DNA of 64,000 bases from Desulfobacterales bacterium (lineage in GTDB: Bacteria; Desulfobacterota; Desulfobacteria; Desulfobacterales; UBA5852), in contig CAXXVS010000003.1 of the NCBI GenBank assembly GCA_963674755.2, positions 1,856,001 to 1,920,000 of the forward strand, in the 5' to 3' direction. Shown in pieces: positions 1 to 64,000 of this stretch. Within the stretch, counting starts at the first letter, position 1, and each line of letters begins with the position of its first letter. The translations under genes were made by a program, and so were the position numbers. The notes beneath the pieces were generated by a model that saw nothing but the letters and a program-made list of their open reading frames with translations, was not told where the DNA came from and did not search any database.

Positions 1-32
1 ACAGCATCTATGACGTTGATTTTTTTCAGCAC
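1..32 (-). CDS. 5' end of a probable molybdopterin-binding (MoeA-like) protein running off the left edge
   Basis: GAGG RBS then GTG start giving MLKKINVIDA; lies downstream of fmdE in a Mo-enzyme operon; only about 10 codons visible. Confidence 0.35.
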   Translation of the reverse strand, partial: MLKKINVIDA

Positions 33-73
33 GGCGACCTCGCTTTCATCGGAATGAATGAGAGACGTTGGAT

Positions 74-769
74 CTAATGAAGCGCTATGATCTTTTTATG
101 GCGGTGTGGCGCAGCAACGGTGCGATACATACAACCACGCTGCTCCTCCAGTGGGGACCAGTTCATCCCCGCCCAGCTGATTTCACGAGTATGTGAAAAG
201 TAGCAGTTTTCGGAACATGGTTTGCAAACAGGCTGGTCGTTGTGCATGATCTCGCGGCGGTCGCGAATGATTTGACCACACCGGCTGCAGGCCACTTTGC
301 GCCGGGTGGGGCCCGGCAGATCGCAGGCGTCGAGGCGAACGTCCACCTTCTGGACCCGGAAAAGAACGCTGTCCGGCATGCGCCGGTAGGCCTCCAGCTG
401 CCGGGCGCTTTTGCCTTCGATCTCCGGTGCATAGACGGCGGCCAGATCACGGGACTCCTCGGTGGACAGCACCCGATAGGCGGCTCCTGTTCCCAGGTTG
501 AGAAATGTAGCCGCCATGATGCCGTAGTCCATGAATTTGAGGCTGCGTCTTCCCAGCTTGGCGCCGGTAACATGGGCCACGGCATCGGCCGTGCAGCGGT
601 CCATCTCCACATAGACGATCAGTTTCTTGATCTGGTCCCGGCGGGTGGGCTCGTCCAGCCCGATCAGGCGGCAGCCCAGCATGGCCATGCGAACGCCCAC
701 GACCTGGCCGGGGCACAGGTGACCATGCGCGGCGGCAGACTGATCCAATAGAATTTGAAATGGTTTCAT
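74..769 (-). CDS. FmdE-family protein with C-terminal zinc finger
   Basis: HGHLCPGQVVG and CTADAV motifs; C-terminal CSRC...CKPC. Confidence 0.85.
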   Translation of the reverse strand: MKPFQILLDQSAAAHGHLCPGQVVGVRMAMLGCRLIGLDEPTRRDQIKKLIVYVEMDRCTADAVAHVTGAKLGRRSLKFMDYGIMAATFLNLGTGAAYRVLSTEESRDLAAVYAPEIEGKSARQLEAYRRMPDSVLFRVQKVDVRLDACDLPGPTRRKVACSRCGQIIRDRREIMHNDQPVCKPCSENCYFSHTREISWAGMNWSPLEEQRGCMYRTVAAPHRHKKIIALH

Positions 770-788
770 GCGAGCTCGTTTCCTTTCA

Positions 789-838
789 GATGATGGCGTC
801 TGCGGCCACCTCAGCCTACGGCAGCAGACGCCGTCATC
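789..838. repeat. Intra-operon stem-loop between the torD-like and fmdE-like genes
   Basis: GATGATGGCGTCTGC ... GCAGACGCCGTCATC arms, near-perfect with one G-U pair. Confidence 0.6.
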
Positions 839-844
839 CTGGAT

Positions 845-1522
845 TCAATGCACGGTCGGCTCCCTTTGCTCCAAACGCAGGAACGCAGACAGCAAAGCGG
901 CCACTGCCTGGAAAAACGGCGTTTCCGCCTTTTTCGCCAGCTCCTCGCTGAAATCGCCGGCCCAGGGCAGCAGGTGCGTTTTTACAAATTGCTGCTGCTT
1001 GGTCAAAAGCCCCTCACTTTCGTCAAACCGCTCGGCAAGCATAGCCTCGGCCGTTTTTCGACAGATGTGCGCCATGAACGTCAATTCGGCGCCAATGTGA
1101 TCGGCAAAGTCGATACGGTCATATCGGGGTTCGAGGCCTTCCTCGCGATAACGGCGCTCCACCTCCCGGGCCTGGTGGCCCAAGATGCAGTTCCACTTCA
1201 CGCGGGCGCCGGCCTGGTTCCGGCCGCTGTAGCTCGATTCATATGGATGCGTGTAAATCGCCCCTGGGACGCGCATCAGCCCTTCAAAGTCCAATTCCAC
1301 CGCTTCGGTTGAAAGGTTTCCCGACCGGTAGCGGTCCACCAGATGATTCATCTTCTCCACGAGTTGCGGATCGTCGAAAAGGCCCTTGATGGATTCCGCT
1401 GCCCGGGGACCGGACAATTGGCGGATGGCTTCATCGGTCGGCGGGACGCTGAGCAGGCTTCCCAGCAGGTCGTAGACGTTCGAACGCGCCATTTGCCAAT
1501 CGATAGATTCCGTATGTTCCAT
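845..1522 (-). CDS. TorD/DmsD-family molybdoenzyme maturation chaperone
   Basis: PYESSY, ADHIGAELTFM and HLLPW motifs; directly after the catalytic subunit. Confidence 0.9.
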   Translation of the reverse strand: MEHTESIDWQMARSNVYDLLGSLLSVPPTDEAIRQLSGPRAAESIKGLFDDPQLVEKMNHLVDRYRSGNLSTEAVELDFEGLMRVPGAIYTHPYESSYSGRNQAGARVKWNCILGHQAREVERRYREEGLEPRYDRIDFADHIGAELTFMAHICRKTAEAMLAERFDESEGLLTKQQQFVKTHLLPWAGDFSEELAKKAETPFFQAVAALLSAFLRLEQREPTVH

Positions 1523-1533
1523 GATGATACTCC

Positions 1534-4368
1534 TTAAACCTTTTCAACGGCGACATAGGAGTCGAAAAACGAACTGCTGCCGCCGATGGGATCCTGAAGG
1601 CATACATCCTTCAGATAGGGATCGAGCAGCATGACCGGGTTGGCACTGCAGCCACGGCCGACAAACTTGCGGGAGGCCGTCTGCTTGCCATCCAGGGCAA
1701 AGGGTTTGCTGCCGTATTGCCAGTGACCCAGCGAATGGGGGATGCTTACGACACCGGGCCGCATGGCCTCGGTCACAAACGCCCTGCCCTTCACGCCTTC
1801 GGGATTAGAGACCGAATGGACGCGGACCAGATCACCATGCTTGATACCCAACTTTTCGGCGTCGCCGGCATACATCTCGACGCACTCCTCCGGGGTCAGA
1901 TCCATCAGCCAGCGGCTGGCGGCGGTGCGTGCCTGGGCATGAAACGATGGATGATAGGTGTTGACGAGGAGCGGGTATTTGTCGCGCTGCAGGTCGACGG
2001 GCCTTCCCATGGCATCTTTCAGAGGCTCATACAAAGGCAGTCCGTCATAGAATTCGCCGGTCATGGAGTCCCGTGTCGTCGCCAGTTTCTCACTGTAAAA
2101 AAAGCACGCATTTTTATAGGCATGCCGGGTATGATCGCCCTTGTGGGCCTTGCCGTGGTCCTCGAAGCGGCCGCCGCGATCCAGGACATACTTGACCTTT
2201 TCGGCCTCCGTGTTACCGGGAACGCTGTCGCCTTTCTTATCGCCGAAGGCAATGTTGGCCACCAGTTTATGATACCAGTGCTCGGGTTTCTCCAACGGAT
2301 CGCCGGGGCCGAAACCGTCTTTGCCGTAACCGGGAAGCCCCATTTTCAGGCCCAGGTCGATGAAGATTTCCTCTGTGGACTTGACATCCTTGGCCACGGG
2401 CGGGATGCATGGCTGCCGGACGCCGCTGGTCGTGGTGAGGATGGTGGGTGCCACGTGCGGCGTGCCCCAGTCTTCGAGAATATGAATGGTGGGCAGGATA
2501 TAATCGGCCCAGGCGGAAGTCTCCCCCATGACATAGTCGATGGCAATGAACAGGGGCAGCACTTTGGGGTCTTTGACCCCGTTGATCTGGTGGATGCCCG
2601 CCGGGCTTGAATAGGCCACGTTGTTCCAGTAGGTGATTAGGGCTTTCACCTGGTACGGATATTGGGCACCGATACTGGGAAAGACTTCCTGGTAGACGTT
2701 GTTGTAGGCGAATGGGAACCACTGGCGTTTGGCCGGATACCCGTTCTTTTTGAACTCGCTGCTGTCTTCGTAATGGGCTTTTTTCCGATCGATGGTGATG
2801 CCTTTGGCTTTGACGGCGCCCGGATGAAGCGCCTTGGCAAGGTTGTAGGGGTTGCCTTCCTTGCCGCCCATCTCATGCCAATGGGACCCGCCGTGGGCTT
2901 CACAGCCGCCTTTCCAGGAAACATTGCCGAGCAGGAAATTAAGCATGCCCAGCGTACGGGCGGTGTAGGTTCCGTTGGTGTGCTGAACCGGGCCGCGGTA
3001 AAAATCGGCGATCGCCCGCCTTCCATAGGAGCTGAATTCGTCGGCGGTTTGGGCGATGACCTTTGGGTCCAGCTCGCAGATGGCAGCGTATTCTTCCACC
3101 GTACGCTCAAAGATGCGTTCTTTCAGCATCGAAAAGACCGTTTTGACCGCGATGCCGTTGAGGTCGCCGGCGAACTCCAGATCGGCCATGGCCACCGACG
3201 CGCTGCCGTTCGCCTGGCCATCTGCCATGACCACGAATTCCTTATCTCCGGCATTCAGTCCGATATCTTCCGGCCGCAGGTATTTGCGATTGTCCTGACG
3301 AACCAGATGGGAGGCATCGCACCAGGTCAGGTGGCCGTCGATAGCGGAGGCCTTCTTGCCCGGGAAAGCCAGGTAGCGTTTGTCGATGCGGTCGTTTTCG
3401 ATCATCCAGCGCATCATGCCCATGGCAAAGGCCGCATCGGTCCCGGGAAGGATTGGGATCCACCGGTGGGCCTTGGCGGCCGAATTGGAAAACCGCGGAT
3501 CGACGATAACCAGCTTGCCCTCATTTTCCCGGAAAAAGTTGAGCTTGCGGGCCAACGCCTGCATGGGAAAATTGGCCTCATAAGGGCTGGTGCCGAAAAA
3601 GATGATGTATTGGGCGTTCATGATATCGGGTTTGATATGGTGCGATCCGTCAAAACACAGGTCCAGTCCGACATGGTGGGACGTTTCACAGATGGAGGTG
3701 TGGTCCAGCCGGTTGTTGACCGTACCGAAAGCGTTTTTGAACCAGCGGTCGGTAAACTCTTTTTTACCGTGTTCGATGCGGCCCGGCATGAAAACCACCG
3801 AATTGGCCTTGGAGCCCAGTTCGGGGGCTTGCGGGTCGATGGGGGTTTCGAGATCACGCAGGGCGGCCAATCCCTCCACATGGCCCTCTCCGAACAGATC
3901 CCCGCCGTTGACGATTTCATCATAGGCCTGTTCCCACGTGATGGTTTTCCATTTGCCTGAACCGCGTGCGCCGGCGCGTTTCAAGGGGTGAAGGAGTCGA
4001 TCCGGGTTGTAGAGCGTCTGAACGAGGGCACCGGCTTTGGCACAGGCCGTCCCTTCGAACTTGTCAGCGGCCCTGGGATCGGTGTCGTAGGGGAGATGCA
4101 GTTCCATCGTGTTGGGATGGTAGGGGTTGCCGCTGACCTTGGCCACCTTGCCGTCAACCACCTTGACCTGCAGGCCGCAGGCGCTGTGGCAGGCCAGACA
4201 GACCGTGCGAACCACTTTTACGTTATCGCCGTCTACCGGATCGACCTCAGGCGCACCGCTGATCCAGTCACCGGTTTTTTCGGCAGGTTTCATGCAGCCG
4301 GCGGTCGCCACCATGGCACCCAGTGCCAGAGCGGATTTGATGAATTTTCTTCTGTTATTCGAACCCAT
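1534..4368 (-). CDS. Molybdopterin oxidoreductase catalytic subunit, TtrA/SrdA-like (DMSO reductase family)
   Basis: Tat signal NRRKFIK with possible lipobox TAGC; CLACHSAC...C Fe-S motif; GNPYHP; GGDLFGEGHVEGL segment typical of TtrA; B-C-A gene order. Confidence 0.85.
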   Translation of the reverse strand: MGSNNRRKFIKSALALGAMVATAGCMKPAEKTGDWISGAPEVDPVDGDNVKVVRTVCLACHSACGLQVKVVDGKVAKVSGNPYHPNTMELHLPYDTDPRAADKFEGTACAKAGALVQTLYNPDRLLHPLKRAGARGSGKWKTITWEQAYDEIVNGGDLFGEGHVEGLAALRDLETPIDPQAPELGSKANSVVFMPGRIEHGKKEFTDRWFKNAFGTVNNRLDHTSICETSHHVGLDLCFDGSHHIKPDIMNAQYIIFFGTSPYEANFPMQALARKLNFFRENEGKLVIVDPRFSNSAAKAHRWIPILPGTDAAFAMGMMRWMIENDRIDKRYLAFPGKKASAIDGHLTWCDASHLVRQDNRKYLRPEDIGLNAGDKEFVVMADGQANGSASVAMADLEFAGDLNGIAVKTVFSMLKERIFERTVEEYAAICELDPKVIAQTADEFSSYGRRAIADFYRGPVQHTNGTYTARTLGMLNFLLGNVSWKGGCEAHGGSHWHEMGGKEGNPYNLAKALHPGAVKAKGITIDRKKAHYEDSSEFKKNGYPAKRQWFPFAYNNVYQEVFPSIGAQYPYQVKALITYWNNVAYSSPAGIHQINGVKDPKVLPLFIAIDYVMGETSAWADYILPTIHILEDWGTPHVAPTILTTTSGVRQPCIPPVAKDVKSTEEIFIDLGLKMGLPGYGKDGFGPGDPLEKPEHWYHKLVANIAFGDKKGDSVPGNTEAEKVKYVLDRGGRFEDHGKAHKGDHTRHAYKNACFFYSEKLATTRDSMTGEFYDGLPLYEPLKDAMGRPVDLQRDKYPLLVNTYHPSFHAQARTAASRWLMDLTPEECVEMYAGDAEKLGIKHGDLVRVHSVSNPEGVKGRAFVTEAMRPGVVSIPHSLGHWQYGSKPFALDGKQTASRKFVGRGCSANPVMLLDPYLKDVCLQDPIGGSSSFFDSYVAVEKV

Positions 4369-4371
4369 TGC

Positions 4372-5526
4372 TTAGGCCTCCTCGCTTTGGATGTTTTCAT
4401 AGGGCAGCATTTTGTAGCTGAGCACAAAGATGAGCAGGATGGCAGCCACCATGATGGCGGCGAAGATCAGCTTGTCCGGCTCGTACGGCACCTGCTCCAA
4501 CTGGAAGCTGGTCATGGGCAGCATCTGGCCCCCTATGAAAAGGTTGGCGATGCCGTAGAAGGCACCAACCATTGCCGCAAGGGCCGCTATCACTCTGAGC
4601 AGCCATTGATCGCGGCCGGATTTGAACAGCATCAGGACAAAGGGGAGCACGAGGCCGGCCCCCACCTGTAGGAACCAGAATTGACCGGAGCGCGGGCCGG
4701 ATACGAGGAGGTTGATCATCGCCTGCCCCCCCTGGCCCACGAATTTGAGCTGCATCAGGTAAATGGCCCAGATGAGCGCTTGGACCAGAAGGGCGTATTT
4801 GAAAAACCGGGCCAGGCCCGAAAGATACCGGTCTTGGTCTTTGAAATTGCTCGCAGATGCGCTGCCGAGAGCATTTTTTAGCTGCGCGAACAAAATCAGG
4901 AAGGCCGCCCCTGTGGAAAGCCCCTGGCCGATGAAGATAAAGATCATCACGGCCGAGTTCCAAGCCACACGTCCTTTAAACGAACTGAGCATGAATCCCA
5001 GATAGATCAGGCCGACGATGGACATGGTCACACTGGTGCTGGCCCAGAAGCGTTCTTTGCCGTGATGCCGCTGGCGGATTTCATCCGCTGTACCGTCGGC
5101 CAGGCCGCCGGTCAGCAGTTTATAAAGGCCGGCAAAGACAGACCCCTCCCGCGCCTTTACAACCATTTCCGGCAAGAAAAGATAATACGAGTGGAAGGCG
5201 TAGGAGATGATGCACAGCAGGACGACATAGAAGCCATAGGCCACCGGCGCCGTCCAGTTCCAGTTGTAGCTCATGGTCAATGCCCGTTCGGGATGACCAA
5301 GGTCGGCGATGAGAAAAAAGGAGACCAGCGAAAGGATGACAAAGGGGAGAAACGAGCCGACTTTTTCAAGGGGGCGATAGTTGTCCTGGCGGTAGTAGAG
5401 CCAGGAAAGATGGGATACGATGTGGGTGCCTTCGGCCAGAGCAAAAAAATACAGATAGAAGGCGATCAAATACCCCAGCGCCACACCGTGATTAATCCAG
5501 TGGATATGTTGGATCACTTCGTTCAT
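4372..5526 (-). CDS. NrfD/PsrC-family membrane anchor (TtrC-like)
   Basis: Multiple transmembrane helices; LIADLGHPER motif. Confidence 0.85.
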   Translation of the reverse strand: MNEVIQHIHWINHGVALGYLIAFYLYFFALAEGTHIVSHLSWLYYRQDNYRPLEKVGSFLPFVILSLVSFFLIADLGHPERALTMSYNWNWTAPVAYGFYVVLLCIISYAFHSYYLFLPEMVVKAREGSVFAGLYKLLTGGLADGTADEIRQRHHGKERFWASTSVTMSIVGLIYLGFMLSSFKGRVAWNSAVMIFIFIGQGLSTGAAFLILFAQLKNALGSASASNFKDQDRYLSGLARFFKYALLVQALIWAIYLMQLKFVGQGGQAMINLLVSGPRSGQFWFLQVGAGLVLPFVLMLFKSGRDQWLLRVIAALAAMVGAFYGIANLFIGGQMLPMTSFQLEQVPYEPDKLIFAAIMVAAILLIFVLSYKMLPYENIQSEEA

Positions 5527-5540
5527 AATCTTCCCTCCTG

Positions 5541-6251
5541 TTACAGTGCGGAATAATCGGCACCGAGTATGGCGGCGTCGGCGGCCACATAGTGAACCTT
5601 CGGACGGGTGTCCAGATCCGCCCGGATCGTCTGGGTCGAATGGGCATTCAGGTATTTGATGATCTCCGATTGAGGATCATTGAGGTCGCCGAAAATCCGT
5701 GCCCGCCCCGTGCATGCGGTCACGCAGGCCGGCTCCACGCCCGCGGTGATACGGTGGTAGCAAAAATCGCATTTGTCGGCCGTATTGGTTATGGGGTTGA
5801 AAAATCGGGCCCCGTAGGGACAGGCGTCGATGCACACGTGACAGCCGACGCATATTTCCCGGTCGACATGGACGACACCGTCTTCCTCGGTGCGGTAGGT
5901 GGCGCCGGTGGGGCACAGGTTCAGGCAAGGCGCATCTTCACACTGATTGCAAAGACGCGGCAGGAAATGAAAACTGGTGTCGGGGTAGCGACCCTTGGCG
6001 ATTTTTTTAACCCAACTGCGGTATTTGCCATCGGGCACATTGTTTTCACTCAGGCAGGCAATCGTGCAGCCGTGGCAGCAAGTGCAGCGGTTCGTGTCGA
6101 TCACCATGGCGTACTTCTTGGCACCCGCCGTGCTGGCTCCGGCACGCTTTTCAGGCTGAATCAGCAGTGCGCCTGCCCCCAGAGCCGTGGCACTGACGCC
6201 AAGACTGCCCAAAAACTGGCGCCGGTTAAGCTTTCTGTTGATTTGTCGCAT
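5541..6251 (-). CDS. 4Fe-4S dicluster electron-transfer subunit (TtrB/DmsB-like)
   Basis: Tat motif NRRQFL; four Cys clusters; start chosen at ATG after GGAGG RBS. Confidence 0.9.
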   Translation of the reverse strand: MRQINRKLNRRQFLGSLGVSATALGAGALLIQPEKRAGASTAGAKKYAMVIDTNRCTCCHGCTIACLSENNVPDGKYRSWVKKIAKGRYPDTSFHFLPRLCNQCEDAPCLNLCPTGATYRTEEDGVVHVDREICVGCHVCIDACPYGARFFNPITNTADKCDFCYHRITAGVEPACVTACTGRARIFGDLNDPQSEIIKYLNAHSTQTIRADLDTRPKVHYVAADAAILGADYSAL

Positions 6252-6352
6252 GCAAGTACCTCCCCTTGTTGTCCGATTGTTCAAGCACGTTTTCCATTGG
6301 CACTTATCTATATGGTTCGTTTAGTGGTCCACCTTAAGTGATGCCGTTTCAG

Positions 6353-6727
6353 TCATGCGTCGTGGCCCTCCTTCCGGATACTGTCGATCCAAAAAAACAG
6401 CTCGTCCGGATCGACCGGTTTGTTGATGCAAGCATAAATGTGGCCGCCAATCGCGTCCTCGAGCTCAGGGTGGAATCGCCGCTCCGAAAGGCAGAAAAAA
6501 TAAATGCCCGGGTTCTGCACGGTAAGATTGCGGATGGTCCGATTGTCCACCGGCACCGAATCGATATCGATGATGACCGCCATGATGTCGTCGTTGGCAA
6601 GCCTCTGATTCAGTTCATCAAGGGTCTCCAGAAGCTCGGACATACAGCCATTTCGCACGAGCAGTTGGCAAAGATCCTGACGCTGCCGCTCATTTGCATC
6701 GAGAACCAGGATGGTCGTTCCCCCCAT
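6353..6727 (-). CDS. Stand-alone response-regulator receiver domain protein
   Basis: ILVLD...IIDID...INKPVD receiver pattern; no output domain. Confidence 0.75.
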   Translation of the reverse strand: MGGTTILVLDANERQRQDLCQLLVRNGCMSELLETLDELNQRLANDDIMAVIIDIDSVPVDNRTIRNLTVQNPGIYFFCLSERRFHPELEDAIGGHIYACINKPVDPDELFFWIDSIRKEGHDA

Positions 6728-6810
6728 CCGATGCCCCTTCCCTGGATAGAAAGGCAACTTACTGAAAAATATGTGGTAAATTTGTTCTATGACTTAGTGG
6801 CATGATGTAT

Positions 6811-6826
6811 GGCAAAACACATGCCA
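6811..6826 (-). promoter_or_regulatory. Sigma54 (-24/-12) promoter of the oxidoreductase operon
   Basis: Minus strand TGGCATGTGTTTTGCC matches TGGCAY-N5-TTGC; adjacent gene encodes a GAFTGA activator. Confidence 0.85.
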
Positions 6827-6970
6827 CAGCTTTTGGAGTTGGCGATATGGTAGTGGGAGAGAGATGTAACTACCTGCTATGTTATAAAGATTGGCATATC
6901 TGGGATACATCCATCATTGGTCTCCGGGGGGAGGGTGCGGCCTTACCTCAGCTCGGAACCGCCTGTGTTG

Positions 6971-7086
6971 TGTCCAGAAATTGAGGCAGCAATAATTTCT
7001 TAAATAAAAATTTATTGTAATAATAGACAGATATACGTGTCCAAGATTTGTACACAGCTTCCTCGCGGGTCGGAGTGATTGGACAC
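6971..7086. promoter_or_regulatory. Probable upstream activator sites, imperfect TGTCCA-N5-TGGACA palindromes
   Basis: TGTCCAGAAATTGAGGC (6971), TGTCCAAGATTTGTACA (7038), GTCGGAGTGATTGGACA (7069), about 150-260 bp upstream of the sigma54 promoter. Confidence 0.6.
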
Positions 7087-7132
7087 TTTTTCCAACGGCT
7101 TGAAAAGAGCCTCGGGCACGGCCTGCCATGCC

Positions 7133-7281
7133 TTAACAGGCTGTGGCTAAACGGCGCCTCAGGTCGAAATGCGGCGTTGCGGGCCTCGCGTAAATGCTCA
7201 CAACTTCGTGGTTGCTGCGCTTTCCGCTTCGGTCCGCGCCTTGCATTTCGCCCCGATGCTTGTTTATCAACAGCCTGTTAA
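7133..7281. mobile_element. MITE-like palindromic element
   Basis: Terminal inverted repeats TTAACAGGCTGT...ACAGCCTGTTAA with TTAA on both sides; internal inverted repeats; no ORF. Confidence 0.6.
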
Positions 7282-7351
7282 ACGTCGCAGAGTATGACGG
7301 GGTGAAGGGGAGGGAATTGAGGATCCAGGCGCTTGGACGTCGGTTGCGTCT

Positions 7352-9592
7352 TCAGTGGATCGTTGGGGGCGCGATGCTGTATTTTTTTAGCTTGTTGTAA
7401 AGCGAACTACGGCTGATGCCCAGCTTATGTGCGGCCTGCTTCTTGTTCCAGTCGCATTCCGTCAGGGCATCGATAAGTTTTTCCTTTTCGGTCAGAGCAA
7501 TGGTGCGGCTCAAGGTTTTCGAAAGAACAGGCTGCTCGGCATCGGCTTGCTGGTGCTCAGCGATGCTGGGGGGCAAATCCGAAGGCGTAATGAGCGTTTC
7601 TTTGCAGAGCACGACCGCGTGCTCGATGCAATTTTCCAACTCGCGGACATTGCCCGGCCATCCGTAACCAAACAAATGACGCATGACCTCGGGCTCGAAT
7701 CCCTCGATGGATTTACCCTGTTCGGCGGCAAACCGTTTAAGAAAGTGCCTCGCCAGGAGAGGAATGTCGTTGCGCCGTCGGCGAAGGGTCGGCAGATTGA
7801 CCGGGATCACATTCAGACGGTAAAAGAGGTCTTCACGGAAACGGCCCTTCTGAACTTCGGTCACAAGATTGCGATTGGTGGCCGCCAGAACCCTGACGTC
7901 GACGCTCCGTGTCGTTTCGCCGCCCACCCGCTCAAATTTCCGGCTTTGGAGAATCCTGAGAAGCTTGATTTGGGCGGTAGATGAGATCTCGCCGATTTCA
8001 TCCAGGAAGACGGTGCCGCCGTCGGCCTGTTCGAAACGGCCGGGTTTCTGGCGGACAGCACCTGTAAAAGCGCCTTTTTCATGCCCGAACAGCTCGCTTT
8101 CCAACAGGGTGGCCGGGTAGGCCGAGCAGTTGATGACCATGAACGGCTTGCTGCGGCGCAGACTGCGTTCGTGAATGGCGCGGGCCACGAGTTCCTTGCC
8201 GGTTCCGCTTTCGCCCTGGATAAGAACTGTCGCATCCGAAGGCGCAACATCGTCGATCAGTTTGTAGAGTACCTGCATCTGGGGGTCGCGCCCGACCAAA
8301 CCCCCGAATCCGGACGTATGATCGAACTGGGCTTTCAAGGCCAAGACTTCCTCTTCCTGAAGAATTGTCCGGCGCAGGGCGCCGGCCCCCTGTTCCAGCA
8401 TCATCTGGAGCACGCTAAGCTCCTTGGTGATGCACTTGCACTCGCTCGGGCAGGCGACTGTCATAGCCCCCTGCAGTTCATCTTCATAATGGATGGGGAA
8501 AACGACGACGCTTTTGGCGTTGGCTGTCAGTCCCGCCTCCATTGGCAGAGGGATGGCCGGCGTGTCGCGAACGAAGGATGCCTTTTCGATCTGGCTGACG
8601 TAGCCGTAGGCGGCGCGGCTGGGTTCGCCATCCATTGTAACCAGTTTATCGGTGCTGAAGCGAAAGATCCGTTCCCCGCCGTTGCCAAACGCAAAAAGCT
8701 GCATGTTGCGGCAAGTGACGACATCCTGAAGCTTATGGACCAAGTAGCGGCAGACATCGCCAAGATTGGGCAGGACGCTTATTTCCCGCGAAATCTCGAA
8801 AGATGCCCTGATCTGCTGATGGGATCGATCCAGTTCGGCATTTTTGCGTTGCAATCGCTCGGCGTAATCGGTCAGCTTGCCGGTGTGCCCCTTGATGCGC
8901 AAGAGCATTTGATTGAAGGCCTGGGATAGTTTGGCAACCTCGATGTCGCCGGCGACGGGTACGTTGACGTCCAGGTTGCCTTCGTCGATCCTGTCGACCG
9001 TGTCGGCCAGCACTTGCAGCGGCCGCGTGATACGACGAATCAAGAAGTGGCTCAATAGAAGCGCAACCGCAAGGATGAGGAGGGTCAGCAGGCTCATCTG
9101 AATGCGCAGACCCATGATTTTCTGGCGGTAGGGTGTTTCGGAAACGCCTAGGCGGATGAAACCGGCCTTGCCCTCGAATATGGGCCAGGCCACGTCGAAA
9201 AAACGTTCCCCCTCTTCGTTTAGTACCCACCTCAGGCTGCCTTTGTCGCTTTCTTGAAAATCCTTGTTCGCAATCAAGCCCCTAGGAACGCCGTTGGGGA
9301 AGGTATGTGTTAATACTCGGTCGTCCCTGACCACGAAGATGTACGTGACAAAAGGGGTGCTGATCATCTGGTCCTCGATCAGCTTCTGGAGGGCCACACG
9401 ATCGTTGATGAGAATCTTGTCGGCGGCGGCCAGCGCCAGGTTGCGGGCGATGTTCTCGGTTTCGGCATAAGCATCGTGCATGATGCGTTCGCCATAATAG
9501 TGGGCCACCAACTGGGATGTCAGCGCCCCGATGCCGACAGCCACCAGGGCCACGGTCAGCAGCAGTTTTTTACTGAGGCTTCGCGGCAGCAT
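7352..9592 (-). CDS. Membrane-anchored sigma54-dependent activator (TM-periplasmic-TM-HAMP-GAF-like-AAA+-Fis HTH)
   Basis: Two TM segments; HAMP (ITRPL...LSQAFNQM); GESGTGKE; GAFTGA; FLDEIGE; WPGNVREL; C-terminal HTH. Confidence 0.9.
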   Translation of the reverse strand: MLPRSLSKKLLLTVALVAVGIGALTSQLVAHYYGERIMHDAYAETENIARNLALAAADKILINDRVALQKLIEDQMISTPFVTYIFVVRDDRVLTHTFPNGVPRGLIANKDFQESDKGSLRWVLNEEGERFFDVAWPIFEGKAGFIRLGVSETPYRQKIMGLRIQMSLLTLLILAVALLLSHFLIRRITRPLQVLADTVDRIDEGNLDVNVPVAGDIEVAKLSQAFNQMLLRIKGHTGKLTDYAERLQRKNAELDRSHQQIRASFEISREISVLPNLGDVCRYLVHKLQDVVTCRNMQLFAFGNGGERIFRFSTDKLVTMDGEPSRAAYGYVSQIEKASFVRDTPAIPLPMEAGLTANAKSVVVFPIHYEDELQGAMTVACPSECKCITKELSVLQMMLEQGAGALRRTILQEEEVLALKAQFDHTSGFGGLVGRDPQMQVLYKLIDDVAPSDATVLIQGESGTGKELVARAIHERSLRRSKPFMVINCSAYPATLLESELFGHEKGAFTGAVRQKPGRFEQADGGTVFLDEIGEISSTAQIKLLRILQSRKFERVGGETTRSVDVRVLAATNRNLVTEVQKGRFREDLFYRLNVIPVNLPTLRRRRNDIPLLARHFLKRFAAEQGKSIEGFEPEVMRHLFGYGWPGNVRELENCIEHAVVLCKETLITPSDLPPSIAEHQQADAEQPVLSKTLSRTIALTEKEKLIDALTECDWNKKQAAHKLGISRSSLYNKLKKYSIAPPTIH

Positions 9593-10547
9593 GGGATTTA
9601 CCTCCCGTCTGCAAAAAGCGATACATGGCCTTCACCGACGCGTACCAGGATTCCTTAGGCGTCACAAACCGCTCGATCATCAGCCTTTCGAGTATCCGTT
9701 GCCCTTCGTCGTCGCGGTGCATCGAGGTGACGATGCCCTGAATCTGCGTTTTCTCTTTTACGGGCAGTCCAGATGCGGCCACGAGTGGGGGGCTGCCGAA
9801 AGGCTTCGATTTCTTGATGATACTTGTAGCCTCGGTCAAACCGGGATTGACCATCTGGTAATAGTCCCACTTGTGGCCGTCTACAGCAGCGGCATCCACC
9901 AGACCTCTCGCTACAGCCTTGATGGAGTTGTCGTGGCTGTACGTATAGATTGTCTCTCGGAAAAAGGTTGCCGGGTTTTCGCCGATCTCAGCCAGCCAGA
10001 AGCGGGGCGTCAGAGACCCTGTGTTGGAGTCGGGGTCCGTGAAGGCGAACCCCTTGCCGCGCAGATCCTCAAGCATTTTATAGGGGCTGTCGGATTTGAC
10101 GATCAGATAGGATTGATAGGTCGGTAGTCCTCGGACTTGAGGGGTGGCGATGGCCTCGAACCCATATAGTTCCTTAGAGGTGGCATAGGGGCCGGAGCAG
10201 ATGAAAGCCAGGTCAAGTTCATTTTTTAAGAACAGCTCGTTGATCTCGCCATAAGTTTTGCGTTGTACCAACTCGATCGGTTGATTCATCCGGCCGGCGA
10301 TATAATCGAGTAGCGCTTGGTAATACTCGATCGTTTCTCTAGGCGAGATCATAGCCGCCACTGCAATTCTCAATGGTGCCTTGCCAGACTCCGCTCCAGT
10401 TGCGCGCACCACCTCGATGTGATCTTTGAAATCGACGTATTGATATTGGGGTTCGTTGCTGCAGCCGCCGAGCAAAACCATAACAAGCATAAAGGCGATT
10501 GACCGCAGGGTGGAAGAATGAATTCCGCAGGGGGCGACGGGCAGCAT
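9570..10547 (-). CDS. PhnD/AioX-like periplasmic substrate-binding lipoprotein
   Basis: Lipobox LLGGC; QRKTYGE, LAFICSGPY, FTDPDSNTG, YSHDNSI motifs; overlaps the activator start; true start may be internal. Confidence 0.85.
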   Translation of the reverse strand: MLPVAPCGIHSSTLRSIAFMLVMVLLGGCSNEPQYQYVDFKDHIEVVRATGAESGKAPLRIAVAAMISPRETIEYYQALLDYIAGRMNQPIELVQRKTYGEINELFLKNELDLAFICSGPYATSKELYGFEAIATPQVRGLPTYQSYLIVKSDSPYKMLEDLRGKGFAFTDPDSNTGSLTPRFWLAEIGENPATFFRETIYTYSHDNSIKAVARGLVDAAAVDGHKWDYYQMVNPGLTEATSIIKKSKPFGSPPLVAASGLPVKEKTQIQGIVTSMHRDDEGQRILERLMIERFVTPKESWYASVKAMYRFLQTGGKSHAAAKPQ

Positions 10548-10854
10548 TTCGAGCCTCCCAAGGACTGTAGGTTAGGCCAGTGCGCATGCATAAATTGCAT
10601 CTTTCGGCCCAGACCGGCGCGCTCTTCTGAAATCCTCGCATAGCTCAACTACGCAATGCTGTCGCTCATACGGTTACGCCGTCCGTAACCCTCGCTGCGG
10701 TCTTGGCCTGAACCAAAAATTGCCTTTCTCGACGCACACGGGAATAGGAAACTTAATCTTTAGGTTTTCATAAGTACCACATTGTGGTACTTTCTGCAAC
10801 AGCGGACATACGATCGCCGGGCGGACTGATAACTGCTTTGAAAGGTGCCAACTG

Positions 10855-11229
10855 ATGAACGCTACCGAATTCAAGACGTACAGAAGCGAAATGAAAAAAA
10901 GCCAGCTGCGAATGGCGCACTTGTTAGGGGTTTCACTCAAGGCAGTTCAGGGCTACGAGCAGGGGTGGCGCAACATTCCACCGTCCATCGAGCGGCAGGT
11001 ACTCTTTTTGGTTTGCCAACTGCGGATTCCAAGCGGGGAGCGAAAAACATGTTGGGAAGCAAGGAACTGCCCTCACCAGAAAAAGGCCCAATGCCCAGCC
11101 TACGAATTTAAAGTCGGGCATCTTTGCTGGTTTGTAAATGGGACCTTGTGTGACGGAAAACCACAACAGTCCTGGGAGAAAAAAATCGAAACCTGCCGGA
11201 AATGTGAGATGTTAGAATTGTTGATGTGA
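10855..11229 (+). CDS. XRE-type HTH protein with C-terminal Cys-Trp (two-CW-like) domain
   Basis: SQLRMAHLLGVSLKAVQGYEQG; CWE..C...CPAY...CWF..GTLC...CRKC. Confidence 0.75.
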   Translation: MNATEFKTYRSEMKKSQLRMAHLLGVSLKAVQGYEQGWRNIPPSIERQVLFLVCQLRIPSGERKTCWEARNCPHQKKAQCPAYEFKVGHLCWFVNGTLCDGKPQQSWEKKIETCRKCEMLELLM

Positions 11230-11542
11230 GAGCCAAACTTCCAATTTTACTGACATGTGATTGCCTTAACCTCAATATCTGAGAATTATACCAGGATTAC
11301 GTTTGACTGCGATCCATACACCTGCGATTTATTCTTACCTGTCGATTAACAGTCCTAATCTGGACTGGCAGAATTCGAAAAGCGGCCGGTTGGAACTGCC
11401 CCACTTCAAGATCACGAACAAAATGACCGTTAACTTCCCCTCCACATCACCGAAAATACCCTAGACTTCTTTCCCCAAATCTGTTAGCGAATAATTCATC
11501 ATCGACGTTTTCTTCGTGGACCACCATCTGGGAGGCTGTTTT

Positions 11543-12148
11543 ATGGCTATCGTGGGGTACATTCGCGTCTCGACCGACAAGCAGAACTACGACGGACAGA
11601 AGCTGAGCATCCTGAACTATGCGAATGACCAGCTGAGGGGCAGGGTTGACGAGTGGATCGAGGTGAAAGCCAGCACCCGGAAGTCCGCTGAGAAGCGAAA
11701 ACTGGATGAGCTGAGGGAAACGCTCAAGAAGGGAGACACCCTGATCGTGGCTGAGCTGTCCCGGCTGGGTCGCTCCGTCGGTCAGATCGCCATCCTGGTT
11801 GATGGCCTGGTCAGCGAGGGCCTCCAGATCATCACCATCAAAGAGGGCATGATCCTGAACGGAAAGCGGGACATGAAGTCCAAGGTGATCCTGACGATGT
11901 TCTCGCTCATGGCGGAAATCGAACGTGACCTCGTTTCTGAGCGGACCAAGGAAGGGTTGAGGCGCGCCAGGGCTGAGGGAAAGCTCTTGGGACGTCCCAA
12001 GGGGACGACCAGCTCCAAGCTGGACGGCAAGGAAGGGGAGATCCAGGTATATCTGGCAAAGGGCGTCAACCTCGCAAACTTGGCTCGGATCTATGGTGTT
12101 TCGTGGTCCACGATGAAGCATTTCGTGGTGAGCAGGGGGCTGGTTTGA
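11543..12148 (+). CDS. Serine recombinase (resolvase/invertase family), intact copy
   Basis: GYIRVSTDKQ, LSRLGRS, EIERDLVSERT, LGRP, C-terminal HTH; GGAGG RBS. Confidence 0.92.
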   Translation: MAIVGYIRVSTDKQNYDGQKLSILNYANDQLRGRVDEWIEVKASTRKSAEKRKLDELRETLKKGDTLIVAELSRLGRSVGQIAILVDGLVSEGLQIITIKEGMILNGKRDMKSKVILTMFSLMAEIERDLVSERTKEGLRRARAEGKLLGRPKGTTSSKLDGKEGEIQVYLAKGVNLANLARIYGVSWSTMKHFVVSRGLV

Positions 12149-12697
12149 CGTTGGGCAAACTTGGCCTTCGGTTCTATTTTGTTAGAATAAACCTATTTGG
12201 CGCTACCATATCTATTCAATACCGTGCGTTGAAATTAATATGTACCGAAGCCTCCCTTTGAAATCGTGCTCTCGCTGAGTAGAGGTGGATCCGATTGCTG
12301 AATCTGCGGTGCGTCAGTTTCAAAACCAGATACTCTGAGGGTGGGTAGCAAATTCTTCCATATCCAAATGTCTGACGAATTGCTGCCGCTCGTTGTGATT
12401 CGTCCTCTTCCAAAATATTATGCGTCTACGAAGAAGATAGCCGCAGATTCCGATTTCCAACCCATAGTCCGCTGCCGTGAAGCACAGTGACGTGGCTTCT
12501 GTTGAACGCTTTGCCGCTCTCCTCTCCAGGAAGCTTGGACCCTGAGAATCTCCCTACAGTGGACCATGGCCGCGTTCCGGGCGCGAAGGATCATTTTACG
12601 GAACAGGAGACGCCAAGACATGCATGGACAAGCGGTGCTTTGCAGCTATCCGGCACTTGATATCAACTACAGTCGTTATGCGGCGTTCTAACTATTT

Positions 12698-13839
12698 GAG
12701 GGGTCGGGGAGTTTTTGGAACCTCCTAACCGCCTAAAATTAAACAGATTTTTTAACTAGACATAAGCCTTTGTAATTGTTATGAATAATCTCAATGAATT
12801 CAACACGAAAGGAGATTATTCATGGCCACCAAGTCGAACAAGATTTCCAAGCGCTGGATTCATGAAACCCGTGATGACTTTCGCGCCTTTCTGGATGAAA
12901 CCGGCTTTCCCGATCCAGAACGTCTTGGCGAGCGTGGCCCTAAATTCACATATCCCGAATGGCTGATCATGTTCATTGCGGTTTTATCGGTAAAACTGAA
13001 GATCAAATCCTATGTTCAGATTCATAAGATGGCCCTGCAGTATTGGGATATCATCGCTAATGGCATGAATTTGTCGCCGATCAGTGAGCGGCAGTTGCGG
13101 TTTCGTTTAAAAAAATCCGTCATTTCCCTGGAAAACCAGCAGCGTTCATTTTTCAGCTATTTCCTGAGCTTGAGTAAGGAGCGCACCGTCAGTGCCGACA
13201 AGATGAAGAACAAAGCCCGAGGGCCCGTCTGGCACAAGAAGCAAAAGGATCTGGGCATTATCCCCTAAGGGCTGCGCGGCATCGACAAGGAGGCCACCTG
13301 GTGTAAGTCCAACGCTGATGGCTGGGTCTATGGGCATGGCAGTTTTTCATTAACCTCACACAAGCATCCGGTATTAGGCTGCTTTTTGTGGATGCGAAAC
13401 GCGGCCAACGAAGCAAAGCGCAATGTGGCTGGAGACCTATCACCTCAAAGGGAAAGTTGACTATGTCTGCATGGACTCCGAGGCTGATGACGCGGATCTT
13501 TTCCGTGAATTTAAACGCCAGCGACGAATGAACCTGATCACCTATTGCCGTCAAAACATGGATAAGACCAAGCCTCGCAGGGAGATGATCGCGTTCATGG
13601 ATAAACCCAAACATAAGAAGATCTACCGTGAGCGGTCTTATAAAGTCGAACCCATGCAAGGTTTGGTAAAGGACATTTTTGAGTTAGACCGATGCTGGAT
13701 GCGGGGCAATGAGAATAATCGCTGGATCTTCGCAGCCATGGGTCTAACCGTCCAGATGCATCAGCTACAGGCTTTCAAACAGGGTAGATCAACTTGGAAT
13801 ATCAAAGAACTGGTCTTGGGATAAACTCCCCGACCCCTC
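12698..13839 (+). mobile_element. Insertion sequence (DDE type, family uncertain)
   Basis: Perfect 17-bp inverted repeat GAGGGGTCGGGGAGTTT; 8-bp target duplication AACTATTT at 12690-12697 and 13840-13847. Confidence 0.9.
12822..13824 (+). pseudogene. Disrupted transposase
   Basis: In-frame TAA at 13266-13268 (reading resumes GLRGIDKEATW...GWVYG), then a frameshift near 13422; C-terminal YRERSYKVEP motif. Confidence 0.8.
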
Positions 13840-14065
13840 AACTATTTCGCGCCTCGAAGGCCTCGGCCACGGACGCTTGCCCGATAAGGTGCATTATCCG
13901 GAGGTGCCGGCGCCAATCGCGGATCATGCCGACCACCCGGCGTATGCACTGCTTGAGTATTTGAAATTAAATGTCAATATTGACATATAATTCTTGCCCG
14001 TTTTACACTGAAATCAACATTGCGGCCGTACAGGACCTCCCACGCAAATGCACGGTGCAAACGAG

Positions 14066-14430
14066 ATGAGTATCCATTTCACTTTCCGAGGCGACATGAT
14101 CGTCGTAACCGCCCATGGGTTACGTCCTATGAGGAGGTTACCGGAACATTCGATAAAATCGCCTCCAATGCCATGTCCAAACCTCCCGCCAGAATTTTCT
14201 TCGATGGGCGATAGACCGATTACGGCCCTCCCACGGACGAGCTAAAAGACCTCGCCAGGCATCTGGGGGACATCGAGGCATTCAATGGTAGCCGCTGGGC
14301 CATTGTCGCCCAACCGGCTTCCCTGATATTCGGGCTTGCCCGTTTGTATTGTGGCCATGCCCAATCCACCGGATTCATGGCCGAATTCTTTTTCGGATTT
14401 CTTGAAGGCCTGCGCTTGGCTTCTTCGTCC
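14066..14430 (+). pseudogene. Decayed paralog of the neighbouring STAS/SpoIIAA-like gene
   Basis: Across frames reads IVVTAHG...PPARIFFD*TDYGPP...SRWAIVA...FGLARLYC, collinear with 14601..15035. Confidence 0.75.
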
Positions 14431-14600
14431 CGAGGCGCCGCTTTCTGGCTGAAGACCCACGGTGGCCGACAACACCTCGGGTTCCGAGAAGGGACGGATT
14501 TATGGAGAAATATTGACTTGCCGGAGGATACATTTTAAATTTAACAATCTTCTCTCGCCCGCAATGGGCAGAAATCCGCTTTGGAAGAGGTTAAGCCGGC

Positions 14601-15035
14601 ATGAGCATCGGGTATCGCATTGACGGCCCCATTGTGGTCGTGACACCTCATGGCCTCAACACCCTGGAAGATGTTTGCCGGATCTTCGAAGTCCTTCTCG
14701 CTGACCCCGCCTTCAATCCTCCCGCTAAAATCCTTTTCGACGCCTGTCATACGGATTACGGTCCTCCGAGTGAGGAGCTCGAGCTGCTTTCCGAGTTTTT
14801 GGCCAAGCTCGATGCCTACCATGAAAGCCGGTGGGCCATTGCCGCCAATTCCAACACCATGGTGTACGGTCTGACACGCATGTTCTGCTGCCTGGCCGAA
14901 GCCCTTGGGATCTATGCCGAGCCGTTTTCGGATTACGACGCGGCCCGCCGATGGCTTGCCGATCCGGATTGGGACTATCGGGACAGGGCCTTGGTTCCTA
15001 ACGAGGCTTTCTTGTCCGCTCGCGCAGGCTTTTGA
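14601..15035 (+). CDS. STAS/SEC14 (SpoIIAA-like) domain protein
   Basis: LFD...RWAIAA...YGLTRMF...FSDYDAARRWL pattern. Confidence 0.65.
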   Translation: MSIGYRIDGPIVVVTPHGLNTLEDVCRIFEVLLADPAFNPPAKILFDACHTDYGPPSEELELLSEFLAKLDAYHESRWAIAANSNTMVYGLTRMFCCLAEALGIYAEPFSDYDAARRWLADPDWDYRDRALVPNEAFLSARAGF

Positions 15036-15394
15036 AGCACGCCATCAGCTCCACCACCACCCGCAGCAGGTCCTTCAGCTCATCGTAATTGGCCGCGGCC
15101 TCCTTGGCGGTCACGCTGCCGTAGGCCATGGCCTGGGCGGATGAAATCCTCCCCGGCCCGGCGGGTCTCGGGCGGGGCGTCCGCCGCCTGGCTTTGCCCC
15201 AGGATGCGCAGGGCGTCGATCTGGCCCAGCTTGGCGTTGCTGGTGCCCAGCTCCCGGTGCTTGATCTCGTTGTCCATGGTCTGGTAGCGCTTGCCCAGGC
15301 GGGCCGCCAGGGCCTTGCGCGGAAAGGTGGCCGCGATCAGGTCCATGCGCTCGATGATCTCGTCCACGTCGATGGGGCTGCCGGTCCGTCGCAT
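15030..15394 (-). pseudogene. Phage CII-like regulatory protein, frameshifted or internally deleted
   Basis: KALAARLGKRYQTMDNE HTH-like N-terminus; C-terminal GSVTAKEAAANYDELKDLL lies in another frame. Confidence 0.45.
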
Positions 15395-15446
15395 AGGAAA
15401 GAAACCTCCCCAATCTTATTGAAACCCCGCCCTCGCGGGAAATAGG

Positions 15447-16093
15447 TTAGGCTTGGGCGCTGAACCGCCCCCTGGCCAGAAGCCGCTTGAGCCCCTGCCG
15501 GGCCCAGTCCCGTATGGCCGGCAGCTGATCCAGCAGGGGCCGCACGGCCGCCACGTCGAACCGGTCGTAGGGCATGCCGAAGTGCACCTGCACCATCCGC
15601 CGCCGGAAGCTTTTGGGCAGCGACCGGTCCAGAAAGTCCCTGGGCCGCGCGCCCACCAGCATCACCTTGCAGCGGGGGCAGAAGATGAAGGGCGCGCCTT
15701 CGGGAGGGGCGGCCTCCAGGGGGCGGCCCGCCACCACGCGTCCGCGAAACCGGGCGCGGATGCCAGCTCCTCGAAGTGGGCCATGGCAAGGGCCAGCCTG
15801 CGGTTGGCCAGCGCGCCCCGGCGGGCCGGGTCCGCGAGCATGCCCGGGGAGATCTGCACGCATTCCCCCGGCCCGGCCAGGGCGATCATGGCCTTGATGA
15901 AGGCCCAGGTCTCGCCGATGGGCCCGGTGAGGGCCAGAAACCAGTCGAAGCGGTTGTCGGCCAGCCCCAGGGAGCCCGCGAACTCCTGGAGCCGGTCCAG
16001 GGCGGCGCGGTCGCCGCCGGTGACGTCGGCCAGGAATTGACTCCAAATCATCAGGGGGGCGGGGGAGTGGTAGAAAACGGTGGCGGTCATCAT
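15447..16093 (-). pseudogene. Degenerate P4/D5-type primase-helicase C-terminal domain
   Basis: WSQFLADVTGGD..LDRLQEFAG, then after a frameshift RRRMVQVHF...LPAIRDWARQGLKRLLARGRF; Walker A position degenerate. Confidence 0.6.
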
Positions 16094-16107
16094 GGCGCGG
16101 CCTCCTT

Positions 16108-16368
16108 TCAGGCGTCGGACCTTTCGGCCGGCGCTTCGAAAAGCTCCTCCCGCGTCACGCCCCAGATATCGGCGATGGCCGTCTGGATGTCGGCGTTGCG
16201 GCGGATGCCCTCGATATGGGTGGTGATGCAGGGGCGCGACACGTTCAGCCGCCGCGCCATGGCCGGCTGGGTGACGCCGGTGAGCTTGTGCAGGGCCTTG
16301 CCGATGTTGTTCAGCGGAAAGCCCAGATCTCTCAGGCAACTCACGGTTTCGGTGACTTGACGGTTCAT
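16108..16368 (-). CDS. Cro/Ner-like HTH regulator
   Basis: VTQPAMARRLNVSRPCIT HTH; divergent from a repressor remnant. Confidence 0.7.
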   Translation of the reverse strand: MNRQVTETVSCLRDLGFPLNNIGKALHKLTGVTQPAMARRLNVSRPCITTHIEGIRRNADIQTAIADIWGVTREELFEAPAERSDA

Positions 16369-16567
16369 GGTCGAAACCCCTTGTATCCTGTGTTACGGTG
16401 TGGTAATTTGAGCATCGTCTAATAAAAGCTCCAATGGCTGTTACTATTGGCTTTTCTTAGAAAGCCGACCTCCTATAAATCCCCATTTTGATCGCAACGA
16501 TTATAATTTCGCATCAAAGCTACTCGTATGAGTGATTTTTCCTTTAAAGGTGCAAACTACCTAATGA

Positions 16568-16859
16568 ATGGTGATGTTTTGCGGTAATGAGAAGCTAAAA
16601 TACTCGTCTGAGGGGCAGGGACAGAGTGGTGGGAAGAATATTGAAGATAATGCCTCACTTCCGGATGATATAGATGTCGAATTATTGGGCGACATTATTT
16701 GGGCGATTGAAAAGCGTTTGGAAGTGGAGAAACGCGTACTTGATCCGAACCAAAAAGCACGGGCGATAGGGCTTCTATACCTGCATTATCGGGAAAGTGA
16801 GAAGTCGGCCACGGAGAGACGAGGGGACGGTGGAATCCTACCTGAAGCTCGTGGGCTGA
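16568..16859 (+). pseudogene. C-terminal remnant of a phage repressor-like protein
   Basis: DVELLGDIIWAIEKRL...PNQKARAIGLLY, frameshift to TVESYLKLVG*; homologous to 35807..35983. Confidence 0.5.
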
Positions 16860-16878
16860 CCGCGCACAGGAGGGCAAC

Positions 16879-17625
16879 ATGCCGAAGCGCCTGAAGGTCT
16901 ATCGAGACCTTGGGGATATATGGGGAACATCTAAACCAGCAGATGGCGGCCCGCCTCCTGATCCTTCACCCGAACAATCACTTGAGCCGACCAACTCATC
17001 CTCTGATCCACCCCCAGAGCAGCCCGACTCACCCCCGGAAAGGGAAGCCAGTCACAGCCGCACCAGAAAGATCATCCTCAAAACACTTTCGCTTTCCACC
17101 GTCATCACCGTCTTGATCGTCATCATCGGCATTTACTCCGCCTTCAGCTTTTTCAATCCCTTTTCGAAAAATTCCACCGACAACCCCCTGGATAATTACC
17201 GGCCCTTCGCGCCCTCGCTGAAAGATATGGACACCCTGGCCGCCTACCAGCCGGAAAGGCTGGACATGCACTACGGGCGCATCCTGTCCCCAAAGCCGGG
17301 GGCCAGCAGCCCGCGCCATATCAGGATCACCGGCATCACCCGCAACAATTCCGAGGGCCATCACGTGGTCCTGGTGGTGGACGTGGAAAGCCAGCGCGTC
17401 TGCTTCCCCAAATGGCCCATCATCAAGCCTAACGCGGCTTTTCGCACGGAGATCTACGACGGCGGGCCGGAAGGGGGGTGCATGGTGGGGCTGTACGCGG
17501 TGGATGAGGAGTACTACGGGAAGATTTTGGAGTGGTTGAAGCAGGAACGGTTTGGGGGGGTGGGGTTGATGCCGTTGCGGTATCGGTTGGATGGGTTGAG
17601 AATTCGCTTAGATAAATATAAGTAA
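16879..17625 (+). CDS. Hypothetical single-pass membrane protein with Pro-rich N-terminus
   Basis: GGAGG RBS; one hydrophobic helix. Confidence 0.6.
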   Translation: MPKRLKVYRDLGDIWGTSKPADGGPPPDPSPEQSLEPTNSSSDPPPEQPDSPPEREASHSRTRKIILKTLSLSTVITVLIVIIGIYSAFSFFNPFSKNSTDNPLDNYRPFAPSLKDMDTLAAYQPERLDMHYGRILSPKPGASSPRHIRITGITRNNSEGHHVVLVVDVESQRVCFPKWPIIKPNAAFRTEIYDGGPEGGCMVGLYAVDEEYYGKILEWLKQERFGGVGLMPLRYRLDGLRIRLDKYK

Positions 17626-17661
17626 AATTATTTCGAATAGAGATAAAGGCGGAGGATTTAA

Positions 17662-18837
17662 ATGCATGGTTTTGATTATGAATCAATAGAAGATTTCAAA
17701 GAAGCGTGTTTGTATCAAAGGGAGAAATTATCGCCGGAAGATGTATTAGGAAGGATTTATACAGCTGACCAGCTTAGATATTTTTCAGAGAAAGAAGACT
17801 TGAATCTAATAGGATTTTCTACCGCAGGTTCGGGTCTGAAAGCAAGATACAAATTGGCTAAAGAGATAGCAAAAAGACTACCTATAGCAAAGATAGGTAT
17901 GCTATTATCGGAGATAGACCATGAACATTATTTTCGAATAATGAGTTTAAGAAAATTACCAAAGGAGAGACCCTTTGATTCAATCAGAAATTCAATTCGA
18001 CATCTATCAAATCAGAACATATCACTGAAAAACAATTTCAAAAGCTTGTTTAATGGAATAACACAGCCCGCAGGGAGGAATTGTAAACTTGAGTCAGTTA
18101 AAGAAGAGGATGACTGTTTAAGCTTTTTGTTTAGTTGTACAAGAGTACTTGCCATTCCTGAAAGTGGAGGTGCAAGCTACGAAGACTATTTCTTAGCAAG
18201 AATACCAGTCTTGATAAGAGTACTTTTTAACAAGTCACTTTTAGAAATTTCGATGCCCTTTTTCTTTGAACCACTTAAAGTAGATTCGAGATCGATTATA
18301 AATATTCCTGATAGATTTCAATTGATAGTTGAATCTGCCTTGTTAAAATTTATGAAAATTTTCCAATATGAATTTAAACCGGTAAATTTTCGGAAATTTA
18401 CAATGTTTTTAGAAACTGAGTATTCAGCTGAGGATTACGGGTGGCGGATAGAACCTTTAACTGAAGCTGCCTTTGATTTAACGCAGGGCGTTATACCTCT
18501 AAAAAATATTTTAACAAAATTTTCTAATAGCATTAATCGTGAGTGTGAGAGAAGAAAAATAAATCATCCAATTCAACAAATAGATTTATACAAATTGTTC
18601 AGAGCAATTAAAGAAGAAAGTTATACTTACTCTATGGTATTGAAAGCACAATTAGGGAAAAGAAAAGGCGATTATATTTTTTCGGTTCTATACGGCGCTC
18701 CCAATTCGAAATACTTTCCATTAATAGTTATCAATAAAAACAGAGAAAGCGTAGCAAAAAACATTTGGGAAGCTATGGCAGACTCTCAGAAAATGAGATA
18801 CAGAAATCCTTATAAGTTGACCAAACTTCTAAAATAG
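17662..18837 (+). CDS. Hypothetical protein, first gene of a putative three-gene defence operon
   Basis: 391-aa AT-rich ORF with GGAGG RBS; 3 bp from the next gene. Confidence 0.75.
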   Translation: MHGFDYESIEDFKEACLYQREKLSPEDVLGRIYTADQLRYFSEKEDLNLIGFSTAGSGLKARYKLAKEIAKRLPIAKIGMLLSEIDHEHYFRIMSLRKLPKERPFDSIRNSIRHLSNQNISLKNNFKSLFNGITQPAGRNCKLESVKEEDDCLSFLFSCTRVLAIPESGGASYEDYFLARIPVLIRVLFNKSLLEISMPFFFEPLKVDSRSIINIPDRFQLIVESALLKFMKIFQYEFKPVNFRKFTMFLETEYSAEDYGWRIEPLTEAAFDLTQGVIPLKNILTKFSNSINRECERRKINHPIQQIDLYKLFRAIKEESYTYSMVLKAQLGKRKGDYIFSVLYGAPNSKYFPLIVINKNRESVAKNIWEAMADSQKMRYRNPYKLTKLLK

Positions 18838-18840
18838 AAA

Positions 18841-19230
18841 ATGAGAATGATAAATTTAGAAATAGATTATAACAAAGTTGGATTAAATCACCAGGAAGGT
18901 GTTTCCATTTTAAATGCTATTAATAATCGAATTAAAACGCATCCTAATAAAGAAATTGTTATAAGCGACATAGCAGAAGCAGCATCTGAAACGGCAGATA
19001 AGGTTAAGAAAATATTGTTTCTTTTAATAACTTCAAGAAAAATAGAAGCCACTTTTTTGCCGAGACATAAGGTTTGCGGCTATGTGGTTGGGAGAGAAAG
19101 TAGATCTGAATTAGAAATACTACGTAAAATTGAAAATGAAGATCTAAGTTGGTGTCATAAATGCAATGCCCCAATAGAGGACATCAATGATATAGATATT
19201 CAGATAGTGTTTAGATATAATGAGGTGTAA
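18841..19230 (+). CDS. Small winged-helix/zinc-ribbon-like protein
   Basis: ISDIAEAASETADKVKKILFLL; HKVC and CHKC metal-ligand pairs; overlaps the next gene. Confidence 0.65.
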   Translation: MRMINLEIDYNKVGLNHQEGVSILNAINNRIKTHPNKEIVISDIAEAASETADKVKKILFLLITSRKIEATFLPRHKVCGYVVGRESRSELEILRKIENEDLSWCHKCNAPIEDINDIDIQIVFRYNEV

Positions 19231-20005
19231 TTTGGATATTGAAAATATTGCAACAATAAATGACTACGAAAAATTTATTGATCAATACGGCAATTCTGCA
19301 GGGGATTATGCTTTTGAATGGAGCATTGCAGTCAAGGCAGGTTGGAAGAAAAGGGAGTTCGATAAGCTATATAATAGCTATGTAATTTCCTGCAAAAAAG
19401 GAATTTTAGAAAAGCAATCAGCAGCTAAAATAAAGGGTGATCCACTTGAAGATCTCGCGAGATATTATTTGCAAATGGGTGGAATTGTACATGATATAAG
19501 TGAAATAAATGAAAAAGGCGTTTGGCAAATTGATGGTCAAGGAACTAAAAATACAACTGCAATCCTATTGTGTTGGGGTGAAGAATTATGTGCAAAAATA
19601 GGTGCTCAGTTATTTATGGAAGCAAAAAACCATAAGGAACCAATGAAAACCGAAGATTTTTCACATTATTATTCTAAAATGACCGAGCATGGCTGCCAAA
19701 CAGGTGTCGTTTTTTCAACCTCTGGTTATTCAGTGGGACATGGGAAGGGTATCGCTCCAAAAATTTACTATCATTACTTGAGAGGATATATTCATATTTT
19801 AATGAGCTTCTCATCAATATATAATACCGCTGTAAATGATATTCCCCCTTTAATTGTTTTACGGTTAGCAATAACCTATGCTACAAATAATAGCTATGTT
19901 AACGATAGAGAAATTCAATTCGAATATTCGAAAAAATACTGCCATTTACTTATTAATAATGAATTCGATCGGATAAACAAAATTGTTTACAAAAAAATCG
20001 TATGA
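19220..20005 (+). CDS. Mrr-like PD-(D/E)XK restriction endonuclease
   Basis: KGDPLEDL...QIDG...MEAKN...GVVFSTSG motif set. Confidence 0.8.
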   Translation: MRCNLDIENIATINDYEKFIDQYGNSAGDYAFEWSIAVKAGWKKREFDKLYNSYVISCKKGILEKQSAAKIKGDPLEDLARYYLQMGGIVHDISEINEKGVWQIDGQGTKNTTAILLCWGEELCAKIGAQLFMEAKNHKEPMKTEDFSHYYSKMTEHGCQTGVVFSTSGYSVGHGKGIAPKIYYHYLRGYIHILMSFSSIYNTAVNDIPPLIVLRLAITYATNNSYVNDREIQFEYSKKYCHLLINNEFDRINKIVYKKIV

Positions 20006-20066
20006 TTTTTAAATAGATGAATACAATAATCCAAAAACCAAAAAATTATGTGGTAATTTATATAAC

Positions 20067-20630
20067 ATGAGTACCAAGAGAGAAGATAAGGCGAGAAAAT
20101 ACCTTTCAGAAAAATTGTGTGATCTTTTTTACATTAAAGAAGAGGTAATAGGTTTCTGGCCCTTAGATGGTCGGCAACTTCGTCTTGATCTCTTACTAAG
20201 ACCAAAAGAAAAGGCTAAGTCTTTAGGATTTGACGTAGAAGCTATTGGTATAGAAATAAAAGACCCACAATCGAAAGAAAGTGTTAAAAAGTTACTTAAC
20301 TGTGTTGTTCAAGCATACACGTACACATTTTGCGAATTTGACGGAGTTAGACCTGCTTTTATTTTGCTGTATCCAGAAATCGAAAAATTTTTTGAACATG
20401 ACTGGATACACAAGTATTCTAAATCAAATAATGAAAAACCGTCTCATCGCGAAATAAACCTTTTAAGGAGACTAATGCAGAGAGCAAATATTGGTGAACT
20501 CATTATATCTGATGACCAATATACCTTTAAGTTTGCGTTCGCTCGGTTTTTTGATTCAAGGCGTGGAAGATCTAAAGTAAAAGGCCTTGGTTTAAACCGA
20601 TATGTTGGTTCACGAAAGACGAAAAGTTAA
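20067..20630 (+). CDS. Putative PD-(D/E)XK nuclease
   Basis: EEV...RLDLLL...GIEIK...QAYTY motifs. Confidence 0.65.
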   Translation: MSTKREDKARKYLSEKLCDLFYIKEEVIGFWPLDGRQLRLDLLLRPKEKAKSLGFDVEAIGIEIKDPQSKESVKKLLNCVVQAYTYTFCEFDGVRPAFILLYPEIEKFFEHDWIHKYSKSNNEKPSHREINLLRRLMQRANIGELIISDDQYTFKFAFARFFDSRRGRSKVKGLGLNRYVGSRKTKS

Positions 20631-20668
20631 TCTGATATGCTTCTAACACATATTTGTGAGGGTGATAT

Positions 20669-21172
20669 ATGAAGTTTATTACAGAATGTTTAACAGCAAA
20701 TAAAACTTATGTCGAAAAGTTTTTTTACATCTTTTCCAGAGCGGAATATGCTCTTAAAGTATCTGGCTATCTTGAACCAAAAAGCTATGCATCTGCCAAC
20801 TGGCAATCGTTTGCCAAGGCTATTCGTGACAAATTTGACGAAAATAGAGCCGTTGAGTTAAAAGAATCTGTTAAATATTTAAAAGACTACCCTCCAAGGA
20901 AACAAGTTAATCGGGAAGGCCATCTGGAATGGGATGATTCACCACTTGGCAAGAAAACCCCTAATGTTCATTATGTTGTGACAATGATATGTCGAATTAG
21001 AAATAATCTTTTTCATGGAGGGAAGTTTTCCCATGGTTCTTCAAAAGAAATATCTCGAAATACGATGCTGATTAAAAACGCAACAAATATCCTTTGTGAA
21101 CTCATGAGATTGGACGAGCAAGTTAGTCACTATTTCAATCAACCATTAGATACTGAAGATGGAAAGGAGTAG
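20669..21172 (+). CDS. HEPN-domain putative RNase
   Basis: FSRAEYALK and RNNLFHGGK (RxxxxH). Confidence 0.7.
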   Translation: MKFITECLTANKTYVEKFFYIFSRAEYALKVSGYLEPKSYASANWQSFAKAIRDKFDENRAVELKESVKYLKDYPPRKQVNREGHLEWDDSPLGKKTPNVHYVVTMICRIRNNLFHGGKFSHGSSKEISRNTMLIKNATNILCELMRLDEQVSHYFNQPLDTEDGKE

Positions 21173-21298
21173 AATCAGAGAGAAGACCAAACGGGGTCGC
21201 ATCTTAACTATTAATTTTTCATAGAGCCAAGGACCATTCAGGGGACGTTCTGAACTTATAAACTACAAAAAAAATGAAGATCGAACGGGGCATATTGA

Positions 21299-21866
21299 AT
21301 GAAGTTGTTCTGCCTGTTTCTCGGAATTCTCATCGCCTTCGGATTCATCATAAACGAGCTGACCCTCTCCCTGGTCTACCTGATGATGCCTGACGGATCG
21401 ACGGTCGTCTTTTCATCCGAAACATTGCTTTATGCCATAAAACTTAAAATGTGGATGGGGACTTCAGCCAGCCTAACTCTCATTTTCGCCGTGGGGCTTT
21501 TTTGCAAACAGTACGGGCCGTCATTCCGATGGGTCGTCATGCCGGTAATCATGCTGTCCGGTTCGGTTATATATACCGCCTTGACGATGTATAAGTTGCA
21601 CACGTGGGTCGCATCAAGCGGCTCATACGGCTACATCAATGCGCCGATTGACATACGCTCTGTACCTGACGTCGATACCGATCGTGGCACTGGTAGAAGG
21701 GGCAATTTTAATTCTTTGGTCGCTGCTCCTCGATTGGTGGCATAAAAACGATGAACCGGAATCAAGCGACGTCGCGGATAAGATTGAAGCTTTACCGGCG
21801 AACGACACGCCGGTTTCTAATCCTCCGCCCAGCACGGAAAGCAAGGAAATAGCAGTATGCGGATAA
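21299..21866 (+). pseudogene. Frameshifted multi-pass membrane protein
   Basis: Hydrophobic reading continues from ORF 21299..21745 into the frame of 21639..21866 near 21660. Confidence 0.5.
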
Positions 21867-22069
21867 GAGTATCCCAGACCAGCGACCGGATCGTAGTCAA
21901 AATCGAAAACGGCGGCGAGATCGAGATCTCGTTCAACGCAGCGGAAGGGGAGGGCGGCCCAAGCCAGTGCCGGATCTCATACAACGGCCGGCAGGTTGCG
22001 AGCCATGAATCCGAGCAGATGGGCAGGATGGAGTTTTGGGATGTGCCGCTGTCGGGAGGAATAGGATAG
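21857..22069 (+). CDS. Small hypothetical protein
   Basis: 70-aa ORF with AAGGA RBS, coupled to the previous gene. Confidence 0.4.
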   Translation: MRIRVSQTSDRIVVKIENGGEIEISFNAAEGEGGPSQCRISYNGRQVASHESEQMGRMEFWDVPLSGGIG

Positions 22070-22248
22070 TGTTCATCCATAAATGGCATCTTTCGGCCCC
22101 TGGCGGCATTCTCGCTCGTTTTCAATCCTCGAAATAGCGGACTATTCCTCCGGTTAAAAAACGCGCTCGGGCCTTGCCAGGAACCAAAACCCACCATTTA
22201 TGGACGGACACCAGGCTAGAACACAATCTTTCATGAAAGGAGATCGGG

Positions 22249-22473
22249 ATGGACAATTACCACATCACAAAAGACGGCGGTAAGTGGAAGTTCCAAAAGG
22301 AAGGCAATCAGCGGGCATCCAAAACAGCCGAGACCAAAACCGAGATCATCAAACAGATGAGGGACTACATGAGCGATAAAACGGGCTCTGTGAAGATCCA
22401 CAAACAGGATGGAAAGATCCAGGAAGAGCGGACCTACCCGAGGTCGGCCGATCCGAGCAGGAGCAAGGGGTAA
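22249..22473 (+). CDS. DUF2188-like small protein
   Basis: YHIT..GKW..EGNQRAS...KIHKQDGKIQEERTY...DP..SKG; AAGGAG RBS. Confidence 0.8.
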   Translation: MDNYHITKDGGKWKFQKEGNQRASKTAETKTEIIKQMRDYMSDKTGSVKIHKQDGKIQEERTYPRSADPSRSKG

Positions 22474-22682
22474 TACCGCACTATGATGAAGAAGGCTACA
22501 GCGACATGCGAGCATAATGTTCTTGAATTACATCGAAAGCAGCTGATTGTAATCTGAAACAAGCCAACCCTGTTCACCCTCCTTAGCCAACTAAAAAGTC
22601 AGCCTTCTTTGTGCCGGTATTCTATCGTTCGGAAGAGCGAAATTTATCTTAATTCGATAATAATGGGTTCAAATGATGATGA

Positions 22683-23480
22683 ATGGAGGGTGACATGAAA
22701 AATTATTCAATCGATTCTATTGATAGAAGAAACGCCATATTCAGAATTGGTGGCATGGCGGCCTTTGGGCTTGGAATTTTGGGGCCATCTGAACATGCCT
22801 TGGCTCAACAACCATGCAATATTTCCAAGGAGCTGCTGCTATCGCTTGGGTATAAAATTCAAGCGATAAATAGAATGACAAATAATCAAATTCTCTCCGA
22901 AAATCCTGATGATAGGGTTGTCTATGTTGAAATGATCAAGGGCATGACTCAAGTTTTAAGCGAAATTAAGCTAAATGCGGATGAAATGTATCTGGTATGG
23001 CGGCATGAGTATATCGAGTTAAGTATCGAAATTCAGAATATGGGTATAAGCACCACAAAAGGGTTTGAGAAGGTTGCCCCCGATCCTAAATCAATTAAGG
23101 TTGAGAAAAGAGAATCATGCTGGGGGGTCCTCTTGAGCATAATTTTAGAAACTATAGGTATTGACGACGCCCTTAAGCGCATATTTGATGAGGTACTTAA
23201 GCGCGCAGGACTGGAAACTCTGGGAAAAGAAATTATGAAAGCCTCTATAGAGAAGAATTGGCCTAAAGTATCCCTTCAACTAGAAGATCTGATTTCGAGA
23301 GTTTTTCAAAAATATTTATTGGAAGAACTAAAACGAAATATCCCACCAGCCGCATATAAAAAAATGTTAGGAAAAGTCGCGGGCAGGTTTGTTCCCTGGA
23401 TTGGGTGGGGATTATTTTGCCTATCATTGTTAACCTCCATCAGTCACAACTGGGATGAGCTGCGAAATTGCGAATTTTAA
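22683..23480 (+). CDS. Hypothetical exported protein with Tat-like signal
   Basis: IDRRNAIF...ALA signal; hydrophobic C-terminal VPWIGWGLF helix. Confidence 0.6.
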   Translation: MEGDMKNYSIDSIDRRNAIFRIGGMAAFGLGILGPSEHALAQQPCNISKELLLSLGYKIQAINRMTNNQILSENPDDRVVYVEMIKGMTQVLSEIKLNADEMYLVWRHEYIELSIEIQNMGISTTKGFEKVAPDPKSIKVEKRESCWGVLLSIILETIGIDDALKRIFDEVLKRAGLETLGKEIMKASIEKNWPKVSLQLEDLISRVFQKYLLEELKRNIPPAAYKKMLGKVAGRFVPWIGWGLFCLSLLTSISHNWDELRNCEF

Positions 23481-23499
23481 ATTCCCAAATGACATAACC

Positions 23500-24404
23500 A
23501 TATCGACATACTGTGAATATCATGATGGTTTTCTGGTAATCGAATATCCATCTCGCTGAAACGAAGACTGACCTGGACCGTATAATAGCCCGGTTCGGAC
23601 AGCGCCCAACCGTTGACACCGACCGCGGGGAACAGTGATTCATATACCGATTCGCCCGGATTGAGGACTTTGGCCGTGCAGGCTAAATCATAGTGGGCAA
23701 ACGGGGAGAATTGCCGTGCCGGTCGGCCGTCCTTTTTGATAATGACAACCATGCTGTCAAGCCGGGAAAGGATATTCCCGTCAATAACAATCGGCTGCGA
23801 GGTGATATTGGTCAACTTCAACTCCAGGACCACTGGTTCCATGAATTCCCAGTTGGCGGTTTTGCGATTGGCACGGACTTCGAGCTTAAGCGGGGGTTTG
23901 GTGACCAGATTGGCGCCCCGGAAACCGTGGTTATCGAACCAGTCGGCGTTACCGGGCTGGGCGTATTCATAAGGGGCATGCCGCATAAACAACAGTTCGC
24001 TGTCGTCAAAACGATACTCGAAATTAGAGAAGTAATCCTCCTCGGAATTGGTGTAGCTATAGGGTCCGCCGGGGTAATAGAAAGGATAATTCATGAAGCT
24101 GAGAGAGGCGGTGTTGTTGGTCAGCGGAATCCAGCTGGAACCGAAGCCGACATAGTGTTTCTGCCAGCTATGGGCCAAATTGAAACAATGCCGGCTTCGT
24201 GGATTGCGCACCAGAACTTGTATCGCTCAGCCCAGTCCTGAGGCTGAACCATCCCTGCCGGAGCGTTGAAGAGGGGTGAGTCAAGAAAGATCGAGGTTCC
24301 CTGGCGGTGGTTGGGACCGATGCCGTCAAACATTATTCCGGCTAGGTTGGGACTTTGTTCATGAGCGGCTGCAAAAAAAATCCAAATGGCCCATTGGGGG
24401 GCGT
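23500..24404 (-). pseudogene. Zinc metallopeptidase fragment cut by IS21
   Basis: HEAG|HCFNLAH motif split by a 1-bp frameshift near 24190; 5' part removed at the IS21 end. Confidence 0.7.
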
Positions 24405-24462
24405 TGTCAATGGGAATGAAAAGTGTACCAGTTTCGGGAAACGAAAAGTGTACCACTCCCGC

Positions 24463-25251
24463 TCAGTTAATGGTTTCGGTTAATGCAGCCGGTGTAGCCG
24501 GCGCGGTGTTAAATTCGTTCTTTGACAAAGTGTGCTTTCTGAGCCGGTAGCTGTGGCCCTTGATGTTGACCACCCGACAGTGGTGGAGCAGCCGGTCGAG
24601 GATCGCGGTGGCAATGACCTGATCGCCGAACAGCTCCTGCCAGTCCCCGAAGCTCTTGTTGGAGGTGATGATGGTGGAGCTTCGCTCGTAGCGGTAGCTG
24701 ATGAACTGGAAGAACAGGTAGGCTTCCTTGCTGTCGATGGGCAGATAGCCCACCTCATCGACCACCACCAGACTGGAGGTCAGATAGGCCTTGTGCCGGG
24801 ACTGGGACTGCTCCTTAAGTTTTCGCATCAGGGCGTCCATGGTCATGAAATAGACCTTGAAGCCGTGATGACAGGCCTTGGTGGCCAATGCGATCGCCAG
24901 ATGGGTTTTGCCCACCCCCGGAGGCCCCAGGAAGATCACGTTCTCGTGCTTGGGGATGAAGTCCAGATCGAAGAGCGCCATGACTTCTTTCTTATTGAGA
25001 TCCGGGTGGAACGAGAAGTCGTAGGCATCGATGGTTTTGGCCGCCGGAAGGCCCGCGGTCTTCATGGCGGTCTCCACCCGCCGCTTTTCCTTGGCGCCGA
25101 CTTCCTCCTCCAGCAGGTGATCCAGGAAAGCCATATATGAGCTCTTGTCGGTTTCGGCCTGCAAAAGGACAGTGTCGAGCACGGCGGCAGCCTGGGTGAG
25201 CTTTAGCCGCTGAAGATTGTCCCGAAGGCGGTCTGTAATCAGTTGATCCAT
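24463..25251 (-). CDS. istB: IS21 helper ATPase
   Basis: GPPGVGKTHLA, VVDEVGY, AILDRLLHH. Confidence 0.95.
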   Translation of the reverse strand: MDQLITDRLRDNLQRLKLTQAAAVLDTVLLQAETDKSSYMAFLDHLLEEEVGAKEKRRVETAMKTAGLPAAKTIDAYDFSFHPDLNKKEVMALFDLDFIPKHENVIFLGPPGVGKTHLAIALATKACHHGFKVYFMTMDALMRKLKEQSQSRHKAYLTSSLVVVDEVGYLPIDSKEAYLFFQFISYRYERSSTIITSNKSFGDWQELFGDQVIATAILDRLLHHCRVVNIKGHSYRLRKHTLSKNEFNTAPATPAALTETIN

Positions 25252-26516
25252 ACCCCACCTCCTTTCTGGGCCGCCTGTTCGTAGACGGACAGCGGCCTGT
25301 AGAGCACTTGGGGAAACAGGCTGCCGTTGACCAGACCCCGCGTGGCCTTGCCCTTGCGGCGGCCGTAGGGTGGTGTCTTCGGCGGCTGTTCGCGACGCAG
25401 CTTGAGGATCTCCTCGATGATGGCCGGATCGGTGATCATCCGCCCCTTCTCCGGGCTCTCGGTGTGGGTGATCAGCAGCCGGTCATCGTCGTAAATGCGG
25501 ATGACGCCGTCCTTGATCCTCAGCAGCACTTTTTTGCCGACCGCTTCCGGCGGCACCTGGTAACGGCTAGCGTTGTAGGAGATCAAGCAGTCTTTGTAGA
25601 CCTTCCGGTAGACCTTGATGGCGGTGTCGTAGTTTCTGGGCACCGAACCGAGGCTGCGGACCTCCTGCTGCCAGCGCATGTCGACGAGCTGCCGGTGAGT
25701 GCGATGCTCGCGCCGGTTGGCGGTCTCCGAGATCCAGTGGAGCAGATCCGCATTGGCCTGGTCGATGCTCTCAAACACATAGCCGCGCCAGAAAGCTTCC
25801 CGGATGTAGTCGATGGGGCGTTCCACCTTGCCTTTGGTCCAGGGGCTATAGGGGGCGCACAGCACCGGCTTGAAGCCGCAGTGGTCGGCAAAATCGGTGA
25901 ACTCGACATTGATGCGCGCTCGCCCATCGGCGCGGCCGGCGAACACATGGCGCATGTTGTCATAGAGCAGTTCGAAAGGCACGCCCCCGAGATACTTGAA
26001 GGCCCGCAAGTGGGCGTCCATAAACGCCGCCAGAGTGCAGCGGGTGACGAACTCGGCGTACATGGCCCGGGAAAATCCGAGAACCAGCAGGAACAGATGC
26101 ACGGTGATGTCGGCGACACCGGCAGCGGCGATCTTAAAGTCGGCCCAGTCCACCTGGCCTTGCAGACCGGGAACCGTCTCGAACCGCAGGAAGGCCTGAC
26201 GACGATTGCGGGCTTTGACGGCTCGCACATAGGTTTTGACCGTGTCGTAGCCGCCGGAATAGCCGAGGTCTTTGATCTTCTGAAAGATCCATGTACCGCG
26301 GTAATTGTCCTGCTGGAGCCAGTCGTCGATCATCTGGTGGTAGGGGGAAAGGATCGATTCCTTGCGCTTGTGTTTACGATACCGGGGCATTGTGGGATCT
26401 GCCAGGTACTTGGTGACGGTGTTGCGGTGAATGCCAAGCTTCCGGGCAATGGCGCGCATCGTGAAGCCTTGGCGGTGATAGGAATGAATGTCCATGAATG
26501 CCTCCCTGGTGATCAT
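25239..26516 (-). CDS. istA: IS21 transposase
   Basis: RFETVPG.QGQVDW, LYDNM, KGKVER. Confidence 0.95.
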   Translation of the reverse strand: MITREAFMDIHSYHRQGFTMRAIARKLGIHRNTVTKYLADPTMPRYRKHKRKESILSPYHQMIDDWLQQDNYRGTWIFQKIKDLGYSGGYDTVKTYVRAVKARNRRQAFLRFETVPGLQGQVDWADFKIAAAGVADITVHLFLLVLGFSRAMYAEFVTRCTLAAFMDAHLRAFKYLGGVPFELLYDNMRHVFAGRADGRARINVEFTDFADHCGFKPVLCAPYSPWTKGKVERPIDYIREAFWRGYVFESIDQANADLLHWISETANRREHRTHRQLVDMRWQQEVRSLGSVPRNYDTAIKVYRKVYKDCLISYNASRYQVPPEAVGKKVLLRIKDGVIRIYDDDRLLITHTESPEKGRMITDPAIIEEILKLRREQPPKTPPYGRRKGKATRGLVNGSLFPQVLYRPLSVYEQAAQKGGGVWIN

Positions 26517-26618
26517 GGCGGCGCCCTCCTTTAGCAGAGGGTCTTACCACCAATTACACCACCGGGGTGGTACACTTTTCATTCCCATTATTGGTACACT
26601 TTAGCATTCCCGCCGACA

Positions 26619-26689
26619 ACGTAGCGTGAATCTACGGCGTGAGCTGGAGTACCATGAAGCATTTCGTGGTGAGCAGGGGACTGGCTTGA
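26619..26689 (+). pseudogene. 3' tip of a serine resolvase copy
   Basis: IYGVSWSTMKHFVVSRGLA* matches the C-terminus of the other two copies. Confidence 0.8.
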
Positions 26690-26944
26690 TGTGGGGCAAA
26701 CTTGGCCTTCGGCACCGGCAGATGTAGTGCGCAGCCATACTGAACACAATAAATGTGTCCTAAGGACATTTGCCTGTTGTTTTCATTTATTCATTTTTCA
26801 AGCCACCAATTACGATGGCAATCCTCTTTCATTATCAAATATGCAAGCCAAACATCCTCGTGTATGGCCATTTAGGTACTAATCGATTCTAATTATTCAG
26901 CCCGTTTTTGAAGATCGGCTGCATTTGCTTGGTAAATTGAAAGA

Positions 26945-28015
26945 TTACGATAATTTTCTTACCTTATCATTTAATGACTCGTAAAGAATTGGTGAAACTA
27001 GATCCATCCACGATGCAGTTTGGTAAAGTGATGACAGAAGTATACTATGTATATCCATTGGGTGGTTTTTATATTCTTTTAGTACATGTTTTGTAATATT
27101 CATAAACCTTTGCCAAGCAGGAGGATGAGTTGAAAATGAAATCTTCTCTCCTACTATCATTTGATAAACATCTTCCTTGATATTTAAAAGATAAAAAAAA
27201 ATGTTTACCGCATGAAATATGTATGCATATTTGTGATATTCGTATCCTTCATCGAATTTAAGATGTGGGAATAAATCGAGACTTATCATCCAGCTAACAG
27301 CAAGTTGATCAGCTTCAAATTCTTGATTTTGCATTTTTTCAAAAATTGTTAGGTCTCCTTCCGTCGATTCATTCTTAAGCTCTTTAGCGGTCAAGTGGCC
27401 GGCTATTGCATGCATAAATTCATGCATCAAGATAAATTTTTCCATATGAGATAGGAAAATAGACCTTAAAATATCTGCTTTTTTATCAATGGATATTGGA
27501 ATATTTCTCGATAAAAGTGGTATATTATTTTTTTCATACTCTATAAATGAATCACTTAGAAGAGATATGCATTCATCAAAACTCAATTGAGTATTAATGA
27601 AAAATCTATCAATAAATGCATTATTATTTTTATCGTAATTTATATGACAATGCAGATGAGACAATAATTTAGTAAACTGGTTCAAAAAAACAAAAAGACC
27701 TGTGTTTAGAAGAAATATATGGCCTTTATTGGTCCTTGCATAATAAGCATTAAATTCACATGTAGGATATTCACCGGCAAAAATGGGTACGTCAAAATTT
27801 TTACCAGCATTTAAAATGGAATTCCGAATATCTTCACAGTAATTAGATAGGATCCAATTAAAAGAATTTTCAATAGGCGGTATTTCGAAATCGTGTCCAT
27901 AAGTTTGGCGATATTGTTCGTTTAATAATTCAGAATTTTGCAATTTGGTTTCAGATAGATTGCTATTTTTCAAAAATTTTAGATATTCATCTTTTAAAGA
28001 ATTTTTATCGCTCAT
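26945..28015 (-). CDS. HExxH metallopeptidase, Lit/peptidase U49-like
   Basis: FNAY, ILMHEFMHAIAGH, QEFEADQLA, THPPAWQR; very AT-rich. Confidence 0.7.
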   Translation of the reverse strand: MSDKNSLKDEYLKFLKNSNLSETKLQNSELLNEQYRQTYGHDFEIPPIENSFNWILSNYCEDIRNSILNAGKNFDVPIFAGEYPTCEFNAYYARTNKGHIFLLNTGLFVFLNQFTKLLSHLHCHINYDKNNNAFIDRFFINTQLSFDECISLLSDSFIEYEKNNIPLLSRNIPISIDKKADILRSIFLSHMEKFILMHEFMHAIAGHLTAKELKNESTEGDLTIFEKMQNQEFEADQLAVSWMISLDLFPHLKFDEGYEYHKYAYIFHAVNIFFYLLNIKEDVYQMIVGEKISFSTHPPAWQRFMNITKHVLKEYKNHPMDIHSILLSSLYQTASWMDLVSPILYESLNDKVRKLS

Positions 28016-28061
28016 TATGTTATCTGTCCATGTTTAAAATAAATTTGATTTGATTGAAATA

Positions 28062-29528
28062 GTCGATTCTGAAAAAGTCGTTTTAGGCCGCGCCCCATAA
28101 AAGGGCTGATCTTTGACAGTCAGTCAGCCAATTGAGCAATAGGCGTAAAAAGTCCGCTGCAAACCGCAGCAGCTTGTGGAAGTTCATTCCGGCCGCACTG
28201 AGGATGGCGTTAATCTGATCACCGTAAGTGCCTTTGAGTCGGTTGCGATCCATGCGGTGCTCGCGTTTCAGATGGCCGATGCCCGGTTCGATGGCGGCCC
28301 GACGTTTTATCCAGCGCCATAAGCTCCTGGCGGTTCGGCCGCGACGGCGCTTGTCTACATGAATGCTGACCTCTCCCTTATAGCCGTGTCCCCGATAGCC
28401 CATATCCACAAACACATGATCGGGAGGCCGGGTGATGCGTTCGATCTGGTTCAGAGCTTCGCTCAACGTGTGTCCGTCGTAAGGATTGCCGTGAATGGCC
28501 CGGGCGCCCACAAACCAGCCGCCCCGGCTGGTGGCCGCCACACTGACTTTGCAGCCAAACTCGTAACGCTTATGAGCTTTGCCTTTGCTAATACACTCCA
28601 CGGCTGGCTCATGAACGCTGTAGATCTTGTTCTTGTCATGGCGCTGCTGCTTGAAAATGCGTTTGCTGATGGTCAACAGCGATTGCAGGGTTTGGTCAGG
28701 ATGAGGGGCTTTACGCTCGATATCGCGGATAACCCTCCCCAGATACGTCCTTAATTTGCGTGTGCAACCTCGTGCGCGTTTCATCTGACGGGCATGGGCA
28801 TAGCGGCTTTGCTGGCAGACCAGCTGCGGTGCCTTGCGATTGTAATTCTGACGTAAAACAATCCCGCGCTGCTTGGCCGCCGCCACAAGTCGCTGCCGGG
28901 ACCGATCATACAACCGGGCGTCGGTGGGAAAGCGAATGTCTTTTTCCTGGACGGTGGTATCCACGTTAACGCGCTTGAGTTGGTGAACCTTAACGGCTTT
29001 GAGTTTGAGACCGGCCTCAATGGTCTCTTTGAGAAGTTCTTCGGCCCCGGACGCTCCAATACGCTTTCGCCAGCGGGTCATGCTGGAAGGATCGATGGGC
29101 AGCTCATGCTCGAAGAACTGCATGCCGCTCAAATACTGCCAGTAGGGGTTTTCAACCCAACCGGCCACCACATCTTCGTCACTCAAGTTGTGGGTGTATT
29201 TGAGATAGTGCAGGGCAACCATCAACCGCGTGCTGATGGCCGGTCGCCCCTGGTCCGGACAATAGGTTTGACCGAAGACATCGGCCAATCGTTGCCAATC
29301 CACCACTCGGGCCAATTTGACCAATGGATGGGCAGGATTGATGACTTTTGAAAGCTCCGGTCGGAAAAGATCCCGTTGTCGATTGTGCTGTGGCGATTTC
29401 TTTGGTTTCATGGTGAAAATTTGCAGGAAAAGTGAGTGAAAAGCGGTGAAATCCTGCAAATTTACATACCACAAATTGAATTCTTTTTGTGGTAATATCT
29501 GTTAGATAAAAGGATTTTCAGAACCGAC
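28062..29528 (-). mobile_element. IS5-family element
   Basis: Inverted repeats GTCGATTCTGAAAA / TTTTCAGAACCGAC; TGAAATA duplicated on both sides (5-7 bp depending on end assignment). Confidence 0.88.
28083..29411 (-). CDS. IS5-family transposase
   Basis: ENPYWQY, VDTTVQEK, YEFGCKVS, VDMGYRG, RRAAIEP. Confidence 0.93.
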   Translation of the reverse strand: MKPKKSPQHNRQRDLFRPELSKVINPAHPLVKLARVVDWQRLADVFGQTYCPDQGRPAISTRLMVALHYLKYTHNLSDEDVVAGWVENPYWQYLSGMQFFEHELPIDPSSMTRWRKRIGASGAEELLKETIEAGLKLKAVKVHQLKRVNVDTTVQEKDIRFPTDARLYDRSRQRLVAAAKQRGIVLRQNYNRKAPQLVCQQSRYAHARQMKRARGCTRKLRTYLGRVIRDIERKAPHPDQTLQSLLTISKRIFKQQRHDKNKIYSVHEPAVECISKGKAHKRYEFGCKVSVAATSRGGWFVGARAIHGNPYDGHTLSEALNQIERITRPPDHVFVDMGYRGHGYKGEVSIHVDKRRRGRTARSLWRWIKRRAAIEPGIGHLKREHRMDRNRLKGTYGDQINAILSAAGMNFHKLLRFAADFLRLLLNWLTDCQRSALLWGAA

Positions 29529-30119
29529 TGAAATAGAAGTTGATTACATTGTAAACTATACCATTATTAACGATATCTTTAAATTGTTTTCAATTTCATT
29601 TATTTCTTTATTTTTGGCAAGTTTAGCGGATTTATTAATTTTACCCTTGTAGGTTGACAGCATTAATCATGCCAGAGTTATGTTGGATATTTATTCGTGA
29701 TCTTATACAAAAATACTATTTAATTTCAGATATAATACAGTCCCTGCGCGGATCATAATAGCTTCATAAGGGATTACGATGCTGACATATTGTGGCAAAA
29801 TACTGACGATATTTGTCATTGACTCATTTTGCACTTGTATAATTGACCAATCGGTCGAAATAGGAATACTTGCGAAAATCTTCTAATCACACGCAGACAC
29901 TCGACGCTCGCTTTGCATCCCAATAACTTTCGATCCGATAATTGGTAGAAGCGGCGAACTGAAAAACAGCGAACGCAATCCTGAGAGTGCGATGAAGTTC
30001 TATTCTCGCTTCCGACACCTAACAGTCTAACTTCCTGGAAAAATTTCGTGTGAATTCTTCAATATTGCGCCTCATGGATTGCACATTACACCAGCTGCCT
30101 CGCTCAAAGCCCCTGTACT

Positions 30120-30527
30120 TTGATCATTGCCGAGTTGTCCCGGCTGGGGCGCTCCGTCGGTCAGATTGCCATCCTGGTTGATGGATTGATCAGCGACGGC
30201 ATCCAGATCATCACCATCAAAGAGGGTATGATCCTGAGCGGAAAGCGGGACATGAAGTCCAAGGTGATCCTGACGATGTTCTCGCTCATGGCGGAAATCG
30301 AACGTGACCTCGTTTCTGAGCGGACCAAAGAAGGGCTGAGGCGCGCAAGGGCAGAGGGTAAGCTCTTGGGGCGTCCCAAAGGGACGACGAGTTCCAAGCT
30401 GGACGGCAAGGAAGGGGAGATCCGCGGTTATCTGGCGAAGGGGGTAAACCTTGCCAACCTGGCTCGGATCTATGGCGTTTCGTGGTCCACGATGAAGCAC
30501 TTCGTGGTGAGCAGGGGGCTGGCTTGA
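30120..30527 (+). pseudogene. 5'-truncated serine resolvase copy
   Basis: Nearly identical to the last two-thirds of 11543..12148; catalytic YxRVS region missing. Confidence 0.85.
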
Positions 30528-30738
30528 CGAGAGGCAAACCTGGGCTTCGTTACTGATAATGCGGTTTATTTAAGTTGAGCTATAATGAATGGCAGAGCCT
30601 ATGCCCCCGACCATAATTGGAAGGCTAATTGCCCTCAGCTTCGAAGAAATGTCCACCTGAGTGATCGGCGGTGGACCCCAGAAACTGGACAATGTGCTAA
30701 GCTATAAGTCAGACGCTGATGAATAGGAGGATTTGACT

Positions 30739-31020
30739 ATGGGAAAGCAACGCAAAAAGCACAGTCCACAGTTCAAGGCCAAGGTCGCGCTGGCCGCCAT
30801 CCAGAATGACGAGACCGTGGCCCAAATTGCCAATCGCTTTGGCGTCCATCCGACCATGGTGTCCACCTGGAAGCGGCAGATGCTCGATGGGGCAGCCGAC
30901 ATCTTCGACAAGCACAACAAGTCCCGTAAGCAGGCGGAAGCAAAGACCGACGAGCTCTACCGCCAGATCGGGCAACTCAAGGTCGAAAACGATTTTTTAT
31001 CCAGAAAGCTCAGCAACTGA
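30739..31020 (+). CDS. IS3 transposase OrfA
   Basis: FKAKVAL...LYRQIGQLKVENDFL; T-run at 30993-30998 is a candidate -1 frameshift site. Confidence 0.9.
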   Translation: MGKQRKKHSPQFKAKVALAAIQNDETVAQIANRFGVHPTMVSTWKRQMLDGAADIFDKHNKSRKQAEAKTDELYRQIGQLKVENDFLSRKLSN

Positions 31021-31040
31021 ACAAAAGGCAGCGCAAGGCC

Positions 31041-31871
31041 ATGATCGAACCATCCCAGCCGCTGAGCCTATCTCGACAGTGTGAAATGTTGGGTATCCGC
31101 CGATCGTCGTATTATTACCAGGCGAAGCCCATAAGCCCCGAAGTGCTGGAGCTGATGAAGCAGATGGATGAAATGTATCTTCAAGATCCCACCTCGGGCA
31201 GCCGTTCAATGAAACGTCAGTTCAAGCGCCAAGGGCAAAGGGTCAACCGCAAGCGGATCCAGCGTTTGATGCGGCTAATGGGCATCGAAGCGATCTATCC
31301 CAAGCCGCACACCAGCCGTCCGCATCCCCAGCATCGCATCTATCCCTATCTTCTTCGGGATCTGAGCATTGACCGGCCCAATCAGGTCTGGGCCACTGAT
31401 ATCACCTATGTCCCCATGGCCCGTGGCTTTATGTATCTGGCGGCCATCATGGACTGGCACAGCCGTAAAATATTATCCTGGCGCATCTCCAATACCTTGG
31501 AGCCTTCCTTCTGTGTCGAAGCGCTCCACGAGGCTCTGGATCGTCATGATGCGCCGGAAATCTTCAACACCGATCAGGGGGCTCAGTTCACGAGCACAGC
31601 CTTCATCCAGGTGCTCAAGGACCACCAGGTTAAAATCAGCATGGACGGCCGGGGCCGCTGTCAGGACAACATCTTCATCGAGCGGCTGTGGTGGACCATC
31701 AAGTATCGGTATCTTTACCTGCATTCGTTTGATTCCGGTCGCGACTTGCGACGGGGGCTGACGGAGTGGGTCCGCTACTACAACCAGCAACGTGGGCATT
31801 CTTCTCTTGACGATCTAACCCCGGATGAGGTCTATTACGGTCTACCTCATCCTTTTGCCGAGGCTGCCTGA
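31041..31871 (+). CDS. IS3 transposase OrfB (DDE catalytic part)
   Basis: WATDITY, NTDQGAQF, DNIFIERLW. Confidence 0.92.
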   Translation: MIEPSQPLSLSRQCEMLGIRRSSYYYQAKPISPEVLELMKQMDEMYLQDPTSGSRSMKRQFKRQGQRVNRKRIQRLMRLMGIEAIYPKPHTSRPHPQHRIYPYLLRDLSIDRPNQVWATDITYVPMARGFMYLAAIMDWHSRKILSWRISNTLEPSFCVEALHEALDRHDAPEIFNTDQGAQFTSTAFIQVLKDHQVKISMDGRGRCQDNIFIERLWWTIKYRYLYLHSFDSGRDLRRGLTEWVRYYNQQRGHSSLDDLTPDEVYYGLPHPFAEAA

Positions 31872-32204
31872 TGCCTTGTTCTCTATACAATCGCTCTCGG
31901 CTTATAGCTTATCTATACCATCAGGCTGTCCAACTCTTGGGGTCCACCGCCATCAGAGGTATTAATATATACACATGATAGGCTGTCAATCCAAAGCATG
32001 ATTTGTGCGGGGATGATAAAACTAAGTGCCTGAAAATGCGAAAAGTCAGGTTGCGGATGCTTGACGTTGGTTTACACGAGGGGGTTTTCGGGGGGATTTT
32101 CAAAGATGGTTTGATGGGATGATAGTTGGTTGAGAACCATTAGCCCACCATATTGGATATGGATGCTTGGTTTTTTTTGGGGGGGGGGGTGACACATAAA
32201 GTTG

Positions 32205-32249
32205 CCGGCTGCCAATGTTGCATACTATTTTTGCGACATTGGCAGCCGG
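32205..32249. terminator. Long hairpin, probable terminator for 32290..32778
   Basis: CCGGCTGCCAATGTTGCA ... TGCGACATTGGCAGCCGG. Confidence 0.55.
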
Positions 32250-32289
32250 GTTCGACAAGGTGATTAATTGATTGTGTGGCTCCTAATTT

Positions 32290-32778
32290 TTATGCCTCCG
32301 GGAATTTCAAACAATTCTCAATCAACCACTTTTCGCACTCTGCTTTTGAAGCCGGGCCATAAACGGATGAATATATACCAAGGTAGAGTGCATCAGCCGG
32401 TATTACAGAACATCCTTCATAATTGTCCCCGGTAGAGGCAGTGAGAGCAATCACTATGAAATTTTCCGGTTCCTTCTGTACTTGGGCCTTTGCAACGGGA
32501 TCCCCATTAATAAAAACTGTAACCGTGTCATGAGTATCGTCGGGAATTTTAGAATGCCCTACCCAAGGAACTAAATACATTAGGCACATTTCGAGTCCTG
32601 TTCTTGCGGATTCTTCAATGAACACCTGCGCGGATCCAGGATCAGTGACATAAGCAATATTTCCCCCTGGGTACTTGTCTACAACTTTAGCTTCGTAGCA
32701 TGAATTCGGAAGACTCCCTGTGACTGTAATGTTTATTATCCCGTTTTTTCTAGCCGCATACGCTTTGACATGATACAT
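32290..32778 (-). CDS. Hypothetical protein
   Basis: 162-aa ORF with AAGGAG RBS. Confidence 0.65.
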   Translation of the reverse strand: MYHVKAYAARKNGIINITVTGSLPNSCYEAKVVDKYPGGNIAYVTDPGSAQVFIEESARTGLEMCLMYLVPWVGHSKIPDDTHDTVTVFINGDPVAKAQVQKEPENFIVIALTASTGDNYEGCSVIPADALYLGIYSSVYGPASKAECEKWLIENCLKFPEA

Positions 32779-33294
32779 GGCCTTATCTCCTTATTGTATA
32801 AATCATGATTTGTAGAAGTTAGCCGCTTTCGGATCAGCGTAGGGGAGGTGTTCTGAGAATCATACAGGAATTGGAATGCGACTTTTCTCAGGTTATTCAA
32901 CGCGATTTTAAATCAGAACTGAAAAACTACCTGAAAGATACTCTTTGCGCCATTGCGGCTAAAGGTGGAGGGACCGGCTTGTGTGCGGATCGTAAGATTT
33001 AGAATAAGGCGAAATTCAATGATTGCAAGTGGTCAGGTGATATCCTTGAAATATAGGTAATCCTGATTTTGGGGGCATTTTTGGGGTGTGTGGAGGCGGG
33101 ATCTATTTGAAGATGGGCTGCTGGATGGGTTGGCCTACTTTTTTAATTCGTTTGCGGGGAGTTGGATGATTTCGTCGATGTCGGTTTCGAGGTAATATGT
33201 GATCCAGGCGGCCTCGCGCGTAAGGCTCGCCTTCGACTCAATTGAACATCATGGCTGAAAATGGTATTGTTCCCTAAACTGTGAGGACACGACC

Positions 33295-33741
33295 ATGACA
33301 TTATTTACCATCGGCTACGAGGGGCTCGATCAGCGGCAATTCATGGCACACCTGACCCACCATGATGTGGATGTGGTGGCAGATGTGCGCAAGCTTCCGG
33401 TGAGCCGAAAACGTGGCTTTTCAAAAACAGCGCTGGGGGAAATGCTCAAAGCGCACAATATCAGCTATCTTAATTTCCAGGATTTGGGCGCCCCCAAGCA
33501 TCTCCGGGAGGAACTCTATCGATCTGGTGACTACCAGAGCTTCTTTCTACAATACCGGGACAGCATTGCCGATAATCAGGACGATCTCAAGGCGATCCAC
33601 GCTCTAATTTGTTCCGGCCGAAACGTCACTCTGCTCTGCTTTGAGCGGGATCCCAAAAAATGCCACCGCAAAGTGGTGGCTCAAGAGATAAAAAAAATCG
33701 ACGGAAATGGCCTGAAGGTTAATCACATCGTCCCTATCTAA
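33295..33741 (+). CDS. DUF488-family protein
   Basis: LFTIGYEG, DVRKLPVSRKRGFSK, LLCFERDPKKCHR. Confidence 0.9.
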   Translation: MTLFTIGYEGLDQRQFMAHLTHHDVDVVADVRKLPVSRKRGFSKTALGEMLKAHNISYLNFQDLGAPKHLREELYRSGDYQSFFLQYRDSIADNQDDLKAIHALICSGRNVTLLCFERDPKKCHRKVVAQEIKKIDGNGLKVNHIVPI

Positions 33742-34535
33742 GTGAATAGAGCCATCTGCGCGGTCGCGCGTTTGGGCGGGTAAAAAAATCCAAGGGCACA
33801 GAATATCTTTGGGTATTTAGCCATATTGCCCAGAATGATATGAGTATCACGATTCTCATTGAAAATGTCTCTGTGGATCTTATCCTTGATTTTCGCCTCC
33901 CAATTAGGGTCATACCTTACCCGCCTGTATAGCTGACCAAACTCCCAGTCGAGGATGCTCATTTTGTGCCCTCCGCAAGCAGGGTCGCTGCATGAAAATT
34001 CGATCGATATCCGAATGGGTAGGATATAAAGATCCTTTTTTTCCTCAAACATATCGATCTGACTTATTACACTATCCTTCTTAGTGGTCGCCCCGGCCAC
34101 TTCGTCCTCTTTCCTGGGTTCTATCAACACTCGTTTGAGCATCTTCGGCTTGACCAGTCCCAGGGAGGTCCTTTTATCGACCTGGGCATCACGAAGGGCC
34201 TCAACCGATGGATAAATATTATGCTCATTAAGAATATATGTGGATCGTTCGCTCCAATCATTACCTGGCTCAATAATATCGCCTAGTTCAATGGAGTCCG
34301 GATCAATCGTGTAACTTTCGGGTCGGGGATCCGCTGTTGCCTTATAAATGGTTGCCCTAATCCACTGGTATTTTTTAAACTGTTGTTTTCCTTCAAGATA
34401 GCGGAACCTGATGGGATAAAGGCGTACCAGCGACCGTGACTCAGCCAAAATGCCGGCAGTGCAAACGGTTTCAGTATATTTCCGGCTAATTTCGGGATAC
34501 GTTTTGACAACGATCAGAATGTCCTTTTTGGCCAT
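33738..34535 (-). CDS. Conserved hypothetical protein of the type found beside DUF488 genes
   Basis: VKTYPEISRKYTETVCTAG...RLYP...DPRPES...DWEFGQLY; stop overlaps the DUF488 stop. Confidence 0.7.
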   Translation of the reverse strand: MAKKDILIVVKTYPEISRKYTETVCTAGILAESRSLVRLYPIRFRYLEGKQQFKKYQWIRATIYKATADPRPESYTIDPDSIELGDIIEPGNDWSERSTYILNEHNIYPSVEALRDAQVDKRTSLGLVKPKMLKRVLIEPRKEDEVAGATTKKDSVISQIDMFEEKKDLYILPIRISIEFSCSDPACGGHKMSILDWEFGQLYRRVRYDPNWEAKIKDKIHRDIFNENRDTHIILGNMAKYPKIFCALGFFYPPKRATAQMALFT

Positions 34536-34604
34536 AGCAACCTTTCCTGGTGACCCACAGAGGAGAGTGGTGAGTTAATTAATAACAATTAAGGTGCGAC
34601 CCTC

Positions 34605-35630
34605 TTAGTCCTCTATTTTTTCTTCTGCCGACACAACAACTTCGGTGACTTCGTATGTCCGTGATCCTTTGAAACTTAGCCATGGACCAACCTCTTTTTG
34701 TGAAACCAACGGTCCAGTATTTTTTGACGGCAAGGATATTTCTGGGCCCCTGAATAGAACAACGTTTTTTCCGCCATATCGTAGGCTGCTGCTAAACTGC
34801 ATTCCGTTGATATAGAAAGGATTGTTTTCCGTATGACACATCAGGTCTTTGAAGTCCCATAATCGCAAAAATTCAGTGAATGCTTGTGTTGGTACATATT
34901 CGATTTCTTGGTCCATTGGTCTTATCGGTCTCGAAATATCGGCGACGAAATCGCGGATAAATGAGACCCATCTTTCATAATTATATGAGTAGTCCTCACA
35001 GAAAATGCTTGGTGCCTCTTGTGTCTTTCCTGACAAATCAATAACTGTTAGAGTCTCATTTGTCTCGAATTCTCCAACAACGACAGCTTCCCCAACGCTT
35101 GGCCTTAATTCGCTTATACAAGTCTCTGGTTCTAATGCACCATAAAAAAATGATATTCCAGCAGGGCTCATCCTGTTATTACAGGCAATCATAGGTGGTG
35201 GGCTTGTTAAGTCTTCATGCTCATATTTTTTGTCGGATTTTAGTATTCTCGCCCTGTAAATCGTTCTGCCTTGATCGAGCATGTTGAAATGTGTGTTGGC
35301 CAAATCGCTGACCAAAGATTTCATGAATTCTGATGGCTTAAATAAATCATAATCGGGCTCAACTTCATTCAAGAACGCGGTGTACCTTCGATTGGTCTTT
35401 ATTATTTTACAGAATTTTTCCCAATGATATATTTCATCTGATTCGCCCCTTGAAGGGCCATATGGGTCTCTTTGAACATAGTGCCCTATCTCATCCGGGA
35501 CAGCCTCGTTAATGAATTTGGCTGAGTCATTTATTTTTTCGCTGAATATCTCTTCTTCCCACATTAAAATCTCGTAAAGAGTATCTGGTGTAATATCGTA
35601 TCCATCATCAGCCGAACAATAGCCAACCTG
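34605..35630 (-). pseudogene. RES-domain protein, N-terminally truncated
   Basis: YRAR...NRMSPAGISFFYGA...E...YVPTQ...FSSS; first about 20 codons of the ORF derive from GC-rich flanking DNA. Confidence 0.7.
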
Positions 35631-35806
35631 GTTTACCGACCACGACCTGGTTGGCCTGGCCGGCGATATCGCCGATATCGACGGTCTTACCATTCCCGCT
35701 CGGTTGACCTAATGCGGGTTCGGCGTCTTTCAGGATTCTTTCGAGTCTTTCCCTGCGGTCTCCTTCGCTCATGGGGCCCCCTTTGCAAGGGCAGCGCGAT
35801 GCGCGA

Positions 35807-35983
35807 TCACGCCACGAGCTTCAACAGCCTCTCCACTGTTGCGGTTTCCGGCTTTTCCTCTTTATCCAGATACTCCTCGTACAGATACAGAATCACCTCG
35901 GCTTTCTTCTCGGGCGCCAGGCGGCGCTTGTGGCGCTCCAGCCAGTCCTCCACAACCCGGATCGTGTCGGCCAATAGAGCCAT
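35807..35983 (-). pseudogene. Second C-terminal remnant of a phage repressor-like protein
   Basis: Manual translation MALLADTIRVVEDWLERHKRRLAPEKKAEVILYLY...TVERLLKLVA*. Confidence 0.55.
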
Positions 35984-36265
35984 GTCGACTATGGCCTAAT
36001 CTCCCGTCCCCCATATTTATTTCAGGAGCTATTGCCTTGATGGATCAATGACTTGCTATGATTCTTTAGCGAGGCAACTTGAGAATGTCAATGTCTAATA
36101 AATTCAAGATGTCGGGCTATAATACTATCACTAACCCATTTTGCCAATTGAGGAGTCTGCAATATCCAATTATGGATAGCTGGTTGAATATTCACTGTCT
36201 TAGTTGGATGCTATACTAAGCAGAGCGGTCGAAATCATTAAAAATCCATTACCTATTAAACACGT

Positions 36266-36299
36266 AAAAAATCCCCCTCGCCACTTCAGGACGAGGGGG
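36266..36299 (-). terminator. Rho-independent terminator of the leftward AAA-VWA operon
   Basis: CCCCCTCG/CGAGGGGG stem followed by a T-run on the minus strand. Confidence 0.7.
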
Positions 36300-36320
36300 T
36301 ATGTCATCGCGATTACGGGC

Positions 36321-36512
36321 TCACCGTGCCGAAAAGAACCCGGCCACCTTCTCACCATCCTTGTAGGCCCCATAGCCAATCCCAACCGCCAAGGCGGCTA
36401 ATCCCGTCGCTACGCCGACGGCCACGATCTGGGCAGGGCTTCCCTTGGCGTGCACGATCACCTTTTTGAAGGCCTCCACGGCCACCTGGATCACTTCCAC
36501 CTCGCCTGCCAA
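36321..36512 (-). CDS. Small single-pass membrane protein
   Basis: AAGGAGGT RBS then TTG start; IVAVGVATGLAALAVGIGYG helix. Confidence 0.6.
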   Translation of the reverse strand: MAGEVEVIQVAVEAFKKVIVHAKGSPAQIVAVGVATGLAALAVGIGYGAYKDGEKVAGFFSAR

Positions 36513-36523
36513 TGGACACCTCC

Positions 36524-37639
36524 TTACGCGTCTATGAGAACCACCTCGCCAAAGGGCACCGAGTGTTGGGCCCGGCCCCACTGCACCCACAGCACCGGAT
36601 AATCCGGGCCAATGTCGGGATAAAGGTTGCACTCAAGGTCCGTTAGGTAGATCAGGCAAGAGGGGTCGATGCCTTCCTTCTCGACCCACTCGAACACGGG
36701 CCTGAAGTCCGTGCCGCCGCCACCTATGAGATCGAGGCCCAGGGGCAGGTCCTGCCTGGTGACATGCTCGTGGCATTGGACCTGGTTGTCGCAGTAAAGG
36801 ATGTCGACTTCGGTGTCGTACTCCTCCAGGATTGATGAGACTTCGACGGCAAAGTGGTCGAGGGTCAAGGCGTCGATGCTGCCCGAGGTGTCCAGGGCGA
36901 TCACGAGACGCCCCAACTCCCGGGAGTTCAAGCCCGGCAGGCAGAGCCCATAGGCGAGATAACGGCGCGCGGGCGGAAGCCAGCTATAATTGTTCCGGGA
37001 GACCCGCTCGATAAACAACCTCAGGTACTCCTGCCAGTCCACGACGGGATCGAGCATGTTTTTTACAAGCCGCCGGATGGCCCGGGGGAGGTTGCCGGCC
37101 GCGCGGGCCTGCTGGGCCGCCTGGGCGATGTTCACCCGCCAGTGCGCCGATACCTGCTTGAACGCGGCTTCTGTATTAACAGGTGCGTCGCGCACCTCGC
37201 CGTCTCCCGCCGGATCCGAAGGCCAGCCGTCGAGCTCCTTCATCTTGGCCGGCAGCCGGTCATAGATCCACTCGGCAGAGTGTCCGGTGTATATCGGATG
37301 CACCAGTTTGCCGTCAGGCAATTTAAGACCGGTCTCCTCCAGGATGGGGTTGATGGCCAGGTCGCAGGCGATGTTCCACCGAAGGGGGTCCCGCTCCTCC
37401 CGGCGGGTGTGGTGCAGACAGGCCAGGTGCATCACCTCATGGGCCACCAGGCCAACGGTGGCCCTTTTGGACAGGCTTTCCGCAAATTCCGGGTTTACCG
37501 CGAGCACCACGCCGTCCGTGTAGGCGGTCTCCATGGAGTCGTCCTCGATGATGACCAAACGCAGCGCCAGGCTTCCTAAGAAGGGCGCATCCAACAGCAG
37601 CTGGGTCCTTGCCCAGGATATTTTGTTTATCGTTCTCAT
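36524..37639 (-). CDS. Putative metallopeptidase plus VWA-like domain protein (DUF2201-like)
   Basis: TAYTDG, AHEVMH, WNIACD, LDTSGSI (MIDAS), GGGGTDF, YLTD. Confidence 0.88.
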   Translation of the reverse strand: MRTINKISWARTQLLLDAPFLGSLALRLVIIEDDSMETAYTDGVVLAVNPEFAESLSKRATVGLVAHEVMHLACLHHTRREERDPLRWNIACDLAINPILEETGLKLPDGKLVHPIYTGHSAEWIYDRLPAKMKELDGWPSDPAGDGEVRDAPVNTEAAFKQVSAHWRVNIAQAAQQARAAGNLPRAIRRLVKNMLDPVVDWQEYLRLFIERVSRNNYSWLPPARRYLAYGLCLPGLNSRELGRLVIALDTSGSIDALTLDHFAVEVSSILEEYDTEVDILYCDNQVQCHEHVTRQDLPLGLDLIGGGGTDFRPVFEWVEKEGIDPSCLIYLTDLECNLYPDIGPDYPVLWVQWGRAQHSVPFGEVVLIDA

Positions 37640-38493
37640 GCCGCCTCCATGTATCCGTTCATGGCATCGAGGACACCCAGGGCTGCCTGGGCGGTCTGCT
37701 GCCGTACCTGGTGATCCCGGCGAAGCTCCTCCGGGGTGAACCGGCAAAGGTCGGACTCGATCTGCCGGCGCATGTCCTCAAGCTGGGGGTCGTCATACAG
37801 GTTCAACCGGGGAAGCAACTCGGTCAGCCGCACGATGTTGCCGACGAGCGAGTCCCTGAACACCGCGTCCGGATCCGAGAGGCGCTCCACCATGTGACCG
37901 ACCACGGCAAAGAGCCGCTGCCAAAGATCCCGGTGGGCCACGGCATTGGCCGCATCCAGGCGCTCCTCGATGTCCTGCTGAATGGCGGCCACCTCGTCGG
38001 CTGCCAGGTTGACCCGGAAGTCATCGACCTCGGGCACGGGGGTGATCACGGTGCGGAAGGCGAACTTGTCCCGGATCTCGGAGGCCTCCGGGTAGTCCTC
38101 ACGGTTGAAGAGACCGCCCAGCATGCGGCGGGCTTCAAAAATCACCTCGGGATAGCCCCTGACGAAGTTGTCCACCGCGGCTTCGAACTCGGCTTTAAGG
38201 GCCCGCATCTGCCGGGCGTATTCACTGTAGTTGCGGCTGGGGAGGAGCCGTTCGCCTCGTTCACCCCAGGGCAGGGTCTGCTCCTGGTGAAATACACGGG
38301 CGCTGCATACAGCCGTCTGGATGTCCTTCAGGGCCTCTTTTGCGGCCAGCACCTTGTTGAAACGGCCGGCATCGACCTCGCCGCCGTACTGGGCGTTCAC
38401 CTCGCGTGAGACGTTCTTGTCGTGTTTTCTTGCGGACCACTGCTGGATCTGCAAGGCGGCCAGCATGGCCTTTTCCGATATGTCATATGGCAT
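37636..38493 (-). CDS. Conserved phage/ICE hypothetical protein (DUF3150-like)
   Basis: WSARKHD...TLPW...DYP motifs; coupled between the AAA and VWA genes. Confidence 0.65.
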   Translation of the reverse strand: MPYDISEKAMLAALQIQQWSARKHDKNVSREVNAQYGGEVDAGRFNKVLAAKEALKDIQTAVCSARVFHQEQTLPWGERGERLLPSRNYSEYARQMRALKAEFEAAVDNFVRGYPEVIFEARRMLGGLFNREDYPEASEIRDKFAFRTVITPVPEVDDFRVNLAADEVAAIQQDIEERLDAANAVAHRDLWQRLFAVVGHMVERLSDPDAVFRDSLVGNIVRLTELLPRLNLYDDPQLEDMRRQIESDLCRFTPEELRRDHQVRQQTAQAALGVLDAMNGYMEAA

Positions 38494-38520
38494 GGTGTAT
38501 ATATCCTTTCTGTTTAGTAA

Positions 38521-39516
38521 TCAGGTCATGACGTTGTGGTGCCGGGCCGCCCACGTGGCATAGGCCCGGGTGTTGACGATGGAAGAATTAAGCCGCTCGC
38601 TATCGGTCAACAGCAGCACCGAGAACTCCTCGGGCAGGTGCGCGGCATAGGTAACCAGCCTATCCATGTTCTCGGGCCTTGCCAGAAGGGCCAGGGCGGC
38701 GCAGACGGCATAGAGCGTTGCCGGGTCCTCCGGCACGAAGGCTTCTTCGGGTTTCATCAGGATGAGCCGCGGGTCCGGCAGCTGACGGCTGATTTTAAGA
38801 AAGCCCATCAGCTCGGCGGCAAAGCCCTCTCCTGCCGCACCGGCATAGGCTTCGAACTCGAGCGTCTCGGGAAGGCCCATCTTCATCAGATGCCCCACGT
38901 TGGCCACCGTGCGGGGGCAGGGGGAGTTCTTCATCTCGGAGGTGGGGTTGAAGTCGAACAGGAGCTGCGGCCGGAACCGGATAAAGGCGATCAGCTCGGG
39001 GGGCAGGTGGTGGGATGTGGCCCAGGCGGCCCACTCCTCCACATCCGGGTCGAGCTCCACGATGGAGACGAAGCGGGACTTCACGGGTTCCAGGATACCG
39101 GCAACACCGGCCTTGTCCCGTTTACGGTTGGTGGCGGCCATGAAGCAGACCTGGTCCGCCACGGCAAAGCCGTTGATGCGGCGTGCCAGAATAAGCTGCA
39201 TGGTCGCGGCCTGGACCGCCGGCGGGGCCTGGCCCAGATCGTCCATGAAGTAGACCGTGGGCTGGTCCGCATCGATCAGCTTCCTCAACGACCCAAAGGG
39301 CAGAAACTCGGCATGGTCCTCCCGGATGGCGGGGAGGCCCTTGTAGTCGATGGGCTCGTCCACCACCGGGTGGCTGATGACAAGATCGGCGCGGGCCGCT
39401 CGCGCAGCCTGGGCGACGAGGTCGGTCTTGCCAACCCCGGGGGGCCCTTTGATTAAGACCGGCAGGCGCGCCGTGATGGCGCCTTCCAGAAGTTCTTGCA
39501 GTTGACTTGGTTTCAT
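38521..39516 (-). CDS. MoxR-like AAA+ ATPase
   Basis: GPPGVGKT, YFMDD, AATNR, SRF, CPRT. Confidence 0.88.
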   Translation of the reverse strand: MKPSQLQELLEGAITARLPVLIKGPPGVGKTDLVAQAARAARADLVISHPVVDEPIDYKGLPAIREDHAEFLPFGSLRKLIDADQPTVYFMDDLGQAPPAVQAATMQLILARRINGFAVADQVCFMAATNRKRDKAGVAGILEPVKSRFVSIVELDPDVEEWAAWATSHHLPPELIAFIRFRPQLLFDFNPTSEMKNSPCPRTVANVGHLMKMGLPETLEFEAYAGAAGEGFAAELMGFLKISRQLPDPRLILMKPEEAFVPEDPATLYAVCAALALLARPENMDRLVTYAAHLPEEFSVLLLTDSERLNSSIVNTRAYATWAARHHNVMT

Positions 39517-39605
39517 GTGGTGTGTTCCCTCCAGAAACAAAAATACCCGCAGCCATCGTTGATGACCCGGGCGGTTAGGGTAGGGGGTTATGGTTGGTAA
39601 CTTTG

Positions 39606-40013
39606 GCTATGCCGTGTGCCACCTGCTGCAGGCATCGGCATACTCGCAGTCGGTGCACATCCAGCCGCGGTTCGGGATAAAGACACTCGAATCGATGCCG
39701 TGCAGTACGCGGGCGGCGAAGTCGTTCGACAGGGATACCACCTCGCCGGTCTCCTTGGCCCGGGTGATGGCGCTCGATCCGAACTGGGTCTTGGTGATGG
39801 CACCGGTGGAAAGCCGCCCAGCACCAGGATCTCGTTGTGCTGCTCCAGCACGCCGTGCTCGACAACTTCGAAGCTCCAGGCGCCGTCCAGGGCGTCGTTT
39901 AAGCGCTGGATCACGGCATGGCCCTCGACATAGTCGAGTCGGTTGCCGAAGGGGCCCTGCCGCTGGCGGATCTGGGCGGGGTCGAAGGGTTGTTCCAGTA
40001 GGTCACGGTTCAT
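39606..40013 (-). pseudogene. Rad52/Sak-like annealase fragment fused to a nuclease C-terminal tip
   Basis: PFDPAQIRQRQG...YVEGHAVIQRLN...WSF; frameshift; ends PNRGWMCTDCEYADAC. Confidence 0.7.
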
Positions 40014-40102
40014 GGATGGGTCTCCTTTCTGGGCTAAAAAGCGGGCATGGCGATAGACGTCGCAAGTGGGGTTGGTCAGAGGTGGCGAGCTGTTAAGGGG
40101 CC

Positions 40103-40370
40103 ATGCGGCAAGTCCCGGATGAAGGCTTCCTTGAACCCGCCGGCCTTCTTGCCGCGGTAGCGCAGGGCCAGGCGCAGGAACCCGCCGCGGGTCATGACGT
40201 AGGCCCTGCGGGTTTCGTTCTTTTTGTCCCGATAATCAACCGGTCCAAAATTGGATCGGTTAAAATCGTTAGAAACATCAAGTGCTTAGATATCTCGGAT
40301 GACATGTCCGTGCTTCTTGCCAAAGGACTCGGCCACGGCCAGGCTGGTGGTGACGGGGGTGTTGTGGTCC
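40103..40370 (-). pseudogene. Rha-family fragment
   Basis: Nucleotide blocks matching TPVTTSLAVAESF and AYVMTR..FL.LALRYRGKK of the adjacent gene. Confidence 0.7.
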
Positions 40371-40434
40371 TGAACCGACTACGCTCATTCCTTCGATTGG
40401 ATTCCTGGTTGAACTGCTCCGCGAACCGAGCGGG

Positions 40435-40989
40435 TTATTTGCCGCGGTAGCGCAGGGCCAGCTCCAGGAACCCGTCGCGGGTCATGACGTAGGCCTTCTG
40501 CGGACGGTTCCATTGGTCCGTGTAGGAGGTCGCTCCAAAATTGGAGCGACCAAAATCCTCTGTAACATCAAGCCCTTCGATGTCACGAAGGACATGCCCG
40601 TGCTGCTTGCTGAAGGACTCGGCCACGGCCAGGCTGGTGGTGACGGGGGTGTTGTCGGCGTCTAAAACGACGAGCTTCTCCATCCGGTTGAACTCCCGGA
40701 TGAAGCTCTCCCGGAACCGCTTGGCCTTCTTGCCGCGGTAGCGCAGGGCCAGGTCCAGGAACCCGTCGCGGGTCATGATGTAGGCCTTCTTCTGACGGTT
40801 CCATTTATCCGTGTAGGAGATGAGCCCAAATTTGGGCTCACCTATATCCTCTGTAACATCAATAGCTTCGATGTCACGTAGGACATGCGTGTGCCGCTTG
40901 CCGAAGGACTCGGCCACGGCCAGGCTGGTGGTGACGGGGGTGTTGTCGGCGTCTAAGGTGACCAAGGAACATAGGGGATCCTGGGTCAC
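40435..40989 (-). CDS. Rha-family phage regulatory protein with tandem duplicated domain
   Basis: TTSLAVAESF.K.H.HVLRDIE...MTRDGFL occurs twice. Confidence 0.85.
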   Translation of the reverse strand: MTQDPLCSLVTLDADNTPVTTSLAVAESFGKRHTHVLRDIEAIDVTEDIGEPKFGLISYTDKWNRQKKAYIMTRDGFLDLALRYRGKKAKRFRESFIREFNRMEKLVVLDADNTPVTTSLAVAESFSKQHGHVLRDIEGLDVTEDFGRSNFGATSYTDQWNRPQKAYVMTRDGFLELALRYRGK

Positions 40990-41223
40990 GAGGAAGGTTC
41001 TGGGCTGGTTTTGTCGGCACAGATGGATTCATGGACCAACTGCGCGGTTCTTCGTAATCTTATAACCAAAACTGGCCAAATTTTTGACGGGGCAGTACTT
41101 TAGGTTTTCGCGATCTCGGTTGCAGAAATGGCGGAATTGGCATAGCCTCCAGCATCTTTGAGTGCACCCCGCTGACGACTTCCCGATTGGGACCGATCAT
41201 CAAGAATATGGAGGGCAAAGATA

Positions 41224-41571
41224 ATGGCCCAACACACGCGGATTGATCTACAAATCATCAAGAGAAACGGGAAGCCGCTATTCGCGGTGATCCCGTATGA
41301 AGAATACCTCGGCCTCGTTTCTGAATGCGGCCGCGAGGGCGAGGCGCTAATCCCCCACGAAGTCGTGGGAATGGTCATCAAGCATGAAATCGGCCTCGTG
41401 AAGGCTTGGCGTCAGTATCTGGGCCTTAGCCAGCAGCAGGTTGCCGAGCGTGCTGGCCTTAGTCGGTCGACCGTTTCACGAATCGAAAACTCCTACAGCA
41501 CCCCGCAAGGCCGTGTATTGGACAAACTGGCCGCAGCAATGGGGATCTCAGCCAAGCAGTTGATCGATTGA
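41224..41571 (+). CDS. XRE-family HTH protein, HigA-like antitoxin type
   Basis: GKPLFAVIPYEEY, KAWRQYLGLSQQQVAERAG; GGAGG RBS. Confidence 0.8.
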   Translation: MAQHTRIDLQIIKRNGKPLFAVIPYEEYLGLVSECGREGEALIPHEVVGMVIKHEIGLVKAWRQYLGLSQQQVAERAGLSRSTVSRIENSYSTPQGRVLDKLAAAMGISAKQLID

Positions 41572-41667
41572 CCGGCGATAGTGCATACTAGTGCGGGTGC
41601 CCATTTGTTAATCAATCCTCCGCCAGCCTTCCCACTAAATGCTTCTAATTCCGCGATCAAAAAGTGG

Positions 41668-44600
41668 TTATCCAAAAACTACATCAACGGATTTTACCGC
41701 TGGGATTTCGAGTAAATCGCTTTTGAGCTTCTCGCCCACGTCAACCCTCAAATCATCGACAAGGAGGGCAATATTTTGTGAGCAGTTATCCCCACCATTA
41801 TCATCATGTAAAAAAACTTTAACGGCACCCGGGTGTTCTTCAAGTACCTTGATCAGTTCTTCGGCTGAGGATTGCACGAGGCCTTCTTTTTGGTCTATAA
41901 ATACGTGCAAGCTTTGGGCAATGTCTGATACAGCCTCATCTATGGTCTTAACGGTCCTTACCACCATTTGGTTCCTGCCATTGCGATGCTCTACTGCTCC
42001 AGAAAAATACAGCGTTTCGCTGAGACTTAGCTTAGGGCGAAATAAATAATAACTTGGCATGAACATTACGGCCTCGATCGTCCCAAGCGCATCTTCGAGG
42101 GTTATAAAACACATGTTTTTCCCTGTTTTTGTCTTTATGTCTTTAACAGCTTGGACGTTTCCGATAAATCGAACAGTCGCCCTGTCGCGTGCGAGAGCGA
42201 ATTCCTTGCTCCCAGTACACCCCATCGTTTTGATAATCCCCTGAAGCGCGCGATTAGGATGGTCTGATAGATAGAACCCCAAGGCTTCTTTTTCAGCCTG
42301 CATAAAATCAGACACTTTCACGCTGTCATTCGTTTTGCTCAGCTCTGATAAAAGAACTTGCCGTGAAAAACCCGTTGAATCGAAAGCCCCGCTTTTAACA
42401 AGGGATTCGATAACCCGTTTGTTTACAAGTCTACTATCCGTGCGTTTTCTAAAATCAGTTAGTGTCCTAAAAGGAGCGTCCTCCCTCGCCTTTAGGATGT
42501 TCTGCACAGCGGGTTCTCCTACATGTCTGATTGCCGTAAGGCCATAGCGAATTGCGCCGTCATCGATGGAAAACTGTTCACCGCTAAAGTTAACGTCGGG
42601 GGGTAAAACCGGAATTTCGTGGCTGCGACACTCGGCCATGTATTTGACGACGCCGTCGGTGGAATGCATTTCACTGGTCAGCAGGGCGGCCAGAAACTCC
42701 ACCGGGTAGTGGGCTTTCAGGTAAGCCGTCTGATAGGCAATCAGCGCATACGCGGCGCTGTGGGACTTGTTGAACCCGTAGCCGCCGAACTTCTCCATGA
42801 GGTCGAAGATGCGCTTGGCTTTGTCCTCGGGGATCTGGTTCTCCTGGGCTCCGGCCATGAAGGAGTCCCGGTGCTCAGCCATTTTCTCAGCGATTTTCTT
42901 GCCCATGGCCTTGCGCAGGTCGTCGGCCCTATCCATCGAGTAATTGGCCAGTTCGGCCGCGATTTTCATGACCTGTTCCTGATAGAGAATGACCCCATAG
43001 GTCTCCTTCAGGATCGGTTCCAGTTGTGGAACGCTGTAGACCACCGGCTTGCGACCGCGCTTGCACTCCACGAAATCGTCCACCATGCCGCTGTCCAAGG
43101 GACCCGGCCGGTAAAGAGCCAAAAGCGCCGTGATATCCTCGAATGAGGCCGGCTTCAGGCGCACCACCAGCTCCTTCATGCCCGTGCTTTCCAATTGGAA
43201 TACCCCCGTGGTGTCGCCGTTGCACAGGAGGTTGTAGGTCTCCCGGTCGTCGAGATCGAGGTCGGCCATGTCCGGTATGGGCTTGCCCTGGTCAGCCAGC
43301 AGCGAGAGGGTCTTGGCAATTACCGTTAGGTTGCGCAGCCCCAGGAAGTCAAACTTCACGAGCCCCGTCTTCTCGACATGCTTCATGTCGAACTGGGTAA
43401 CGACTTCCCCCTTTTTCCCCCGGTATAATGGAAGGTACTCAGTCAGCGGCTTGTCGCCAATGACGGCCCCGGCGGCATGGGTGGAAGCATGCCGCGGCAG
43501 TCCCTCCAGAACCCGACAAATTTGAAGCAACTCTTTGATTTCCGGACGGGTGGCGGCCAGTTCGTTGAACTTGGGCTCATGGAGAATCGCGTCGTCCAGG
43601 CTGATGTTGAGGACATCCGGCACCATCTTGGCGATGGCGTCAACCTCCCGCAAGGAAATCCCTAAAGCACGTCCCACATCGCGAATGACCGCACGGGCTT
43701 TAAGATTACCAAAGGTGATGATCTGGGCGACGTAGTCGCCGCCGCCGTACTTATCCACGACATACTTGTAGACCTGGTCGCGGCCGTTGATGCAGAAGTC
43801 CACGTCGATATCCGGCATGCTGATGCGGGCCGGATTGAGAAACCGTTCGAAGATCAACCCGTGCTCAATGGGGTCCAGATCGGTGATGCCCATGGCATAA
43901 GCCACCATACTGCCTGCGGCCGAGCCGCGCCCGGGTCCCACCGGGATGCCGTTGTCCTTGGCGTAGCGGATGAAGTCGGCCACGATCAGGAAATAGCCGG
44001 AAAACCCCATTTCCTTTATAACTGATATCTCGTAGTCCAGCCGCTCGTTGTAGACGGATTGATCGAGGTCCGCCTGTTTTTCGAGGATCTTGGCCATGCG
44101 GCCGCGAAACCCCTCGCGCACCGTGTGCTCGAAGAGGTCCTCGGGGGGAATGTCTTCAGGGGCCTGGAATTTGGGAAAGTGGTAGGAAAAATCGAATTCG
44201 TAGGCGCAGCGCCGGGCGATATCGAGTGTGTTGGAGACGGCGCCGGGATAATCGGCGAAGGAAGCCGCCATCTCCTCGGGCGACTTGAAATAGAGCTGGT
44301 CCGTGCTGAAGCGAAAGCGGTTGGTCTCGTTGACGGTTTTGCCGGTCTGGATGCACAGCAGGACGTCGTGGGCGCGCACGTCCTCTTTATGGAGGTAGTG
44401 GCAGTCGTTGCTGGCCACCAGCGGAATGGAAAGCCGCTGACTCATGTCCCACAACGTCCGGTTGACCGTCTCCTGGATGTCGATGCCATTGTTTTGGACC
44501 TCGAGGTAGAAGCGGTTCTCTCCGAACAGTGCCTGGTACCAGCGCGCCGCCGCATCGGCCTGGTCAATGTGGCCGTTTTTGATGTGCATGGGAATTTCCC

Positions 44601-45033
44601 CGCGCAGACAGGCGGAAAGCGCGATAAGCCCCTCGTGATGGGCTTCCAGAAGCTGCTTGTCAATGCGTGGGCGATAATAGAACCCCTCCATCTGGGCGAT
44701 TGAAACCAGGCGGCAGAGATTGCGATAACCTTCCTGGTTTTCGGCGATCAGAACGAGGTGCGTCAGCCCCTTGGCGTCCTCGGGGGTCTTGTCGTTGATC
44801 GTGCGCGGGGCCACATAGACCTCGCAACCGAGGACGGGACGCAATCCCGCTTTTTTAGCCTTGGTGTATAACGTCATTACCCCGAACATGGTGCCGTGAT
44901 CCGTAATCGAAACGGCCTCCATTCCAAAAGCCTGCGCTTGGGCGATTAGCGGATCAATCCCGATCGCGCCGTCGAGCAGGCTGTACTGGGTGTGGACGTG
45001 GAGGTGGACGAAACTGCTTCTGATACCGGGCAT
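41668..45033 (-). CDS. dnaE: DNA polymerase III alpha subunit (island-borne copy)
   Basis: PHP motifs HLHVH/TDHG/NDCHY; GRGSAAGS; PDIDVDF; KFDFLGL; YGFNKSH; OB fold. Confidence 0.95.
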   Translation of the reverse strand: MPGIRSSFVHLHVHTQYSLLDGAIGIDPLIAQAQAFGMEAVSITDHGTMFGVMTLYTKAKKAGLRPVLGCEVYVAPRTINDKTPEDAKGLTHLVLIAENQEGYRNLCRLVSIAQMEGFYYRPRIDKQLLEAHHEGLIALSACLRGEIPMHIKNGHIDQADAAARWYQALFGENRFYLEVQNNGIDIQETVNRTLWDMSQRLSIPLVASNDCHYLHKEDVRAHDVLLCIQTGKTVNETNRFRFSTDQLYFKSPEEMAASFADYPGAVSNTLDIARRCAYEFDFSYHFPKFQAPEDIPPEDLFEHTVREGFRGRMAKILEKQADLDQSVYNERLDYEISVIKEMGFSGYFLIVADFIRYAKDNGIPVGPGRGSAAGSMVAYAMGITDLDPIEHGLIFERFLNPARISMPDIDVDFCINGRDQVYKYVVDKYGGGDYVAQIITFGNLKARAVIRDVGRALGISLREVDAIAKMVPDVLNISLDDAILHEPKFNELAATRPEIKELLQICRVLEGLPRHASTHAAGAVIGDKPLTEYLPLYRGKKGEVVTQFDMKHVEKTGLVKFDFLGLRNLTVIAKTLSLLADQGKPIPDMADLDLDDRETYNLLCNGDTTGVFQLESTGMKELVVRLKPASFEDITALLALYRPGPLDSGMVDDFVECKRGRKPVVYSVPQLEPILKETYGVILYQEQVMKIAAELANYSMDRADDLRKAMGKKIAEKMAEHRDSFMAGAQENQIPEDKAKRIFDLMEKFGGYGFNKSHSAAYALIAYQTAYLKAHYPVEFLAALLTSEMHSTDGVVKYMAECRSHEIPVLPPDVNFSGEQFSIDDGAIRYGLTAIRHVGEPAVQNILKAREDAPFRTLTDFRKRTDSRLVNKRVIESLVKSGAFDSTGFSRQVLLSELSKTNDSVKVSDFMQAEKEALGFYLSDHPNRALQGIIKTMGCTGSKEFALARDRATVRFIGNVQAVKDIKTKTGKNMCFITLEDALGTIEAVMFMPSYYLFRPKLSLSETLYFSGAVEHRNGRNQMVVRTVKTIDEAVSDIAQSLHVFIDQKEGLVQSSAEELIKVLEEHPGAVKVFLHDDNGGDNCSQNIALLVDDLRVDVGEKLKSDLLEIPAVKSVDVVFG

Positions 45034-45100
45034 GTCGGCTCCTTTTCCAAAGTAGGTGTATTAGCGCGGTTCTTCATACTATATTGTGGAACCTAAGCAA

Positions 45101-45149
45101 CCGTTTTTTAAGGCGAAAAAATTTTTTCGCCATTCACTTAAAAAATCGG
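45101..45149. promoter_or_regulatory. Palindromic operator-like site in the divergent dnaE/primase intergenic region
   Basis: Perfect 20-bp palindrome GGCGAAAAAATTTTTTCGCC (45112-45131) nested in CCGTTTTTTAAG...CTTAAAAAATCGG. Confidence 0.6.
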
Positions 45150-45235
45150 CCCTCCCAATCCATCTATTCAATAGGTGTACTTAAATAAATACCTTTTTGA
45201 ATCGCGACCCAGCGAGGTCGGGAAAGGGAGGACAA

Positions 45236-45478
45236 ATGCTCAAGCGTATCGTTAGTCTCGGCAAAGAAAACAAGGTCAGGCAGGAAAAAGTAGTCTCGGT
45301 AACTGAACTTGCGTTGGCGGTGTCCCGGACGCTGAAAGACGTGCACTACACCAAGGAGAGGGTGCTTGTGACCAACCGGGGCAAAATCTTCGTGGCCATC
45401 GTGCCAGTGTCCGACGATGAAGCCCGGCGTACGATCGTTGTCCCGCAGAATCCGGGGGAGGAAGTTGATAGTGAGTAA
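45236..45478 (+). CDS. Phd/YefM-like DNA-binding protein
   Basis: VSVTEL...L..V....ERVLVTNRGK..VAIVPV pattern. Confidence 0.65.
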   Translation: MLKRIVSLGKENKVRQEKVVSVTELALAVSRTLKDVHYTKERVLVTNRGKIFVAIVPVSDDEARRTIVVPQNPGEEVDSE

Positions 45479-48008
45479 CAACTACCTCACCGAGAAATGC
45501 CTCGAACTCCTGCAAAGCAGCGAGTTCTGGGGGGCAACTACCTATACGAACGACCGCTACGTTGGCAACGTAATTTGTCCGGTGTGCAGGGAACCTGAAG
45601 CCTTTCTATACCTCGATAACCTAGGGGTGCTTGCCTGCAATCGCAAAAATAAGTGCGGGGCGGTTACAGCCATCAAGGAGCTTTTCCCCAACCTATATGC
45701 TGGGATCGAGGAAGAAAACCCCCCGACCGAGGATGATCCAAAGCGTCCAGCTATGGCCTACCTGGAATCACGGGGATTCCACAAAGCCCTTGAGGGCCTC
45801 TCCTACGAATACCGACAGAACGTTCGCGGCACCGGAAAGGGTGCGGTCATGATCCCCGTCGAGGCTGTGGGGGAAGACACCGTTTATAACGGGCGCATTT
45901 TCGATCCGCCGAAGAACGAGGGCAAGACCCACAACATCGGGTCTACATCAGGCAAAATCTGGCGTCACCCCGGAATCGCCTACGATCCAAACCGGGAAAC
46001 CATCATCACGGAGGGCATCTTCGACGCATTGTCATTGGTCGAGATGGGTTTTCAGGCCATCGCCGTTTTGTCAGCCGGTGTCGATCCGAATAAGCTTGAC
46101 TTAACATGGATAAGAAGACCCGTGCTGGCGTTCGATAACGACAAGGCGGGTATAAAGGCGCTTAAACGGTTCGCCGACTATTTCGAAGGCAAGGATCCCA
46201 ACGGCGGGCGGCCGGCCGCCATTTTGTGCCCGCGGGGGGATTGGAATGACTTCCTGCTCGCGGGTCCGGTGGGTGAGGCGATAGATCGCTTCGAAAAACA
46301 ACGCCCCGCCATGGAGGCCCATGCTGCCCTGGCTCTGGCCAAGACCGCCCAAGAATACGCCCAAATTTATTACAACGAGTTTAGGCGTTCGGGATTCTTT
46401 CCCTTTAATGGGAACTATTACTATTCCACCGTTAAAGAGAGTAAACAAGGTACCGAGGTCAAGACCAAGCACGTCGCTGACTTCACAATCGAAGTCCACC
46501 ACTTCAAGGTAAACGACTCTGACTCCGACGATACCTTTACCTACCACCTTCAGGTTACCAAGTGTAACGGGGAGACGCGGCACATTACTGTAACCGCTAA
46601 AGAGCTGAGTACACCATATGCCATGAAGGCGATGTTCCTGGGGCGTGCAAAAGCGCATTGGAAGGGCGATACCGCTGCGACCGAGGCGCTCATAGACCTT
46701 ATTGTAAGCGCAAAAGCCAAGGAAGTTCGGCAGCTTGAATTTACCGGATATGATCGCGAATCCGGCTGCTATGTGTATCCGACGCATATGGTTGCCACCA
46801 ACGGAGAATTGGTCCTGCCAAATAAGAAAGGGTTCTTCGACGTTGCAGGCAACAAGAGTGTACATCCGGCCCCATACAACTTTGCAATTTTACCGTCCAA
46901 CGGTGTGCAGGTGAGCAGGCTATACGAGTTGATGTTGGCGGCCTGGGGTTCTAAGGCCGCACTGGCGATCGCATGGGTCGTGGCAAGCTGGTTCGTAAAC
47001 CAGATCAAGAAGGAGATAGGTTTTTTCCCTTTTCTGTCGCTCTACGGTGACTCCCAGACGGGTAAATCCAACATGGTGAGGATCCTGAATGCGTTTCAGT
47101 GCATGGACGAAGAAGGCATGCCAATGTCGAAAACGAATACGGCAAAAGGCGAGCTCCGGAAGATCGCCCAGCGCTCAGGTAATTTCATTGCCATGCTGGA
47201 GTGGCCTCAGGATCCCAAAATGGCGCGTTTCGACATCGAGAAAATCCTGACGATGTTCAACAATAGCCCGCTGCAAGTTCGTGCTTTGAAGACAGCGGAC
47301 ATCCGCACTCACGAAATCCCGTTCTACGGGGCCTTAATGTTCGTCCAGAACGTAGAACCGCTTAAAACTAAGCCCCAGAAGGAGCGTGTTATCTCCTGCG
47401 CGTTCAAGGCCGATGATCTCGATGAAAATACCCGACGGGCCTTCATGACATTGGAAAAGATCTCGCTTAATGACAAGGCAAGCTTTTTTCGCGAGGTCAT
47501 GTCGCACCGGCAGACCATCGAATCCGAGTGGCATACGGCATATGGAAGGGCTCAAGAAGAGCTTCAGGACCTGGACATCAGCTCACGGATCCGTGAAACC
47601 CATGGCCTGATCCTGGGCTTTCACTACCTGCTTTGCACGTTTTTTGGGTTCGACGTCGATCTTATGCCGTATCTAACTGAAATTATGCGGAAAAAAGAAC
47701 TTGCGTGTGCAACCGAGCCTGAAACTGTCGCGGATCACTTCCTCGGCATCCTTCTCTCCTTGCCAGAGCCGGACTCCAACAAGGATTTTATACATATTGC
47801 CGGCAACGAGCTCTGGGTTCAGAAGGCGAATGCGGAGAAGGCGATACGGGAGCAGGGATACACCTTGAACGCGTCCGAGATGGCGCTCGCCACCGCCCTT
47901 AGCAATCACCCCGCGTTTATTCGGCGAAATACACACCGGTTTAACGGCACACCGATGAATGGTCACCTCTTCGACTACCGTAAACTGCGGGAGGCCTACG
48001 CTTCCTAA
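45471..48008 (+). CDS. Primase-helicase (Zn finger, TOPRIM, P-loop NTPase)
   Basis: CPVC...CNRKNKC; ITEGIFDALS; FDNDKAG; DWND; GDSQTGKS; GTG start overlapping the upstream gene. Confidence 0.88.
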   Translation: MSNNYLTEKCLELLQSSEFWGATTYTNDRYVGNVICPVCREPEAFLYLDNLGVLACNRKNKCGAVTAIKELFPNLYAGIEEENPPTEDDPKRPAMAYLESRGFHKALEGLSYEYRQNVRGTGKGAVMIPVEAVGEDTVYNGRIFDPPKNEGKTHNIGSTSGKIWRHPGIAYDPNRETIITEGIFDALSLVEMGFQAIAVLSAGVDPNKLDLTWIRRPVLAFDNDKAGIKALKRFADYFEGKDPNGGRPAAILCPRGDWNDFLLAGPVGEAIDRFEKQRPAMEAHAALALAKTAQEYAQIYYNEFRRSGFFPFNGNYYYSTVKESKQGTEVKTKHVADFTIEVHHFKVNDSDSDDTFTYHLQVTKCNGETRHITVTAKELSTPYAMKAMFLGRAKAHWKGDTAATEALIDLIVSAKAKEVRQLEFTGYDRESGCYVYPTHMVATNGELVLPNKKGFFDVAGNKSVHPAPYNFAILPSNGVQVSRLYELMLAAWGSKAALAIAWVVASWFVNQIKKEIGFFPFLSLYGDSQTGKSNMVRILNAFQCMDEEGMPMSKTNTAKGELRKIAQRSGNFIAMLEWPQDPKMARFDIEKILTMFNNSPLQVRALKTADIRTHEIPFYGALMFVQNVEPLKTKPQKERVISCAFKADDLDENTRRAFMTLEKISLNDKASFFREVMSHRQTIESEWHTAYGRAQEELQDLDISSRIRETHGLILGFHYLLCTFFGFDVDLMPYLTEIMRKKELACATEPETVADHFLGILLSLPEPDSNKDFIHIAGNELWVQKANAEKAIREQGYTLNASEMALATALSNHPAFIRRNTHRFNGTPMNGHLFDYRKLREAYAS

Positions 48009-48016
48009 ACGGCGGA

Positions 48017-48301
48017 GGTTACGGATATTACACCGTGTTACTACAGGATTACATAAAAATAATAATAATTTTAGTATCTTATAATATATGTAATCTTGTA
48101 ACAAAAAAAATATAGGAGGACCCAATGGCAATCAATATGCGTGAACCGCGCGTCGAATCAGACGTGCCCATACAAAGTGCAGATAGGTATAAAAATCGAA
48201 TTACATCGGTTACACAGGTTACAGAATATCTAAGGTACATAAATAAAAAGGAAAATTATGTAATCTCAGGCGTTGGCCGTAAGGTTACCCCGAGCTTACA
48301 C
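48017..48301. repeat. Putative replication origin: (G/A)TTAC iterons around AT-rich cores
   Basis: Clustered GTTAC/ATTAC copies with inverted GTAAT/GTAAC copies directly after the primase stop. Confidence 0.65.
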
Positions 48302-48676
48302 ACCGTCTCGACCCTCGGTGTCGTAGCCCCGGCCGAGGAGTACCTGTTATGTATGGGGGTGCATTGTCCATCTTTGGTTCCGGGAAATGCGCCCTCATGT
48401 AAGGAGACAGGGCTGACCGTATACCAGATATTCGAGGTCAACGGAGGGTGTCCACATGGACAATGGCGCCGCTACAAATCGACATCGACCGAAGCCCAAT
48501 TGCCAAGCACCTGCAATGTCTGCGGAGGTAGAGACTGGTGGCAACCGAAAATCAGTAACACACGAATTTGCGCCCGGTGCCATCCACCGGTCGTTCCGGA
48601 GAGCCAACTGCTCAGAGCGAGTGTTGAAGCCGTCACCCTGTCACTTAATAACCAAGGAGATCAAGACGATGAATAA
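48125..48676 (+). CDS. Hypothetical Cys-rich protein overlapping the putative ori
   Basis: GGAGG RBS; CNVCGGRDWW...CARCHPP. Confidence 0.45.
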   Translation: MAINMREPRVESDVPIQSADRYKNRITSVTQVTEYLRYINKKENYVISGVGRKVTPSLHTVSTLGVVAPAEEYLLCMGVHCPSLVPGNAPSCKETGLTVYQIFEVNGGCPHGQWRRYKSTSTEAQLPSTCNVCGGRDWWQPKISNTRICARCHPPVVPESQLLRASVEAVTLSLNNQGDQDDE

Positions 48677-49220
48677 CAACAATTTCCCAGTTTCTTTAGA
48701 GACGCCACATGTGCCTCGATTTGAGGCCCAGAACGGGGAGATCACCCCGGATACAGGCGGCACCGACGACCTTGAAACGTTTTACCAAGCTGCCATGCTG
48801 ATCACCGGCACGCGCAACAAGGAACTGGCGATCACCCTGTTGAACCAGGTGGCTATGTCTCAGGGAGAGCTTACGGCCTCCTCCTTACCAAAAATCAATG
48901 GTGCATTAGCAGCGGTGGCAGAGTTCGCGCCTAGGGATGTTACAGAGACGCTGCTGGTGTCCCAGATGGTCGCTTCTCACAACTTGAGTATGAAATTCAT
49001 GTCCCGTGCGGCCAAGGTCTCCAGCGTCGATCTGCAGAAGAGCTATCTTAACAGCGCCTCGAAGCTGTCCCGGCTGTTTGTCTCACAGGTCGAAACGCTT
49101 CGTCGGTATCGCCAGAAAGGTAGTCAAAAAATGACCGTAGAGCACGTTCACGTCCATGAAGGCGGCCAAGCCATAGTAGGCAGTGTGACCCAAGAAAAAA
49201 AGGGGGGGGCGGGTGAATGA
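48669..49220 (+). CDS. Conserved hypothetical protein of satellite-like elements
   Basis: PRDVTETLLVSQMVASH...QKMTVEHVHVHEGGQAIVG; coupled to the HGGxSTG gene. Confidence 0.75.
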   Translation: MNNNNFPVSLETPHVPRFEAQNGEITPDTGGTDDLETFYQAAMLITGTRNKELAITLLNQVAMSQGELTASSLPKINGALAAVAEFAPRDVTETLLVSQMVASHNLSMKFMSRAAKVSSVDLQKSYLNSASKLSRLFVSQVETLRRYRQKGSQKMTVEHVHVHEGGQAIVGSVTQEKKGGAGE

Positions 49221-49492
49221 AAAAGCACGAGGAACAACCCCATGCACGCATCTGCGGCGCCATGACCCGCAGCGGCTCCCCTTGCAAGAACCGATCGGTC
49301 ACTGGGAGGCGCCGCTGCCGCATGCACGGCGGTGCACCGGGATCGGGTGCTCCACTGGGCAATTCGAACGCTTTAAGACACGGCTTCTACACGGAGGAGG
49401 CCAAGGCCGAACGACGTGAAGTCCGGCGCCTGATTGAGGACAGCGAAGCCCTGCTCAAGAGCTTGACGGAAGCAGTTAACCGCAGAAGGTAG
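49217..49492 (+). CDS. HGGxSTG-motif protein (terminase small subunit N-terminus-like)
   Basis: CGAMTRSGSPC...RCRMHGG...GNSNALRHGFY. Confidence 0.8.
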   Translation: MKKHEEQPHARICGAMTRSGSPCKNRSVTGRRRCRMHGGAPGSGAPLGNSNALRHGFYTEEAKAERREVRRLIEDSEALLKSLTEAVNRRR

Positions 49493-49846
49493 AGCCCACC
49501 ACGGCCAAGCGCGCGACAATCGATGCCACACCCCACCCATCAATCCATCCATACCGCGCGCCAACATTCAGCATAGTCGGGAATCAGCATAGCGTGGTCG
49601 ACTTTTCCGCGTGCGTGACGCGCAGGTCGTCCTATCGGCTTTTGCTGTCTTAAACAAATCGCAATTTTTTTTATCGGTTTACTTAACTTTTCCCCCCGTT
49701 TTTCCATTATTTGGTCAACCTCCCGGAACAGGAGAATCTCGGTGCGATCAAGGCGCCACACCGGGATTCGACGACCGGGGTAACTTTCGCTCCGGAGGCA
49801 CATCCAGGAGCTCAAAGACAAGCCCTTGAAGGGCATGGAGAACACT

Positions 49847-50149
49847 ATGCTTAACACAGAGCAAATTGACCGGGAACTGATGGAGATGGCGAGATCATCG
49901 GATTATTCTCTTCTTTGGGATGACCTTTTAACGGAAGGAAAGCCGGACATGAAGGCTTGGCTTCAACGGATAGCGCTCTATATCGCCCAAAACAACGACG
50001 AGATAACGTTGCACCAGTTCGTTGAAATAGTCGCCATGGCCCGTACGGGCATTCTGCAGGAGATCATGAGCCGGGCCAGCCTTTCCGACGTTTTTGAAAA
50101 CGCCATTGCGGCGCACTATCAGAGCCGAACAGCCGCTGAGGTGGGCTAA
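49847..50149 (+). CDS. Hypothetical protein
   Basis: GGAG RBS; co-oriented with island core genes. Confidence 0.5.
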   Translation: MLNTEQIDRELMEMARSSDYSLLWDDLLTEGKPDMKAWLQRIALYIAQNNDEITLHQFVEIVAMARTGILQEIMSRASLSDVFENAIAAHYQSRTAAEVG

Positions 50150-50371
50150 CTCAATCGCCATGTTACCCTCCGCCTATTCTCAGCACAAACCGAGTCCCTG
50201 TCTCCAACGCATCAATCGATCAAATTATCCATCCGGACAGGGGCTCGGCCACACCAAAAAAAACCGCGAAAGTCGCCCGGCTGGTTGGCGCCGGGTGGAC
50301 ATCGCGGCACGGATGGAGTCGATGCGGATATGACGTTGGATGTTACCAGACCTGAGAGAAGCGAAGTCGTT

Positions 50372-50701
50372 ATGAACACGCCGAAAGGCCGGGAAGGCCA
50401 GGTCGCCGGGCGCAAGCGTCCGCGCAAGGGGCGGCCGGCAGCAGACAAAATGCCTCCAATGTATTATACTCAACGCGAAGTGGCCGACCTGTTCCGGGTG
50501 AGCCAGGGCACCGTCATCAAGTGGCGCGGCCTGGGCTACCTGGAATACCTGCGGCCGCCGGGGTCCAACCGGGTGCTCTACACCGTAGCGAGCGTGGAGC
50601 GCTTCCAGGACCAATTCACCCGCCGGGAGGAGGTGACCAAGCCACCGATTGATATCAGCAGTTGCAGGCGTGTCGCTCCAGCTAAGGACTGGAGGTTATG
50701 A
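50372..50701 (+). CDS. Excisionase-like HTH protein
   Basis: YTQREVADLFRVSQGTVIKWR; ATGA overlap with the integrase. Confidence 0.8.
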   Translation: MNTPKGREGQVAGRKRPRKGRPAADKMPPMYYTQREVADLFRVSQGTVIKWRGLGYLEYLRPPGSNRVLYTVASVERFQDQFTRREEVTKPPIDISSCRRVAPAKDWRL

Positions 50702-51843
50702 TGGCCAAAAAGAACCTGAATCACCACATGTTCAAGCGGAGCGGCACATGGTATTTTCAGATGATGGTCAAGGGACGGCCCTACAAGAAGGCCCTGAGCA
50801 CGGACGTCTCCCAGGCGAGGCTGCTGCGGGACCAGTTCCTGCACAAGATCCGCTGGGGGCATCTGGACGTCCAGCGCGAGCGCAAGGTCTTGGGGGAGGT
50901 CGCCAAGCAGTGGATCCGGCTTGAGGAGATGAAGTTGCAGCCGTCCACCCTGAGGGACTACCGCGGCATCATGAACTGTCACGTGCTGCCGCATTTTGGT
51001 AACTGGTACATCGACGAGATCCGGCCGGTCGATGTGGAGGAGTTCATGGCCACCCGGACCTGCGGCGCCAAGCGGATCAACAACATCCTGTGCCCGCTGC
51101 GCTCGCTTTTTCGCATGGCCAAGAAGAACGACTATGTCGAGCGCAACATCATGCTCGATGTGGAAAACCTCTCCGTGGACAGGCCGCACATCAGCCCACT
51201 GTCGATGAAGGAGGCCGCAAGCTTTCTTGATGCGATCGAGGACACCATCTACCGCAACTTCTTCGTGGTCGCGTTTTTCACCGGCATGCGGCTGGGGGAG
51301 CAGACGGCGCTCAAGTGGCGCGAGGTGGACTGGGAGCGCAAGTCCATCTCGATCGTGGAGTCACGCGTGATGGGTATCGAGGGCCGGCCCAAGACCAAGG
51401 GGTCCTATCGAGACATCGACATGCTGCCCGTGGTCGAGGCGGCGCTCAAGGACCAGCGCAAGCAGAACCGGGCCAAGTCGCGCTACGTATTCCTCAATAA
51501 CGACGGCAAGCCCGTCGACGGCGAGACGCTGCGGAAGACCACCTGGACGCCGGGGTTGAATCGCGCCGGTTTGGAATACCGCTCCATGTACCACACGCGG
51601 CACACCTTCGCGACCTTGATGCTGTCTTCCGGGGAGAACATGGGCTGGGTGCAGCGGATGATGGGGCATGCGTCGCTCAAGATGATCCAGGAGCGCTACT
51701 ACCGGTACATCCCGAATCTGACCCATGCCGACGGCAGCGCGTTTGCGAAAAAGTTCGGCACGGACCTTGCTCGAGTTACCCCAAATCTACCCCATAACGA
51801 CGAAAGGGAACACCTCGCCCAGGTAATCCCCTTAAATCGTTAG
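50698..51843 (+). CDS. Tyrosine integrase
   Basis: TGMRLGE, PKT, YHTRHTFA, MGH, Y; ends 17 bp from the tmRNA 3' end. Confidence 0.95.
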   Translation: MMAKKNLNHHMFKRSGTWYFQMMVKGRPYKKALSTDVSQARLLRDQFLHKIRWGHLDVQRERKVLGEVAKQWIRLEEMKLQPSTLRDYRGIMNCHVLPHFGNWYIDEIRPVDVEEFMATRTCGAKRINNILCPLRSLFRMAKKNDYVERNIMLDVENLSVDRPHISPLSMKEAASFLDAIEDTIYRNFFVVAFFTGMRLGEQTALKWREVDWERKSISIVESRVMGIEGRPKTKGSYRDIDMLPVVEAALKDQRKQNRAKSRYVFLNNDGKPVDGETLRKTTWTPGLNRAGLEYRSMYHTRHTFATLMLSSGENMGWVQRMMGHASLKMIQERYYRYIPNLTHADGSAFAKKFGTDLARVTPNLPHNDEREHLAQVIPLNR

Positions 51844-51860
51844 TAATTTTTGTCGAGAAA

Positions 51861-52212
51861 TGGTGGAGGCGGCGGGAGTCGAACCCGCGTCCGAAAGCAT
51901 TCCACATGGGCATCTACATGCTTATCCCGAACTTTGAGTGTCAGCCCTCGGGGCCCTTTCGGGCGAGGTCCCTTCGGACTTATCCTGATTAGAGTTTCGC
52001 GCCTGTCCCATCAGGCAAGGACAATTGCTATCCCGCTAGTCGACGCCCTTTCCAGACCCGCAGGAGTAGCCTGGAAGGACGGTAGCTATGCAGCTACGGC
52101 GTAGTTATAATCGTCTGCGATTATATTTAGTTTTCCCGTCGTTTTACGAGCGGACAGGAAGCTCGACATGCAGCCGACGCTTCTTTGCCCCCGTCGAACC
52201 CGTTTCGCCCCC
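51861..52212 (-). ncRNA. ssrA: tmRNA
   Basis: 5' GGGGGCG pairs with 3' CGCCTCC-ACCA (G3-U); T-arm GTTCGAC; tag ADDYNYAVAA* at 52086-52118; smpB nearby. Confidence 0.97.
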
Positions 52213-52380
52213 ATATTCTCAAAGATCCGCACCGCCCGAGAGCGGTTGTCCCCCCATGGAAAGGGAAGCCTGCTTGTAGCACAGCGCAGGTCGATAAACA
52301 AGCGCCTTCACATACTGTTATAATAAGGACATTTACTGAATCGTCAATGAGTTAGACACTTTCAGGCCGTCATCAAAGGA

Positions 52381-53358
52381 TTACCGGCCTTGCTTGTGCT
52401 TGAGCAGCCGGCCGTCGATGGCGATGAGTCCCGCGAAGATCAAGAGCATGCCACCTACGGCATTCCAGCCGAATCGTTCCCCCAGGATCAGGACCCCGAG
52501 CAGAATGGCGCTGACGGGAATCAGGAAGGTCACCAGGAGGATATTGGTGGCGCCGGCCCGGGCCAGTATCCGGAAGTAGATCATATAAGCGGCGGCGGTG
52601 CTGATGAGTGACAACCCCAGGATGGCCCCCCACGCGGCAAGGCCGGGGTGCAGGGCGAGGGGCTGCTCGAACATCAGGACCAGGGGCACCAGCATCACGC
52701 TGCTGCAGACGAGCATGCCCGTGGTGACGGTGACCGGGGGCAGACCCCGGAAGCGGCGCCCGAAGATGGCGGCGCAGGCATAGCACATGGCGGCGCCCAA
52801 CACTGCCAGATAGCCCAGGATCTGTAAATCGAAGCCTTTCAGGGATTCGATCCCGATCAGGAGCGCCACGCCCAGCCAGCCCAGGAGAACGCCGATCCCG
52901 CGGTTGAGCGTGAACCGCTCCTCCCGGGTCAGGAAATGGGCCAGCACGACGCTGAAAATGGGGGTGGTGGCATTCAGGATGGAGGCCAGGCTGCTCTGGA
53001 TGTATTGCTGGCTCCAGGCGATCAGGCTGAACGGGATCAGGTTGTTGAGCAGACCCATGATCAGGAAGGCGCCCCACAGGGAAAGATCTGCGGGCAGCCG
53101 CCGGTCGGTCAGGAAGCATACCCCCAGCAGAATGACGGCCGCCAGTCCCACCCGGCAGAAGACCAGGGTGAAGGGCGTGATCTCGCGCACGGCCACCTCG
53201 ATGAAGAAAAAGGAGCCGCCCCAGATCACGGACAGCAGCCAAAGGAGCAGCCATTCCGAAAGCCCCATGGCGACATTCAGTTCCGGCCGGGGCGGATGCG
53301 GGAGAGCGGCCGCTGCGAGCGGCTTGGATGGCGGCGAAATGCCGGGCGTTGGTTTCAC
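52381..53358 (-). CDS. DMT/EamA-family transporter
   Basis: IWGGSFFF, about 10 TM helices, LILGE. Confidence 0.9.
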   Translation of the reverse strand: MKPTPGISPPSKPLAAAALPHPPRPELNVAMGLSEWLLLWLLSVIWGGSFFFIEVAVREITPFTLVFCRVGLAAVILLGVCFLTDRRLPADLSLWGAFLIMGLLNNLIPFSLIAWSQQYIQSSLASILNATTPIFSVVLAHFLTREERFTLNRGIGVLLGWLGVALLIGIESLKGFDLQILGYLAVLGAAMCYACAAIFGRRFRGLPPVTVTTGMLVCSSVMLVPLVLMFEQPLALHPGLAAWGAILGLSLISTAAAYMIYFRILARAGATNILLVTFLIPVSAILLGVLILGERFGWNAVGGMLLIFAGLIAIDGRLLKHKQGR

Positions 53359-53476
53359 GGTGCCCCCTTTCGTTTTAACGTTTCGTGCGTCAGGGGCACT
53401 ACGCTTAGCACCTGCCGGGGGAGGCAAGCCACCCGATTGTTGCGCTCAGCAGCCATAAATGGGGCGTTGCCAAGGT

Positions 53477-53953
53477 CTACTTGTGGCCGGCGCTGGGTTG
53501 GATAAACGAGGTGAACGCGATCGCGGCGGCGCCGGGCGGCAGGGCCAGGGTGGTGTCGAAGCTCTCGGGCCGGCGGATGTAGGTCGGGGGCCTGAATCCC
53601 GAAGCATAGAGTACGGACGTATCCATCACATGTCCGGCACTGTCCAAAAGGTGGAGATAGACGGTCGTTTTGTCCGCCCTGGTTCGGGCGCTGAGCACCC
53701 TGCCGCTGAGATGGAGCCGCCGGGCGGGGGCGAAGGTGACCGCGAGGGCATAGGACAGCACAAGATCACCGGTGTCGATCGTGCCCTGGACGGGTTCCCT
53801 GGGCTGCAGGGCAATGCCGTTTGCGGGAACGTGGGGGCGGGGCGAAAGACTGAAACTCCGGCAGCCGGCCAGGCCGGCTGCCAGCATGGCAACCATCGCT
53901 GTGGCGTAGAGGAAAGTCGGCACAGGGCGAATGGGTTTCATGGTGATATCCAT
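53477..53953 (-). CDS. Hypothetical lipoprotein
   Basis: Lipobox LAGC. Confidence 0.6.
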   Translation of the reverse strand: MDITMKPIRPVPTFLYATAMVAMLAAGLAGCRSFSLSPRPHVPANGIALQPREPVQGTIDTGDLVLSYALAVTFAPARRLHLSGRVLSARTRADKTTVYLHLLDSAGHVMDTSVLYASGFRPPTYIRRPESFDTTLALPPGAAAIAFTSFIQPSAGHK

Positions 53954-54321
53954 CGGTTAGGAATTGGCAGAACCACACGCCCCTTCAATCCGGGTGAAAA
54001 TTGGGACGCGTAATGCCTCAATACAATGACGATAAGACGGGATTGCGGGGTGGCAATCGAAAAAGGCTTCCGGCCCGTTAAGGCAGGATTCAACGACGGC
54101 ACGTTGTTTCACGGTCCTGGTTTTGTTTCACCGCTTATATCGATGGTGGGGAATCCGGAGAGGTGCTGCCGATCCGGGGGGGCTTTTTTCATAGAAGGTT
54201 TCTTCATTTTCAAGGGTGGGATTTAGGGCTCTAATCGAGGCCGCACCAGGTTTTCCGCTGCATCGGATGTAAATGGAAAAGGTTCTTTCCCTTCCCCTTG
54301 ACGCCTTGACCCCTCGGATCC

Positions 54322-54780
54322 TCAGTAATTGCGCATCGCCCGATCCAGATCCCGCTGCTCGTCCCGGCGGCGGATGGTCTCGCGTTTATCGTGCTTCTTC
54401 TTGCCCTTGGCCAGGGCCAGCTGGATCTTGGCTTTGCCGTTTTTGAAGTAGACCCGCAGGGGGATCAGGCTGTAGCCCGATTCATTGATCTTGCCATAGA
54501 GCTTTTTGATCTCGTACTTGTGCAGCAGGAGTTTGCGCTGCCGGCGGGGCTCGTGGTTGTTGTAGTAGGCGAAGGGGTAGGGGCCGATGTGCATGTTGAG
54601 CACCCAGATCTCGCCGTTGATGATGCGGCCGTAGCTGTCCTTGAGGTTGCAGCGCCCCCGGCGCAGGGATTTGACTTCGGTGCCCCGCAGGGCCATGCCG
54701 GCCTCGAACTTGTCTTCGATGTGGTAGTCGTAGCGGGCCTTGCGGTTTTCCGCGACGATCTTGATGCCTTCCGTACCCAT
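54322..54780 (-). CDS. smpB: SsrA-binding protein
   Basis: NRKARYDY, GTEVKSLR, RKLLLH, GKKKHDKR. Confidence 0.97.
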   Translation of the reverse strand: MGTEGIKIVAENRKARYDYHIEDKFEAGMALRGTEVKSLRRGRCNLKDSYGRIINGEIWVLNMHIGPYPFAYYNNHEPRRQRKLLLHKYEIKKLYGKINESGYSLIPLRVYFKNGKAKIQLALAKGKKKHDKRETIRRRDEQRDLDRAMRNY

Positions 54781-54844
54781 GGTGCTCTAAGGCCTCTGGT
54801 GACGTTGGACGGGAGCGAAGGGCGGCGCCCGCCGGGTGGATAAT

Positions 54845-56620
54845 CTAACCCTGCTGAAGGATCAATCCGCTGTCGATGTGGACTCTGAAGCGCTCCCGCG
54901 CCAGGCGGTTGATCTCTTCGGCGCTCGTGAGGTCCACGATTTCCTTGACGAATTTACGGGCGTCGATGGCGGACAGGCCGCGCACCATCCGTTTGACGAT
55001 GGGGATGGTGTGGGGCACCATGCTCCATTCGGTGATGCCCAGCCCCAGCAGGATCGGGATGTAGATCGGTTCGCCGGCCATTTCGCCGCACATGGCGACG
55101 CGGATTTTCTTGCGGCGGGCCATGTCCGCCACGTGTTTTATCATCCGGATAATGGCCGGATTGAGCGGGTCGTAGAGATAGGCCACGTTGCGGTTGCCGC
55201 GGTCGATGGCCAGGGCGTACTGAATCAGGTCGTTGGTGCCGATGCTGAAGAAATCGCACAGCTCCGCCAACTGGTCGGCCATCACCACGGCCGAGGGCAC
55301 TTCGATCATGACACCGATTTCAATGTCCGGGTTATGCTCCACGCTTTCCGCGGCCAGGGATTCGGCCGCCTCCCGCAGGGCGCGCCGGGCCTCCAGCAGT
55401 TCGCCGCAGCCGGTGATCATGGGGAAGAGAATGCGCACATTCCCGTAGGCGGCCGCCCGCAGGATGGCGCGCAGCTGGGTGTGGAAGACCTCCGGGTTTT
55501 GCAGGCAGTAGCGGATGGCCCGCAGCCCCAGCACCGGATTGACCTCGTTGCCGTTACCGGCATAGCTCAGGGCCTTGTCGCCATTGATGTCCAAGGTGCG
55601 GATGGTTACGGGGTTGGGCGCCATAAGCTCCACCACCTCACGGTATTTGTCGAACAGATCGAACTCGCTGGGGAACTCCGTGCGCCCCATGTACTGGAAC
55701 TCGGTGCGGTAGAGGCCGATGCCGTCGCCGCCGTTGTCGATGACCGAGACCACTTCCTCGGGCAGTTCGATGTTGCCCTGGACATGGATGACCTGCCCGT
55801 CGGCCGTGCGGGCGGGCAGATGGCTTTCACGCGTGACGCGGGCCCGGTAGGCTTCGTAGCTGGCCTGGCGCTCCTCATATTCCACCAGGGTCTTCTCATC
55901 GGGGTTGATGATCACGACGCCGTCGGTGCCGTCCACGACCAGGATGTCGTCATTGCGGATCAGGGAGGTCGCATTCATCAGGCCCAGCACCGCCGGGATG
56001 TCCAACGTCCGGGCGATGATGCCGGTGTGGGAGGTCTTACCGCCGACGTCGGTGAGGAAGCCCTTGACACGCTCGAGCTGGATCTGGCTGGTGTCGGCCG
56101 GCGACAGGTCCCGGGCTACCAGAATGACCCGTTTGTCGATGTCCGAAATCTTGATGCTCTCGGCGCCGGTCAGGTGGTGCATGATGCGGTCCGAGACATG
56201 GATGATGTCGGCGGCCCGCTCCTTGAGGTAGGGGTCCTCCATACTCTGGAACATGCTCTTGATCTGGCCCACGACCGTCTTGAGCGCCCATTCCGCATTG
56301 ACCTTGTCTTCCTGGATCAGGTTGATGGTGCGGCCGAAGAGCATCTTGTCGTCGAACAGGAGCAGATGGGTCTCCAGGATGTTGGTCTGCTGCTGGAGGT
56401 CCTCGGGCATGCCGCTGATGATCTGCCGCAGGTCGTCCTTGGCTGTGATGACGGCTTTTTTAAACCGGTTGATCTCGTTGGCGGCCCGGTCGGGGTTGAT
56501 AAAATATTTGGGGACCACTTTGACGCCTTCCCGATCCACCAGGTAGGCTTTGCCGATGCAAATACCGGGCGAGGCGCCGATTCCCTGCAGTTTGAATTCT
56601 TTGGCTTCGGTGGGCAACAT
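54845..56620 (-). CDS. ptsI: PTS enzyme I
   Basis: GGKTSHTGI, GIGLYRTE, FSIGTNDL, MCGEMAG. Confidence 0.93.
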   Translation of the reverse strand: MLPTEAKEFKLQGIGASPGICIGKAYLVDREGVKVVPKYFINPDRAANEINRFKKAVITAKDDLRQIISGMPEDLQQQTNILETHLLLFDDKMLFGRTINLIQEDKVNAEWALKTVVGQIKSMFQSMEDPYLKERAADIIHVSDRIMHHLTGAESIKISDIDKRVILVARDLSPADTSQIQLERVKGFLTDVGGKTSHTGIIARTLDIPAVLGLMNATSLIRNDDILVVDGTDGVVIINPDEKTLVEYEERQASYEAYRARVTRESHLPARTADGQVIHVQGNIELPEEVVSVIDNGGDGIGLYRTEFQYMGRTEFPSEFDLFDKYREVVELMAPNPVTIRTLDINGDKALSYAGNGNEVNPVLGLRAIRYCLQNPEVFHTQLRAILRAAAYGNVRILFPMITGCGELLEARRALREAAESLAAESVEHNPDIEIGVMIEVPSAVVMADQLAELCDFFSIGTNDLIQYALAIDRGNRNVAYLYDPLNPAIIRMIKHVADMARRKKIRVAMCGEMAGEPIYIPILLGLGITEWSMVPHTIPIVKRMVRGLSAIDARKFVKEIVDLTSAEEINRLARERFRVHIDSGLILQQG

Positions 56621-56626
56621 GGCCGC

Positions 56627-56908
56627 CTATTCTCCAAACCCGGCTTCCACCAGGTCGATGATCTGATTCAATATGGGGCGGTCCGCCGCATTTTCAATGC
56701 GCACCACGATTTCGGTGCCTTGGTTGCAGCCCAGGGTCAGCAGGTCGATGATGCTGGCGGCATCCACTTCCTCGATATCGCGCGCGACCCAGACCTTATA
56801 CCTTGCTTTCTGGGCCACTTCCGCTATTTTGGCAGCGGAACGGGCATGCAGGCCAAGCTCGTTGATAATCGTCGCGGGACGAAGCAGTTTTGCGTCGGAG
56901 TTATTCAT
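56627..56908 (-). CDS. ptsH: Phosphocarrier protein HPr
   Basis: GLHARSAA, DAASI. Confidence 0.9.
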   Translation of the reverse strand: MNNSDAKLLRPATIINELGLHARSAAKIAEVAQKARYKVWVARDIEEVDAASIIDLLTLGCNQGTEIVVRIENAADRPILNQIIDLVEAGFGE

Positions 56909-57039
56909 GGGTACGTTGTCAAGGATTCCTTTGAAAAAGCCCTTATCTATATATTAAATTCATCGTGTTGGCAATATCCCGCCCAAATCGGCGGTGCCTG
57001 CCGGCCGATGGCCGTTGACCCTGAATGAAAGGAATGTGA

Positions 57040-57690
57040 ATGGAAAAACAGTTCATTATCGATGACTTGAAACTGGGCGAGTCCTGGCGTTTGTTTCGCA
57101 TCCTAGGGGAGTTTGTGGAAGGGGTCGAAAAGTTGCACGACCTGGGACCGGCGGTGAGCATTTTCGGATCGGCCCGCACGGATCCCAAAGATCCGGCCTA
57201 CGCCATGGCGGCGCACACGGCCGCCCTGTTTGCCAAAGAGAACTTTGCCGTGATCACCGGCGGGGGCGGCGGGGTCATGGAAGCGGCCAACAAGGGGGCG
57301 GCCGAGGCGGGCGGTGTTTCCGTGGGACTCAACATCAGCCTGCCCTTCGAGCAGAAGCCCAACCCCTATGCCAACATCCAGCTCCAATTCCACTATTTCT
57401 TCGTTCGCAAGGTCATGTTCGTCAAATACGCCATGGCCTACATCATCATGCCGGGCGGGTTCGGCACCCTGGACGAGTTGTTCGAGGCGATGACCCTTAT
57501 CCAGACCCACCGCATCCGCCCGCTGCCGGTATTCCTCATGGGCTCCGACTACTGGAAGGGGCTGGTGGACTGGATCCGGGACCGCCTGCTCAAGGAAAAC
57601 CGCATATCGCCGGAAGATATCGACATATTCCAGGTGATCGATGAACCCGAGGAAGTGGTGAAAGCCGTCAAGAAAGTGGTCATCATCTGA
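57040..57690 (+). CDS. LOG-family Rossmann-fold protein
   Basis: FGSAR, TGGGGGVMEAAN, PGGFGTLDE. Confidence 0.9.
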   Translation: MEKQFIIDDLKLGESWRLFRILGEFVEGVEKLHDLGPAVSIFGSARTDPKDPAYAMAAHTAALFAKENFAVITGGGGGVMEAANKGAAEAGGVSVGLNISLPFEQKPNPYANIQLQFHYFFVRKVMFVKYAMAYIIMPGGFGTLDELFEAMTLIQTHRIRPLPVFLMGSDYWKGLVDWIRDRLLKENRISPEDIDIFQVIDEPEEVVKAVKKVVII

Positions 57691-57730
57691 CCGGCCCGGC
57701 AGCGCCGGGCCATCCTCGCCTTCCAGACCG

Positions 57731-57778
57731 GCCTCCCAACCGGCTGGACTAACGTCCGGTCGGTTGGGAGGCGCTTTT
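57731..57778 (+). terminator. Hairpin terminator after the LOG gene
   Basis: GCCTCCCAACCG...CGGTTGGGAGGC followed by TTTT. Confidence 0.55.
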
Positions 57779-57904
57779 CCTCTTTTCCTTATGAGTATTC
57801 TCCAATAATTTTATAATCTAAAATAATTTTATAATGTTATCGAATATATGCAAGGGGCGAGAAAGCTCTTGACTAAACGAAAACTAAAATATAGAGAGTG
57901 ATAT

Positions 57905-57929
57905 ACCAAATGAATATTATTCATTTGGT
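57905..57929. promoter_or_regulatory. Operator-like perfect inverted repeat upstream of the ABC/CoA-ligase operon
   Basis: ACCAAATGAAT-att-ATTCATTTGGT downstream of a TTGACT hexamer at 57869. Confidence 0.65.
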
Positions 57930-58234
57930 TTGTTTGATCGTACGAGGGGAGCATCTGAAGCGGCACCAAATTCCGAAAAAAAGACCGATCGCCCCGCCTT
58001 GCATGACCGCATGCAAGGGGGGGACCGCCCAAAAAGGCAAGACAGGCATGACAGATCCCAATACGGGGCAATTCCCGATACATCGCAACCCTGATGAAGC
58101 CCGACCAACCCATGCGGCGGTTCATCGGGGTTTTTCAATGGCATCCCGGAAGTCGACCCCAACCCCCGCGTACCGTTGTGCTGGAGGGGTGGTGGGGTGG
58201 ACGAGTCGACTGAACTAGGGGAACCAACGCGGCC

Positions 58235-59002
58235 ATGTCACAAGACAACCTTCGCATCGAATCGGCCACACTGGACTTTGGCGGGTTGCGCGCCCTGTCC
58301 AATGTCGACATTACCATCGAGTCGGGCTTGATCACCTCGGTCATCGGCCCCAACGGGGCCGGCAAAACCAGCCTGCTGAACTGCATTTCCGGTTTTTATC
58401 ACCCCACCCGGGGCGAAATCCATTTCGGCGCGCGCCGCCTGACCCACGCCTCGCCCCACCAGGTTTCCAGCCTCGGTATAGCGCGGGCTTTCCAGAACAT
58501 CGAACTTTTCAGCGGCATGACCGTGCTCGACAACCTCATGCTGGCCCGGCATCAGAAGCTGCGCTACAACTTTTTGCAGGCCCTGCTCTATTTCGGCGCC
58601 GCTTCCCGGCTGGAGGCCGAAAACCGCGGCTTTGTGGAAGACATTATCGATTTCATGGAGCTGGAGCCTTACCGCAAAAGCACGGTGGGCAGCTTGAGCT
58701 ACGGGGTTCAGAAGCGGGTCGAGGTGGCCCGGGCGCTCACCATGGGACCCCGGATCCTGCTGTTGGACGAGCCCATGGCGGGCATGAACATCGAGGAGAA
58801 GGAAGACATGGTGCGCTTCATCCTCGATATCCAGAAAGAGCGCGATATCACTGTCGTCCTGGTGGAGCACGACCTGGGGGTGGTCATGGATATCTCCGAC
58901 CGGATCTATGTGCTCGATTTCGGCCAGTTGATCGGCGCCGGACGGCCGGAGGAGGTGGCGGGGAATGCGGCGGTCATCGAAGCCTACATCGGCGAAGAGT
59001 GA
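58235..59002 (+). CDS. Branched-chain amino acid-type ABC ATP-binding protein (LivG-like)
   Basis: GPNGAGKT, LSYG, LLLDEP, VEHD. Confidence 0.92.
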   Translation: MSQDNLRIESATLDFGGLRALSNVDITIESGLITSVIGPNGAGKTSLLNCISGFYHPTRGEIHFGARRLTHASPHQVSSLGIARAFQNIELFSGMTVLDNLMLARHQKLRYNFLQALLYFGAASRLEAENRGFVEDIIDFMELEPYRKSTVGSLSYGVQKRVEVARALTMGPRILLLDEPMAGMNIEEKEDMVRFILDIQKERDITVVLVEHDLGVVMDISDRIYVLDFGQLIGAGRPEEVAGNAAVIEAYIGEE

Positions 59003-59003
59003 C

Positions 59004-59121
59004 GGATGCGGCATTGGGCCAATATCGGCGTTGCCCGGCATGCTTCGTCGCTGCGGCGTACCTGGTGTACGCCTCACTTCTCAGCATTTGGGCGCCGTAT
59101 CTTGGACCAATGCCGCATCCG
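59004..59121. repeat. REP/MITE-like palindromic intergenic element
   Basis: CGGATGCGGCATTGG...CCAATGCCGCATCCG ends with internal GGCGTAC/GTACGCC hairpin. Confidence 0.7.
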
Positions 59122-59193
59122 TTACGTCGGGAGAGCACGATACGAGGCAATTTTTTCGGTAACCATGACAAGGAAAGATTGACGACTTCATAA

Positions 59194-61122
59194 ATGGAAG
59201 ACCGCGACGACCTGTTAAAGTACACGATCCCCCAGCTGCTGCGCTGGCGGGTGCGGCAATCCGGCGACAAGGTGGCCCTGCGGGAAAAGGATTTCGGCCG
59301 CTGGAACACCTTCACCTGGAAAGATTACTACGACCACGTGCGCAAGTCCGGATTGGGCCTGGCCCGACTCGGCCTGGAGAAGGGCGACCGGATTGCCCTC
59401 ATCGGGGACAATATCCCCGAGCTGCTGTTCGTGGCTGTCGGGGCCCAGGCTCTGGGGGGCATCTCGGCCGGGCTCTACCAGTCCAGCCTGCCCAAGGAGA
59501 TCGCCGGCATCCTGAACTACCTGGGGGTCAGCATCGTCTTTTGCGACGACCAGGAGCAGGTGGACAAGCTGATCGAGGTCCGTCAGGAAATCCCCCAGGT
59601 GCGCAAGGTGATCTTCGAAGATCCGCGTGGCATGCGCAGCTACCGTTCGGATGACTGGTTCATGTCCATCGAGGAGCTCTACCGCATGGGTGATGCGGTG
59701 CACGCCGAGGCCCCCGAGCGCTTCGAGCAGTTGGTGGACCAGGGCGCACCGGACGACATCTGCCATCTCTGCCTCACGTCGGGCACCACCGGGCTGCCCA
59801 AGGGGGCCGAGATGATGCACCGCAACTACATCAACATGGGGTTGCAGATCACCAAGGTCGATCCCCTGGAAGAAACGGACGAATATCTCTCCTTTCTGCC
59901 CTTCGCCTGGATTGGCGAGCAGATGAACTCCTTCGGGGTGGCGCTGGCCACGGGCATCACCGTCAATTTCCCGGAATCCGTGGAAACCGCCATGGAAGAC
60001 CTGAAGGAGATCGGGCCGCACTTCGTCTTCGGGGCCCCGCGCATCTATGAGACCATCCGCTCCCAGATCTGGCTCAAGATCGACGAATCCTATCGTCTGA
60101 ACCAGGCCTTCTACCGCTATTTCATGACGGTGGGGGAGGTGGCGGCCACCTACCGCATGTCCGGCAAGGCCATGCCACCCTTGCTGCGTTTCAAGGCCTG
60201 GCTCGGCCAGACCCTGGTATTCCGGCCCCTGATCAACCAAATCGGTTTTCTCCGGCTGCGGCGGGCTTATACCGGCGGCGCGGCCCTGGGGCCGGAGCTG
60301 TTCACTTTTTACCAGGCCATCGGCATCAACCTGAAGCAGATCTATGGCCAGACCGAGATTACAGGCATCGCCTACATGCACTCGGACGGCGACGTGACCC
60401 CGGATACGGTGGGCATCCCGCTGCCCAGGACCGAGTGCAAGATCTCCGAGGAAGGGGAGATCCTCTCCCGTTCGCCCTCGGTCTGCCGGGGCTACTACAA
60501 ACTGCCCGAAAAGACCGCCGAACTGTTGACCGAGGGCTGGCTGCACTCCGGCGATGCGGGCTACATCGACGACAAGGGGCATCTGGTGGTGATCGACCGG
60601 CTGACGGACGTGATGCACAACCGCACCGGGGAGATGTTCAGCCCCCAGTTTCTGGAGAACAAGCTCAAGTTCAGTCCCTACATCAAGGAGGCCGTGATTT
60701 TCGGCGACCAGCGCGACTTTGTCTCCGCCCTGATCAATATCGATCCGATCATCGTGGGCAAATGGGCCGAGGACCGGGGCATCTCCTTTACGACCTTCAT
60801 GGACCTGTCCCTCAGGCCGGAGGTGGCCGAGTTGATCGGCCAGCAGATCGGCGACTTCAACCGCAACGTGGAAAAACCCCACTTCCGCATCCGGCGCTGG
60901 GCCATGCTCTACAAGCTCCTGGATGTGGACGACGGCGAATTGACCAAAACCGGCAAGATTCGGCGCAAGTACGTCCGTGAAAAGTACGAAGAACTCTACC
61001 AGGCGCTCTACGACGAGACGGTGGGGGAGAAAAAGGTTCAGGCCCAGTTCCAATACCAGGACGGCCAAATCACCACCGTGGAAACCCTGCTGCCGTTTTA
61101 CACGATGGAAGAGGTGTCATGA
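59194..61122 (+). CDS. Long-chain acyl-CoA synthetase (AMP-binding)
   Basis: TSGTTGLPKG, YGQTE, SGDAG, TGKIRR. Confidence 0.92.
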   Translation: MEDRDDLLKYTIPQLLRWRVRQSGDKVALREKDFGRWNTFTWKDYYDHVRKSGLGLARLGLEKGDRIALIGDNIPELLFVAVGAQALGGISAGLYQSSLPKEIAGILNYLGVSIVFCDDQEQVDKLIEVRQEIPQVRKVIFEDPRGMRSYRSDDWFMSIEELYRMGDAVHAEAPERFEQLVDQGAPDDICHLCLTSGTTGLPKGAEMMHRNYINMGLQITKVDPLEETDEYLSFLPFAWIGEQMNSFGVALATGITVNFPESVETAMEDLKEIGPHFVFGAPRIYETIRSQIWLKIDESYRLNQAFYRYFMTVGEVAATYRMSGKAMPPLLRFKAWLGQTLVFRPLINQIGFLRLRRAYTGGAALGPELFTFYQAIGINLKQIYGQTEITGIAYMHSDGDVTPDTVGIPLPRTECKISEEGEILSRSPSVCRGYYKLPEKTAELLTEGWLHSGDAGYIDDKGHLVVIDRLTDVMHNRTGEMFSPQFLENKLKFSPYIKEAVIFGDQRDFVSALINIDPIIVGKWAEDRGISFTTFMDLSLRPEVAELIGQQIGDFNRNVEKPHFRIRRWAMLYKLLDVDDGELTKTGKIRRKYVREKYEELYQALYDETVGEKKVQAQFQYQDGQITTVETLLPFYTMEEVS

Positions 61123-62012
61123 GTTATTTTTTTCAGCTGGTCGTCAGCGGCATCGTCGTGGGGTCGATCTATGCCCTGTCGGCGTTGGGATTCGTTCTGA
61201 TCTACAAATCCAGCCGGGTGCTGAACATCGCCCACGGGCAAATCATCGCCGGCGGCGCTTTTATCACTTACGCCCTCACCGTCTGGATCGGCCTTCCCAT
61301 CCTCCTCTCGTTTGTGGCCAGCATGGTGATCACCTTTTTTCTGGCCATGAGTGTCGAGCGGGTCTTCCTGCGCCGGCTGATCGGGGAGCCCATCATTTCG
61401 GTCATCATGGTGACCATCGGCCTGATGTCCATCCTGGACGGGGTCATTTACCTGACCCCCTTCGGCTCGATGAACTATTCCTTCCCGGAGTTTCTGCCGA
61501 CCACCCCCATCAGCCTGGGAGACGTATCCATCTCCTGGACCCAATTGATGGGGGTGATCATTACCGCCATTCTGATCGGGGCCTTTTCGTGGTTTTTCAA
61601 ACGCGCCACCCTGGGGATCAGCATGCGTGCGGTATCCGACGACCAGTTGGCTTCCATGAGCGTGGGCATTTCCGTGCCGCGGGTCTTCGGCCTGGCCTGG
61701 GCCATGGCCGGCCTCAGCGCGGCCGCGGCCGGCGGCATCATCGGCAACATTACCGGGCTGAACTTCGAAACCTTGCAGGCTTTTGGCATTACCGTATTTC
61801 CGGTGGTCATCCTGGGGGGGCTGGATTCCATCATCGGCGCCGTGGTGGCGGGCATCATCATGGGGCTTATCCAGCAATTCGCCTCGGGCTATCTGGACGG
61901 CAACTGGGGGCTCAACGGGACCGCCGATGTGCTGCCTTATATCATTCTTCTGATTATTCTCCTGTTCAAGCCCCACGGCCTGTTCGGGACGCATGAAATC
62001 GAGCGAGTCTGA
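61119..62012 (+). CDS. Branched-chain-type ABC permease (LivH-like)
   Basis: GSIYAL..LGFVLIY, MRAVSDD, VILGGL. Confidence 0.92.
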   Translation: MSYFFQLVVSGIVVGSIYALSALGFVLIYKSSRVLNIAHGQIIAGGAFITYALTVWIGLPILLSFVASMVITFFLAMSVERVFLRRLIGEPIISVIMVTIGLMSILDGVIYLTPFGSMNYSFPEFLPTTPISLGDVSISWTQLMGVIITAILIGAFSWFFKRATLGISMRAVSDDQLASMSVGISVPRVFGLAWAMAGLSAAAAGGIIGNITGLNFETLQAFGITVFPVVILGGLDSIIGAVVAGIIMGLIQQFASGYLDGNWGLNGTADVLPYIILLIILLFKPHGLFGTHEIERV

Positions 62013-62015
62013 ACC

Positions 62016-63110
62016 ATGTCGACCAATCGATGGTTTGCCACAGGGAATTTTTTCACCAGCTACCGGGAAGAGCAGCGGATCTTCAAGACGCACGTCGACC
62101 GGCTGTTTTTTATCGCCTTCATCGTCAGCCTCTTCGTCTGGCCGCTCTTCATCGCCACCAGCAACCGCAATATGCTCGTGATCAACAACATGCTGATCGC
62201 CGTGGTGGCGGTTTACGGCCTGAATCTGGTGACCGGATTCGCCGGACTGATCTCCATCGGCCACGCCGCCTTTGTGGGCATCGGCGCCTATACCCTGGCC
62301 GCAACGGCCCGCACCATCGGTGACAGCCATGTCCTGATCACCCATGCCTGGCCCCTCATGATCATCGTTTCCGGTCTGGTGGGGGCGGCCTTCGGCGCCT
62401 TCGTGGGGCTGCCGGCCATGCGTCTCAAACATCTCTATCTGGCCATCGCGACCCTCTCGTTTCAGATGATTTTCACCTGGACCATCAAATTCATGACCTT
62501 TTTCAACCAGGGCCAGATGATACCGGTGGGCCGGGTCTACTGGATTACGGGCCGTATCGGGCGCAGCAACCATTATTTCTTCTGGTACTATGTGATTTTA
62601 GTGACGGCGGTGATCTGCGGTCTGGCCGTCCGCAACCTGCTGCGCACCCGCTATGGGCGCTGCCTGGTGGCGGTCCGGGACAACGACCGGGCCGCGGACG
62701 CCATGGGGATGCACCCGGGGCTGACCAAAGTCTATGCCTTTGCCCTGGCGGGGTTTTTCGCCGGAGTCGCCGGAGCGTTGCATACCTATATGTATCGCGG
62801 GGCCGGCTTCGAGTCGTTCACCCTGCACCACTCGATCATCTACCTGGCCATGGCCATCGTGGGGGGGCTGGGCACCCTGCCGGGGAGTTTTCTGGGTCCG
62901 GTGGCCATTCAGGCCCTCCAGCTGCAGATGGAACATCTTTCCGAATGGGCCGGCCACTATCTGCCCGCCAGCATGAATCTGGCCACGGCCCTGAAGCCCC
63001 TCGGATTCGGCCTGGTGATCGTCCTGTTTTTGATGTTCGAACCGCGGGGAGTGGCCAACTGGTGGCGTATTTGCCGTTCGTATGTCAAGCTCTGGCCCTT
63101 CCGTTATTAA
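62016..63110 (+). CDS. Branched-chain-type ABC permease (LivM-like)
   Basis: GLISIGHAAF, YLAIATL, AVRDN, IVGGLG. Confidence 0.92.
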   Translation: MSTNRWFATGNFFTSYREEQRIFKTHVDRLFFIAFIVSLFVWPLFIATSNRNMLVINNMLIAVVAVYGLNLVTGFAGLISIGHAAFVGIGAYTLAATARTIGDSHVLITHAWPLMIIVSGLVGAAFGAFVGLPAMRLKHLYLAIATLSFQMIFTWTIKFMTFFNQGQMIPVGRVYWITGRIGRSNHYFFWYYVILVTAVICGLAVRNLLRTRYGRCLVAVRDNDRAADAMGMHPGLTKVYAFALAGFFAGVAGALHTYMYRGAGFESFTLHHSIIYLAMAIVGGLGTLPGSFLGPVAIQALQLQMEHLSEWAGHYLPASMNLATALKPLGFGLVIVLFLMFEPRGVANWWRICRSYVKLWPFRY

Positions 63111-63388
63111 GGAGTGATCATCCATAAATGGTAGAATTCGGTTCCTGGCAAGGCTCGAGCGCGTTTTCCCATTTCGCGGGACTTCCCATCCGATTGATTC
63201 CGAACGGTGGGTGTCAACCGGAGGAATAGCGCGCGATTTCGAGGATTGAAAACAAGCGCGAACGCGGCCAGGGGCCGAAGGATGCCATCTACGGATGGGC
63301 ACTAGGGAGGTTCCGGGATATCGGGCGGCCCGCGATAAGCCGCGGCGCCGCCGAACGAGGTTCACCCATCACCAATAAAGGGGGAGAA

Positions 63389-64000
63389 ATGAAAAGAAAT
63401 CTTCATCGGCTATGGGTTGTTGCAATAGCACTTGGGTTGGCCGTCATGCTCACGGTACCGGCCCAGGCCGCCGAAACCTACCAGCTCGGTTTGTCGCTGG
63501 CCATAACCGGTCCCACCTCGGATGCCGGCAATCCTTACTCCAAGGGCGTGGAAGACTATATCAATTTCGCCAACGAGACCAAGATCCTGGGGGATGCCAA
63601 GATCGACTGCCCCATCCGCGACGACATGTACGAGACCGCCGTGACCAAACGCAACTTCGAGGATTTCCTCGATCAGGGCATGGTGCTCTTCCTGAGCTAT
63701 GCCACGGGTGCCAACCAGGCCCTGGCCCAGGACTACAACGAGGTCAAGATTCCGGTAATCCCGGCCTCCATGGATAGTTCGCTGGTGAAGGCCTCCCCGT
63801 ACATTTTTCTCCCCATTCTCTCCTATTCCCACCAGTATGTCGGCGCGGCCGAATACGTGGCGAAACATCACAAGGGGAGCGGTGTGCCCAAGGTGGCCGC
63901 GTTTATTCATCCTTCGGCCTTTGGGCGGGCGCCCCTGGCGGATTTCAAGGCGGCTCTGGCCGCGGGATTGAAGCTGGATCTGGTCGAGGTCGTCGAACAC
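63389..64000 (+). CDS. ABC substrate-binding protein, partial (runs off the right edge)
   Basis: GGGGAG RBS; signal peptide MKRNLHRLWVVAIALG...AQA; GLSLAITGPTSDAG; frame open to the edge. Confidence 0.85.
   Translation, partial: MKRNLHRLWVVAIALGLAVMLTVPAQAAETYQLGLSLAITGPTSDAGNPYSKGVEDYINFANETKILGDAKIDCPIRDDMYETAVTKRNFEDFLDQGMVLFLSYATGANQALAQDYNEVKIPVIPASMDSSLVKASPYIFLPILSYSHQYVGAAEYVAKHHKGSGVPKVAAFIHPSAFGRAPLADFKAALAAGLKLDLVEVVEH

What the first reader, a model, noticed from the sequence alone, without database searches (positions are those of the whole stretch)
17662..20005. Tightly coupled three-gene nuclease operon: candidate anti-phage system
Seen: an intact AT-rich block amid decayed GC-rich phage DNA, encoding an unknown 391-aa protein, a 129-aa wHTH/Zn-ribbon-like protein and a 261-aa Mrr-like nuclease, joined by a 3-bp gap and an 11-bp overlap, with no methyltransferase. 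Inference: a sensor-adaptor-nuclease defence system. From memory the layout resembles Azaca (zacABC), but I cannot verify homology, so it may be a distant variant or new.
Basis: partly seen in the sequence, partly recalled or inferred. Interest (0 to 1): 0.8.

Follow-up and report, generated by a model that had tools for sequence, protein, structure and literature searches.

The report
DNA-clamp, zinc-wing, nuclease defence trio
Three genes that sit together in the same order in several distantly related bacteria encode a predicted DNA-clamping protein, a predicted zinc-bearing DNA-binding protein and a likely DNA-cutting enzyme, so they likely form an untested anti-virus system that matches no catalogued one we could check.

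The parts
17662..18837 (+). A, 391 aa: small N-terminal helical (LEM/SAP-like) domain plus a two-lobed RdgC/RexA/CENP-N-like body; predicted homodimer; likely DNA clamp and sensor
18841..19230 (+). B, 129 aa: winged helix with a zinc-ligand insert (H76, C79, C105, C108) in the wing; likely DNA-binding adaptor
19220..20005 (+). C, 261 aa: Mrr-like PD-(D/E)XK nuclease (E77, D105, E134-A-K136, STSG 166-169); likely effector
   Evidence: Invariant in 5 of 5; Mrr_cat weak in 3 of 5 members, best E 0.014, and E 0.0026 for the viral copy; nearest ESM Atlas clusters are Mrr_cat, score 0.96
16108..16894 (.). Context: remnant phage-type switch (Cro-like 16108-16368 on -, a 108-aa ORF 16568-16894 on +, possibly a repressor remnant) upstream of the cassette
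   Evidence: PHROG repressor hits E 0.002-0.04 for the Cro-like ORF; no hit for the 108-aa ORF; its reading as a repressor is inference
20067..21172 (+). Context, not part of the conserved unit: 187-aa ORF with a D41...E63xK65 nuclease-like motif and 167-aa ORF with an RNNLFH HEPN-like motif (both motifs read by eye)
   Evidence: phrog_19013 E 1e-30 for the second; not found in 6 relative loci, but only one of them has more than 600 bases downstream
50698..52212 (.). Context: tyrosine integrase next to the tmRNA 3' end, the right boundary of the ~88-kb island that carries the cassette
   Evidence: Integrase Pfam hit; tmRNA 51861-52212; 29-bp att copy at G000:C3:1820097

Best explanation
The three genes likely form one anti-phage system, in which a predicted dimer of A would clamp DNA, the predicted winged-helix/zinc protein B would help engage the DNA or hold the nuclease, and the likely nuclease C would then cut DNA. 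Shown: the genes, their conserved order, the A-B fusions, the conserved catalytic and zinc residues, and the absence of a methylase beside them. Predicted: the folds of A and B and the A dimer. Inferred: an ABC complex; C held silent until the clamp meets an abnormal DNA state (ends, breaks or phage replication intermediates); then degradation of phage and probably host DNA (abortive infection), as shown for GAPS4.
Confidence: 0.6

Rival explanations
1. A modification-dependent (type IV, Mrr-like) restriction system: B's winged helix or A reads methylated or otherwise modified phage DNA and C cuts it, sparing the host.
For: C is closest to Mrr_cat; no cognate methylase. Winged-helix domains serve as modification readers in several type IV enzymes (recalled, no call).
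Against: No SRA, EVE or similar reader was detected. A's fold relatives bind DNA non-specifically. B's structural matches are generic wHTH.
Confidence: 0.17
2. A toxin-antitoxin or addiction module, or a weapon between mobile elements: C is a constitutive toxic DNase held by A/B, stabilising the island or excluding rival elements rather than lytic phages.
For: Tight coupling and mobile, patchy occurrence; position behind a phage repressor.
Against: A large clamp-like protein is atypical for an antitoxin (general knowledge). In the analogous GAPS4 neither subunit is toxic alone (PMC13748975 discussion).
Confidence: 0.13
3. A DNA repair, recombination or regulatory module of the mobile element (an RdgC-like recombination modulator with a structure-specific nuclease), with no defence role.
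For: RdgC itself modulates RecA, and RexA also biases the lambda switch.
Against: Rare, AT-rich and sporadic across unrelated hosts and elements. No match in 50,697 phage records or, for A, in 72,556 plasmid records, so it is not a common core gene of those elements.
Confidence: 0.1

Closest known systems
GAPS4 (GAPS4a nuclease + GAPS4b ring; PMC13748975, abstract, two thirds of Results and Discussion read)
   Same: A ~370-390-aa protein with a helical N-domain, predicted to dimerise, partnered with a PD-(D/E)XK nuclease; no methylase; carried on mobile elements; Atlas feature neighbours (0.93).
   Different: Three genes rather than two; nuclease last rather than first; canonical D...EAK rather than HGxD-SxK; extra wHTH-Zn subunit; no HMM or profile similarity.
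Lambda RexAB and RexAB-like systems (PMC11077077 and PMC12894663, passages read)
   Same: RexA shares the RdgC fold and binds DNA as a dimer. Lambda rexAB lies behind cI (recalled), as the viral copy L031 does.
   Different: The effector is a nuclease, not the RexB membrane protein; RexA is not among the listed fold hits; A has an extra N-terminal helical domain.
RdgC; CENP-N/Chl4 and Iml3
   Different: 8-13% identity; these are housekeeping proteins not operon-linked to a nuclease.
Rst_3HP (PMC9122126 Table S2A part 2 read; preprint passages)
   Same: Three-gene prophage system of once-unknown proteins; by eye its Hp1 and Hp2 begin like GAPS4a and GAPS4b.
   Different: By eye only: nuclease-like gene first, sizes roughly 330/360/230 aa, and no ~130-aa HxxC...CxxC protein.
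Azaca (ZacABC; bioRxiv 2025.07.10.664194 and 2024.10.26.620412, passages read)
   Same: Three genes, one of them a nuclease.
   Different: Azaca has a PLD nuclease, an SF2 helicase and DUF6361; the motif and HMM tests here found none of these.
Mrr-type type IV restriction endonucleases
   Same: Catalytic domain type of C; no cognate methylase.
   Different: Below the Pfam cut-off (12.6 of 21 bits); always found with A and B in the loci seen; modification dependence untested.

Membership tests
Azaca | SF2 helicase/NTPase subunit with Walker A | tested here: not met
   Definition; no Walker A or DExD/H motif in A, B or C; no Pfam helicase hit
Azaca | PLD-family nuclease (HxKxxxxD) | tested here: not met
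   No HKD motif; C has E/D/ExK
Azaca | DUF6361 subunit / Zac HMM hits | tested here: not met
   0 PADLOC families for A, B, C at E<=1; no DUF6361 in Pfam scans of A, B, C or 16 A members
GAPS4 | Two genes, nuclease (a) before ring protein (b), in tandem or fused | tested here: not met
   A-B-C with the nuclease last in 6 non-redundant loci including the window; GAPS4 layout seen
GAPS4 | GAPS4a with HGxD-SxK motif | tested here: not met
   C has QID...EAK; hhalign of the C profile with a 3-sequence GAPS4a alignment: prob 0.2%
GAPS4 | GAPS4b sequence family (NF047934) | tested here: not met
   No hit for P0001 or 8 relatives, while the E. coli control scores 5e-111; hhalign prob 0.2% (template of 3 sequences)
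GAPS4 | Ring-forming dimer fold shared with GAPS4b | tested here: inconclusive
   A dimer predicted and Atlas similarity 0.93, but no GAPS4b model could be built for comparison
GAPS4 | DNA-damage-triggered DNA degradation and phage protection | not testable with these tools
   Needs bench work
RexAB-like | RexA/RdgC-fold DNA-binding sensor | tested here: inconclusive
RexAB-like | Conserved downstream multi-TM effector (RexB) | tested here: not met
   The downstream genes are soluble B and C in all loci; the upstream one-TM ORF was not found in 6 relative loci
Rst_3HP | Homology to Hp1, Hp2, Hp3 and their order | tested here: inconclusive
   Compared by eye only with the published table: order and sizes differ; no alignment was run and no DefenseFinder HMM was available
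Mrr-like type IV REase | PD-(D/E)XK Mrr_cat domain | tested here: inconclusive
   Motif invariant; Pfam below cut-off; Atlas 0.96; no structure model of C
Mrr-like type IV REase | Cleavage depends on DNA modification | not testable with these tools
   Needs biochemistry

The most novel reading that the evidence does not exclude
An undescribed three-part immune system in which an RdgC/RexA-type DNA clamp gates an Mrr-type DNase through a winged-helix/zinc adaptor. It would make the RdgC-fold clamp a reusable phage-DNA sensor that is coupled to different effectors (RexB pore, GAPS4a-type DNase, Mrr-type DNase), and would give a direct nuclease read-out for what such clamps sense.
Probability: 0.4. 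Interest if true: 0.72.

Novelty: new variant of a known kind. Interest (0 to 1): 0.55.

Why it matters
What RexA- and GAPS4b-type clamps actually sense is still open: the GAPS4 paper could not reconstitute cleavage or name the DNA species. A small soluble system with a canonical nuclease site, a separable adaptor and natural A-B fusions would make that question testable in vitro. It would also add a defence system from anaerobic deltaproteobacteria-type hosts that PADLOC 2.0, NCBIfam 20 and Pfam miss. The limits are that the family is rare and the general design (DNA sensor plus PD-(D/E)XK nuclease) is known.

Tried and rejected
Family scans: PADLOC, Pfam, NCBIfam and PHROGs gave nothing above cut-off for A, B or C. 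PDB sequence searches gave 0 hits for the A and C profiles and only noise for B. The BFVD fold search had no E<=0.001 match. RexA (8TWQ) was absent from the listed fold rows; this is an absence only. tblastn found no relative in plasmids (one E 0.7 noise hit) or phages. Viral scans with the A1 and A3 profiles found 0 of 42 and 0 of 164 candidates; A4 found 1 of 31. The word-based search with C found only itself. The deeper A profile added 2 proteins and did not reach the Bacillota clusters named by the Atlas. The GAPS4b HMM over 401 phylum genomes gave 11 weak matches and none over cut-off; the three inspected were unrelated genes. Three weak C-profile hits were two other restriction-nuclease-like ORFs without A or B and one sensor protein; dropped. 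Promoter and terminator scans were at chance level (15 vs 14.1; 5 vs 4.5). No RNA holder was listed. Earlier scan notes: nothing in 3 look-ups. Paper searches for a description of this system found none. The library lacks most subscription journals, bioRxiv supplements were closed, and DefenseFinder HMMs and large candidate lists could not be checked, so a prior listing is not excluded. One paper id recalled from memory was wrong (irrelevant paper). The modularity-network preprint had no matching passage.

Full report
Observation. The three ORFs, the 3-bp gap and the 11-bp overlap are as reported. They are 31-33% GC in a genome of 57-59%. Shuffles of the block never gave a 261-codon open frame (0 of 500; 4 of 500 reached 129). 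A contig from a public run matches 15500-22095 without a difference (possibly the source sample). The AT-rich block continues to about 21200 with two more ORFs that were not found beside the trio elsewhere (little downstream DNA was available in most loci).

Setting. A tyrosine integrase (50698-51843) abuts the 3' end of tmRNA (51861-52212), and a 29-bp copy of that end lies about 88 kb away, which delimits an island. The island holds several IS elements, a PDC-M19 pair, a PDC-S16 gene and a HEPN/RES gene. Three methylase families have no hit in it. Just upstream of the cassette lies a weakly Cro-like ORF.

Conservation. A has 16 hits by word search and 51 by profile over 1.84 billion representatives; it was found in 2 of 401 genomes of the phylum, the host included. 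Nine loci carrying A were fetched. Seven show A-B-C (L001, L002, L003, L004, L007, L008, L031); L007 and L008 are identical to L004, so five are non-redundant. Two end inside B: L005, which is 99% identical to L003, and L006, where B stops after 69 codons near the contig end. Named hosts are Desulfobacterales, Syntrophobacteraceae, Syntrophaceae and Babeliaceae MAGs. Identities to the window are about 35-49% for full-length A, 30-35% for B and 39-47% for C. Two proteins of 524 and 526 aa are A-B fusions; their neighbourhoods could not be fetched. In viral contig L031 the trio follows D5 primase, CII, Cro-like and cI-like genes, and A and C each carry one in-frame TAA. No methylase hit is adjacent in 5 of 5 genomes checked; the nearest is 14 kb off in G403; three of those contigs end close behind C.

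Mechanism. Most likely (0.6) is a clamp-adaptor-nuclease defence complex. A dimers would load on DNA, B (fusable to A's C-terminus) would add DNA contact or dock C, and C would be unleashed by an abnormal DNA state during infection. Gene linkage and residues are shown, folds and the dimer are predicted, and the complex, trigger and defence are inferred from GAPS4, which is a heterotetramer triggered by DNA damage (PMC13748975; abstract, Results parts 1-2 of 3, Discussion and supplement rows read). Rivals are modification-dependent restriction (0.17), an addiction or inter-element weapon (0.13) and repair or regulation (0.10).

Comparison. Azaca is excluded: it needs a helicase, a PLD nuclease and DUF6361 (passages only; the original description was not read). 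GAPS4 is the best functional analogue but fails on gene number, order, catalytic motif, HMM and profile tests; a remote fold relationship of A to GAPS4b remains open. RexAB lacks the nuclease. Rst_3HP differs by eye in order and sizes. Eight paper searches found no description; of their listings, only the papers cited here and one preprint were opened. Subscription papers, bioRxiv supplements and DefenseFinder models were out of reach and may bear on novelty.

Verdict. A real, conserved, rare three-gene unit; a new variant of the DNA-sensor-plus-nuclease kind of defence system; untested. Interest 0.55.

Noticed in passing
window 20067-20630 and 20669-21172 (+): Two more AT-rich cargo genes with no Pfam, PADLOC or NCBIfam hit of note: a 187-aa protein with a D...ExK nuclease-like motif and a 167-aa protein with an Rx4H HEPN-like motif (phrog_19013, E 1e-30); possible stand-alone defence genes.
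   Followed up: partly
window 33295-35693: PDC-M19A/B candidate defence pair (DUF488 plus partner, convergent) beside a HEPN_RES_NTD1/RES gene.
   Followed up: partly
window 50698-52212 and G000:C3:1820097-1820125: An ~88-kb island integrated at tmRNA with a 29-bp att repeat; it carries a second DnaE (41668-45033, 80% identical to a copy on C2), a Toprim primase, an AAA/DUF2201 module and molybdopterin-oxidoreductase-like genes (the last read by eye).
   Followed up: partly
window 26945-28015 (-): 356-aa ORF at 30% GC between IS elements, with no Pfam or PADLOC hit.
   Followed up: partly
window 22249-22473 (+): DUF2188 / PDC-S16 small gene.
   Followed up: no
window 16879-17625 (+): 248-aa GC-rich ORF with a proline-rich N-terminus and one predicted membrane segment (by eye) directly before A; no family hit, not found in relative loci.
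   Followed up: partly
L031:7424-8155 and 8670-9776: Further unlabelled AT-rich cargo behind the viral copy; the first begins with an FxDxLGF motif recalling nucleotide-cyclase-like domains (recalled, no Pfam hit).
   Followed up: partly
PMC9122126 Table S2A against L017: By eye, Rst_3HP Hp1 and Hp2 begin like GAPS4a and GAPS4b, suggesting that the two named systems are related; no alignment was run.
   Followed up: no
ESM Atlas results: The nearest clusters of both A (372 aa, 594 members, no Pfam) and C (232-251 aa, Mrr_cat) are mostly Bacillota, hinting at a larger distant branch that could not be fetched.
   Followed up: partly
window 40110-40956: An internal direct repeat (about 526 bp, 82% identity) in the Rha-family gene region.
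   Followed up: no

Follow-up and report, generated by a model that had tools for sequence, protein, structure and literature searches.

The window analysed here, a stretch of 64,000 nucleotides from a Desulfobacterales genome, holds part of an island that is integrated at the tmRNA gene (ssrA; 51861..52212, minus strand). The right border is attR (51858..51886), which repeats 29 bp of the tmRNA 3' end, and the one other 29/29 match to this sequence genome-wide is attL (G000:C3:1820097-1820125), which lies outside the window and directly past which synteny with genome G004 picks up again. As delimited by a repeat search of the whole genome, the island measures 87,761 bp from attL to attR, and 36 kb of it extend left of the window. 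A preliminary description of this DNA had rightly placed the element at the tmRNA, the 3'-end repeat being present on both borders, but had let it stop at 41668, far short of attL. The cargo region in the window (1..36000, island interior) contains a molybdopterin oxidoreductase operon with NrfD, a sigma-54 regulator, two resolvases, IS21/IS3/DDE transposases, DUF488 and HEPN-RES, and left of the window follow Moco genes, hcp, fprA, nar and nor, the metabolic cargo being genes of nitrate and nitric-oxide respiration. Among the selected island ORFs scanned (about 100 aa or longer), capsid, tail, relaxase and T4SS families had no match, in line with what had been described for the element, and no family B polymerase was found among the ORFs scanned; PF03135 (T4SS) has no match anywhere in the genome, and neither has PF03237, the single terminase family searched. 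In the assembled run contigs, which drop rare variants, there are no attP/attB joints and the island read depth is not raised, which is no sign that the island is inactive.

Next to attR lies the tyrosine integrase gene (50698..51843, plus strand; PF00589), which reads toward attR and has relatives that also reside at ssrA in G010 (75.5% identical) and G157 (47%). Upstream is an excisionase-like HTH gene (50285..50701, plus strand) that matches HTH_17 just below the cut-off, the excisionase family phrog_66 with an E of 3e-7 and a MerR-like family with 4e-4; its real start is probably further downstream, the homolog in G010 having 91 aa. A 107-aa ORF without family match (49826..50149, plus strand) separates it from the gene of an HGGxSTG protein (49217..49492, plus strand; NF041373 with 45 bits at a cut-off of 29), which is weakly terS-like (E 5e-6 to 7e-4 to terS PHROGs; NF040601 with 24 bits at a cut-off of 120). 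A conserved partner gene (48456..49220, plus strand), again with no family match, adjoins HGGxSTG homologs in G421, G441 and six further genomes. The Cys-rich ORF that follows (48125..48676, plus strand) overlaps a second repeat cluster and is confined to the three dnaE-bearing modules, with 32-33% identity to its homologs in G421 and G441.

The primase (45417..48008, plus strand; database start 45471) combines a Zn finger, TOPRIM and a P-loop, matches phrog_1139 with an E of 4e-89 and belongs to the P2/phiCTX-like family. It had been called a primase-helicase, of which the primase part stands, but the helicase part goes no further than a Walker A/B motif, as no Pfam helicase family matches. 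In the two host families searched, this primase occurs in three of 82 genomes, and dnaE adjoins it in all three; the dnaE-linked primases form one clade in the primase tree (SH 99). In the wider primase family, dnaE is found at one of the 28 loci with at least 4 kb of upstream DNA (some loci being duplicates), and the 108 ORFs upstream of the primase at 26 loci include no polymerase family. As dnaE is absent from most of the family, the primase evidently functions without it.

Behind the primase lies a predicted origin (48018..48288, no strand assigned) with convergent [GA]TTAC repeats and an AT-rich core. The 11 [GA]TTAC pentamers in the 300 bp from 48018 are the densest such cluster of the genome, the motif having been picked after the fact and the next-best cluster elsewhere having seven, and they point inward to a 61-bp core with 11% GC. 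In a control independent of the motif, any 5-mer reached nine or more occurrences in 14 of 4000 random 300-bp windows. Comparable GTTAC/GTTGC repeats are present at the equivalent position in G421 and G441. GTTACA as a hexamer shows no enrichment over the whole window (14 versus 13.9 expected), only in the local cluster. Upstream of the primase is a small Phd/YefM-like regulator gene (45197..45478, plus strand; PF02604 E 4e-4, below cut-off), kept in G421 and G441, and a perfect 20-bp palindrome within the divergent promoter region (45112..45131, no strand) is a possible operator. The integrase, excisionase, HGGxSTG gene, TOPRIM primase and origin-like repeats had all been located correctly in the preliminary description.

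Diverging from the plus-strand primase, as had been reported, a minus-strand dnaE gene (41668..45033) encodes 1121 aa with the PHP-Pol3-HhH-OB-CTD architecture that is also that of DnaE1 (PMC3919608). The catalytic residues D408/D410/D562 are in place and the PHP, OB and CTD parts are intact, PRK05673 matches with 1375 bits at a cut-off of 1002, and the AlphaFold model has a pLDDT of 93 with complete OB and CTD. The enzyme does not qualify as DnaE2/ImuABC: the CTD is present, PRK05672 remains below its cut-off and there is no linkage to imuB. A search for a separate core dnaE, proposed earlier as a check, found dnaE1 beside guaB (contig C2), plus dnaE2 beside imuB (contig C3).

The island DnaE is a chimera, which the preliminary description had missed together with the absent clamp motif, the 88-kb size and the metabolic cargo. 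Residues 1-805 (42619..45033, minus strand; GC3 0.74-0.83) are of host-genus type, nesting among the core enzymes of that genus with 81-88% identity, and residues ~809-1121 (41668..42611, minus strand; GC3 0.36-0.49) are of element type; at the crossover GC3 drops sharply from 0.83 to 0.44. Residues 835-1121 fall in a clade of element enzymes alone, and identity to the host-genus cores is 22-27% over residues 901-1121 and, for the tau-binding CTD, 16-26% to cores. A one-off capture or an assembly chimera might be suspected from the rarity of the gene, as a tail profile, judged by score and match span, found no further element-type tail in about 400 genomes of the order (the scan, which scored five candidates in each genome, passed over several known core genes). 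This explanation is refuted by the modules in G421 and G441 and by contigs of two samples that span the junction with zero differences, and the front part is only ~80% identical in DNA to the core gene of its own genome, a further point against it. It is likely from the trees and base composition that the host-genus body was acquired by recombination.

The modules of the window, G421 and G441, the latter two being genomes of the genus Desulfosarcina, are syntenic, with dnaE on one side and regulator, primase, Cys-rich ORF, partner gene and HGGxSTG gene on the other. The earlier idea of an integrative element with a family C polymerase is thereby upheld, and the recurrence of the dnaE-primase linkage answers the one-off capture that had been named as a test of it. 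In G421 an integrase is present and the module sits at tRNA-Arg; in G441 the primase is frameshifted and dnaE is intact. Searching genome contigs with a single protein gave nothing, and an alignment query recovered the module copies. The tail search in a 90% protein set, with word-limited candidates, returned as element-type the window and G421 enzymes alone, and scans of viral sequences gave no primase locus carrying dnaE and DnaE loci at 27-37% identity. A second dnaE in G286 was considered as a clade member and rejected, being a clamp-less independent duplicate with 27-31% identity to element tails.

Five element-type enzymes can be compared, three with locus context and two, P0349 and P0350, as protein sequences alone. 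In the front-part tree, the window copy falls within the host-genus cores (SH 99) and the G421 and G441 copies are sister to Desulfosarcina cores (99), an element clade being rejected for this part (p-AU 2.8e-59). In the tail tree, the same three copies form one clade (100/100), which with P0349 and P0350 becomes a five-member clade (SH 100) on long branches. The front of P0350 is 81-82% identical to host-genus cores and changes to element type between residues 767 and 786 (805-809 in the window copy), and a common front clade with the window copy is rejected (p-AU 0.0036); judging from this, P0350 is a second host-genus swap with a different crossover. The front of P0349 (53-57%) matches no sampled host. 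The long branches of the tail tree might also mean that each copy is a separate host dnaE duplicate with a decaying tail, grouped by long-branch attraction, and a clamp-less duplicate of independent origin does exist in G286. That duplicate is unlike the element tails, however, with 41-46% identity to cores, and the element tails share their end point, a loop deletion, private residues and a one-residue HhH deletion (which the G019 core also has), are 31-53% identical to each other versus about 16-31% to cores, show a jump in synonymous base composition at the crossover, and belong to dnaE genes that are syntenic with a single primase clade. Independent duplication is therefore largely refuted and very improbable.

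About 36 residues with the QxxLF clamp motif are missing near 42325 in the island dnaE; all 40 cores have the motif, and none of the five element-type enzymes does. Between island dnaE and core gene, dN is 0.09 versus a dS of 1.29, and the tails of G421 and G441 differ by a pN of 0.30 with pS saturated. By these substitution patterns, catalysis in the element DnaE1s is kept under purifying selection despite the deletion of the clamp site. According to the accessible text of a survey, the motif is found in 99% of DnaE1 (PMC3919608), and E. coli alpha is reported not to replicate once its internal beta site is lost (PMC10850973). By that analogy, a DnaE that lacks the motif may replicate 88 kb poorly.

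Two rivals bear on this point. The island DnaE could be an ordinary alpha within the host holoenzyme, attached to tau by its CTD and to the clamp via another subunit, with a host-matched front that keeps it compatible. The front does follow the host lineage in four of five copies, and some primary DnaE1 enzymes are described as having no recognisable clamp motif (PMC3919608), but the tau-binding CTD is no more than 16-26% identical to those of the cores and E. coli alpha needs the internal site (PMC10850973), so this is improbable. A more serious reading, though still unlikely, has the chimeric DnaE real and selected but not the bulk replicase: it would be a low-processivity gap-filling or recombination polymerase working with a Rad52-like/PD-(D/E)XK pair, or a tau decoy that slows host or helper-phage forks via its CTD, and host Pol III would copy the circle. 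The missing clamp motif with a kept CTD is consistent with it, as are recombination genes in the same arm, related primases mostly without polymerase, and the intact dnaE next to a frameshifted primase in G441. Against it, dnaE is head-to-head with primase and origin in three of three contexts, a decoy tail would be expected to follow the host, yet the tail is the non-host part, and the window dnaE survives although its Rad52/nuclease pair is lost.

It is somewhat probable that the excised 88-kb tmRNA island is copied from the predicted origin by the chimeric DnaE, with its host-genus body and clamp-motif-less element tail, together with the primase, and the enzyme itself is most likely, as far as its sequence tells, a clamp-independent element replicase with a body renewed from hosts. 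Besides the E. coli precedent, points against this reading are the dnaE-free loci of most related primases, the frameshifted G441 primase beside an intact dnaE, the broken Rad52/nuclease pair of the window, the long branches of the tail tree and the P0349 front without a sampled host match. Integrase and excisionase would excise the circle, the primase-helicase would open and prime the repeat-flanked AT core, and DnaE would extend without direct contact to the beta clamp, with a partner from the element probably holding its OB/CTD tail. The front ~770-805 residues would be replaced through homologous recombination with the dnaE of the host lineage, perhaps aided by the Rad52-like/PD-(D/E)XK pair of the element, and selection would keep the tail. 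For transfer the island would depend on a helper phage, either by way of the terS-like HGGxSTG pair or through transduction. More tentatively, the enzymes could belong to a clade of helper-dependent elements in sulfate reducers with a clamp-independent Pol III-type replisome, in which only a primase-helicase-coupling tail is kept and the whole catalytic and proofreading body is repeatedly exchanged for that of the host dnaE whenever a new host lineage is entered. A complex prediction of the primase with DnaE residues 942-1121 scored 0.00 and is evidence neither way, and a single-sequence fold of the tail (pLDDT 35) was unusable. The module had been called self-contained, which is not supported: neither a clamp nor a clamp loader nor an SSB family was found among the island ORFs, and the sole dnaN of the genome is located outside the island.

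By definition, the island is neither a PICI nor a pipolin. With PICIs as characterised in the available text of PMC10085698 it shares an integrase, a small HTH regulator that may be of the AlpA/MerR/Stl type, a primase-replicase with adjoining origin, a weakly and at most putatively terS-like gene and the absence of tail and lysis genes, and the core from integrase to dnaE is ~10 kb; but it spans 88 kb att to att, where PICIs have a median length of 9.5 kb and do not exceed 28 kb, it has no match to a capsid-morphogenesis gene among the ORFs scanned, and DnaE is outside the five core components of PICIs. The earlier comparison with pipolins holds in that both are integrative elements with their own replicative-type DNA polymerase, but remains loose, as pipolins have a primer-independent family B enzyme (PMC5695915) and the island has family C plus a separate primase. 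Tycheposons, as presented in the accessible part of 10.1101/2020.12.28.424599, likewise have a tyrosine integrase at tRNA/tmRNA, no transfer genes, nitrogen-metabolism cargo and, in some cases, a replication module in which polymerases, primases and helicases can occur, family C not being named there; the island differs in its sulfate-reducer host lineage and in the outward-facing integrase that ends at 51843, toward attR. The tmRNA islands that jumbo phages transduce share the tmRNA 3' end, direct repeats, a tyrosine integrase and the lack of autonomous transfer genes, with defence cargo and no polymerase named in the text available (PMC12595487). Family C polymerases are common on mobile DNA, as phage DnaE (phrog_405) is matched by 1453 phage records, all below 60% identical (39-45% for the 15 listed), and differs from the island, which has no virion genes and a DnaE front so close to host-genus cores. 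Two DnaE1 copies were reported in 7 of 945 genomes, including the deltaproteobacterium Desulfococcus oleovorans, whose second DnaE1 has an altered C-terminus with a Lar-like domain in place of the CTD; the accessible text of that survey mentions neither a linkage to elements nor mosaics of host and element sequence (PMC3919608).

The element DnaE1s would be a natural set in which catalysis is kept and a clamp site regarded as indispensable to Pol III is deleted, and Pol III alpha without beta becomes testable with matched pairs of the same body and a host or element tail. For a replication gene that is essential, the body appears to have been exchanged between a mobile element and its hosts at least two times in one genus, with one more exchange in the lineage sister to Desulfosarcina, and the island would carry nitrate and nitric-oxide respiration genes among sulfate reducers.

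Beyond dnaE, the arm of the island holds an Xre-type HTH regulator gene (41224..41571, plus strand) and three tandem Rha antirepressor units (40093..40989, minus strand) at a spacing of 290 bp. The fused remnant of the Rad52-family annealing and PD-(D/E)XK nuclease genes (39588..40013, minus strand) has ~1.06 kb deleted relative to G004, so that the pair is broken in the window. The genes of an AAA ATPase, a DUF3150-like protein, a DUF2201 metallopeptidase/VWA protein and a small ORF (36321..39540, minus strand) are common to the G421 element and PolA-carrying sister elements. Because the sister elements of G004 and G005 have the same Rha-Rad52-AAA-VWA arm, yet carry a family A polymerase, a polymerase slot is suggested; in G005, this polymerase adjoins a DnaB-type helicase.

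The island is integrated at the tmRNA gene, whose 3' terminal 29 bp (attR, 51858-51886) are repeated once, at C3:1820097-1820125 in the source genome; its length from att to att is 87,761 bp, and in G004, the closest relative, synteny with the source genome picks up just outside attL. Every gene that the preliminary description listed for the element is present at the locus, and none of the scanned island ORFs matched a family of capsid, tail, relaxase or T4SS proteins, in line with the absence noted there of capsid, tail and conjugation genes from the window; PF03135 and PF03237 have no match in the genome. Three family C polymerases are encoded in the 6.7-Mb genome, whose closest protein hits bear names pointing to Desulfobacterales. 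A core dnaE1 (1176 aa) separate from the island, the presence of which had been left to be checked, lies on contig C2 adjoining guaB, dnaE2 lies on C3 with imuB as neighbour, and the third is the island copy (41668..45033, minus strand). The single dnaN is located outside the island.

The island DnaE is a chimera of host and element. Along aa 1-820 it shares 81-87% identity with the genome's core DnaE, in aa 821-900 49% and further on 24-25%, GC3 drops from 0.74-0.83 to 0.36-0.49 where identity falls, and diagnostic sites change type between aa 805 and 809 (42621-42609). In two samples from a single study, contigs span the crossover without differences, and one of the two may be the source sample. 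In trees that included 26 of the 43 collected sequences, the front (aa 1-805) of the window copy lies within the cores of the host genus (SH 99), and the fronts from two Desulfosarcina-genus genomes, G421 and G441, are sister to Desulfosarcina cores (99); a front clade of all three was ruled out (p-AU 2.8e-59). The C-terminal tails of the same three form one clade (100/100), which extends to five with P0349 and P0350, database proteins lacking genome context (SH 100, with a long-branch warning). In its front, P0350 shares 81-82% identity with host-genus cores and 78% with the window copy; its change of type falls between aa 767 and 786, and grouping it with the window copy was rejected (p-AU 0.0036); the separate crossover and the rejected clade thus point to a second, independent exchange in the same genus. 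The front of P0349, 53-57% identical to everything sampled, may be unswapped. Between the window front and its own core, dS is 1.29 and dN 0.09; as other species of the genus reach dS values of 1.06-1.08, this divergence is comparable to that of another species, and therefore either a congener donated the front or the exchange took place long ago.

The linkage of dnaE to the primase (45417-48008, plus strand), which the preliminary description had allowed might be a one-off capture, recurs elsewhere. Among 91 loci around relatives of the primase, 87 matched it, and dnaE is present at one of these, L053 of the Desulfosarcina MAG G421; only 28 of the 87, duplicates among them, have at least 4 kb of upstream DNA. 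The gene order of L053 is that of the window: dnaE, then divergently a regulator, primase, Cys ORF, partner, HGGxSTG and integrase genes; the site is a tRNA-Arg gene and the integrase is 24% identical to that of the window (50698-51843, plus strand). A search of 31 genomes of that genus gave a third copy, in G441, which is interrupted by IS insertion and whose primase is frameshifted. The primase occurs in 1 of 17 genomes of one host family and in 2 of 65 of the other, each time adjoined by dnaE. The three dnaE-linked primases fall into a single clade (FastTree SH 99) with five proteins lacking known context and with none of the 16 included dnaE-less loci. A profile search with the three tails against 1.84 billion representatives placed two further element-type enzymes, P0349 (286 bits) and P0350 (267 bits, partial), on top, followed by core-type matches (220 bits).

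In G421, two more satellite-like elements lie either side of the dnaE element (L053:16091-22445 and L200:13464-19844), one of them 10.7 kb long, bounded by a 47-bp tRNA-Arg repeat and with a putative terminase-like gene recognized by eye. The dnaE element there is located 5' of the tRNA, and an 83% copy of the integrase end and the tRNA 5' half is found 56 kb off.

The QxxLF clamp motif near aa 918 is present in 40 of 40 cores examined, whereas none of the five element enzymes has it; about 22-36 residues are gone from their motif loop, and each of them stops directly after the CTD, without the basic extension of the cores. The PHP and catalytic motifs of the island DnaE are intact, at positions that we take to be equivalent to the E. 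coli residues, and its AlphaFold model (105 sequences, pLDDT 93) shows the OB and CTD folds in full and agrees with solved structures of Pol III alpha. Timinskas et al. report the clamp motif for 99% of DnaE1 enzymes and a pair of DnaE1 copies for 7 of 945 genomes (PMC3919608), and according to a review, mutation of the internal site of E. coli alpha abolishes replication (McHenry review, PMC10850973). As a control, an independent duplicate, the second dnaE of G286 (L262, G286:C38:57743-59362, cut at the contig end), lacks clamp motif and CTD, has its third catalytic aspartate replaced, and its tail shares 41-46% identity with cores and 27-31% with the tails of element enzymes.

The likeliest reading, held with moderate confidence, is that the excised circle is copied by the element's own primase-helicase and the island DnaE without direct clamp binding. 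The integrated island would excise as a circle, replication would start at a repeat-flanked AT core, a predicted origin with the layout of satellite origins, and the primase-helicase and the DnaE, coupled to each other, would copy the circle, which might then be transferred. The element-specific tail would be kept for its service to an element partner, and the body would be exchanged by recombination with the host dnaE. The main rival, a gap-filling or interfering role of the enzyme, is less likely; it draws on the absence of the polymerase from most primase relatives and on the dnaE retained beside the broken primase of G441, both of which count against a replicase.

By analogy, the element may function like a PICI or tycheposon core with an added polymerase. 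It differs from PICIs in having no capsid gene among the scanned ORFs and being too large (PMC10085698), from tycheposons in integrase direction (10.1101/2020.12.28.424599), and from pipolins in having no piPolB (PMC5695915); the earlier likeness to pipolins is a loose one. It is not an ICE, and its DnaE is not a DnaE2. Mobile DnaEs are already known from phages; the open literature searched gave no account of a clamp-less, host-swapped DnaE1 within an integrative element, though second copies of this kind may be listed in the supplements to PMC3919608 and PMC12926913.

Sister elements in G005 (L212:12355-16985) and G004 (L213:52-1868, at tRNA-Leu) have in common with the island the Rha-Rad52-nuclease-AAA-VWA arm and the HGGxSTG pair (49217-49492, with its partner at 48456-49220); the AAA, DUF3150-like and VWA proteins of the arm are 73-97% identical to those of the window, in which a 1.06-kb deletion joined the Rad52 and nuclease genes into one. 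In place of dnaE they carry a 647-aa family A polymerase, whose gene in G005 adjoins that of a protein of 894 aa containing a DnaB-type helicase domain. In G010 an integrase of the window's family (75.5%) also lies at ssrA, and neither primase nor dnaE accompanies it. It follows that the modules for integration, replication and cargo reassort. The ssrA island of G157 (L211:4229-12352) has a 47% identical integrase, the HGGxSTG pair and a D5-type primase-helicase, and the polymerase queries used had no match there. In run X4, a different organism has the HGGxSTG-integrase end (49131-51876) at 96-99% identity with the primase almost uncovered, and a single depth-2 contig links 44560 to 49220.

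The left part of the island carries genes of nitric-oxide reductase, respiratory nitrate reductase, hybrid cluster protein, FprA and Moco, a second molybdoenzyme operon, IS elements, two resolvases and an HEPN-RES gene. This cargo was likely acquired from congeners and accreted, because G004 has the nor-nar block at another place, where its DNA is 77-81% identical. The nitrate and nitric-oxide reductase, hybrid cluster protein, FprA and Moco genes lie within 1-10547 and L001:12203 to L003:6000, along with hemerythrins, a multiheme cytochrome and an NrfD-type molybdoenzyme operon, in a host of a sulfate-reducer lineage; narG homologs occur in 3 of 5 congeners tested. Two 91% identical resolvase copies (11742-12170 and 30121-30549), separated by 18.4 kb, possibly delimit a nested cargo unit, and an IS21-family element (24404-26618) has three more genomic copies (96.7-98.7%). 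A run of co-oriented ORFs at 16879-21745, partly at 32-34% GC, without a Pfam hit and with a single PHROG of unknown function, is a possible defence cluster. Three tandem 290-bp Rha units, 71-83% identical, lie at 40093-40956, and a perfect 20-bp palindrome (45112-45131) between dnaE and the small regulator gene.
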